A stretch of 64,000 nt of DNA. It comes from Laetmonice hystrix. Lineage: Eukaryota. Under the pieces are notes generated by a model. That model had not been told where the DNA came from and did no database searches. It saw only the letters and a list, made by a program, of their open reading frames with translations. Numbering within the stretch: position 1 is the first letter of the stretch; each line of letters begins with the position of its first letter. This document shows, piece after piece, positions 1-64,000 of this stretch. The stretch covers positions 26,972,001-27,036,000 of the forward strand of contig OZ249436.1 of NCBI GenBank assembly GCA_965235115.1, read 5' to 3'. A program made the position numbers and the translations under genes.

Positions 1-73
1 AGCCTCCCCCTTCCCAATCCCCATGATATGGCTGACTGGCCCTTAGACATTACCCCGAACCACCCAGCCAACA

Positions 74-94
74 CCCTCCCTCTTCCCAATCCCC
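74..94 (-). other. Canonical G-quadruplex motif (minus strand) / i-motif (plus strand), representative of one per consensus monomer
   Basis: + strand CCC T CCC TCTT CCC AAT CCCC corresponds to - strand GGGG ATT GGG AAGA GGG A GGG, matching four G3+ runs with 1-7 nt loops. Confidence 0.75.
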
Positions 95-3079
95 ATGATA
101 TGGCTGACTGGCCCTCAGACATTACCCCGAACCACTCAGCCAACACGCTCCTTCTTCCCAATCCCCATGATATGGCTGAATGTCCCTCACACATTACCCC
201 GAACCACTCAGCCAACCCCCTCCCTCTTCCCAATCCCCACGATATGGCTGACTGGCCCTTAGACATTACCCGGACCACTCAGCCAACACCCTCCCTCTTG
301 CCAATCCCCATGATATGGCTGACTGGCCCTTAGACATTACCCCGAACCACTCAGCCAACACCTTCCCCCCTTTTTCCAATCCCAATGATATGGTTGACAG
401 GCCCTGAGATGTTACCCCTAACCACTCAGCCAACATCCTCCCTCTTCCCAATCCCCATGATATGGCTGACTGGCCCTCAGACATTACCCCGAACCACTCA
501 GCCAACACCCTCCCCTTCCCAATTCCATGATATGGCTGACTGGCCCTTAGACATTATCCCAAACCACCCAGCCAACACCCTCCCTCTTCCCAATCCCCAT
601 GATATGGCTGACTGGCCCTCACTCATTACCCCGAACCACTGAGCCAACACTCTCCCCCTTCCCAATCCCATGATATGGCTGACTGGCCCTCAGACATTAC
701 CCCGAACGACTGAGCCAACACGCTCCCTCTTCCCAATCCCCATGATATGGCTGAATGTCCCTCACACATTACCCCGAACCACTCAGCCAACCCCCTCCCT
801 CTTCCAAATCCCCACGATATGGCTGACTGGCCCTTAGACATTACCCGGACCACTCAGCCAACACCCTCCCTCTTGCCAATCCCCATGATATGGTTGACTG
901 GCCCTCAGATGTTACCCCTAACCACTCAGCCAACACCCTTCATGTTCCCAATCCCCATGATATGGCTGACTGACCCTCACTCATTACCCCGAACCACTCA
1001 GCCAACCCCCTCCCTCTTCCCAATCCCCACGATATGGCTGAGTGGCCCTTAGGCATTACCCGGACCACTCAGCCAACACCCTCCCTCTTGCCAATCCCCA
1101 TGATATGGCTGACTGGCCCTCAGACATTACCCCGAACGACTGAGCCAACACGCTCCCTCTTCCCAATCCCCATGATACGGCTGAATGTCCCTCACACATT
1201 ACCCCGAACCACTCAGCCAACCCCCTCCCTCTTCCCAATCCCCACGATATGGCTGACTGGCCCTTAGGCATTACCCCGAACCACTCAGCCAACACCCTCC
1301 CTCTTCCCAATCCCCATGATATGGCTGACTGGCCCTTGGACATTACCCCGAACCACTCAGCCAACACCTTCCCCCCTCTTTCCAATCCCAATGATATGGT
1401 TGACTGGCCCTCAGATGTTACCCCTAACCACTCAGCCAACACCCTTCATGTTCCCAATCCCCATGATATGGCTGACTGGCCCTCACTCATTACCCCGAAC
1501 CACTCAGCCAACACCCTCCCTCTACCCAATCCCCATGATATGGCTGACTGGCCCTTAGCCATTACCCCGAACCACTCAGCCAACACCCTCCCACTTCCCA
1601 ATCCCCATGATATGGCTGACTGGCCCTTAGACATTACCCGGACCACTCAGCCAACACCCTCCCTCTTGCCAATCCCCATGATATGGCTGACTGGCCCTCA
1701 GACATTACCCCGAACCACTCAGCCAACAGCCTCCCCCTTCCCAATCCCCATGATATGGCTGACTGGCCCTCAGACATTACCCCGAACCACCCAGCCAACA
1801 CCCTCCCTCTTCCCAATCCCCATGATATGGCTGACTGGCCCTCAGACATTACCCCGAACCACTCAGCCAACACGCTCCTTCTTCCCAATCCCCATGATAT
1901 GGCTGAATGTCCCTCACACATTACCCCGAACCACTCAGCCAACCCCCTCCCTCTTCCCAATCCCCACGATATGGCTGACTGGCCCTTAGACATTACCCGG
2001 ACCACTCAGCCAACACCCTCCCTCTTGCCAATCCCCATGATATGGCTGACTGGCCCTTAACATTACCCCGAACCACTCAGCCAACACCTTCCCCCCTTTT
2101 TCCAATCCCAATGATATGGTTGACAGGCCCTGAGATGTTACCCCTAACCACTCAGCCAACATCCTCCCTCTTCCCAATCCCCATGATATGGCTGACTGGC
2201 CCTCAGACATTACCCCGAACCACTCAGCCAACACCCTCCCCTTCCCAATCCCATGATATGGCTGACTGGCCCTTAGACATTATCCCAAACCACCCAGCCA
2301 ACACCCTCCCTCTTCCCAATCCCCATGATATGGCTGACTGGCCCTCACTCATTACCCCGAACCACTCAGCCAACACTCTCCCCCTTCCCAATCCCATGAT
2401 ATGGCTGACTGGCCCTCAGACATTACCCCGAACGACTGAGCCAACACGCTCCCTCTTCCCAATCCCCATGATATGGCTGAATGTCCCTCACACATTACCC
2501 CGAACCACTCAGCCAACCCCCTCCCTCTTCCCAATCCCCACGATATGGCTGACTGGCCCTTAGACATTACCCGGACCACTCAGCCAACACCCTCCCTCTT
2601 GCCAATCCCCATGATATGGCTGACTGGCCCTTAGACATTACCCCGAACCACTCAGCCAACACCCTCCCTCTTCCCAATCCCCATGATATGGCTGACTGGC
2701 CCTTAGACATTACCCCGAACCACTCAGCCAACACCCTCCCTCTTCCCAATCCCCAAGATATGGCTGACTGGCCCTCAGACATTACTCCGAACCACCCACC
2801 CAACACCCTCCCTCTTTCCAATCCCCATGATATGGCTGACTGACCCCCAGACATTACCCCGAACCACTCAGCCAACACCCTCCCCCTTCCCAATCCCCAT
2901 GATATGGCTGACTGGCCCTTAGACATTATCCCAAACCACCCAGCCAACACCCTCCCTCTTCCCAATCCCCATGATATGGCTGACTGTCCCTCAGACATTA
3001 CCCCGAACCACTCAGCCAACACCCTCCCTCTTCCCAATCCCCATGATATGGCTGACTGGACCACAGACATTACCCCGAA

Positions 3080-3541
3080 TAGCCGGGTCCCCAGCTCTAT
3101 ATTAACTTCGTATATAGAGCCTGGCGTAGGCCAATCGAAGCGAGCATTGTGATTGGCCCATCGAAAACATGGACGCAAACGAGGTATAGTTCCGTACCCT
3201 CCGTATTTCTCCAACAAGACACAAATATTTTCATCAATCCCTTTAAAATACAAGTGTTAAATGTCCTCGCTTTTCTGGATGTAAACATAGCGTCAGCAGT
3301 CCCACCACCTGCTACGGTCTGCATACGCAGGGGCATGTTGCTATTGTTGGCCACTCCCGGCCACGCTCCAAGCAGAAGTCAATCACTCTGTTAACGCTGA
3401 CCAACGGACCGGAGGCGGAAGTGATTAGCTCCGAGGCGGAAGTGCTTGGAGATCACCACTTCCGTTTTACAGCTTTCTGTTAGCCATCACCGGGCCTAAC
3501 ATCAAGCGGATGCGTATGGTAAGGCGGCGGGGACCAGGCTA
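3080..3541. mobile_element. Module A: 462-bp non-autonomous TIR DNA transposon (MITE-like, possibly AcademH-related), copy 1
   Basis: Left end is TAGCCGGGTCCCC. Right end is GGGGACCAGGCTA (reverse complement TAGCCTGGTCCCC, 12/13 match). Flanked by the direct repeat TACCCCGAA at 3071-3079 and 3542-3550, with the satellite resuming in phase. No transposase ORF. Confidence 0.92.
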
Positions 3542-3707
3542 TACCCCGAACAACTCAACTAACACCCTCCCTCTTCCCAATCCCCATGATATGGCTGACT
3601 GGCCCTTAGACATTACCCCGAACCACTCAGCCAACACCTTCCCCTCTTCCTAATCCCCATGATACGGCTGTCTGGCCCTAAGACATTCCCTCAAACCACT
3701 CAACCAA

Positions 3708-4074
3708 ATTCATCATTGTTGATTTTTACTATAGTCATTCAGTTACAACAAGACAAGAATTATATGTGTGCAGGGGTGGCGTCGTGACACAGTGCAGATA
3801 TTTCATCTGAAGGGTCAACTCCCACAAACTTTTTTTCACTGTTTTCTTTTGTGATTTTTTGGGTATTTTTCCCCTTTTCTTCTATACTACCACCTCCAAC
3901 CACCCAGAGTGACGCTCCAGTACAGCGAAATCAAATTAACCTTGATATAAACACCCAGCAGACATATCTCAGTACTGCGACATCCATTACCCACAAACTT
4001 TTGTTTCATTTTTTTCTCTTTTGATTTTTTGGGGCTATTTTTCGTTTTTCTTCTATACTACCACCTCCAACCAA
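3708..4074. repeat. Module B: ~367-bp non-satellite T-rich spacer with an internal ~83-bp diverged direct repeat (reference copy)
   Basis: Sequence unrelated to the monomer starts at ATTCATCATTGTTG. CCCACAAACTTTT...TTCTTCTATACTACCACCTCCAACCA occurs at 3821-3902 and 3990-4073. Confidence 0.9.
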
Positions 4075-4229
4075 TCCTATATCCCCCTTCCCAATCCCTG
4101 ACATGACTGATTGGTCTTCAGACATTCCCTCCAAACACTTAGCCGACATCTCATCCCCTTCCCAATCCACATGCTGTGGCTGTCTGGCCCTCAGACATTA
4201 CCTCTAACCACACAACCAACACCTTCCCC

Positions 4230-4327
4230 ACACTCACTCCCACAGGGTGATGAAACGAATGGGGCCTATTGTGACCCGGGCCCCAAGGGGAATGACAATG
4301 ATCATAAATGATGATAAGATGACTCGA
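4230..4327 (+). mobile_element. Module C: ~98-bp insert, putative 5'-truncated non-LTR retroposon 3' end (reference copy)
   Basis: A stem-loop TGGGGCC(12 nt)GGCCCCA at 4260-4285 is followed by a degenerate (ATG)n tail, ATGACAATGATCATAAATGATGATAAGATGA. The satellite is in phase on both sides. The insert is certain, its identity is inferred. Confidence 0.4.
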
Positions 4328-5608
4328 TTTCCCAACCCCTATAATATGGCTAACTGGCCGTGTGACGTTAACCCTAACCACTCAGCCAACACCTTCCCCC
4401 CTCTTTCCAATCCCAATGATATGGTTGACTGGCCCTCAGATGTTACCCCTAACCACTCAGCCAACACCCTTCATGTTCCCAATCCCCATGATATGGCTGA
4501 CTGGCCCTCACTCATTACCCCGAACCACTCAGCCAACACCCTCCCTCTATCCAATCCCCATGATATGGCTGACTGGCCCTTAGACATTACCCCGAACCAC
4601 TCAACCAACACCCTCCCTCTTCCCAATCCCCATGATATGGCTGACTGGCCCTCAGACATTACCCCGAACCACTCAGCCAACACCCTCCCTCTTCCCAATC
4701 CCCATGATATGGCTGACTGGCCCTCAGACATTACCCCGCACCACCCAGCCAACACCCTCCCTCTTTCCAATCCCCAGGATATGGCTGACTGACCCTCAGA
4801 CATTACCCCGAACCACTCAGCCAACACCCTCCCCCTTCCCAATCCCCATGATATGGCTGACTGGCCCTTAGACATTATCCCAAAGCACCCAGCCAACACC
4901 ATCCCCCTTCCCAATCCCCATGATATGGCTGACTGGTCCTCAGACATTACCCCGAACCACAGAGCCAACACCCTCCCTCGACCTAATCCCCATGATATGG
5001 CTGACTGGCCCTCAGACATTACCCCGAACCACTCACAGCCAACACCCTCCCTCTTCCCAATCCCCATGACATGGCTGACTGGCCCTCAGACATTACCCCG
5101 AACCACTCACCCAACACCCTCCCTCTTCCCAATCCCCATGATATGGCTGACTCGCCCTTAGACATTACCCCGAACCACTCAGCCAACACCTTCATCCCTT
5201 CACAGTCTCCATGATATGGCCGACTGGCCCTTAGACATTACCCCGAACCACTCAGCCAACACCCTCCCTCTTGCCAATCCCCATGATATGGCTGACTGGC
5301 CCTTAGACATTACCCCGAACCACTCAGCCAACACCCTCCCACTTCCCAATCCCCATGATATGGCTGACTGGCCCTTAGACATTACCCCGAAACACTCAGC
5401 CAACACCTTCATCCCTTCACAATCTCCATGATATGGCTGACTGGCCCTTAGACATTATCCCAAACCACCCAGCCAACACCCTCCCTCTTCCCAATCCCCA
5501 TGATATGGCTGACTGTCCCTCAGACATTACCCCGAACCACTCAGCCAACACCCTCCCTCTTCCCAATCCCCATGATATGGCTGACTGGACCACAGACATT
5601 ACCCCGAA

Positions 5609-6070
5609 TAGCCGGGTCCCCAGCTCTATATTAACTTCGTATATAGAGCCTGGCGTAGGCCAATCGAAGCGAGCATTGTGATTGGCCCATCGAAAACATG
5701 GACGCAAACGAGGTATAGTTCCGTACCCTCCGTATTTCTCCAACAAGACACAAATATTTTCATCAATCCCTTTAAAATACAAGTGTTAAATGTCCTCGCT
5801 TTTCTGGATGTAAACATAGCGTCAGCAGTCCCACCACCTGCTACGGTCTGCATACGCAGGGGCATGTTGCTATTGTTGGCCACTCCCGGCCACGCTCCAA
5901 GCAGAAGTCAATCACTCTGTTAACGCTGACCAACGGACCGGAGGCGGAAGTGATTAGCTCCGAGGCGGAAGTGCTTGGAGATCACCACTTCCGTTTTACA
6001 GCTTTCTGTTAGCCATCACCGGGCCTAACATCAAGCGGATGCGTATGGTAAGGCGGCGGGGACCAGGCTA
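5609..6070. mobile_element. Module A MITE-like element, copy 2
   Basis: Same TIRs, TSD and internal sequence as 3080-3541, offset +2529. Confidence 0.92.
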
Positions 6071-6236
6071 TACCCCGAACAACTCAACCAACACCCTCCC
6101 TCTTCCCAATCCCCATGATATGGCTGACTGGCCCTTAGACATTACCCCGAACCACTCAGCCAACACCTTCCCCTCTTCCTAATCCCCATGATACGGCTGT
6201 CTGGCCCTAAGACATTCCCTCAAACCACTCAACCAA

Positions 6237-6856
6237 ATTCATCATTGTTGATTTTTACTATAGTCATTCAGTTACAACAAGACAAGAATTATATGTGTGC
6301 AGGGGTGGCGTCGTGACACAGTGCAGATATTTCATCTGAAGGGTCAACTCCCACAAACTTTTTTTCACTGTTTTCTTTTGTGATTTTTTGGGTATTTTTC
6401 CCCTTTTCTTCTATACTACCACCTCCAACCACCCAGAGTGACGCTCCAGTACAGCGAAATCAAATTAACCTTGATATAAACACCCAGCAGACATATCTCA
6501 GTACTGCGACATCCATTACCCACAAACTTTTGTTTCATTTTTTTCTCTTTTGATTTTTTGGGGCTATTTTTCGTTTTTCTTCTATACTACCACCTCCAAC
6601 CAATCCTATATCCCCCTTCCCAATCCCTGACATGACTGATTGGTCTTCAGACATTCCCTCCAAACACTTAGCCGACATCTCATCCCCTTCCCAATCCACA
6701 TGCTGTGGCTGTCTGGCCCTCAGACATTACCTCTAACCACACAACCAACACCTTCCCCACACTCACTCCCACAGGGTGATGAAACGAATGGGGCCTATTG
6801 TGACCCGGGCCCCAAGGGGAATGACAATGATCATAAATGATGATAAGATGACTCGA
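6237..6856. repeat. B + two degenerate monomers + C cassette, haplotype 1 (MITE-linked)
   Basis: Near-identical to 3708-4327. Markers TTCACTGT, CACTCCCACAG, GATAAGATG. Confidence 0.92.
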
Positions 6857-9800
6857 TTTCCCAACCCCTATAATATGGCTAACTGGCCGTGTGACGTTAA
6901 CCCTAACCACTCAGCCAACACCTTCCCCCCTCTTTCCAATCCCAATGATATGGTTGACTGGCCCTCAGATGTTACCCCTAACCACTCAGCCAACACCCTT
7001 CATGTTCCCAATCCCCATGATATGGCTGACTGGCCCTCACTCATTACCCCGAACCACTCAGCCAACACCCTCCCTCTATCCAATCCCCATGATATGGCTG
7101 ACTGGCCCTTAGACATTACCCCGAACCACTCAACCAACACCCTCCCTCTTCCCAATCCCCATGATATGGCTGACTGGCCCTCAGACATTACCCCGAACCA
7201 CTCAGCCAACACCCTCCCTCTTCCCAATCCCCATGATATGGCTGACTGGCCCTCAGACATTACCCCGCACCACCCAGCCAACACCCTCCCTCTTTCCAAT
7301 CCCCAGGATATGGCTGACTGACCCTCAGACATTACCCCGAACCACTCAGCCAACACCCTCCCCCTTCCCAATCCCCATGATATGGCTGACTGGCCCTTAG
7401 ACATTATCCCAAAGCACCCAGCCAACACCATCCCCCTTCCCAATCCCCATGATATGGCTGACTGGTCCTCAGACATTACCCCGAACCACAGAGCCAACAC
7501 CCTCCCTCGACCTAATCCCCATGATATGGCTGACTGGCCCTCAGACATTACCCCGAACCACTCACAGCCAACACCCTCCCTCTTCCCAATCCCCATGACA
7601 TGGCTGACTGGCCCTCAGACATTACCCCGAACCACTCACCCAACACCCTCCCTCTTCCCAATCCCCATGATATGGCTGACTCGCCCTTAGACATTACCCC
7701 GAACCACTCAGCCAACACCTTCATCCCTTCACAGTCTCCATGATATGGCCGACTGGCCCTTAGACATTACCCCGAACCACTCAGCCAACACCCTCCCTCT
7801 TGCCAATCCCCATGATATGGCTGACTGGCCCTTAGACATTACCCCGAACCACTCAGCCAACACCCTCCCACTTCCCAATCCCCATGATATGGCTGACTGG
7901 CCCTTAGACATTACCCCGAAACACTCAGCCAACACCTTCATCCTTTCACATTCTCCATGATATGGCCGACTGGCCCTTAGACATTACCCCGAACCACTCA
8001 GCCAACACCCTCCCTCTTGCCAATCCCCATGATATGGCTGACCGGCCCTTAGACATTACCCCGAACCACTCAGCCAACACCCTCCCTCTTGCCAATCCCC
8101 ATGATATGGCTGACTGGCCCTTAGACATTACCCCGAACCACTCAGCCAACACCTTCCCTCTTCCCAATCCCCATGATATGGCTGACTGGCCCTCAGACAT
8201 TACCCCGAACCACTCAGCCAACAGCCTCCCCCTTCCCAATCCCCATGATATGGCTGACTGGCCCTTAGACATTACCCCGAACCACCCAGCCAACACCCTC
8301 CCTCTTCCCAATCCCCATGATATGGCTGACTGGCCCTCAGACATTACCCCGAACCACTCAGCCAACACGCTCCTTCTTCCCAATCCCCATGATATGGCTG
8401 AATGTCCCTCACACATTACCCCGAACCACTCAGCCAACCCCCTCCCTCTTCCCAATCCCCACGATATGGCTGACTGGCCCTTAGACATTACCCGGACCAC
8501 TCAGCCAACACCCTCCCTCTTGCCAATCCCCATGATATGGCTGACTGGCCCTTAGACATTACCCCGAACCACTCAGCCAACACCTTCCCCCCTTTTTCCA
8601 ATCCCAATGATATGGTTGACAGGCCCTGAGATGTTACCCCTAACCACTCAGCCAACATCCTCCCTCTTCCCAATCCCCATGATATGGCTGACTGGCCCTC
8701 AGACATTACCCCGAACCACTCAGCCAACACCCTCCCCTTCCCAATTCCATGATATGGCTGACTGGCCCTTAGACATTATCCCAAACCACCCAGCCAACAC
8801 CCTCCCTCTTCCCAATCCCCATGATATGGCTGACTGGCCCTCACTCATTACCCCGAACCACTCAGCCAACACTCTCCCCCTTCCCAATCCCATGATATGG
8901 CTGACTGGCCCTCAGACATTACCCCGAACGACTGAGCCAACACGCTCCCTCTTCCCAATCCCCATGATATGGCTGAATGTCCCTCACACATTACCCCGAA
9001 CCACTCAGCCAACCCCCTCCCTCTTCCAAATCCCCACGATATGGCTGACTGGCCCTTAGACATTACCCGGACCACTCAGCCAACACCCTCCCTCTTGCCA
9101 ATCCCCATGATATGGTTGACTGGCCCTCAGATGTTACCCCTAACCACTCAGCCAACACCCTTCATGTTCCCAATCCCCATGATATGGCTGACTGACCCTC
9201 ACTCATTACCCCGAACCACTCAGCCAACCCCCTCCCTCTTCCCAATCCCCACGATATGGCTGAGTGGCCCTTAGGCATTACCCGGACCACTCAGCCAACA
9301 CCCTCCCTCTTGCCAATCCCCATGATATGGCTGACTGGCCCTCAGACATTACCCCGAACGACTGAGCCAACACGCTCCCTCTTCCCAATCCCCATGATAC
9401 GGCTGAATGTCCCTCACACATTACCCCGAACCACTCAGCCAACCCCCTCCCTCTTCCCAATCCCCACGATATGGCTGACTGGCCCTTAGGCATTACCCCG
9501 AACCACTCAGCCAACACCCTCCCTCTTCCCAATCCCCATGATATGGCTGACTGGCCCTTGGACATTACCCCGAACCACTCAGCCAACACCTTCCCCCCTC
9601 TTTCCAATCCCAATGATATGGTTGACTGGCCCTCAGATGTTACCCCTAACCACTCAGCCAACACCCTCCCTCTACCCAATCCCCATGATATGGCTGACTG
9701 GCCCTTAGCCATTACCCCGAACCACTCAGCCAACACCCTCCCTCTTCCCTATCCCCATGATATGGCTGACTGACCCTCAGACATTACCCCGAACCACTCA

Positions 9801-10599
9801 GCCAACACCCTCCCCTTCCCAATCCCATGATATGGCTGACTGGCCCTTAGACATTATCCCAAACCACCCAGCCAACACCCTCCCTCTTCCCAATCCCCAT
9901 GATATGGCTGACTGTCCCTCAGACATTACCCCGAACCACTCAGCCAACACCCTCCCACTTCCCAATCCCCATGATATGGCTGACTGGCCCTTAGACATTA
10001 CCCGGACCACTCAGCCAACACCCTCCCTCTTGCCAATCCCCATGATATGGCTGACTGGCCCTTAGACATTATCCCAAAGCACCCAGCCAACACCCTCCCC
10101 CTTCCCAATCCCCATGATATGGCTGACTGGTCCTTAGACATTACCCCGAACCACAGAGCCAACACCCTCCCTCGACCCAATCCCCATGATATGGCTGACT
10201 GGCCCTCAGACATTACCCCGAACCACTCACAGCCAACACCCTCCCTCTTCCCAATCCCCATGACATGGCTGACTGGCCCTCAGACATTACCCCGAACCAC
10301 TCAGCCAACACCCTCCCTCTTCCCAATCCCCATGATATGGCTGACTGGCCCTTAGACATTACCCCGAACCACTCAGCCAACACCCTCCCACTTCCCAATC
10401 CCCATGATATGGCTGACTGGCCCTCAGACATTACCCCGAACCACTCACAGCCAACACCCTCCCACTTCCCAATCCCCATGATATGGCTGACTGGCCCTTA
10501 GACATTACCCCGAACCACTCAGCCAACACCTTCCCCTCTTCCTAATCCCCATGATACGGCTGTCTGGCCCTAAGACATTCCCTCAAACCACTCAACCAA

Positions 10600-11219
10600 A
10601 TTCATCATTGTTGATTTTTACTATAGTCATTCAGTTACAACAAGACAAGAATTATATGTGTGCAGGGGTGGCGTCGTGACACAGTGCAGATATTTCATCT
10701 GAAGGGTCAACTCCCACAAACTTTTTTTCATTGTTTTCTTTTGTGATTTTTTGGGTATTTTCCCCCTTTTCTTCTATACTACCACCTCCAACCACCCAGA
10801 GTGACGCTCCAGTACAGCGAAATCAAATTAACCTTGATATAAACACCCAGCAGACATATCTCAGTACTGCGACATCCATTACCCACAAACTTTTGTTTCA
10901 TTTTTTTCTCTTTTGATTTTTTGGGGCTATTTTTCGTTTTTCTTCTATACTACCACCTCCAACCAATCCTATATCCCCCTTCCAAATCCCTGACATGACT
11001 GATTGGTCTTCAGACATTCCCTCCAAACACTTAGCCGACATCTCATCCCCTTCCCAATCCACATGCTGTGGCTGTCTGGCCCTCAGACATTACCTCTAAC
11101 CACACAACCAACACCTTCCCCACACTCACTACCACAGGGTGATGAAACGAATGGGGCCTATTGTGACCCGGGCCCCAAGGGGAATGACAATGATCATAAA
11201 TGATGATCAGATGACTCGA
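10600..11219. repeat. B+C cassette, haplotype 2 (no MITE upstream)
   Basis: Near-identical to 3708-4327. Markers TTCATTGT, CACTACCACAG, GATCAGATG. Confidence 0.92.
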
Positions 11220-14200
11220 TTTCCCAACCCCTATAATATGGCTAACTGGCCGTGTGACGTTAACCCTAACCACTCAGCCAACACTCCCCCCTCTTTCCAA
11301 TCCCAATGATATGGTTGACTGGCCCTCAGATGTTACCCCTAACCACTCAGCCAACACCCTTCATGTTCCCAATCCCCATGATATGGCTGACTGGCCCTCA
11401 CTCATTACCCCGAACCACTCAGCCAACACCCTCCCTCTACCCAATCCCCATGATATGGCTGACTGGCCCTTAGACATTACCCCGAACCACTCAACCAACA
11501 CCCTCCCTCTTCCCAATCCCCATGATATGGCTGACTGGCCCTCAGACATTACCCCGAACCACTCAGCCAACAGCCTCCCCCTTCCCAATCCCCATGATAT
11601 GGCTGACTGGCCCTTAAGACATTACCCCGAACCACCCAGCCAACACCCTCCCTCTTCCCAATCCCCATGATATGGCTGACTGGCCCTCAGACATTACCCC
11701 GAACCACTCAGCCAACACGCTCCTTCTTCCCAATCCCCATGATATGGCTGAATGTCCCTCACACATTACCCCGAACCACTCAGCCAACCCCCTCCCTCTT
11801 CCCAATCCCCACGATATGGCTGACTGGCCCTTAGACATTACCCGGACCACTCAGCCAACACCCTCCCTCTTGCCAATCCCCATGATATGGCTGACTGGCC
11901 CTTAACATTACCCCGAACCACTCAGCCAACACCTTCCCCCCTTTTTCCAATCCCAATGATATGGTTGACAGGCCCTGAGATGTTACCCCTAACCACTCAG
12001 CCAACATCCTCCCTCTTCCCAATCCCCATGATATGGCTGACTGGCCCTCAGACATTACCCCGAACCACTCAGCCAACACCCTCCCCTTCCCAATCCCATG
12101 ATATGGCTGACTGGCCCTTAGACATTATCCCAAACCACCCAGCCAACACCCTCCCTCTTCCCAATCCCCATGATATGGCTGACTGGCCCTCACTCATTAC
12201 CCCGAACCACTCAGCCAACACTCTCCCCCTTCCCAATCCCATGATATGGCTGACTGGCCCTCAGACATTACCCCGAACGACTGAGCCAACACGCTCCCTC
12301 TTCCCAATCCCCATGATATGGCTGAATGTCCCTCACACATTACCCCGAACCACTCAGCCAACCCCCTCCCTCTTCCCAATCCCCACGATATGGCTGACTG
12401 GCCCTTAGACATTACCCGGACCACTCAGCCAACACCCTCCCTCTTGCCAATCCCCATGATATGGTTGACTGGCCCTCAGATGTTACCCCTAACCACTCAG
12501 CCAACACCCTTCATGTTCCCAATCCCCATGATATGGCTGACTGACCCTCACTCATTACCCCGAACCACTCAGCCAACCCCCTCCCTCTTCCCAATCCCCA
12601 CGATATGGCTGACTGGCCCTTAGGCATTACCCGGACCACTCAGCCAACACCCTCCCTCTTGCCAATCCCCATGATATGGCTGACTGGCCCTCAGACATTA
12701 CCCCGAACGAATGAGCCAACACGCTCCCTCTTCCCAATCCCCATGATATGGCTGAATGTCCCTCACACATTACCCCGAACCACTCAGCCAACCCCCTCCC
12801 TCTTCCCAATCCCCACGATATGGCTGACTGGCCCTTAGGCATTACCCCGAACCACTCAGCCAACACCCTCCCTCTTCCCAATCCCCATGATATGGCTGAC
12901 TGGCCCTTAGACATTACCCCGAACCACTCAGCCAACACCTTCCCCCCTCTTTCCAATCCCAATGATATGGTTGACTGGCCCTCAGATGTTACCCCTAACC
13001 ACTCAGCCAACACCCTTCATGTTCCCAATCCCCATGATATGGCTGACTGGCCCTCACTCATTACCCCGAACCACTCAGCCAACACCCTCCCCCTTCCCAA
13101 TCCCCATGATATGGCTGACTGGCCCTTAAGACATTACCCCGAACCACCCAGCCAACACCCTCCCTCTTCCCAATCCCCATGATATGGCTGACTGGCCCTC
13201 AGACATTACCCCGAACCACTCAGCCAACACGCTCCTTCTTCCCAATCCCCATTATATGGCTGAATGTCCCTCACACATTACCCCGAACCACTCAGCCAAC
13301 CCCCTCCCTCTTCCCAATCCCCACGATATGGCTGACTGGCCCTTAGACATTACCCGGACCACTCAGCCAACACCCTCCCTCTTGCCAATCCCCATGATAT
13401 GGCTGACTGGCCCTTAACATTACCCCGAACCACTCAGCCAACACCTTCCCCCCTTTTTCCAATCCCAATGATATGGTTGACAGGCCCTGAGATGTTACCC
13501 CTAACCACTCAGCCAACATCCTCCCTCTTCCCAATCCCCATGATATGGCTGACTGGCCCTCAGACATTACCCCGAACCACTCAGCCAACACCCTCCCCTT
13601 CCCAATCCCATGATATGGCTGACTGGCCCTTAGACATTATCCCAAACCACCCAGCCAACACCCTCCCTCTTCCCAATCCCCATGATATGGCTGACTGGCC
13701 CTCACTCATTACCCCGAACCACTCAGCCAACACTCTCCCCCTTCCCAATCCCATGATATGGCTGACTGGCCCTCAGACATTACCCCGAACGACTGAGCCA
13801 ACACGCTCCCTCTTCCCAATCCCCATGATATGGCTGAATGTCCCTCACACATTACCCCGAACCACTCAGCCAACCCCCTCCCTCTTCCCAATCCCCACGA
13901 TATGGCTGACTGGCCCTTAGACATTACCCGGACCACTCAGCCAACACCCTCCCTCTTGCCAATCCCCATGATATGGTTGACTGGCCCTCAGATGTTACCC
14001 CTAACCACTCAGCCAACACCCTTCATGTTCCTAATCCCCATGATATGGCTGACTGACCCTCACTCATTACCCCGAACCACTCAGCCAACCCCCTCCCTCT
14101 TCCCAATCCCCACGATATGGCTGACTGGCCCTTAGGCATTACCCGGACCACTCAGCCAACACCCTCCCTCTTGCCAATCCCCATGATATGGCTGACTGGC

Positions 14201-17200
14201 CCTCAGACATTACCCCGAACGAATGAGCCAACACGCTCCCTCTTCCCAATCCCCATGATATGGCTGAATGTCCCTCACACATTACCCCGAACCACTCAGC
14301 CAACCCCCTCCCTCTTCCCAATCCCCACGATATGGCTGACTGGCCCTTAGGCATTACCCCGAACCACTCAGCCAACACCCTCCCTCTTCCCAATCCCCAT
14401 GATATGGCTGACTGGCCCTTAGACATTACCCCGAACCACTCAGCCAACACCTTCCCCCCTCTTTCCAATCCCAATGATATGGTTGACTGGCCCTCAGATG
14501 TTACCCCTAACCACTCAGCCAACACCCTTCATGTTCCCAATCCCCATGATATGGCTGACTGGCCCTCACTCATTACCCCGAACCACTCAGCCAACACCCT
14601 CCCTCTACCCAATCCCCATGATATGGCTGACTGGCCCTTAGCCATTACCCCGAACCACTCAGCCAACACCCCCCCTCTTCCCAATCCCCATGATATGGCT
14701 GACTGGCCCTCAGACATTACCCCGAACCACTCAGCCAACACCCTCCCTCTTCCCAATCCCCATGATATGGCTGACTGGCCCTCAGACATTACCCCGAACC
14801 ACCCAGCCAACACCCTCCCTCTTTCCAATCCCCATGATATGGCTGACTGACCCTCAGACATTACCCCGAACCACTCAGCCAACACCCTCCCCTTCCCAAT
14901 CCCATGATATGGCTGACTGGCCCTTAGACATTATCCCAAACCACCCAGCCAACACCCTCCCTCTTCCCAATCCCCATGATATGGCTGACTGTCCCTCAGA
15001 CATTACCCCGAACCACTCAGCCAACACCCTCCCACTTCCCAATCCCCATGATATGGCTGACTGACCCTCAGACATTACCCCGAACCACTCAGCCAACACC
15101 CTCCCCTTCCCAATCCCATGATATGGCTGACTGGCCCTTAGACATTATCCCAAACCACCCAGCCAACACCCTCCCTCTTCCCAATCCCCATGATATGGCT
15201 GACTGTCCCTCAGACATTACCCCGAACCACTCAGCCAACACCCTTCCACTTCCCAATCCCCATGATATGGCTGACTGGCCCTTAGACATTACCCGGACCA
15301 CTCAGCCAACACCCTCCATCTTGCCAATCCCCATGATATGGCTGACTGGCCCTTAGACATTATCCCAAAGCACCCAGCCAACACCCTCCCCCCTTCCCAA
15401 TCCCCATGATATGGCTGACTGGTCCTCAGACATTACCCCGAACCACAGAGCCAACACCCTCCCTCGACCCAATCCCCATGATATGGCTGACTGGCCCTCA
15501 GACATTACCCCGAACCACTCACAGCCAACACCCTCCCTCTTCCCAATCCCCATGACATGGCTGACTGGCCCTCAGACATTACCCCGAACCACTCAGCCAA
15601 CACCCTCCCTCTTCCCAATCCCCATGATATGGCTGACTGGCCCTTAGACATTACCCCGAACCACTCAGCCAACACCTTCCCCCCTCTTTCCAATCCCAAT
15701 GATATGGTTGACTGGCCCTCAGATGTTACCCCTAACCACTCAGCCAACACCCTTCATGTTCCCAATCCCCATGATATGGCTGACTGGCCCTCACTCATTA
15801 CCCCGAACCACTCAGCCAACACCCTCCCTCTACCCAATCCCCATGATATGGCTGACTGGCCCTTAGCCATTACCCCGAACCACTCAGCCAACACCCCCCC
15901 TCTTCCCAATCCCCATGATATGGCTGACTGGCCCTCAGACATTACCCCGAACCACTCAGCCAACACCCTCCCTCTTCCCAATCCCCATGATATGGCTGAC
16001 TGGCCCTCAGACATTACCCCGAACCACCCAGCCAACACCCTCCCTCTTTCCAATCCCCATGATATGGCTGACTGACCCTCAGACATTACCCCGAACCACT
16101 CAGCCAACACCCTCCCCTTCCCAATCCCATGATATGGCTGACTGGCCCTTAGACATTATCCCAAACCACCCAGCCAACACCCTCCCTCTTCCCAATCCCC
16201 ATGATATGGCTGACTGTCCCTCAGACATTACCCCGAACCACTCAGCCAACACCCTCCCACTTCCCAATCCCCATGATATGGCTGACTGACCCTCAGACAT
16301 TACCCCGAACCACTCAGCCAACACCCTCCCCTTCCCAATCCCATGATATGGCTGACTGGCCCTTAGACATTATCCCAAACCACCCAGCCAACACCCTCCC
16401 TCTTCCCAATCCCCATGATATGGCTGACTGTCCCTCAGACATTACCCCGAACCACTCAGCCAACACCCTTCCACTTCCCAATCCCCATGATATGGCTGAC
16501 TGGCCCTTAGACATTACCCGGACCACTCAGCCAACACCCTCCATCTTGCCAATCCCCATGATATGGCTGACTGGCCCTTAGACATTATCCCAAAGCACCC
16601 AGCCAACACCCTCCCCCCTTCCCAATCCCCATGATATGGCTGACTGGTCCTCAGACATTACCCCGAACCACAGAGCCAACACCCTCCCTCGACCCAATCC
16701 CCATGATATGGCTGACTGGCCCTCAGACATTACCCCGAACCACTCACAGCCAACACCCTCCCTCTTCCCAATCCCCATGACATGGCTGACTGGCCCTCAG
16801 ACATTACCCCGAACCACTCAGCCAACACCCTCCCTCTTCCCAATCCCCATGATATGGCTGACTGGCCCTTAGACATTACCCCGAACCACTCAGCCAACAC
16901 CCTCCCTCTTGCCAATCCCCATGATATGGCTGACTGGCCCTTAGACATTACCCCGAACCACTCAGCCAACACCTTCCCCCCTCTTTCCAATCCCAATGAT
17001 ATGGTTGACTGGCCCGCAGATGTTACCCCTAACCACTCAGCCAACACCCTTCATGTTCCCAATCCCCATGATATGGCTGACTGGCCCTCACTCACTACCC
17101 CGAACCACTCAGCCAACACCCTCCCTCTACCCAATCCCCATGATATGGCTGACTGGCCCTTAGACATTACCCCGAACCACTCAGCCAACACCCTCCCTCT

Positions 17201-20200
17201 TCCCAATCCCCATGATATGGCTGACTGGCCCTTAGACATTACCCCGAACCACTCAGCCAACACCCTCCCTCTTCCCAATCCCCAAGATATGGCTGACTGG
17301 CCCTCAGACATTACTCCGAACCACCCACCCAACACCCTCCCTCTTTCCAATCCCCATGATATGGCTGACTGACCCCCAGACATTACCCCGAACCACTCAG
17401 CCAACACCCTCCCCCTTCCCAATCCCCATGATATGGCTGACTGGCCCTCAGACATTACCCCGAACCACTCAGCCAACAGCCTCCCCCTTCCCAATCCCCA
17501 TGATATGGCTGACTGGCCCTTAGACATTACCCCGAACCACCCAGCCAACACCCTCCCTCTTCCCAATCCCCATGATATGGCTGACTGGCCCTTAGACATT
17601 ACCCGGACCACTCAGCCAACACCCTCCCTCTTGCCAATCCCCATGATATGGCTGACTGGCCCTTAGACATTACCCCGAACCACTCAGCCAACACCTTCCC
17701 CCCTTTTTCCAATCCCAATGATATGGTTGACAGGCCCTGAGATGTTACCCCTAACCACTCAGCCAACATCCTCCCTCTTCCCAATCCCCATGATATGGCT
17801 GACTGGCCCTCAGACATTACCCCGAACCACTCAGCCAACACCCTCCCCTTCCCAATTCCATGATATGGCTGACTGGCCCTTAGACATTATCCCAAACCAC
17901 CCAGCCAACACCCTCCCTCTTCCCAATCCCCATGATATGGCTGACTGGCCCTCACTCATTACCCCGAACCACTCAGCCAACACTCTCCCCCTTCCCAATC
18001 CCATGATATGGCTGACTGGCCCTCAGACATTACCCCGAACGACTGAGCCAACACGCTCCCTCTTCCCAATCCCCATGATATGGCTGAATGTCCCTCACAC
18101 ATTACCCCGAACCACTCAGCCAACACCTTCCCCCCTCTTTCCAATCCCAATGATATGGTTGACTGGCCCTCAGATGTTACCCCTAACCACTCAGCCAACA
18201 CCCTTCATGTTCCCAATCCCCATGATATGGCTGACTGGCCCTCACTCATTACCCCGAACCACTCAGCCAACACCCTCCCTCTACCCAATCCCCATGATAT
18301 GGCTGACTGGCCCTTAGCCATTACCCCGAACCACTCAGCCAACACCCTCCCTCTTCCCTATCCCCATGATATGGCTGACTGACCCTCAGACATTACCCCG
18401 AACCACTCAGCCAACACCCTCCCCTTCCCAATCCCATGATATGGCTGACTGGCCCTTAGACATTATCCCAAACCACCCAGCCAACACCCTCCCTCTTCCC
18501 AATCCCCATGATATGGCTGACTGTCCCTCAGACATTACCCCGAACCACTCAGCCAACACCCTCCCACTTCCCAATCCCCATGATATGGCTGACTGGCCCT
18601 TAGACATTACCCGGACCACTCAGCCAACACCCTCCCTCTTGCCAATCCCCATGATATGGCTGACTGGCCCTTAGACATTATCCCAAAGCACCCAGCCAAC
18701 ACCCTCCCCCTTCCCAATCCCCATGATATGGCTGACTGGTCCTTAGACATTACCCCGAACCACAGAGCCAACACCCTCCCTCGACCCAATCCCCATGATA
18801 TGGCTGACTGGCCCTCAGACATTACCCCGAACCACTCACAGCCAACACCCTCCCTCTTCCCAATCCCCATGACATGGCTGACTGGCCCTCAGACATTACC
18901 CCGAACCACTCAGCCAACACCCTCCCTCTTCCCAATCCCCATGATATGGCTGACTGGCCCTTAGACATTACCCCGAACCACTCAGCCAACACCCTCCCAC
19001 TTCCCAATCCCCATGATATGGCTGACTGGCCCTCAGACATTACCCCGAACCACTCACAGCCAACACCCTCCCTCTTCCCAATCCCCATGACATGGCTGAC
19101 TGGCCCTCAGACATTACCCCGAACCACTCAGCCAACACCCTCCCTCTTCCCAATCCCCATGATATGGCTGACTCGCCCTTAGACATTACCCCGAACCACT
19201 CAGCCAACACCTTCATCCCTTCACAGTCTCCATGATATGGCCGACTGGCCCTTAGACATTACCCCGAACCACTCAGCCAACACCCTCCCTCTTGCCAATC
19301 CCCATGATATGGCTGACTGGCCCTTAGACATTACCCCGAACCACTCAGCCAACACCTTCCCACTTCCCAATCCCCATGATATGGCTGACTGGCCCTTAGA
19401 CATTACCCCGAAACACTCAGCCAACACCTTCATCCCTTCACAATCTCCATGATATGGCCGACTGGCCCTTAGACATTACCCCGAACCACTCAGCCAACAC
19501 CCTCCCTCTTGCCAATCCCCATGATATGGCTGACTGGCCCTCAGACATTACCCCGAACCACTCAGCCAACACCCTCCCTCTTGCCAATCCCCATGATATG
19601 GCTGACTGGCCCTTAGACATTACCCCGAACCACTCAGCCAACACCTTCCCTCTTCCCAATCCCCATGATATGGCTGACTGGCCCTCAGACATTACCCCGA
19701 ACCACTCAGCCAACAGCCTCCCCCTTCCCAATCCCCATGATATGGCTGACTGGCCCTTAGACATTACCCCGAACCACCCAGCCAACACCCTCCCTCTTCC
19801 CAATCCCCATGATATGGCTGACTGGTCCTCAGACATTACCCCGAACCACTCAGCCAACACCCTCCCTCTACCCAATCCCCATGATATGGCTGACTGGCCC
19901 TTAGACATTACCCCGAACCACTCAGCCAACACCCTCCCTCTTCCCAATCCCCATGATATGGCTGACTGGCCCTCAGACATTACCCCGAACCACTCAGCCA
20001 ACACCCTCCCTCTTCCCAATCCCCATGATATGGCTGACTGGCCCTCAGACATTACCCCGAACCACCCACCCAACACCCTCCCTCTTTCCATTCCCCATGA
20101 TATGGCTGACTGACCCCCAGACATTACCCCGAACCACTCAGCCAACACCCTCCCCCTTCCCAATCCCATGATATGGCTGACTGGCCCTTAGACATTATCC

Positions 20201-20339
20201 CAAACCACCCAGCCAACACCCTCCCTCTTCCCAATCCCCATGATATGGCTGACTGTCCCTCAGACATTACCCCGAACCACTCAGCCAACACCCTCCCTCT
20301 TCCCAATCCCCATGATATGGCTGACTGGCCCTCAGACAT

Positions 20340-20348
20340 TACCCCGAA
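20340..20348 (+). other. Empty (uninserted) target site of module A
   Basis: A single TACCCCGAA is followed by the diagnostic CAACTCAACCAAC variant seen after the MITE copies. It lies the same 158 bp upstream of module B and has the same order of upstream monomer variants. Confidence 0.85.
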
Positions 20349-20505
20349 CAACTCAACCAACACCCTCCCTCTTCCCAATCCCCATGATATGGCTGACTGG
20401 CCCTTAGACATTACCCCGAACCACTCAGCCAACACCTTCCCCTCTTCCTAATCCCCATGATACGGCTGTCTGGCCCTAAGACATTCCCTTAAACCACTCA
20501 ACCAA

Positions 20506-21125
20506 ATTCATCATTGTTGATTTTTACTATAGTCATTCAGTTACAACAAGACAAGAATTATATGTGTGCAGGGGTGGCGTCGTGACACAGTGCAGATATT
20601 TCATCTGAAGGGTCAACTCCCACAAACTTTTTTTCATTGTTTTCTTTTGTGATTTTTTGGGTATTTTTCCCCTTTTCTTCTATACTACCACCTCCAACCA
20701 CCCAGAGTGACGCTCCAGTACAGCGAAATCAAATTAACCTTGATATAAACACCCAGCAGACATATCTCAGTACTGCGACATCCATTACCCACAAACTTTT
20801 GTTTCATTTTTTTCTCTTTTGATTTTTTGGGGCTATTTTTCGTTTTTCTTCTATACTACCACCTCCAACCAATCCTATATCCCCCTTCCAAATCCCTGAC
20901 ATGACTGATTGGTCTTCAGACATTCCCTCCAAACACTTAGCCGACATCTCATCCCCTTCCCAATCCACATGCTGTGGCTGTCTGGCCCTCAGACATTACC
21001 TCTAACCACACAACCAACACCTTCCCCACACTCACTACCACAGGGTGATGAAACGAATGGGGCCTATTGTGACCCGGGCCCCAAGGGGAATGACAATGAT
21101 CATAAATGATGATAAGATGACTCGA
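20506..21125. repeat. B+C cassette, intermediate haplotype, following the empty MITE site
   Basis: Has TTCATTGT and CACTACCACAG (type 2) but GATAAGATG and a type-1 downstream monomer order. Confidence 0.9.
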
Positions 21126-22924
21126 TTTCCCAACCCCTATAATATGGCTAACTGGCCGTGTGACGTTAACCCTAACCACTCAGCCAACACCTTCCCCCCT
21201 CTTTCCAATCCCAATGATATGGTTGACTGGCCCTCAGATGTTACCCTTAACCACTCAGCCAACACCCTTCATGTTCCCAATCCCCATGATATGGCTGACT
21301 GGCCCTCACTCATTACCCCGAACCACTCAGCCAACACCCTCCCTCTACCCAATCCCCATGATATGGCTGACTGGCCCTTAGACATTACCCCGAACCACTC
21401 AACCAACACCCTCCCTCTTCCCAATCCCCATGATATGGCTGACTGGCCCTCAGACATTACCCCGAACCACTCAGCCAACACCCTCCCTCTTCCCAATCCC
21501 CATGATATGGCTGACTGGCCCTCAGACATTACCCCGCACCACCCAGCCAACACCCTCCCTCTTTCCAATCCCCAGGATATGGCTGACTGACCCTCAGACA
21601 TTACCCCGAACCACTCAGCCAACACCCTCCCCCTTCCCAATCCCCATGATATGGCTGACTGGCCCTTAGACATTATCCCAAAGCACCCAGCCAACACCCT
21701 CCCCCTTCCCAATCCCCATGATATGGCTGACTGGTCCTCAGACATTACCCCGAACCACAGAGCCAACACCCTCCCTCGACCCAATCCCCATGATATGGCT
21801 GACTGGCCCTCAGACATTACCCCGAACCACTCACAGCCAACACCCTCCCTCTTCCCAATCCCCATGACATGGCTGACTGGCCCTCAGACATTACCCCGAA
21901 CCACTCAGCCAACACCCTCCCTCTTCCCAATCCCCATGATATGGCTGACTCGCCCTTAGACATTACCCCGAACCACTCAGCCAACACCTTCATCCCTTCA
22001 CAGTCTCCATGATATGGCCGACTGGCCCTTAGACATTACCCCGAACCACTCAGCCAACACCCTCCCTCTTGCCAATCCCCATGATATGGCTGACTGGCCC
22101 TTAGACATTACCCCGAACCACTCAGCCAACACCCTCCCACTTCCCAATCCCCATGATATGGCTGACTGGCCCTTAGACATTACCCCGAAACACTCAGCCA
22201 ACACCTTCATCCCTTCACAATCTCCATGATATGGCCGACTGGCCCTTAGACATTACCCCGAACCACTCAGCCAACACCCTCCCTCTTGCCAATCCCCATG
22301 ATATGGCTGACTGGCCCTCAGACATTACCCCGAACCACTCAGCCAACACCCTCCCTCTTGCCAATCCCCATGATATGGCTGACTGGCCCTTAGACATTAC
22401 CCCGAACCACTCAGCCAACACCTTCCCTCTTCCCAATCCCCATGATATGGCTGACTGGCCCTCAGACATTACCCCGAACCACTCAGCCAACAGCCTCCCC
22501 CTTCCCAATCCCCATGATATGGCTGACTGGCCCTTAGACATTACCCCGAACCACCCAGCCAACACCCTCCCTCTTCCCAATCCCCATGATATGGCTGACT
22601 GGCCCTCAGACATTACCCCGAACCACTCAGCCAACACCCTCCCTCTTCCCAATCCCCATGATATGGCTGACTCGCCCTTAGACATTACCCCGAACCACTC
22701 AGCCAACACCTTCATCCCTTCACAGTCTCCATGATATGGCCGACTGGCCCTTAGACATTACCCCGAACCACTCAGCCAACACCCTCCCTCTTGCCAATCC
22801 CCATGATATGGCTGACTGGCCCTTAGACATTACCCCGAACCACTCAGCCAACACCTTCCCCTCTTCCTAATCCCCATGATACGGCTGTCTGGCCCTAAGA
22901 CATTCCCTCAAACCACTCAACCAA

Positions 22925-23544
22925 ATTCATCATTGTTGATTTTTACTATAGTCATTCAGTTACAACAAGACAAGAATTATATGTGTGCAGGGGTGGCGTC
23001 GTGACACAGTGCAGATATTTCATCTGAAGGGTCAACTCCCACAAACTTTTTTTCACTGTTTTCTTTTGTGATTTTTTGGGTATTTTTCCCCTTTTCTTCT
23101 ATACTACCACCTCCAACCACCCAGAGTGACGCTCCAGTACAGCGAAATCAAATTAACCTTGATATAAACACCCAGCAGACATATCTCAGTACTGCGACAT
23201 CCATTACCCACAAACTTTTGTTTCATTTTTTTCTCTTTTGATGTTTTGGGGCTATTTTTCGTTTTTCTTCTATACTACCACCTCCAACCAATCCTATATC
23301 CCCCTTCCCAATCCCTGACATGACTGATTGGTCTTCAGACATTCCCTCCAAACACTTAGCCGACATCTCATCCCCTTCCCAATCCACATGCTGTGGCTGT
23401 CTGGCCCTCAGACATTACCTCTAACCACACAACCAACACCTTCCCCACACTCACTCCCACAGGGTGATGAAACGAATGGGGCCTATTGTGACCCGGGCCC
23501 CAAGGGGAATGACAATGATCATAAATGATGATAAGATGACTCGA
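22925..23544. repeat. B+C cassette, haplotype 1 markers but no MITE upstream
   Basis: Markers TTCACTGT, CACTCCCACAG, GATAAGATG. The upstream monomer is a CTTGCCAAT variant rather than the MITE flank. Confidence 0.9.
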
Positions 23545-26500
23545 TTTCCCAACCCCTATAATATGGCTAACTGGCCGTGTGACGTTAACCCTAACCACTC
23601 AGCCAACACCTTCCCCCCTCTTTCCAATCCCAATGATATGGTTGACTGGCCCTCAGATGTTACCCCTAACCACTCAGCCAACACCCTTCATGTTCCCAAT
23701 CCCCATGATATGGCTGACTGGCCCTCACTCATTACCCCGAACCACTCAGCCAACACCCTCCCTCTACCCAATCCCCATGATATGGCTGACTGGCCCTTAG
23801 ACATTACCCCGAACCACTCAACCAACACCCTCCCTCTTCCCAATCCCCATGATATGGCTGACTGGCCCTCAGACATTACCCCGAACCACTCAGCCAACAC
23901 CCTCCCTCGTCCCAATCCCCATGATATGGCTGACTGGCCCTCAGACATTACCCCGCACCACCCAGCCAACACCCTCCCTCTTTCCAATCCCCAGGATATG
24001 GCTGACTGACCCTCAGACATTACCCCGAACCACTCAGCCAACACCCTCCCCCTTCCCAATCCCCATGATATGGCTGACTGGCCCTTAGACATTATCCCAA
24101 AGCACCCAGCCAACACCATCCCCCTTCCCAATCCCCATGATATGGCTGACTGGTCCTCAGACATTACCCCGAACCACAGAGCCAACACCCTCCCTCGACC
24201 TAATCCCCATGATATGGCTGACTGGCCCTCAGACATTACCCCGAACCACTCACAGCCAACACCCTCCCTCTTCCCAATCCCCATGACATGGCTGACTGGC
24301 CCTCAGACATTACCCCGAACCACTCACCCAACACCCTCCCTCTTCCCAATCCCCATGATATGGCTGACTCGCCCTTAGACATTACCCCGAACCACTCAGC
24401 CAACACCTTCATCCCTTCACAGTCTCCATGATATGGCCGACTGGCCCTTAGACATTACCCCGAACCACTCAGCCAACACCCTCCCTCTTGCCAATCCCCA
24501 TGATATGGCTGACTGGCCCTTAGACATTACCCCGAACCACTCAGCCAACACCCTCCCACTTCCCAATCCCCATGATATGGCTGACTGGCCCTTAGACATT
24601 ACCCCGAAACACTCAGCCAACACCTTCATCCCTTCACAATCTCCATGATATGGCCGACTGGCCCTTAGACATTACCCCGAACCACTCAGCCAACACCCTC
24701 CCTCTTGCCAATCCCCATGATATGGCTGACCGGCCCTTAGACATTACCCCGAACCACTCAGCCAACACCCTCCCTCTTGCCAATCCCCATGATATGGCTG
24801 ACTGGCCCTTAGACATTACCCCGAACCACTCAGCCAACACCTTCCCTCTTCCCAATCCCCATGATATGGCTGACTGGCCCTCAGACATTACCCCGAACCA
24901 CTCAGCCAACAGCCTCCCCCTTCCCAATCCCCATGATATGGCTGACTGGCCCTTAGACATTACCCCGAACCACCCAGCCAACACCCTCCCTCTTCCCAAT
25001 CCCCATGATATGGCTGACTGGCCCTCAGACATTACCCCGAACCACTCAGCCAACACGCTCCTTCTTCCCAATGCCTATGATATGGCTGAATGTCCCTCAC
25101 ACATTACCCCGAACCACTCAGCCAACCCCCTCCCTCTTCCCAATCCCCACGATATGGCTGACTGGCCCTTAGACATTACCCGGACCACTCAGCCAACACC
25201 CTCCCTCTTGCCAATCCCCATGATATGGCTGACTGGCCCTTAGACATTACCCCGAACCACTCAGCCAACACCTTCCCCCCTTTTTCCAATCCCAATGATA
25301 TGGTTGACAGGCCCTGAGATGTTACCCCTAACCACTCAGCCAACATCCTCCCTCTTCCCAATCCCCATGATATGGCTGACTGGCCCTCAGACATTACCCC
25401 GAACCACTCAGCCAACACCCTCCCCTTCCCAATTCCATGATATGGCTGAATGGCCCTTAGACATTATCCCAAACCACCCAGCCAACACCCTCCCTCTTCC
25501 CAATCCCCATGATATGGCTGACTGGCCCTCACTCATTACCCCGAACCACTCAGCCAACACTCTCCCCCTTCCCAATCCCATGATATGGCTGACTGGCCCT
25601 CAGACATTACCCCGAACGACTGAGCCAACACGCTCCCTCTTCCCAATCCCCATGATATGGCTGAATGTCCCTCACACATTACCCCGAACCACTCAGCCAA
25701 CCCCCTCCCTCTTCCAAATCCCCACGATATGGCTGACTGGCCCTTAGACATTACCCGGACCACTCAGCCAACACCCTCCCTCTTGCCAATCCCCATGATA
25801 TGGTTGACTGGCCCTCAGATGTTACCCCTAACCACTCAGCCAACACCCTTCATGTTCCCAATCCCCATGATATGGCTGACTGACCCTCACTCATTACCCC
25901 GAACCACTCAGCCAACCCCCTCCCTCTTCCCAATCCCCACGATATGGCTGAGTGGCCCTTAGCCATTACCCCGAACCACTCAGCCAACACCTTCCCTCTT
26001 CCCAATCCCCATGATATGGCTGACTGGCCCTCAGACATTACCCCGAACCACTCAGCCAACAGCCTCCCCCTTCCCAATCCCCATGATATGGCTGACTGGC
26101 CCTTAGACATTACCCCGAACCACCCAGCCAACACCCTCCCTCTTCCCAATCCCCATGATATGGCTGACTGGCCCTCAGACATTACCCCGAACCACTCAGC
26201 CAACACGCTCCTTCTTCCCAATGCCTATGATATGGCTGAATGTCCCTCACACATTACCCCGAACCACTCAGCCAACCCCCTCCCTCTTCCCAATCCCCAC
26301 GATATGGCTGACTGGCCCTTAGACATTACCCGGACCACTCAGCCAACACCCTCCCTCTTGCCAATCCCCATGATATGGCTGACTGGCCCTTAGACATTAC
26401 CCCGAACCACTCAGCCAACACCTTCCCCCCTTTTTCCAATCCCAATGATATGGTTGACAGGCCCTGAGATGTTACCCCTAACCACTCAGCCAACATCCTC

Positions 26501-28509
26501 CCTCTTCCCAATCCCCATGATATGGCTGACTGGCCCTCAGACATTACCCCGAACCACTCAGCCAACACCCTCCCCTTCCCAATTCCATGATATGGCTGAA
26601 TGGCCCTTAGACATTATCCCAAACCACCCAGCCAACACCCTCCCTCTTCCCAATCCCCATGATATGGCTGACTGGCCCTCACTCATTACCCCGAACCACT
26701 CAGCCAACACTCTCCCCCTTCCCAATCCCATGATATGGCTGACTGGCCCTCAGACATTACCCCGAACGACTGAGCCAACACGCTCCCTCTTCCCAATCCC
26801 CATGATATGGCTGAATGTCCCTCACACATTACCCCGAACCACTCAGCCAACCCCCTCCCTCTTCCAAATCCCCACGATATGGCTGACTGGCCCTTAGACA
26901 TTACCCGGACCACTCAGCCAACACCCTCCCTCTTGCCAATCCCCATGATATGGTTGACTGGCCCTCAGATGTTACCCCTAACCACTCAGCCAACACCCTT
27001 CATGTTCCCAATCCCCATGATATGGCTGACTGACCCTCACTCATTACCCCGAACCACTCAGCCAACCCCCTCCCTCTTCCCAATCCCCACGATATGGCTG
27101 AGTGGCCCTTAGGCATTACCCGGACCACTCAGCCAACACCCTCCCTCTTGCCAATCCCCATGATATGGCTGACTGGCCCTCAGACATTACCCCGAACGAC
27201 TGAGCCAACACGCTCCCTCTTCCCAATCCCCATGATACGGCTGAATGTCCCTCACACATTACCCCGAACCACTCAGCCAACCCCCTCCCTCTTCCCAATC
27301 CCCACGATATGGCTGACTGGCCCTTAGGCATTACCCCGAACCACTCAGCCAACACCCTCCCTCTTCCCAATCCCCATGATATGGCTGACTGGCCCTTGGA
27401 CATTACCCCGAACCACTCAGCCAACACCTTCCCCCCTCTTTCCAATCCCAATGATATGGTTGACTGGCCCTCAGATGTTACCCCTAACCACTCAGCCAAC
27501 ACCCTTCATGTTCCCAATCCCCATGATATGGCTGACTGGCCCTCACTCATTACCCCGAACCACTCAGCCAACACCCTCCCTCTACCCAATCCCCATGATA
27601 TGGCTGACTGGCCCTTAGCCATTACCCCGAACCACTCAGCCAACACCCTCCCTCTTCCCTATCCCCATGATATGGCTGACTGACCCTCAGACATTACCCC
27701 GAACCACTCAGCCAACACCCTCCCCTTCCCAATCCCATGATATGGCTGACTGGCCCTTAGACATTATCCCAAACCACCCAGCCAACACCCTCCCTCTTCC
27801 CAATCCCCATGATATGGCTGACTGTCCCTCAGACATTACCCCGAACCACTCAGCCAACACCCTCCCACTTCCCAATCCCCATGATATGGCTGACTGGCCC
27901 TTAGACATTACCCGGACCACTCAGCCAACACCCTCCCTCTTGCCAATCCCCATGATATGGCTGACTGGCCCTTAGACATTATCCCAAAGCACCCAGCCAA
28001 CACCCTCCCCCTTCCCAATCCCCATGATATGGCTGACTGGTCCTTAGACATTACCCCGAACCACAGAGCCAACACCCTCCCTCGACCCAATCCCCATGAT
28101 ATGGCTGACTGGCCCTCAGACATTACCCCGAACCACTCACAGCCAACACCCTCCCTCTTCCCAATCCCCATGACATGGCTGACTGGCCCTCAGACATTAC
28201 CCCGAACCACTCAGCCAACACCCTCCCTCTTCCCAATCCCCATGATATGGCTGACTGGCCCTTAGACATTACCCCGAACCACTCAGCCAACACCCTCCCA
28301 CTTCCCAATCCCCATGATATGGCTGACTGGCCCTCAGACATTACCCCGAACCACTCACAGCCAACACCCTCCCTCTTCCCAATCCCCATGATATGGCTGA
28401 CTGGCCCTTAGACATTACCCCGAACCACTCAGCCAACACCTTCCCCTCTTCCTAATCCCCATGATACGGCTGTCTGGCCCTAAGACATTCCCTCAAACCA
28501 CTCAACCAA

Positions 28510-29129
28510 ATTCATCATTGTTGATTTTTACTATAGTCATTCAGTTACAACAAGACAAGAATTATATGTGTGCAGGGGTGGCGTCGTGACACAGTGCAGA
28601 TATTTCATCTGAAGGGTCAACTCCCACAAACTTTTTTTCATTGTTTTCTTTTGTGATTTTTTGGGTATTTTTCCCCTTTTCTTCTATACTACCACCTCCA
28701 ACCACCCAGAGTGACGCTCCAGTACAGCGAAATCAAATTAACCTTGATATAAACACCCAGCAGACATATCTCAGTACTGCGACATCCATTACGCACAAAC
28801 TTTTGTTTCATTTTTTTCTCTTTTGATTTTTTGGGGCTATTTTTCGTTTTTCTTCTATACTACCACCTCCAACCAATCCTATATCCCCCTTCCAAATCCC
28901 TGACATGACTGATTGGTCTTCAGACATTCCCTCCAAACACTTAGCCGACATCTCATCCCCTTCCCAATCCACATGCTGTGGCTGTCTGGCCCTCAGACAT
29001 TACCTCTAACCACACAACCAACACCTTCCCCACACTCACTACCACAGGGTGATGAAACGAATGGGGCCTATTGTGACCCGGGCCCCAAGGGGAATGACAA
29101 TGATCATAAATGATGATCAGATGACTCGA
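28510..29129. repeat. B+C cassette, haplotype 2
   Basis: Type-2 markers plus the ATTACGCACAAA variant. Confidence 0.92.
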
Positions 29130-30836
29130 TTTCCCAACCCCTATAATATGGCTAACTGGCCGTGTGACGTTAACCCTAACCACTCAGCCAACACCTTCCC
29201 CCCTCTTTCCAATCCCAATGATATGGTTGACTGGCCCTCAGATGTTACCCCTAACCACTCAGCCAACACCCTTCATGTTCCCAATCCCCATGATATGGCT
29301 GACTGGCCCTCACTCATTACCCCGAACCACTCAGCCAACACCCTCCCTCTACCCAATCCCCATGATATGGCTGACTGGCCCTTAGACATTACCCCGAACC
29401 ACTCAACCAACACCCTCCCTCTTCCCAATCCCCATGATATGGCTGACTGGCCCTCAGACATTACCCCGAACCACTCAGCCAACAGCCTCCCCCTTCCCAA
29501 TCCCCATGATATGGCTGACTGGCCCTTAAGACATTACCCCGAACCACCCAGCCAACACCCTCCCTCTTCCCAATCCCCATGATATGGCTGACTGGCCCTC
29601 AGACATTACCCCGAACCACTCAGCCAACACGCTCCTTCTTCCCAATCCCCATGATATGGCTGAATGTCCCTCACACATTACCCCGAACCACTCAGCCAAC
29701 CCCCTCCCTCTTCCCAATCCCCACGATATGGCTGACTGGCCCTTAGACATTACCCGGACCACTCAGCCAACACCCTCCCTCTTGCCAATCCCCATGATAT
29801 GGCTGACTGGCCCTTAACATTACCCCGAACCACTCAGCCAACACCTTCCCCCCTTTTTCCAATCCCAATGATATGGTTGACAGGCCCTGAGATGTTACCC
29901 CTAACCACTCAGCCAACATCCTCCCTCTTCCCAATCCCCATGATATGGCTGACTGGCCCTCAGACATTACCCCGAACCACTCAGCCAACACCCTCCCCTT
30001 CCCAATCCCATGATATGGCTGACTGGCCCTTAGACATTATCCCAAACCACCCAGCCAACACCCTCCCTCTTCCCAATCCCCATGATATGGCTGACTGGCC
30101 CTCACTCATTACCCCGAACCACTCAGCCAACACTCTCCCCCTTCCCAATCCCATGATATGGCTGACTGGCCCTCAGACATTACCCCGAACGACTGAGCCA
30201 ACACGCTCCCTCTTCCCAATCCCCATGATATGGCTGAATGTCCCTCACACATTACCCCGAACCACTCAGCCAACCCCCTCCCTCTTCCCAATCCCCACGA
30301 TATGGCTGACTGGCCCTTAGACATTACCCGGACCACTCAGCCAACACCCTCCCTCTTGCCAATCCCCATGATATGGCTGACTGGCCCTTAGACATTACCC
30401 CGAACCACTCAGCCAACACCCTCCCTCTTCCCAATCCCCATGATATGGCTGACTGGCCCTTAGACATTACCCCGAACCACTCAGCCAACACCCTCCCTCT
30501 TCCCAATCCCCAAGATATGGCTGACTGGCCCTCAGACATTACTCCGAACCACCCACCCAACACCCTCCCTCTTTCCAATCCCCATGATATGGCTGACTGA
30601 CCCCCAGACATTACCCCGAACCACTCAGCCAACACCCTCCCCCTTCCCAATCCCCATGATATGGCTGACTGGCCCTTAGACATTATCCCAAACCACCCAG
30701 CCAACACCCTCCCTCTTCCCAATCCCCATGATATGGCTGACTGTCCCTCAGACATTACCCCGAACCACTCAGCCAACACCCTCCCTCTTCCCAATCCCCA
30801 TGATATGGCTGACTGGACCACAGACATTACCCCGAA

Positions 30837-31298
30837 TAGCCGGGTCCCCAGCTCTATATTAACTTCGTATATAGAGCCTGGCGTAGGCCAATCGAAGCGA
30901 GCATTGTGATTGGCCCATCGAAAACATGGACGCAAACGAGGTATAGTTCCGTACCCTCCGTATTTCTCCAACAAGACACAAATATTTTCATCAATCCCTT
31001 TAAAATACAAGTGTTAAATGTCCTCGCTTTTCTGGATGTAAACATAGCGTCAGCAGTCCCACCACCTGCTACGGTCTGCATACGCAGGGGCATGTTGCTA
31101 TTGTTGGCCACTCCCGGCCACGCTCCAAGCAGAAGTCAATCACTCTGTTAACGCTGACCAACGGACCGGAGGCGGAAGTGATTAGCTCCGAGGCGGAAGT
31201 GCTTGGAGATCACCACTTCCGTTTTACAGCTTTCTGTTAGCCATCACCGGGCCTAACATCAAGCGGATGCGTATGGTAAGGCGGCGGGGACCAGGCTA
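30837..31298. mobile_element. Module A MITE-like element, copy 3
   Basis: Same TIRs, TSD, flanks and internal sequence as copy 1. Confidence 0.92.
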
Positions 31299-31464
31299 TA
31301 CCCCGAACAACTCAACCAACACCCTCCCTCTTCCCAATCCCCATGATATGGCTGACTGGCCCTTAGACATTACCCCGAACCACTCAGCCAACACCTTCCC
31401 CTCTTCCTAATCCCCATGATACGGCTGTCTGGCCCTAAGACATTCCCTCAAACCACTCAACCAA

Positions 31465-32084
31465 ATTCATCATTGTTGATTTTTACTATAGTCATTCAGT
31501 TACAACAAGACAAGAATTATATGTGTGCAGGGGTGGCGTCGTGACACAGTGCAGATATTTCATCTGAAGGGTCAACTCCCACAAACTTTTTTTCACTGTT
31601 TTCTTTTGTGATTTTTTGGGTATTTTTCCCCTTTTCTTCTATACTACCACCTCCAACCACCCAGAGTGACGCTCCAGTACAGCGAAATCAAATTAACCTT
31701 GATATAAACACCCAGCAGACATATCTCAGTACTGCGACATCCATTACCCACAAACTTTTGTTTCATTTTTTTCTCTTTTGATTTTTTGGGGCTATTTTTC
31801 GTTTTTCTTCTATACTACCACCTCCAACCAATCCTATATCCCCCTTCCCAATCCCTGACATGACTGATTGGTCTTCAGACATTCCCTCCAAACACTTAGC
31901 CGACATCTCATCCCCTTCCCAATCCACATGCTGTGGCTGTCTGGCCCTCAGACATTACCTCTAACCACACAACCAACACCTTCCCCACACTCACTCCCAC
32001 AGGGTGATGAAACGAATGGGGCCTATTGTGACCCGGGCCCCAAGGGGAATGACAATGATCATAAATGATGATAAGATGACTCGA
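31465..32084. repeat. B+C cassette, haplotype 1
   Basis: Follows MITE copy 3. Type-1 markers. Confidence 0.92.
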
Positions 32085-34178
32085 TTTCCCAACCCCTATA
32101 ATATGGCTAACTGGCCGTGTGACGTTAACCCTAACCACTCAGCCAACACCTTCCCCCCTCTTTCCAATCCCAATGATATGGTTGACTGGCCCTCAGATGT
32201 TACCCCTAACCACTCAGCCAACACCCTTCATGTTCCCAATCCCCATGATATGGCTGACTGGCCCTCACTCATTACCCCGAACCACTCAGCCAACACCCTC
32301 CCTCTACCCAATCCCCATGATATGGCTGACTGGCCCTTAGACATTACCCCGAACCACTCAACCAACACCCTCCCTCTTCCCAATCCCCATGATATGGCTG
32401 ACTGGCCCTCAGACATTACCCCGAACCACTCAGCCAACACCCTCCCTCTTCCCAATCCCCATGATATGGCTGACTGGCCCTCAGACATTACCCCGCACCA
32501 CCCAGCCAACACCCTCCCTCTTTCCAATCCCCAGGATATGGCTGACTGACCCTCAGACATTACCCCGAACCACTCAGCCAACACCCTCCCCCTTCCCAAT
32601 CCCCATGATATGGCTGACTGGCCCTTAGACATTATCCCAAAGCACCCAGCCAACACCATCCCCCTTCCCAATCCCCATGATATGGCTGACTGGTCCTCAG
32701 ACATTACCCCGAACCACAGAGCCAACACCCTCCCTCGACCTAATCCCCATGATATGGCTGACTGGCCCTCAGACATTACCCCGAACCACTCACAGCCAAC
32801 ACCCTCCCTCTTCCCAATCCCCATGACATGGCTGACTGGCCCTCAGACATTACCCCGAACCACTCACCCAACACCCTCCCTCTTCCCAATCCCCATGATA
32901 TGGCTGACTCGCCCTTAGACATTACCCCGAACCACTCAGCCAACACCTTCATCCCTTCACAGTCTCCATGATATGGCCGACTGGCCCTTAGACATTACCC
33001 CGAACCACTCAGCCAACACCCTCCCTCTTGCCAATCCCCATGATATGGCTGACTGGCCCTTAGACATTACCCCGAACCACTCAGCCAACACCCTCCCACT
33101 TCCCAATCCCCATGATATGGCTGACTGGCCCTTAGACATTACCCCGAAACACTCAGCCAACACCTTCATCCCTTCACAATCTCCATGATATGGCCGACTG
33201 GCCCTTAGACATTACCCCGAACCACTCAGCCAACACCCTCCCTCTTGCCAATCCCCATGATATGGCTGACCGGCCCTTAGACATTACCCCGAACCACTCA
33301 GCCAACACCCTCCCTCTTGCCAATCCCCATGATATGGCTGACTGGCCCTTAGACATTACCCCGAACCACTCAGCCAACACCTTCCCTCTTCCCAATCCCC
33401 ATGATATGGCTGACTGGCCCTCAGACATTACCCCGAACCACTCAGCCAACAGCCTCCCCCTTCCCAATCCCCATGATATGGCTGACTGGCCCTTAGACAT
33501 TACCCCGAACCACCCAGCCAACACCCTCCCTCTTCCCAATCCCCATGATATGGCTGACTGGCCCTCAGACATTACCCCGAACCACTCAGCCAACACGCTC
33601 CTTCTTCCCAATCCCCATGATATGGCTGAATGTCCCTCACACATTACCCCGAACCACTCAGCCAACCCCCTCCCTCTTCCCAATCCCCACGATATGGTTG
33701 ACTGGCCCTTAGACATTACCCGGACCACTCAGCCAACACCCTCCCTCTTGCCAATCCCCATGATATGGCTGACTGGCCCTTAGACATTACCCCGAACCAC
33801 TCAGCCAACACCTTCCCCCCTTTTTCCAATCCCAATGATATGGTTGACAGGCCCTGAGATGTTACCCCTAACCACTCAGCCAACATCCTCCCTCTTCCCA
33901 ATCCCCATGATATGGCTGACTGGCCCTCAGACATTACCCCGAACCACTCAGCCAACACCCTCCCCTTCCCAATTCCATGATATGGCTGACTGGCCCTTAG
34001 ACATTATCCCAAACCACCCAGCCAACACCCTCCCTCTTCCCAATCCCCATGATATGGCTGACTGGCCCTCACTCATTACCCCGAACCACTCAGCCAACAC
34101 TCTCCCCCTTCCCAATCCCATGATATGGCTGACTGGCCCTCAGACATTACCTCTAACCACACAACCAACACCTTCCCC

Positions 34179-34276
34179 ACACTCACTCCCACAGGGTGAT
34201 GAAACGAATGGGGCCTATTGTGACCCGGGCCCCAAGGGGAATGACAATGATCATAAATGATGATAAGATGACTCGA
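34179..34276 (+). repeat. Orphan module C without module B
   Basis: An ordinary monomer switches into the degenerate CTCTAACCACACAACC monomer at ~34150 and then into C. Offset +2192 from the previous C copy. Confidence 0.9.
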
Positions 34277-37200
34277 TTTCCCAACCCCTATAATATGGCT
34301 AACTGGCCGTGTGACGTTAACCCTAACCACTCAGCCAACACCTTCCCCCCTCTTTCCAATCCCAATGATATGGTTGACTGGCCCTCAGATGTTACCCCTA
34401 ACCACTCAGCCAACACCCTTCATGTTCCCAATCCCCATGATATGGCTGACTGGCCCTCACTCATTACCCCGAACCACTCAGCCAACACCCTCCCTCTACC
34501 CAATCCCCATGATATGGCTGACTGGCCCTTAGACATTACCCCGAACCACTCAACCAACACCCTCCCTCTTCCCAATCCCCATGATATGGCTGACTGGCCC
34601 TCAGACATTACCCCGAACCACTCAGCCAACACCCTCCCTCTTCCCAATCCCCATGATATGGCTGACTGGCCCTCAGACATTACCCCGCACCACCCAGCCA
34701 ACACCCTCCCTCTTTCCAATCCCCAGGATATGGCTGACTGACCCTCAGACATTACCCCGAACCACTCAGCCAACACCCTCCCCCTTCCCAATCCCCATGA
34801 TATGGCTGACTGGCCCTTAGACATTATCCCAAAGCACCCAGCCAACACCATCCCCCTTCCCAATCCCCATGATATGGCTGACTGGTCCTCAGACATTACC
34901 CCGAACCACAGAGCCAACACCCTCCCTCGACCTAATCCCCATGATATGGCTGACTGGCCCTCAGACATTACCCCGAACCACTCACAGCCAACACCCTCCC
35001 TCTTCCCAATCCCCATGACATGGCTGACTGGCCCTCAGACATTACCCCGAACCACTCACCCAACACCCTCCCTCTTCCCAATCCCCATGATATGGCTGAC
35101 TCGCCCTTAGACATTACCCCGAACCACTCAGCCAACACCTTCATCCCTTCACAGTCTCCATGATATGGCCGACTGGCCCTTAGACATTACCCCGAACCAC
35201 TCAGCCAACACCCTCCCTCTTGCCAATCCCCATGATATGGCTGACTGGCCCTTAGACATTACCCCGAACCACTCAGCCAACACCCTCCCACTTCCCAATC
35301 CCCATGATATGGCTGACTGGCCCTTAGACATTACCCCGAAACACTCAGCCAACACCTTCATCCCTTCACAATCTCCATGATATGGCCGACTGGCCCTTAG
35401 ACATTACCCCGAACCACTCAGCCAACACCCTCCCTCTTGCCAATCCCCATGATATGGCTGACCGGCCCTTAGACATTACCCCGATCCACTCAGCCAACAC
35501 CCTCCCTCTTGCCAATCCCCATGATATGGCTGACGGGCCCTTAGACATTACCCCGAACCACTCAGCCAACACCTTCCCTCTTCCCAATCCCCATGATATG
35601 GCTGACTGGCCCTCAGACATTACCCCGAACCACTCAGCCAACAGCCTCCCCCTTCCCAATCCCCATGATATGGCTGACTGGCCCTTGGACATTACCCCGA
35701 ACCACCCAGCCAACACCCTCCCTCTTCCCAATCCCCATGATATGGCTGACTAGCCCTCAGACATTACCCCGAACCACTCAGCCAACACGCTCCTTCTTCC
35801 CAATCCCCATGATATGGCTGAATGTCCCTCACACATTACCCCGAACCACTCAGCCAACACCTTCCCCCCTTTTTCCAATCCCAATGATATGGTTGACAGG
35901 CCCTGAGATGTTACCCCTAACCACTCAGCCAACATCCTCCCTCTTCCCAATCCCCATGATATGGCTGACTGGCCCTCAGACATTACCCCGAACCACTCAG
36001 CCAACACCCTCCCCTTCCCAATTCCATGATATGGCTGACTGGCCCTTAGACATTATCCCAAACCACCCAGCCAACACCCTCCCTCTTCCCAATCCCCATG
36101 ATATGGCTGACTGGCCCTCACTCATTACCCCGAACCACTCAGCCAACACTCTCCCCCTTCCCAATCCCATGATATGGCTGACTGGCCCTCAGACATTACC
36201 CCGAACGACTGAGCCAACACGCTCCCTCTTCCCAATCCCCATGATATGGCTGAATGTCCCTCACACATTACCCCGAACCACTCAGCCAACCCCCTCCCTC
36301 TTCCAAATCCCCACGATATGGCTGACTGGCCCTTAGACATTACCCGGACCACTCAGCCAACACCCTCCCTCTTGCCAATCCCCATGATATGGTTGACTGG
36401 CCCTCAGATGTTACCCCTAACCACTCAGCCAACACCCTTCATGTTCCCAATCCCCATGATATGGCTGACTGACCCTCACTCATTACCCCGAACCACTCAG
36501 CCAACCCCCTCCCTCTTCCCAATCCCCACGATATGGCTGAGTGGCCCTTAGGCATTACCCGGACCACTCAGCCAACACCCTCCCTCTTGCCAATCCCCAT
36601 GATATGGCTGACTGGCCCTCAGACATTACCCCGAACGACTGAGCCAACACGCTCCCTCTTCCCAATCCCCATGATACGGCTGAATGTCCCTCACACATTA
36701 CCCCGAACCACTCAGCCAACCCCCTCCCTCTTCCCAATCCCCACGATATGGCTGACTGGCCCTTAGGCATTACCCCGAACCACTCAGCCAACACCCTCCC
36801 TCTTCCCAATCCCCATGATATGGCTGACTGGCCCTTGGACATTACCCCGAACCACTCAGCCAACACCTTCCCCCCTCTTTCCAATCCCAATGATATGGTT
36901 GACTGGCCCTCAGATGTTACCCCTAACCACTCAGCCAACACCCTTCATGTTCCCAATCCCCATGATATGGCTGACTGGCCCTCACTCATTACCCCGAACC
37001 ACTCAGCCAACACCCTCCCTCTACCCAATCCCCATGATATGGCTGACTGGCCCTTAGCCATTACCCCGAACCACTCAGCCAACACCCTCCCTCTTCCCTA
37101 TCCCCATGATATGGCTGACTGACCCTCAGACATTACCCCGAACCACTCAGCCAACACCCTCCCCTTCCCAATCCCATGATATGGCTGACTGGCCCTTAGA

Positions 37201-37948
37201 CATTATCCCAAACCACCCAGCCAACACCCTCCCTCTTCCCAATCCCCATGATATGGCTGACTGTCCCTCAGACATTACCCCGAACCACTCAGCCAACACC
37301 CTCCCACTTCCCAATCCCCATGATATGGCTGACTGGCCCTTAGACATTACCCGGACCACTCAGCCAACACCCTCCCTCTTGCCAATCCCCATGATATGGC
37401 TGACTGGCCCTTAGACATTATCCCAAAGCACCCAGCCAACACCCTCCCCCTTCCCAATCCCCATGATATGGCTGACTGGTCCTTAGACATTACCCCGAAC
37501 CACAGAGCCAACACCCTCCCTCGACCCAATCCCCATGATATGGCTGACTGGCCCTCAGACATTACCCCGAACCACTCACAGCCAACACCCTCCCTCTTCC
37601 CAATCCCCATGACATGGCTGACTGGCCCTCAGACATTACCCCGAACCACTCAGCCAACACCCTCCCTCTTCCCAAACCCCATGATATGGCTGACTGGCCC
37701 TTAGACATTACCCCGAACCACTCAGCCAACACCCTCCCACTTCCCAATCCCCATGATATGGCTGACTGGCCCTCAGACATTACCCCGAACCACTCACAGC
37801 CAACACCCTCCCTCTTCCCAATCCCCATGATATGGCTGACTGGCCCTTAGACATTACCCCGAACCACTCAGCCAACACCTTCCCCTCTTCCTAATCCCCA
37901 TGATACGGCTGTCTGGCCCTAAGACATTCCCTCAAACCACTCAACCAA

Positions 37949-38568
37949 ATTCATCATTGTTGATTTTTACTATAGTCATTCAGTTACAACAAGACAAGAA
38001 TTATATGTGTGCAGGGGTGGCGTCGTGACACAGTGCAGATATTTCATCTGAAGGGTCAACTCCCACAAACTTTTTTTCATTGTTTTCTTTTGTGATTTTT
38101 TGGGTATTTTTCCCCTTTTCTTCTATACTACCACCTCCAACCACCCAGAGTGACGCTCCAGTACAGCGAAATCAAATTAACCTTGATATAAACACCCAGC
38201 AGACATATCTCAGTACTGCGACATCCATTACGCACAAACTTTTGTTTCATTTTTTTCTCTTTTGATTTTTTGGGGCTATTTTTCGTTTTTCTTCTATACT
38301 ACCACCTCCAACCAATCCTATATCCCCCTTCCAAATCCCTGACATGACTGATTGGTCTTCAGACATTCCCTCCAAACACTTAGCCGACATCTCATCCCCT
38401 TCCCAATCCACATGCTGTGGCTGTCTGGCCCTCAGACATTACCTCTAACCACACAACCAACACCTTCCCCACACTCACTACCACAGGGTGATGAAACGAA
38501 TGGGGCCTATTGTGACCCGGGCCCCAAGGGGAATGACAATGATCATAAATGATGATCAGATGACTCGA
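37949..38568. repeat. B+C cassette, haplotype 2
   Basis: Type-2 markers plus the ATTACGCACAAA variant. Confidence 0.92.
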
Positions 38569-40275
38569 TTTCCCAACCCCTATAATATGGCTAACTGGCC
38601 GTGTGACGTTAACCCTAACCACTCAGCCAACACCTTCCCCCCTCTTTCCAATCCCAATGATATGGTTGACTGGCCCTCAGATGTTACCCCTAACCACTCA
38701 GCCAACACCCTTCATGTTCCCAATCCCCATGATATGGCTGACTGGCCCTCACTCATTACTCCGAACCACTCAGCCAACACCCTCCCTCTACCCAATCCCC
38801 ATGATATGGCTGACTGGCCCTTAGACATTACCCCGAACCACTCAACCAACACCCTCCCTCTTCCCAATCCCCATGATATGGCTGACTGGCCCTCAGACAT
38901 TACCCCGAACCACTCAGCCAACAGCCTCCCCCTTCCCAATCCCCATGATATGGCTGACTGGCCCTTAAGACATTACCCCGAACCACCCAGCCAACACCCT
39001 CCCTCTTCCCAATCCCCATGATATGGCTGACTGGCCCTCAGACATTACCCCGAACCACTCAGCCAACACGCTCCTTCCTCCCAATCCCCATGATATGGCT
39101 GAATGTCCCTCACACATTACCCCGAACCACTCAGCCAACCCCCTCCCTCTTCCCAATCCCCACGATATGGCTGACTGGCCCTTAGACATTACCCGGACCA
39201 CTCAGCCAACACCCTCCCTCTTGCCAATCCCCATGATATGGCTGACTGGCCCTTAACATTACCCCGAACCACTCAGCCAACACCTTCCCCCCTTTTTCCA
39301 ATCCCAATGATATGGTTGACAGGCCCTGAGATGTTACCCCTAACCACTCAGCCAACATCCTCCCTCTTCCCAATCCCCATGATATGGCTGACTGGCCCTC
39401 AGACATTACCCCGAACCACTCAGCCAACACCCTCCCCTTCCCAATCCCATGATATGGCTGACTGGCCCTTAGACATTATCCCAAACCACCCAGCCAACAC
39501 CCTCCCTCTTCCCAATCCCCATGATATGGCTGACTGGCCCTCACTCATTACCCCGAACCACTCAGCCAACACTCTCCCCCTTCCCAATCCCATGATATGG
39601 CTGACTGGCCCTCAGACATTACCCCGAACGACTGAGCCAACACGCTCCCTCTTCCCAATCCCCATGATATGGCTGAATGTCCCTCACACATTACCCCGAA
39701 CCACTCAGCCAACCCCCTCCCTCTTCCCAATCCCCACGATATGGCTGACTGGCCCTTAGACATTACCCGGACCACTCAGCCAACACCCTCCCTCTTGCCA
39801 ATCCCCATGATATGGCTGACTGGCCCTTAGACATTACCCCGAACCACTCAGCCAACACCCTCCCTCTTCCCAACCCCTATGATATGGCTGACTGGCCCTT
39901 AGACATTACCCCGAACCACTCAGCCAACACCCTCCCTCTTCCCAATCCCCAAGATATGGCTGACTGGCCCTCAGACATTACTCCGAACCACCCACCCAAC
40001 ACCCTCCCTCTTTCCAATCCCCATGATATGGCTGACTGACCCCCAGACATTACCCCGAACCACTCAGCCAACACCCTCCCCCTTCCCAATCCCCATGATA
40101 TGGCTGACTGGCCCTTAGACATTATCCCAAACCACCCAGCCAACACCCTCCCTCTTCCCAATCCCCATGATATGGCTGACTGTCCCTCAGACATTACCCC
40201 GAACCACTCAGCCAACACCCTCCCTCTTCCCAATCCCCATGATATGGCTGACTGGACCACAGACATTACCCCGAA

Positions 40276-40737
40276 TAGCCGGGTCCCCAGCTCTATATTA
40301 ACTTCGTATATAGAGCCTGGCGTAGGCCAATCGAAGCGAGCATTGTGATTGGCCCATCGAAAACATGGACGCAAACGAGGTATAGTTCCGTACCCTCCGT
40401 ATTTCTCCAACAAGACACAAATATTTTCATCAATCCCTTTAAAATACAAGTGTTAAATGTCCTCGCTTTTCTGGATGTAAACATAGCGTCAGCAGTCCCA
40501 CCACCTGCTACGGTCTGCATACGCAGGGGCATGTTGCTATTGTTGGCCACTCCCGGCCACGCTCCAAGCAGAAGTCAATCACTCTGTTAACGCTGACCAA
40601 CGGACCGGAGGCGGAAGTGATTAGCTCCGAGGCGGAAGTGCTTGGAGATCACCACTTCCGTTTTACAGCTTTCTGTTAGCCATCACCGGGCCTAACATCA
40701 AGCGGATGCGTATGGTAAGGCGGCGGGGACCAGGCTA
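40276..40737. mobile_element. Module A MITE-like element, copy 4
   Basis: Same TIRs, TSD, flanks and internal sequence as copy 1. Confidence 0.92.
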
Positions 40738-40903
40738 TACCCCGAACAACTCAACCAACACCCTCCCTCTTCCCAATCCCCATGATATGGCTGACTGGCC
40801 CTTAGACATTACCCCGAACCACTCAGCCAACACCTTCCCCTCTTCCTAATCCCCATGATACGGCTGTCTGGCCCTAAGACATTCCCTCAAACCACTCAAC
40901 CAA

Positions 40904-41523
40904 ATTCATCATTGTTGATTTTTACTATAGTCATTCAGTTACAACAAGACAAGAATTATATGTGTGCAGGGGTGGCGTCGTGACACAGTGCAGATATTTC
41001 ATCTGAAGGGTCAACTCCCACAAACTTTTTTTCACTGTTTTCTTTTGTGATTTTTTGGGTATTTTTCCCCTTTTCTTCTATACTACCACCTCCAACCACC
41101 CAGAGTGACGCTCCAGTACAGCGAAATCAAATTAACCTTGATATAAACACCCAGCAGACATATCTCAGTACTGCGACATCCATTACCCACAAACTTTTGT
41201 TTCATTTTTTTCTCTTTTGATTTTTTGGGGCTATTTTTCGTTTTTCTTCTATACTACCACCTCCAACCAATCCTATATCCCCCTTCCCAATCCCTGACAT
41301 GACTGATTGGTCTTCAGACATTCCCTCCAAACACTTAGCCGACATCTCATCCCCTTCCCAATCCACATGCTGTGGCTGTCTGGCCCTCAGACATTACCTC
41401 TAACCACACAACCAACACCTTCCCCACACTCACTCCCACAGGGTGATGAAACGAATGGGGCCTATTGTGACCCGGGCCCCAAGGGGAATGACAATGATCA
41501 TAAATGATGATAAGATGACTCGA
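40904..41523. repeat. B+C cassette, haplotype 1
   Basis: Follows MITE copy 4. Type-1 markers. Confidence 0.92.
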
Positions 41524-44500
41524 TTTCCCAACCCCTATAATATGGCTAACTGGCCGTGTGACGTTAACCCTAACCACTCAGCCAACACCTTCCCCCCTCT
41601 TTCCAATCCCAATGATATGGTTGACTGGCCCTCAGATGTTACCCCTAACCACTCAGCCAACACCCTTCATGTTCCCAATCCCCATGATATGGCTGACTGG
41701 CCCTCACTCATTACCCCGAACCACTCAGCCAACACCCTCCCTCTACCCAATCCCCATGATATGGCTGACTGGCCCTTAGACATTACCCCGAACCACTCAA
41801 CCAACACCCTCCCTCTTCCCAATCCCCATGATATGGCTGACTGGCCCTCAGACATTACCCCGAACCACTCAGCCAACACCCTCCCTCTTCCCAATCCCCA
41901 TGATATGGCTGACTGGCCCTCAGACATTACCCCGCACCACCCAGCCAACACCCTCCCTCTTTCCAATCCCCAGGATATGGCTGACTGACCCTCAGACATT
42001 ACCCCGAACCACTCAGCCAACACCCTCCCCCTTCCCAATCCCCATGATATGGCTGACTGGCCCTTAGACATTATCCCAAAGCACCCAGCCAACACCATCC
42101 CCCTTCCCAATCCCCATGATATGGCTGACTGGTCCTCAGACATTACCCCGAACCACAGAGCCAACACCCTCCCTCGACCTAATCCCCATGATATGGCTGA
42201 CTGGCCCTCAGACATTACCCCGAACCACTCACAGCCAACACCCTCCCTCTTCCCAATCCCCATGACATGGCTGACTGGCCCTCAGACATTACCCCGAACC
42301 ACTCACCCAACACCCTCCCTCTTCCCAATCCCCATGATATGGCTGACTCGCCCTTAGACATTACCCCGAACCACTCAGCCAACACCTTCATCCCTTCACA
42401 GTCTCCATGATATGGCCGACTGGCCCTTAGACATTACCCCGAACCACTCAGCCAACACCCTCCCTCTTGCCAATCCCCATGATATGGCTGACTGGCCCTT
42501 AGACATTACCCCGAACCACTCAGCCAACACCCTCCCACTTCCCAATCCCCATGATATGGCTGACTGGCCCTTAGACATTACCCCGAAACACTCAGCCAAC
42601 ACCTTCATCCCTTCACAATCTCCATGATATGGCCGACTGGCCCTTAGACATTACCCCGAACCACTCAGCCAACACCCTCCCTCTTGCCAATCCCCATGAT
42701 ATGGCTGACCGGCCCTTAGACATTACCCCGAACCACTCAGCCAACACCCTCCCTCTTGCCAATCCCCATGATATGGCTGACTGGCCCTTAGACATTACCC
42801 CGAACCACTCAGCCAACACCTTCCCTCTTCCCAATCCCCATGATATGGCTGACTGGCCCTCAGACATTACCCCGAACCACTCAGCCAACAGCCTCCCCCT
42901 TCCCAATCCCCATGATATGGCTGACTGGCCCTTAGACATTACCCCGAACCACCCAGCCAACACCCTCCCTCTTCCCAATCCCCATGATATGGCTGACTGG
43001 CCCTCAGACATTACCCCGAACCACTCAGCCAACACGCTCCTTCTTCCCAATCCCCATGATATGGCTGAATGTCCCTCACACATTACCCCGAACCACTCAG
43101 CCAACCCCCTCCCTCTTCCCAATCCCCACGATATGGCTGACTGGCCCTTAGACATTACCCGGACCACTCAGCCAACACCCTCCCTCTTGCCAATCCCCAT
43201 GATATGGCTGACTGGCCCTTAGACATTACCCCGAACCACTCAGCCAACACCTTCCCCCCTTTTTCCAATCCCAATGATATGGTTGACAGGCCCTGAGATG
43301 TTACCCCTAACCACTCAGCCAACATCCTCCCTCTTCCCAATCCCCATGATATGGCTGACTGGCCCTCAGACATTACCCCGAACCACTCAGCCAACACCCT
43401 CCCCTTCCCAATTCCATGATATGGCTGACTGGCCCTTAGACATTATCCCAAACCACCCAGCCAACACCCTCCCTCTTCCCAATCCCCATGATATGGCTGA
43501 CTGGCCCTCACTCATTACCCCGAACCACTCAGCCAACACTCTCCCCCTTCCCAATCCCATGATATGGCTGACTGGCCCTCAGACATTACCCCGAACGACT
43601 GAGCCAACACGCTCCCTCTTCCCAATCCCCATGATATGGCTGAATGTCCCTCACACATTACCCCGAACCACTCAGCCAACCCCCTCCCTCTTCCAAATCC
43701 CCACGATATGGCTGACTGGCCCTTAGACATTACCCGGACCACTCAGCCAACACCCTCCCTCTTGCCAATCCCCATGATATGGTTGACTGGCCCTCAGATG
43801 TTACCCCTAACCACTCAGCCAACACCCTTCATGTTCCCAATCCCCATGATATGGCTGACTGACCCTCACTCATTACCCCGAACCACTCAGCCAACCCCCT
43901 CCCTCTTCCCAATCCCCACGATATGGCTGAGTGGCCCTTAGGCATTACCCGGACCACTCAGCCAACACCCTCCCTCTTGCCAATCCCCATGATATGGCTG
44001 ACTGGCCCTCAGACATTACCCCGAACGACTGAGCCAACACGCTCCCTCTTCCCAATCCCCATGATACGGCTGAATGTCCCTCACACATTACCCCGAACCA
44101 CTCAGCCAACCCCCTCCCTCTTCCCAATCCCCACGATATGGCTGACTGGCCCTTAGGCATTACCCCGAACCACTCAGCCAACACCCTCCCTCTTCCCAAT
44201 CCCCATGATATGGCTGACTGGCCCTTGGACATTACCCCGAACCACTCAGCCAACACCTTCCCCCCTCTTTCCAATCCCAATGATATGGTTGACTGGCCCT
44301 CAGATGTTACCCCTAACCACTCAGCCAACACCCTTCATGTTCCCAATCCCCATGATATGGCTGACTGGCCCTCACTCATTACCCCGAACCACTCAGCCAA
44401 CACCCTCCCTCTACCCAATCCCCATGATATGGCTGACTGGCCCTTAGCCATTACCCCGAACCACTCAGCCAACACCCTCCCTCTTCCCTATCCCCATGAT

Positions 44501-47500
44501 ATGGCTGACTGACCCTCAGACATTACCCCGAACCACTCAGCCAACACCCTCCCCTTCCCAATCCCATGATATGGCTGACTGGCCCTTAGACATTATCCCA
44601 AACCACCCAGCCAACACCCTCCCTCTTCCCAATCCCCATGATATGGCTGACTGTCCCTCAGACATTACCCCGAACCACTCAGCCAACACCCTCCCACTTC
44701 CCAATCCCCATGATATGGCTGACTGGCCCTTAGACATTACCCGGACCACTCAGCCAACACCCTCCCCTTCCCAATTCCATGATATGGCTGACTGGCCCTT
44801 AGACATTATCCCAAACCACCCAGCCAACACCCTCCCTCTTCCCAATCCCCATGATATGGCTGACTGGCCCTCACTCATTACCCCGAACCACTCAGCCAAC
44901 ACTCTCCCCCTTCCCAATCCCATGATATGGCTGACTGGCCCTCAGACATTACCCCGAACGACTGAGCCAACACGCTCCCTCTTCCCAATCCCCATGATAT
45001 GGCTGAATGTCCCTCACACATTACCCCGAACCACTCAGCCAACCCCCTCCCTCTTCCAAATCCCCACGATATGGCTGACTGGCCCTTAGACATTACCCGG
45101 ACCACTCAGCCAACACCCTCCCTCTTGCCAATCCCCATGATATGGTTGACTGGCCCTCAGATGTTACCCCTAACCACTCAGCCAACACCCTTCATGTTCC
45201 CAATCCCCATGATATGGCTGACTGACCCTCACTCATTACCCCGAACCACTCAGCCAACCCCCTCCCTCTTCCCAATCCCCACGATATGGCTGAGTGGCCC
45301 TTAGGCATTACCCGGACCACTCAGCCAACACCCTCCCTCTTGCCAATCCCCATGATATGGCTGACTGGCCCTCAGACATTACCCCGAACGACTGAGCCAA
45401 CACGCTCCCTCTTCCCAATCCCCATGATACGGCTGAATGTCCCTCACACATTACCCCGAACCACTCAGCCAACCCCCTCCCTCTTCCCAATCCCCACGAT
45501 ATGGCTGACTGGCCCTTAGGCATTACCCCGAACCACTCAGCCAACACCCTCCCTCTTCCCAATCCCCATGATATGGCTGACTGGCCCTTGGACATTACCC
45601 CGAACCACTCAGCCAACACCTTCCCCCCTCTTTCCAATCCCAATGATATGGTTGACTGGCCCTCAGATGTTACCCCTAACCACTCAGCCAACACCCTTCA
45701 TGTTCCCAATCCCCATGATATGGCTGACTGGCCCTCACTCATTACCCCGAACCACTCAGCCAACACCCTCCCTCTACCCAATCCCCATGATATGGCTGAC
45801 TGGCCCTTAGCCATTACCCCGAACCACTCAGCCAACACCCTCCCTCTTCCCTATCCCCATGATATGGCTGACTGACCCTCAGACATTACCCCGAACCACT
45901 CAGCCAACACCCTCCCCTTCCCAATCCCATGATATGGCTGACTGGCCCTTAGACATTATCCCAAACCACCCAGCCAACACCCTCCCTCTTCCCAATCCCC
46001 ATGATATGGCTGACTGTCCCTCAGACATTACCCCGAACCACTCAGCCAACACCCTCCCACTTCCCAATCCCCATGATATGGCTGACTGGCCCTTAGACAT
46101 TACCCGGACCACTCAGCCAACACCCTCCCTCTTGCCAATCCCCATGATATGGCTGACTGGCCCTTAGACATTATCCCAAAGCACCCAGCCAACACCCTCC
46201 CCCTTCCCAATCCCCATGATATGGCTGACTGGTCCTTAGACATTACCCCGAACCACAGAGCCAACACCCTCCCTCGACCCAATCCCCATGATATGGCTGA
46301 CTGGCCCTCAGACATTACCCCGAACCACTCACAGCCAACACCCTCCCTCTTCCCAATCCCCATGACATGGCTGACTGGCCCTCACACATTACCCCGAACC
46401 ACTCAGCCAACCCCCTCCCTCTTCCAAATCCCCACGATATGGCTGACTGGCCCTTAGACATTACCCGGACCACTCAGCCAACACCCTCCCTCTTGCCAAT
46501 CCCCATGATATGGTTGACTGGCCCTCAGATGTTACCCCTAACCACTCAGCCAACACCCTTCATGTTCCCAATCCCCATGATATGGCTGACTGACCCTCAC
46601 TCATTACCCCGAACCACTCAGCCAACCCCCTCCCTCTTCCCAATCCCCACGATATGGCTGAGTGGCCCTTAGGCATTACCCGGACCACTCAGCCAACACC
46701 CTCCCTCTTGCCAATCCCCATGATATGGCTGACTGGCCCTCAGACATTACCCCGAACGACTGAGCCAACACGCTCCCTCTTCCCAATCCCCATGATACGG
46801 CTGAATGTCCCTCACACATTACCCCGAACCACTCAGCCAACCCCCTCCCTCTTCCCAATCCCCACGATATGGCTGACTGGCCCTTAGGCATTACCCCGAA
46901 CCACTCAGCCAACACCCTCCCTCTTCCCAATCCCCATGATATGGCTGACTGGCCCTTGGACATTACCCCGAACCACTCAGCCAACACCTTCCCCCCTCTT
47001 TCCAATCCCAATGATATGGTTGACTGGCCCTCAGATGTTACCCCTAACCACTCAGCCAACACCCTTCATGTTCCCAATCCCCATGATATGGCTGACTGGC
47101 CCTCACTCATTACCCCGAACCACTCAGCCAACACCCTCCCTCTACCCAATCCCCATGATATGGCTGACTGGCCCTTAGCCATTACCCCGAACCACTCAGC
47201 CAACACCCTCCCTCTTCCCTATCCCCATGATATGGCTGACTGACCCTCAGACATTACCCCGAACCACTCAGCCAACACCCTCCCCTTCCCAATCCCATGA
47301 TATGGCTGACTGGCCCTTAGACATTATCCCAAACCACCCAGCCAACACCCTCCCTCTTCCCAATCCCCATGATATGGCTGACTGTCCCTCAGACATTACC
47401 CCGAACCACTCAGCCAACACCCTCCCACTTCCCAATCCCCATGATATGGCTGACTGGCCCTTAGACATTACCCGGACCACTCAGCCAACACCCTCCCTCT

Positions 47501-47851
47501 TGCCAATCCCCATGATATGGCTGACTGGCCCTTAGACATTATCCCAAAGCACCCAGCCAACACCCTCCCCCTTCCCAATCCCCATGATATGGCTGACTGG
47601 CCCTTAGACATTACCCCGAACCACTCAGCCAACACCCTCCCACTTCCCAATCCCCATGATATGGCTGACTGGCCCTCAGACATTACCCCGAACCACTCAC
47701 AGCCAACACCCTCCCTCTTCCCAATCCCCATGATATGGCTGACTGGCCCTTAGACATTACCCCGAACCACTCAGCCAACACCTTCCCCTCTTCCTAATCC
47801 CCATGATACGGCTGTCTGGCCCTAAGACATTCCCTCAAACCACTCAACCAA

Positions 47852-48471
47852 ATTCATCATTGTTGATTTTTACTATAGTCATTCAGTTACAACAAGACAA
47901 GAATTATATGTGTGCAGGGGTGGCGTCGTGACACAGTGCAGATATTTCATCTGAAGGGTCAACTCCCACAAACTTTTTTTCATTGTTTTCTTTTGTGATT
48001 TTTTGGGTATTTTTCCCCTTTTCTTCTATACTACCACCTCCAACCACCCAGAGTGACGCTCCAGTACAGCGAAATCAAATTAACCTTGATATAAACACCC
48101 AGCAGACATATCTCAGTACTGCGACATCCATTACGCACAAACTTTTGTTTCATTTTTTTCTCTTTTGATTTTTTGGGGCTATTTTTCGTTTTTCTTCTAT
48201 ACTACCACCTCCAACCAATCCTATATCCCCCTTCCAAATCCCTGACATGACTGATTGGTCTTCAGACATTCCCTCCAAACACTTAGCCGACATCTCATCC
48301 CCTTCCCAATCCACATGCTGTGGCTGTCTGGCCCTCAGACATTACCTCTAACCACACAACCAACACCTTCCCCACACTCACTACCACAGGGTGATGAAAC
48401 GAATGGGGCCTATTGTGACCCGGGCCCCAAGGGGAATGACAATGATCATAAATGATGATCAGATGACTCGA
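47852..48471. repeat. B+C cassette, haplotype 2
   Basis: Type-2 markers plus the ATTACGCACAAA variant. Confidence 0.92.
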
Positions 48472-50178
48472 TTTCCCAACCCCTATAATATGGCTAACTG
48501 GCCGTGTGACGTTAACCCTAACCACTCAGCCAACACCTTCCCCCCTCTTTCCAATCCCAATGATATGGTTGACTGGCCCTCAGATGTTACCCCTAACCAC
48601 TCAGCCAACACCCTTCATGTTCCCAATCCCCATGATATGGCTGACTGGCCCTCACTCATTACCCCGAACCACTCAGCCAACACCCTCCCTCTACCCAATC
48701 CCCATGATATGGCTGACTGGCCCTTAGACATTACCCCGAACCACTCAACCAACACCCTCCCTCTTCCCAATCCCCATGATATGGCTGACTGGCCCTCAGA
48801 CATTACCCCGAACCACTCAGCCAACAGCCTCCCCCTTCCCAATCCCCATGATATGGCTGACTGGCCCTTAAGACATTACCCCGAACCACCCAGCCAACAC
48901 CCTCCCTCTTCCCAATCCCCATGATATGGCTGACTGGCCCTCAGACATTACCCCGAACCACTCAGCCAACACGCTCCTTCTTCCCAATCCCCATGATATG
49001 GCTGAATGTCCCTCACACATTACCCCGAACCACTCAGCCAACCCCCTCCCTCTTCCCAATCCCCACGATATGGCTGACTGGCCCTTAGACATTACCCGGA
49101 CCACTCAGCCAACACCCTCCCTCTTGCCAATCCCCATGATATGGCTGACTGGCCCTTAACATTACCCCGAACCACTCAGCCAACACCTTCCCCCCTTTTT
49201 CCAATCCCAATGATATGGTTGACAGGCCCTGAGATGTTACCCCTAACCACTCAGCCAACATCCTCCCTCTTCCCAATCCCCATGATATGGCTGACTGGCC
49301 CTCAGACATTACCCCGAACCACTCAGCCAACACCCTCCCCTTCCCAATCCCATGATATGGCTGACTGGCCCTTAGACATTATCCCAAACCACCCAGCCAA
49401 CACCCTCCCTCTTCCCAATCCCCATGATATGGCTGACTGGCCCTCACTCATTACCCCGAACCACTCAGCCAACACTCTCCCCCTTCCCAATCCCATGATA
49501 TGGCTGACTGGCCCTCAGACATTACCCCGAACGACTGAGCCAACACGCTCCCTCTTCCCAATCCCCATGATATGGCTGAATGTCCCTCACACATTACCCC
49601 GAACCACTCAGCCAACCCCCTCCCTCTTCCCAATCCCCACGATATGGCTGACTGGCCCTTAGACATTACCCGGACCACTCAGCCAACACCCTCCCTCTTG
49701 CCAATCCCCATGATATGGCTGACTGGCCCTTAGACATTACCCCGAACCACTCAGCCAACACCCTCCCTCTTCCCAACCCCTATGATATGGCTGACTGGCC
49801 CTTAGACATTACCCCGAACCACTCAGCCAACACCCTCCCTCTTCCCAATCCCCAAGATATGGCTGACTGGCCCTCAGACATTACTCCGAACCACCCACCC
49901 AACACCCTCCCTCTTTCCAATCCCCATGATATGGCTGACTGACCCCCAGACATTACCCCGAACCACTCAGCCAACACCCTCCCCCTTCCCAATCCCCATG
50001 ATATGGCTGACTGGCCCTTAGACATTATCCCAAACCACCCAGCCAACACCCTCCCTCTTCCCAATCCCCATGATATGGCTGACTGTCCCTCAGACATTAC
50101 CCCGAACCACTCAGCCAACACCCTCCCTCTTCCCAATCCCCATGATATGGCTGACTGGACCACAGACATTACCCCGAA

Positions 50179-50640
50179 TAGCCGGGTCCCCAGCTCTATA
50201 TTAACTTCGTATATAGAGCCTGGCGTAGGCCAATCGAAGCGAGCATTGTGATTGGCCCATCGAAAACATGGACGCAAACGAGGTATAGTTCCGTACCCTC
50301 CGTATTTCTCCAACAAGACACAAATATTTTCATCAATCCCTTTAAAATACAAGTGTTAAATGTCCTCGCTTTTCTGGATGTAAACATAGCGTCAGCAGTC
50401 CCACCACCTGCTACGGTCTGCATACGCAGGGGCATGTTGCTATTGTTGGCCACTCCCGGCCACGCTCCAAGCAGAAGTCAATCACTCTGTTAACGCTGAC
50501 CAACGGACCGGAGGCGGAAGTGATTAGCTCCGAGGCGGAAGTGCTTGGAGATCACCACTTCCGTTTTACAGCTTTCTGTTAGCCATCACCGGGCCTAACA
50601 TCAAGCGGATGCGTATGGTAAGGCGGCGGGGACCAGGCTA
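50179..50640. mobile_element. Module A MITE-like element, copy 5
   Basis: Same TIRs, TSD, flanks and internal sequence as copy 1. Confidence 0.92.
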
Positions 50641-50806
50641 TACCCCGAACAACTCAACCAACACCCTCCCTCTTCCCAATCCCCATGATATGGCTGACTG
50701 GCCCTTAGACATTACCCCGAACCACTCAGCCAACACCTTCCCCTCTTCCTAATCCCCATGATACGGCTGTCTGGCCCTAAGACATTCCCTCAAACCACTC
50801 AACCAA

Positions 50807-51426
50807 ATTCATCATTGTTGATTTTTACTATAGTCATTCAGTTACAACAAGACAAGAATTATATGTGTGCAGGGGTGGCGTCGTGACACAGTGCAGATAT
50901 TTCATCTGAAGGGTCAACTCCCACAAACTTTTTTTCACTGTTTTCTTTTGTGATTTTTTGGGTATTTTTCCCCTTTTCTTCTATACTACCACCTCCAACC
51001 ACCCAGAGTGACGCTCCAGTACAGCGAAATCAAATTAACCTTGATATAAACACCCAGCAGACATATCTCAGTACTGCGACATCCATTACCCACAAACTTT
51101 TGTTTCATTTTTTTCTCTTTTGATTTTTTGGGGCTATTTTTCGTTTTTCTTCTATACTACCACCTCCAACCAATCCTATATCCCCCTTCCCAATCCCTGA
51201 CATGACTGATTGGTCTTCAGACATTCCCTCCAAACACTTAGCCGACATCTCATCCCCTTCCCAATCCACATGCTGTGGCTGTCTGGCCCTCAGACATTAC
51301 CTCTAACCACACAACCAACACCTTCCCCACACTCACTCCCACAGGGTGATGAAACGAATGGGGCCTATTGTGACCCGGGCCCCAAGGGGAATGACAATGA
51401 TCATAAATGATGATAAGATGACTCGA
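50807..51426. repeat. B+C cassette, haplotype 1
   Basis: Follows MITE copy 5. Type-1 markers. Confidence 0.92.
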
Positions 51427-54400
51427 TTTCCCAACCCCTATAATATGGCTAACTGGCCGTGTGACGTTAACCCTAACCACTCAGCCAACACCTTCCCCCC
51501 TCTTTCCAATCCCAATGATATGGTTGACTGGCCCTCAGATGTTACCCCTAACCACTCAGCCAACACCCTTCATGTTCCCAATCCCCATGATATGGCTGAC
51601 TGGCCCTCACTCATTACCCCGAACCACTCAGCCAACACCCTCCCTCTACCCAATCCCCATGATATGGCTGACTGGCCCTTAGACATTACCCCGAACCACT
51701 CAACCAACACCCTCCCTCTTCCCAATCCCCATGATATGGCTGACTGGCCCTCAGACATTACCCCGAACCACTCAGCCAACACCCTCCCTCTTCCCAATCC
51801 CCATGATATGGCTGACTGGCCCTCAGACATTACCCCGCACCACCCAGCCAACACCCTCCCTCTTTCCAATCCCCAGGATATGGCTGACTGACCCTCAGAC
51901 ATTACCCCGAACCACTCAGCCAACACCCTCCCCCTTCCCAATCCCCATGATATGGCTGACTGGCCCTTAGACATTATCCCAAAGCACCCAGCCAACACCA
52001 TCCCCCTTCCCAATCCCCATGATATGGCTGACTGGTCCTCAGACATTACCCCGAACCACAGAGCCAACACCCTCCCTCGACCTAATCCCCATGATATGGC
52101 TGACTGGCCCTCAGACATTACCCCGAACCACTCACAGCCAACACCCTCCCTCTTCCCAATCCCCATGACATGGCTGACTGGCCCTCAGACATTACCCCGA
52201 ACCACTCACCCAACACCCTCCCTCTTCCCAATCCCCATGATATGGCTGACTCGCCCTTAGACATTACCCCGAACCACTCAGCCAACACCTTCATCCCTTC
52301 ACAGTCTCCATGATATGGCCGACTGGCCCTTAGACATTACCCCGAACCACTCAGCCAACACCCTCCCTCTTGCCAATCCCCATGATATGGCTGACTGGCC
52401 CTTAGACATTACCCCGAACCACTCAGCCAACACCCTCCCACTTCCCAATCCCCATGATATGGCTGACTGGCCCTTAGACATTACCCCGAAACACTCAGCC
52501 AACACCTTCATCCCTTCACAATCTCCATGATATGGCCGACTGGCCCTTAGACATTACCCCGAACCACTCAGCCAACACCCTCCCTCTTGCCAATCCCCAT
52601 GATATGGCTGACCGGCCCTTAGACATTACCCCGAACCACTCAGCCAACACCCTCCCTCTTGCCAATCCCCATGATATGGCTGACTGGCCCTTAGACATTA
52701 CCCCGAACCACTCAGCCAACACCTTCCCTCTTCCCAATCCCCATGATATGGCTGACTGGCCCTCAGACATTACCCCGAACCACTCAGCCAACAGCCTCCC
52801 CCTTCCCAATCCCCATGATATGGCTGACTGGCCCTTAGACATTACCCCGAACCACCCAGCCAACACCCTCCCTCTTCCCAATCCCCATGATATGGCTGAC
52901 TGGCCCTCAGACATTACCCCGAACCACTCAGCCAACACGCTCCTTCTTCCCAATCCCCATGATATGGCTGAATGTCCCTCACACATTACCCCGAACCACT
53001 CAGCCAACCCCCTCCCTCTTCCCAATCCCCACGATATGGCTGACTGGCCCTTAGACATTACCCGGACCACTCAGCCAACACCCTCCCTCTTGCCAATCCC
53101 CATGATATGGCTGACTGGCCCTTAGACATTACCCCGAACCACTCAGCCAACACCTTCCCCCCTTTTTCCAATCCCAATGATATGGTTGACAGGCCCTGAG
53201 ATGTTACCCCTAACCACTCAGCCAACATCCTCCCTCTTCCCAATCCCCATGATATGGCTGACTGGCCCTCAGACATTACCCCGAACCACTCAGCCAACAC
53301 CCTCCCCTTCCCAATTACATGATATGGCTGACTGGCCCTTAGACATTATCCCAAACCACCCAGCCAACACCCTCCCTCTTCCCAATCCCCATGATATGGC
53401 TGACTGGCCCTCACTCATTACCCCGAACCACTCAGCCAACACTCTACCCCTTCCCAATCCCATGATATGGCTGACTGGCCCTCAGACATTACCCCGAACG
53501 ACTGAGCCAACACGCTCCCTCTTCCCAATCCCCATGATATGGCTGAATGTCCCTCACACATTACCCCGAACCACTCAGCCAACCCCCTCCCTCTTCCAAA
53601 TCCCCACGATATGGCTGACTGGCCCTTAGACATTACCCGGACCACTCAGCCAACACCCTCCCTCTTGCCAATCCCCATGATATGGTTGACTGGCCCTCAG
53701 ATGTTACCCCTAACCACTCAGCCAACACCCTTCATGTTCCCAATCCCCATGATATGGCTGACTGACCCTCACTCATTACCCCGAACCACTCAGCCAACCC
53801 CCTCCCTCTTCCCAATCCCCACGATATGGCTGAGTGGCCCTTAGGCATTACCCGGACCACTCAGCCAACACCCTCCCTCTTGCCAATCCCCATGATATGG
53901 CTGACTGGCCCTCAGACATTACCCCGAACGACTGAGCCAACACGCTCCCTCTTCCCAATCCCCATGATACGGCTGAATGTCCCTCACACATTACCCCGAA
54001 CCACTCAGCCAACCCCCTCCCTCTTCCCAATCCCCACGATATGGCTGACTGGCCCTTAGGCATTACCCCGAACCACTCAGCCAACACCCTCCCTCTTCCC
54101 AATCCCCATGATATGGCTGACTGGCCCTTGGACATTACCCCGAACCACTCAGCCAACACCTTCCCCCCTCTTTCCAATCCCAATGATATGGTTGACTGGC
54201 CCTCAGATGTTACCCCTAACCACTCAGCCAACACCCTTCATGTTCCCAATCCCCATGATATGGCTGACTGGCCCTCACTCATTACCCCGAACCACTCAGC
54301 CAACACCCTCCCTCTACCCAATCCCCATGATATGGCTGACTGGCCCTTAGCCATTACCCCGAACCACTCAGCCAACACCCTCCCTCTTCCCTATCCCCAT

Positions 54401-55241
54401 GATATGGCTGACTGACCCTCAGACAATACCCCGAACCACTCAGCCAACACCCTCCCCTTCCCAATCCCATGATATGGCTGACTGGCCCTTAGACATTATC
54501 CCAAACCACCCAGCCAACACCCTCCCTCTTCCCAATCCCCATGATATGGCTGACTGTCCCTCAGACATTACCCCGAACCACTCAGCCAACACCCTCCCAC
54601 TTCCCAATCCCCATGATATGGCTGACTGGCCCTTAGACATTACCCGGACCACTCAGCCAACACCCTCCCTCTTGCCAATCCCCATGATATGGCTGACTGG
54701 CCCTTAGACATTATCCCAAAGCACCCAGCCAACACCCTCCCCCTTCCCAATCCCCATGATATGGCTGACTGGTCCTTAGACATTACCCCGAACCACAGAG
54801 CCAACACCCTCCCTCGACCCAATCCCCATGATATGGCTGACTGGCCCTCAGACATTACCCCGAACCACTCACAGCCAACACCCTCCCTCTTCCCAATCCC
54901 CATGACATGGCTGACTGGCCCTCAGACAATACCCCGAACCACTCAGCCAACACCCTCCCTCTTCCCAATCCCCATGATATGGCTGACTGGCCCTTAGACA
55001 TTACCCCGAACCACTCAGCCAACACCCTCCCACTTCCCAATCCCCATGATATGGCTGACTGGCCCTCAGACATTACCCCGAACCACTCACAGCCAACACC
55101 CTCCCTCTTCCCAATCCCCATGATATGGCTGACTGGCCCTTAGACATTACCCCGAACCACTCAGCCAACACCTTCCCCTCTTCCTAATCCCCATGATACG
55201 GCTGTCTGGCCCTAAGACATTCCCTCAAACCACTCAACCAA

Positions 55242-55861
55242 ATTCATCATTGTTGATTTTTACTATAGTCATTCAGTTACAACAAGACAAGAATTATATG
55301 TGTGCAGGGGTGGCGTCGTGACACAGTGCAGATATTTCATCTGAAGGGTCAACTCCCACAAACTTTTTTTCATTGTTTTCTTTTGTGATTTTTTGGGTAT
55401 TTTTCCCCTTTTCTTCTATACTACCACCTCCAACCACCCAGAGTGACGCTCCAGTACAGCGAAATCAAATTAACCTTGATATAAACACCCAGCAGACATA
55501 TCTCAGTACTGCGACATCCATTACCCACAAACTTTTGTTTCATTTTTTTCTCTTTTGATTTTTTGGGGCTATTTTTCGTTTTTCTTCTATACTACCACCT
55601 CCAACCAATCCTATATCCCCCTTCCCAATCCCTGACATGACTGATTGGTCTTCAGACATTCCCTCCAAACACTTAGCCGACATCTCATCCCCTTCCCAAT
55701 CCACATGCTGTGGCTGTCTGGCCCTCAGACATTACCTCTAACCACACAACCAACACCTTCCCCACACTCACTACCACAGGGTGATGAAACGAATGGGGCC
55801 TATTGTGACCCGGGCCCCAAGGGGAATGACAATGATCATAAATGATGATCAGATGACTCGA
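55242..55861. repeat. B+C cassette, haplotype 2
   Basis: Markers TTCATTGT, CACTACCACAG, GATCAGATG. Lacks the ACGCAC variant. Confidence 0.92.
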
Positions 55862-57566
55862 TTTCCCAACCCCTATAATATGGCTAACTGGCCGTGTGAC
55901 GTTAACCCTAACCACTCAGCCAACACTCCCCCCTCTTTCCAATCCCAATGATATGGTTGACTGGCCCTCAGATGTTACCCCTAACCACTCAGCCAACACC
56001 CTTCATGTTCCCAATCCCCATGATATGGCTGACTGGCCCTCACTCATTACCCCGAACCACTCAGCCAACACCCTCCCTCTACCCAATCCCCATGATATGG
56101 CTGACTGGCCCTTAGACATTACCCCGAACCACTCAACCAACACCCTCCCTCTTCCCAATCCCCATGATATGGCTGACTGGCCCTCAGACATTACCCCGAA
56201 CCACTCAGCCAACAGCCTCCCCCTTCCCAATCCCCATGATATGGCTGACTGGCCCTTAAGACATTACCCCGAACCACCCAGCCAACACCCTCCCTCTTCC
56301 CAATCCCCATGATATGGCTGACTGGCCCTCAGACATTACCCCGAACCACTCAGCCAACACGCTCCTTCTTCCCAATCCCCATGATATGGCTGAATGTCCC
56401 TCACACATTACCCCGAACCACTCAGCCAACCCCCTCCCTCTTCCCAATCCCCACGATATGGCTGACTGGCCCTTAGACATTACCCGGACCACTCAGCCAA
56501 CACCCTCCCTCTTGCCAATCCCCATGATATGGCTGACTGGCCCTTAACATTACCCCGAACCACTCAGCCAACACCTTCCCCCCTTTTTCCAATCCCAATG
56601 ATATGGTTGACAGGCCCTGAGATGTTACCCCTAACCACTCAGCCAACATCCTCCCTCTTCCCAATCCCCATGATATGGCTGACTGGCCCTCAGACATTAC
56701 CCCGAACCACTCAGCCAACACCCTCCCCTTCCCAATCCCATGATATGGCTGACTGGCCCTTAGACATTATCCCAAACCACCCAGCCAACACCCTCCCTCT
56801 TCCCAATCCCCATGATATGGCTGACTGGCCCTCACTCATTACCCCGAACCACTCAGCCAACACTCTCCCCCTTCCCAATCCCATGATATGGCTGACTGGC
56901 CCTCAGACATTACCCCGAACGACTGAGCCAACACGCTCCCTCTTCCCAATCCCCATGATATGGCTGAATGTCCCTCACACATTACCCCGAACCACTCAGC
57001 CAACCCCCTCCCTCTTCCCAATCCCCACGATATGGCTGACTGGCCCTTAGACATTACCCGGACCACTCAGCCAACACCCTCCCTCTTGCCAATCCCCATG
57101 ATATGGCTGACTGGCCCTTAGACATTACCCCGAACCACTCAGCCAACACCCTCCCTCTTCCCAACCCCTATGATATGGCTGACTGGCCCTTAGACATTAC
57201 CCCGAACCACTCAGCCAACACCCTCCCTCTTCCCAATCCCCAAGATATGGCTGACTGGCCCTCAGACATTACTCCGAACCACCCACCCAACACCCTCCCT
57301 CTTTCCAATCCCCATGATATGGCTGACTGACCCCCAGACATTACCCCGAACCACTCAGCCAACACCCTCCCCCTTCCCAATCCCCATGATATGGCTGACT
57401 GGCCCTTAGACATTATCCCAAACCACCCAGCCAACACCCTCCCTCTTCCCAATCCCCATGATATGGCTGACTGTCCCTCAGACATTACCCCGAACCACTC
57501 AGCCAACACCCTCCCTCTTCCCAATCCCCATGATATGGCTGACTGGACCACAGACATTACCCCGAA

Positions 57567-58028
57567 TAGCCGGGTCCCCAGCTCTATATTAACTTCGTAT
57601 ATAGAGCCTGGCGTAGGCCAATCGAAGCGAGCATTGTGATTGGCCCATCGAAAACATGGACGCAAACGAGGTATAGTTCCGTACCCTCCGTATTTCTCCA
57701 ACAAGACACAAATATTTTCATCAATCCCTTTAAAATACAAGTGTTAAATGTCCTCGCTTTTCTGGATGTAAACATAGCGTCAGCAGTCCCACCACCTGCT
57801 ACGGTCTGCATACGCAGGGGCATGTTGCTATTGTTGGCCACTCCCGGCCACGCTCCAAGCAGAAGTCAATCACTCTGTTAACGCTGACCAACGGACCGGA
57901 GGCGGAAGTGATTAGCTCCGAGGCGGAAGTGCTTGGAGATCACCACTTCCGTTTTACAGCTTTCTGTTAGCCATCACCGGGCCTAACATCAAGCGGATGC
58001 GTATGGTAAGGCGGCGGGGACCAGGCTA
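57567..58028. mobile_element. Module A MITE-like element, copy 6
   Basis: Same TIRs, TSD, flanks and internal sequence as copy 1. Confidence 0.92.
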
Positions 58029-58194
58029 TACCCCGAACAACTCAACCAACACCCTCCCTCTTCCCAATCCCCATGATATGGCTGACTGGCCCTTAGACAT
58101 TACCCCGAACCACTCAGCCAACACCTTCCCCTCTTCCTAATCCCCATGATACGGCTGTCTGGCCCTAAGACATTCCCTCAAACCACTCAACCAA

Positions 58195-58814
58195 ATTCAT
58201 CATTGTTGATTTTTACTATAGTCATTCAGTTACAACAAGACAAGAATTATATGTGTGCAGGGGTGGCGTCGTGACACAGTGCAGATATTTCATCTGAAGG
58301 GTCAACTCCCACAAACTTTTTTTCACTGTTTTCTTTTGTGATTTTTTGGGTATTTTTCCCCTTTTCTTCTATACTACCACCTCCAACCACCCAGAGTGAC
58401 GCTCCAGTACAGCGAAATCAAATTAACCTTGATATAAACACCCAGCAGACATATCTCAGTACTGCGACATCCATTACCCACAAACTTTTGTTTCATTTTT
58501 TTCTCTTTTGATTTTTTGGGGCTATTTTTCGTTTTTCTTCTATACTACCACCTCCAACCAATCCTATATCCCCCTTCCCAATCCCTGACATGACTGATTG
58601 GTCTTCAGACATTCCCTCCAAACACTTAGCCGACATCTCATCCCCTTCCCAATCCACATGCTGTGGCTGTCTGGCCCTCAGACATTACCTCTAACCACAC
58701 AACCAACACCTTCCCCACACTCACTCCCACAGGGTGATGAAACGAATGGGGCCTATTGTGACCCGGGCCCCAAGGGGAATGACAATGATCATAAATGATG
58801 ATAAGATGACTCGA
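58195..58814. repeat. B+C cassette, haplotype 1
   Basis: Follows MITE copy 6. Type-1 markers. Confidence 0.92.
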
Positions 58815-61800
58815 TTTCCCAACCCCTATAATATGGCTAACTGGCCGTGTGACGTTAACCCTAACCACTCAGCCAACACCTTCCCCCCTCTTTCCAATCC
58901 CAATGATATGGTTGACTGGCCCTCAGATGTTACCCCTAACCACTCAGCCAACACCCTTCATGTTCCCAATCCCCATGATATGGCTGACTGGCCCTCACTC
59001 ATTACCCCGAACCACTCAGCCAACACCCTCCCTCTACCCAATCCCCATGATATGGCTGACTGGCCCTTAGACATTACCCCGAACCACTCAACCAACACCC
59101 TCCCTCTTCCCAATCCCCATGATATGGCTGACTGGCCCTCAGACATTACCCCGAACCACTCAGCCAACACCCTCCCTCTTCCCAATCCCCATGATATGGC
59201 TGACTGGCCCTCAGACATTACCCCGCACCACCCAGCCAACACCCTCCCTCTTTCCAATCCCCAGGATATGGCTGACTGACCCTCAGACATTACCCCGAAC
59301 CACTCAGCCAACACCCTCCCCCTTCCCAATCCCCATGATATGGCTGACTGGCCCTTAGACATTATCCCAAAGCACCCAGCCAACACCATCCCCCTTCCCA
59401 ATCCCCATGATATGGCTGACTGGTCCTCAGACATTACCCCGAACCACAGAGCCAACACCCTCCCTCGACCTAATCCCCATGATATGGCTGACTGGCCCTC
59501 AGACATTACCCCGAACCACTCACAGCCAACACCCTCCCTCTTCCCAATCCCCATGACATGGCTGACTGGCCCTCAGACATTACCCCGAACCACTCACCCA
59601 ACACCCTCCCTCTTCCCAATCCCCATGATATGGCTGACTCGCCCTTAGACATTACCCCGAACCACTCAGCCAACACCTTCATCCCTTCACAGTCTCCATG
59701 ATATGGCCGACTGGCCCTTAGACATTACCCCGAACCACTCAGCCAACACCCTCCCTCTTGCCAATCCCCATGATATGGCTGACTGGCCCTTAGACATTAC
59801 CCCGAACCACTCAGCCAACACCCTCCCACTTCCCAATCCCCATGATATGGCTGACTGGCCCTTAGACATTACCCCGAAACACTCAGCCAACACCTTCATC
59901 CCTTCACAATCTCCATGATATGGCCGACTGGCCCTTAGACATTACCCCGAACCACTCAGCCAACACCCTCCCTCTTGCCAATCCCCATGATATGGCTGAC
60001 CGGCCCTTAGACATTACCCCGAACCACTCAGCCAACACCCTCCCTCTTGCCAATCCCCATGATATGGCTGACTGGCCCTTAGACATTACCCCGAACCACT
60101 CAGCCAACACCTTCCCTCTTCCCAATCCCCATGATATGGCTGACTGGCCCTCAGACATTACCCCGAACCACTCAGCCAACATCCTCCCCCTTCCCAATCC
60201 CCATGATATGGCTGACTGGCCCTTAGACATTACCCCGAACCACCCAGCCAACACCCTCCCTCTTCCCAATCCCCATGATATGGCTGACTGGCCCTCAGAC
60301 ATTACCCCGAACCACTCAGCCAACACGCTCCTTCTTCCCAATCCCCATGATATGGCTGAATGTCCCTCACACATTACCCCGAACCACTCAGCCAACCCCC
60401 TCCCTCTTCCCAATCCCCACGATATGGCTGACTGGCCCTTAGACATTACCCGGACCACTCAGCCAACACCCTCCCTCTTGCCAATCCCCATGATATGGCT
60501 GACTGGCCCTTAGACATTACCCCGAACCACTCAGCCAACACCTTCCCCCCTTTTTCCAATCCCAATGATATGGTTGACAGGCCCTGAGATGTTACCCCTA
60601 ACCACTCAGCCAACATCCTCCCTCTTCCCAATCCCCATGATATGGCTGACTGGCCCTCAGACATTACCCCGAACCACTCAGCCAACACCCTCCCCTTCCC
60701 AATTACATGATATGGCTGACTGGCCCTTAGACATTATCCCAAACCACCCAGCCAACACCCTCCCTCTTCCCAATCCCCATGATATGGCTGACTGGCCCTC
60801 ACTCATTACCCCGAACCACTCAGCCAACACTCTACCCCTTCCCAATCCCATGATATGGCTGACTGGCCCTCAGACATTACCCCGAACGACTGAGCCAACA
60901 CGCTCCCTCTTCCCAATCCCCATGATATGGCTGAATGTCCCTCACACATTACCCCGAACCACTCAGCCAACCCCCTCCCTCTTCCAAATCCCCACGATAT
61001 GGCTGACTGGCCCTTAGACATTACCCGGACCACTCAGCCAACACCCTCCCTCTTGCCAATCCCCATGATATGGTTGACTGGCCCTCAGATGTTACCCCTA
61101 ACCACTCAGCCAACACCCTTCATGTTCCCAATCCCCATGATATGGCTGACTGACCCTCACTCATTACCCCGAACCACTCAGCCAACCCCCTCCCTCTTCC
61201 CAATCCCCACGATATGGCTGAGTGGCCCTTAGGCATTACCCGGACCACTCAGCCAACACCCTCCCTCTTGCCAATCCCCATGATATGGCTGACTGGCCCT
61301 CAGACATTACCCCGAACGACTGAGCCAACACGCTCCCTCTTCCCAATCCCCATGATACGGCTGAATGTCCCTCACACATTACCCCGAACCACTCAGCCAA
61401 CCCCCTCCCTCTTCCCAATCCCCACGATATGGCTGACTGGCCCTTAGGCATTACCCCGAACCACTCAGCCAACACCCTCCCTCTTCCCAATCCCCATGAT
61501 ATGGCTGACTGGCCCTTGGACATTACCCCGAACCACTCAGCCAACACCTTCCCCCCTCTTTCCAATCCCAATGATATGGTTGACTGGCCCTCAGATGTTA
61601 CCCCTAACCACTCAGCCAACACCCTTCATGTTCCCAATCCCCATGATATGGCTGACTGGCCCTCACTCATTACCCCGAACCACTCAGCCAACACCCTCCC
61701 TCTACCCAATCCCCATGATATGGCTGACTGGCCCTTAGCCATTACCCCGAACCACTCAGCCAACACCCTCCCTCTTCCCTATCCCCATGATATGGCTGAC

Positions 61801-62629
61801 TGACCCTCAGACATTACCCCGAACCACTCAGCCAACACCCTCCCCTTCCCAATCCCATGATATGGCTGACTGGCCCTTAGACATTATCCCAAACCACCCA
61901 GCCAACACCCTCCCTCTTCCCAATCCCCATGATATGGCTGACTGTCCCTCAGACATTACCCCGAACCACTCAGCCAACACCCTCCCACTTCCCAATCCCC
62001 ATGATATGGCTGACTGGCCCTTAGACATTACCCGGACCACTCAGCCAACACCCTCCCTCTTGCCAATCCCCATGATATGGCTGACTGGCCCTTAGACATT
62101 ATCCCAAAGCACCCAGCCAACACCCTCCCCCTTCCCAATCCCCATGATATGGCTGACTGGTCCTTAGACATTACCCCGAACCACAGAGCCAACACCCTCC
62201 CTCGACCCAATCCCCATGATATGGCTGACTGGCCCTCAGACATTACCCCGAACCACTCACAGCCAACACCCTCCCTCTTCCCAATCCCCATGACATGGCT
62301 GACTGGCCCTCAGACAATACCCCGAACCACTCAGCCAACACCCTCCCTCTTCCCAATCCCCATGATATGGCTGACTGGCCCTTAGACATTACCCCGAACC
62401 ACTCAGCCAACACCCTCCCACTTCCCAATCCCCATGATATGGCTGACTGGCCCTCAGACATTACCCCGAACCACTCACAGCCAACACCCTCCCTCTTCCC
62501 AATCCCCATGATATGGCTGACTGGCCCTTAGACATTACCCCGAACCACTCAGCCAACACCTTCCCCTCTTCCTAATCCCCATGATACGGCTGTCTGGCCC
62601 TAAGACATTCCCTCAAACCACTCAACCAA

Positions 62630-63249
62630 ATTCATCATTGTTGATTTTTACTATAGTCATTCAGTTACAACAAGACAAGAATTATATGTGTGCAGGGGTG
62701 GCGTCGTGACACAGTGCAGATATTTCATCTGAAGGGTCAACTCCCACAAACTTTTTTTCATTGTTTTCTTTTGTGATTTTTTGGGTATTTTTCCCCTTTT
62801 CTTCTATACTACCACCTCCAACCACCCAGAGTGACGCTCCAGTACAGCGAAATCAAATTAACCTTGATATAAACACCCAGCAGACATATCTCAGTACTGC
62901 GACATCCATTACCCACAAACTTTTGTTTCATTTTTTTCTCTTTTGATTTTTTGGGGCTATTTTTCGTTTTTCTTCTATACTACCACCTCCAACCAATCCT
63001 ATATCCCCCTTCCCAATCCCTGACATGACTGATTGGTCTTCAGACATTCCCTCCAAACACTTAGCCGACATCTCATCCCCTTCCCAATCCACATGCTGTG
63101 GCTGTCTGGCCCTCAGACATTACCTCTAACCACACAACCAACACCTTCCCCACACTCACTACCACAGGGTGATGAAACGAATGGGGCCTATTGTGACCCG
63201 GGCCCCAAGGGGAATGACAATGATCATAAATGATGATCAGATGACTCGA
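62630..63249. repeat. B+C cassette, haplotype 2
   Basis: Matches the 55242 copy at offset +7388. Confidence 0.92.
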
Positions 63250-64000
63250 TTTCCCAACCCCTATAATATGGCTAACTGGCCGTGTGACGTTAACCCTAAC
63301 CACTCAGCCAACACTCCCCCCTCTTTCCAATCCCAATGATATGGTTGACTGGCCCTCAGATGTTACCCCTAACCACTCAGCCAACACCCTTCATGTTCCC
63401 AATCCCCATGATATGGCTGACTGGCCCTCACTCATTACCCCGAACCACTCAGCCAACACCCTCCCTCTACCCAATCCCCATGATATGGCTGACTGGCCCT
63501 TAGACATTACCCCGAACCACTCAACCAACACCCTCCCTCTTCCCAATCCCCATGATATGGCTGACTGGCCCTCAGACATTACCCCGAACCACTCAGCCAA
63601 CAGCCTCCCCCTTCCCAATCCCCATGATATGGCTGACTGGCCCTTAAGACATTACCCCGAACCACCCAGCCAACACCCTCCCTCTTCCCAATCCCCATGA
63701 TATGGCTGACTGGCCCTCAGACATTACCCCGAACCACTCAGCCAACACGCTCCTTCTTCCCAATCCCCATGATATGGCTGAATGTCCCTCACACATTACC
63801 CCGAACCACTCAGCCAACCCCCTCCCTCTTCCCAATCCCCACGATATGGCTGACTGGCCCTTAGACATTACCCGGACCACTCAGCCAACACCCTCCCTCT
63901 TGCCAATCCCCATGATATGGCTGACTGGCCCTTAACATTACCCCGAACCACTCAGCCAACACCTTCCCCCCTTTTTCCAATCCCAATGATATGGTTGACA

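Follow-up and report, generated by a model that had tools for sequence, protein, structure and literature searches.

Transposons of the hAT group as a rule produce target-site duplications (TSDs) of 8 bp and have YAG termini. Elements of the AcademH lineage encode a RecQ-like helicase together with their transposase. This lineage was reportedly defined by Kojima in 2020 (Mob DNA 11:15). In the accessible part of a published comparison, the TSDs of AcademH elements are 9 or 10 bp long, those of AcademX 3 or 4 bp, and those of Merlin 8 bp (PMC10045372). According to the Repbase rule, as given in the available section of PMC4455052, non-autonomous elements are assigned from equal TSD length together with alignment of terminal positions 1–11 with at most one mismatch.

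We describe here a 462-bp element with TAG..CTA termini and a 9-bp TSD, found in a satellite array. Its sequence features indicate that it is probably a non-autonomous, MITE-like cut-and-paste transposon of the Academ superfamily, for which an AcademH-type transposase would most likely provide mobility in trans.

A 462-bp inverted-repeat element in a satellite array

The whole stretch of DNA that was analysed, 64,000 nucleotides (the window), is almost wholly a tandem array of a unit of approximately 72 bp. A length of exactly 72 bp is found in 474 of the 737 monomers, whose mean identity to the majority sequence is 94.6%. Inserts in the array were defined by masking the satellite, which yielded a 462-bp segment (n = 6), a 374-bp block (n = 14) and a 100-bp block (n = 15). 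The positions of these and other features are given in Table 1.

Table 1. Positions of the transposon copies, their ends and the surrounding array in the window
Feature	Position	Strand	Remarks
Non-autonomous TIR element, copy 1, 462 bp	3080..3541		Bounded as a non-satellite segment by the satellite register; no coding capacity
9-bp TSD, left copy	3071..3079		Within a satellite monomer
9-bp TSD, right copy	3542..3550		
Left outer TIR, 13 bp	3080..3092	+	Starts with TAG
Right outer TIR, 13 bp	3529..3541	-	Ends with CTA; also seen at independent junctions in public runs
Perfect 9-bp hairpin stem with 9-nt loop, left end module	3094..3120 (3094–3102 / 3112–3120)		Inverted match and folding z
Inner inverted block, left	3120..3134	+	10/15 in the window copy, 12–13/15 with family alleles
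Inner inverted block, right	3480..3494	-	Internal TAGCC at 3481–3485
Copy 2	5609..6070		100% identical; within a 2,529-bp local tandem duplication
Copy 3	30837..31298		100% identical
Copy 4	40276..40737		100% identical
Copy 5	50179..50640		100% identical
Copy 6	57567..58028		100% identical
Empty orthologous site	20340..20348		Diagnostic monomer as at the filled sites, with the 9-mer once; the 374-bp block lies 166 bp further on
Host array, ~72-bp satellite in higher-order units	1..64000		With the 374-bp block (n = 14) and the 100-bp block (n = 15)

The boundaries of the 462-bp segment are given by the 72-bp satellite register, independently of its TIRs and TSD. Read as inverted repeats, the two terminal stretches of 13 bases agree at 12 of 13 positions; the probability of at least 12 matches at fixed ends by chance is approximately 6 × 10⁻⁷. 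The 9-mer immediately preceding the element is repeated exactly on its far side. None of seven stop-to-stop frames scanned in the element matched Pfam at the cut-off (best E 0.085; longest frame 103 aa), and no Rfam match was obtained between 3000 and 4500 at E up to 1. The element thus combines TIRs, a TSD and lack of coding capacity, as MITE-like elements do. These results bear out the initial annotation, which had described a 462-bp insert with 13-bp TIRs carrying one mismatch, an exact 9-bp duplication and no coding capacity. It had also pointed to 14-bp TIRs with a 7-bp TSD as a second way of reading the boundary; this reading is present in the window and is symmetric. Reading the TSD as 8 bp leaves the ends asymmetric.

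The element carries promoter-like motifs. Two inverted boxes of the CCAAT type lie at 3129–3136 and 3151–3158, and an 8-mer found three times, at 3416, 3437 and 3457 (the last reversed), resembles an ETS/GABP site. The motifs at 3129–3158 and 3412–3464 are possibly remnants of the promoters of a parent element.

The other inserts have a structure of their own. Two decayed monomers lie between the 374-bp block (first occurrence 3708–4081) and the 100-bp block (4229–4328). The former contains an internal duplication with a spacing of approximately 170 bp, and weak inverted matches connect 3710–3740 to 4290–4314. Together, the two blocks may be relics of an older element. Several reading frames of the 72-bp unit itself contain no stops, giving rise to apparent short repeat 'proteins' of 100–230 aa. 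The satellite was considered as a giant repeat-protein exon and rejected as such: no stop-free stretch of 300 aa occurs in the six frames, because monomer variants of 70–75 bp disrupt every frame.

A single insertion multiplied with the array

The initial annotation was right that a satellite-embedded element is present at 3080–3541, and overlooked that the window contains six identical copies of it, an empty site and an inner inverted block. The six copies are in one orientation and have common flanks, with left flanks identical across 183–1,308 bp in five pairwise comparisons. A two-base variant of the left monomer occurs six times in the window, every time adjoining the element. All six copies lie 628 bp ahead of a 374-bp block, and eight of the 14 such blocks lack the element. 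Copy-to-copy spacings are 2,529, 25,228, 9,439, 9,903 and 7,388 bp, consistent with long near-identical array blocks. Blocks of this kind, up to 9.5 kb long and with 98% identity, extend from 24705 to 60901, and most higher-order units contain two spacers, of which one has the element and the other lacks it.

An empty counterpart of the insertion site is found at 20340. Compared with the filled sites, it shows two and zero base differences in the two upstream monomers, is out of register further upstream, and on the downstream side has 99.4–99.6% identity across 1,200 bp. The comparison sets the length of the insert at 471 bp, corresponding to 462 + 9 or 464 + 7 bp.

The six copies might also have arisen by separate, sequence-targeted insertions into the satellite, which is possible in principle as the 9-mer target is present in most monomers. 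However, all six carry the same two-base flank variant, which in the window is found only beside the element, and all six are 100% identical, lie at the same distance from the spacer block and have alleles seldom found in the family. Separate insertion is largely refuted already by these observations, and we regard it as extremely unlikely. A single transposon inserted into one satellite monomer with a 9-bp duplication, and multiplication of the array then produced six copies. As the six copies represent one insertion, they provide no evidence of repeated transposition. Their spread would be due to unequal exchange or replication slippage involving satellite units of 2.5 kb and 7.4–9.9 kb, rather than to transposition.

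Related copies in public sequencing runs

The element sequence is present in five public runs, four from one organism sample and one from a marine metagenome; the best-matching run may derive from the source of the window itself. Four of the five (X1–X4) were aligned to positions 3035–3590 at 80% likeness. In X2–X4, 1,727–3,837 contigs aligned, satellite flanks included, covering 30 of 30 bins, and 40 variant positions were listed. The letter found in the window is the minority letter in X2 at nine of these 40 positions, for example at 3233 (97% other) and at 3304–3305 (99% other). Summed depth in X2, which is not a measure of copy number, was 73,000–570,000 at internal positions, compared with 46–92 for the listed long single contigs. 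These data suggest that copies of the family number on the order of one thousand, or more. Subject to the caveats of read alignment, the public organism sample contains a large and diverged family of which the element is a member.

A joint omitting 471 bases, as expected of an empty site, was observed in two of the four runs (X2 and X3); in X3, nine letters at the joint fit either side. Two contigs of X1, with depths of 4 and 2 and aligned at 80% likeness, run from the 3′ end of the element into non-satellite DNA. At one of these junctions the terminal CTA is followed by G, at the other by C. The 14-bp TIR reading requires the element to be ATAG..CTAT, with T after CTA, and this T is absent from both junctions; the 9-bp TSD is therefore favoured over the 7-bp TSD.

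No independent insertion with both flanks was found among the contigs aligned from X1–X4, so that the 9-bp TSD represents one event. According to the initial annotation, mobility would stay unproven if no copy existed outside this context. Copies in other contexts are indicated by the two non-satellite 3′ flanks in X1 and by the many diverged alleles.

Superfamily assignment

The termini of the element were compared with a curated bivalve library of 762 DDE families (PMC10294476, Additional file 31), of whose records the 5′ stretches were visible; the counts that follow refer to these stretches. Among the 100 Academ records, TAG is the start of 18 of the first 19. TAG starts are not exclusive to Academ, and are also present in hAT-Ac, hATw and some Harbinger records. 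All three records starting with TAGCC, as the element does, are Academ and none is hAT. Two Academ records match the left end and the reverse-complemented right end of the element, respectively, at 10 of 11 bases, with the TSDs of these records lying outside the visible part. The first 12 supplementary files of the same paper contained no match to the element.

The termini favour Academ, and within Academ the 9-bp TSD favours AcademH. The duplication, measured on both sides at one event, falls within the 9 or 10 bp of AcademH and differs from the 3 or 4 bp of AcademX, also when it is read as 7 bp. A distinctly unlikely alternative is that the element belongs to another or unnamed Academ lineage, one that makes 9-bp TSDs and has no helicase. 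It is suggested by the Academ-1 label of the best terminal matches (PMC10294476, visible records), and is opposed by the published split, which in its accessible part assigns 9–10 bp to AcademH and 3–4 bp to AcademX (PMC10045372). The records so labelled may belong to the lineage with 3–4-bp duplications, which would speak against AcademH for the element.

A hAT-family MITE, for example a hATw-like one, or an element whose TIRs are 14 bp and whose TSD is 7 bp long, would account for the symmetry of the 7-bp reading in the window. Four of the seven library records starting with TAGC are hATw, hAT-Ac records often start with TAGG or TAGA (PMC10294476, visible stretches), and the available section of PMC4455052 lists families with 7-bp TSDs in Repbase under hAT. 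However, this requires the final T that is lacking at both independent 3′ junctions, and none of the three visible records starting with ATAG is hAT. If the ends are TAG, the duplication measures 9 bp, and not the 8 bp that is usual for hAT. Among the first 14 hAT records of the library, 13 start with CAG and one with TAGG (PMC10294476). We therefore consider a hAT origin unlikely.

The length of the TSD would also suit a non-autonomous element of the MULE/Rehavkus type. MULE/MuDR elements have TSDs of 8–11 bp, a range that includes the 9 bp found here, and TIRs of 14 to 500 bp, and Rehavkus elements with 9-bp TSDs are present in annelids (PMC6446971, accessible part). Termini of this group start with G and its TIRs are usually long, whereas the element starts with T and has 13-bp TIRs; G is the first base in all 11 MULE records examined (of 39) and in all three Merlin records, which start with GG (PMC10294476, visible stretches). 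Nor does the element contain tandem subterminal repeats of the kind visible in several MULE records. A Merlin-type element would in addition have produced a TSD of 8 bp (PMC10045372, accessible part). A MULE/Rehavkus-type or Merlin-type origin is thus very unlikely, and AcademH within Academ is the assignment that we prefer.

Pattern scans of metagenomes, prokaryote genomes and viral contigs yielded no autonomous partner, and the three scans of prokaryote genomes and viral contigs gave no hits at all. A match at 5001–5035 of a 678-kb metagenome contig (L001), 35 bp long and 80% identical to the right end, was set aside as chance, the other end being absent nearby. None of the papers found in literature searches deals with the family of this element, which may be undescribed. 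Of the proposal in the initial annotation that this is a non-autonomous AcademH-type element, the mobile TIR element itself, its TAG..CTA ends, the Academ-like terminal 10-mers and the 9-bp TSD have stood, and the autonomous partner that it had suggested looking for was not found in the scans.

Structure of the transposon ends

The two ends of the element differ in structure. Stretches of the left end, which contains a perfect hairpin just inside the outer TIR, fold better than shuffled sequences (z = -2.1, -2.3 and -2.7). A hairpin at the right end was not supported by the same comparison with shuffles (z = -0.96, -0.22 and -0.46).

Further inside, the best inverted match is between offsets 41–55 from the left end and 48–62 from the right end, a difference of 7 bp between the two ends. 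In the window copy this inner block is not significant, its 10 of 15 matches being reached in 1,007 of 2,000 shuffles. Three of the five mismatches coincide with positions at which alleles are common in the family, and all three alleles shift the base to the right-end letter. The right-matching alleles account for 78–87% of depth at 3125, 76–86% at 3127 and 35–39% at 3132 in X2–X4. At 3128, an allele that is minor in the family differs from the right-end letter, although a loose contig end at 3124 carries the matching letter there. With family alleles, taken position by position and not as a single haplotype, the block reaches 12–13 of 15 matches; shuffles reach 12 in 250 of 20,000 cases and 13 in 14 of 20,000.

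With these alleles, each end extends inwards from the terminal TAGCC as far as a reversed copy of this motif, over 54 bp on the left and 61 bp on the right. Minor deletions make the right end 1–3 bp shorter in some family copies. On the strength of these patterns we suggest, tentatively and with more doubt than belief, that the ends may be organised as two unequal modules (54/61 bp), each bounded by the terminal TAGCC and its inward reversed copy, the left one with a hairpin.

Contigs in X2–X4 also contain joints from 3100 or 3103 to 3499, in which the first 21–24 bases of the element are fused to the last 43. These suggest mini-derivatives of approximately 65 bp without both inner blocks, or relatives with the same ends. 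Mobility of such derivatives would mean that the inner blocks are not needed, and would count against the split-end model.

Discussion

In the pathway that we propose, a transposase encoded elsewhere would bind both ends of the element, contacting the 13-bp outer TIR and the inner inverted block some 40–60 bp in. The element would then be excised and inserted at nicks staggered by 9 nt, with fill-in during repair giving the TSD. It may descend from a longer element that lost its interior by deletion, and the formation of shorter derivatives may be continuing.

Should conservation of the split layout extend through the family and AcademH, the transposase would pair two unlike ends, and, more speculatively, the hairpin at the end may be opened or extruded by the helicase, for which this would be a testable role. 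Split unequal ends, if general, would define the substrate of a little-studied transposase-helicase system.

The importance of the locus is modest. It brings to light a non-autonomous Academ-type family, probably of high copy number, in a marine invertebrate; the family is real, and the kind of element is already known. Two features of the locus are of more general use. A clean pair of filled and empty sites fixes the duplication length, and the expansion of higher-order satellite units multiplies a single transposon copy, so that identical copies need not reflect recent transposition.

Transposons amplified inside tandem arrays have been described, for example in the accessible part of PMC5932611, where a copy becomes part of the repeat unit and is multiplied without transposing. 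In the present array, by comparison, the satellite existed before the insertion, one short element is found in six of its 14 units with a spacer, and the empty allele persists.

Among transposon groups, some hATw and hAT-Ac records start with TAG, and hATw records with TAGC, as the element does, but none of those visible starts with TAGCC (PMC10294476). The closest terminal matches in the same library are two DNA/Academ-1 records: the first 10 bases of Academ_A.marissinica_60 are those of the left end of the element, and the first 10 bases of Academ_S.constricta_12 are the reverse complement of its right end. Both are autonomous and several kilobases long, and the likeness to the element stops at base 11 in their visible stretches. 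With the AcademH lineage, as characterised in the accessible parts of PMC10045372 and PMC10799480, the element shares the 9-bp TSD, Academ-type TAG termini and an animal host; it differs from that lineage in having neither a transposase nor a helicase gene.
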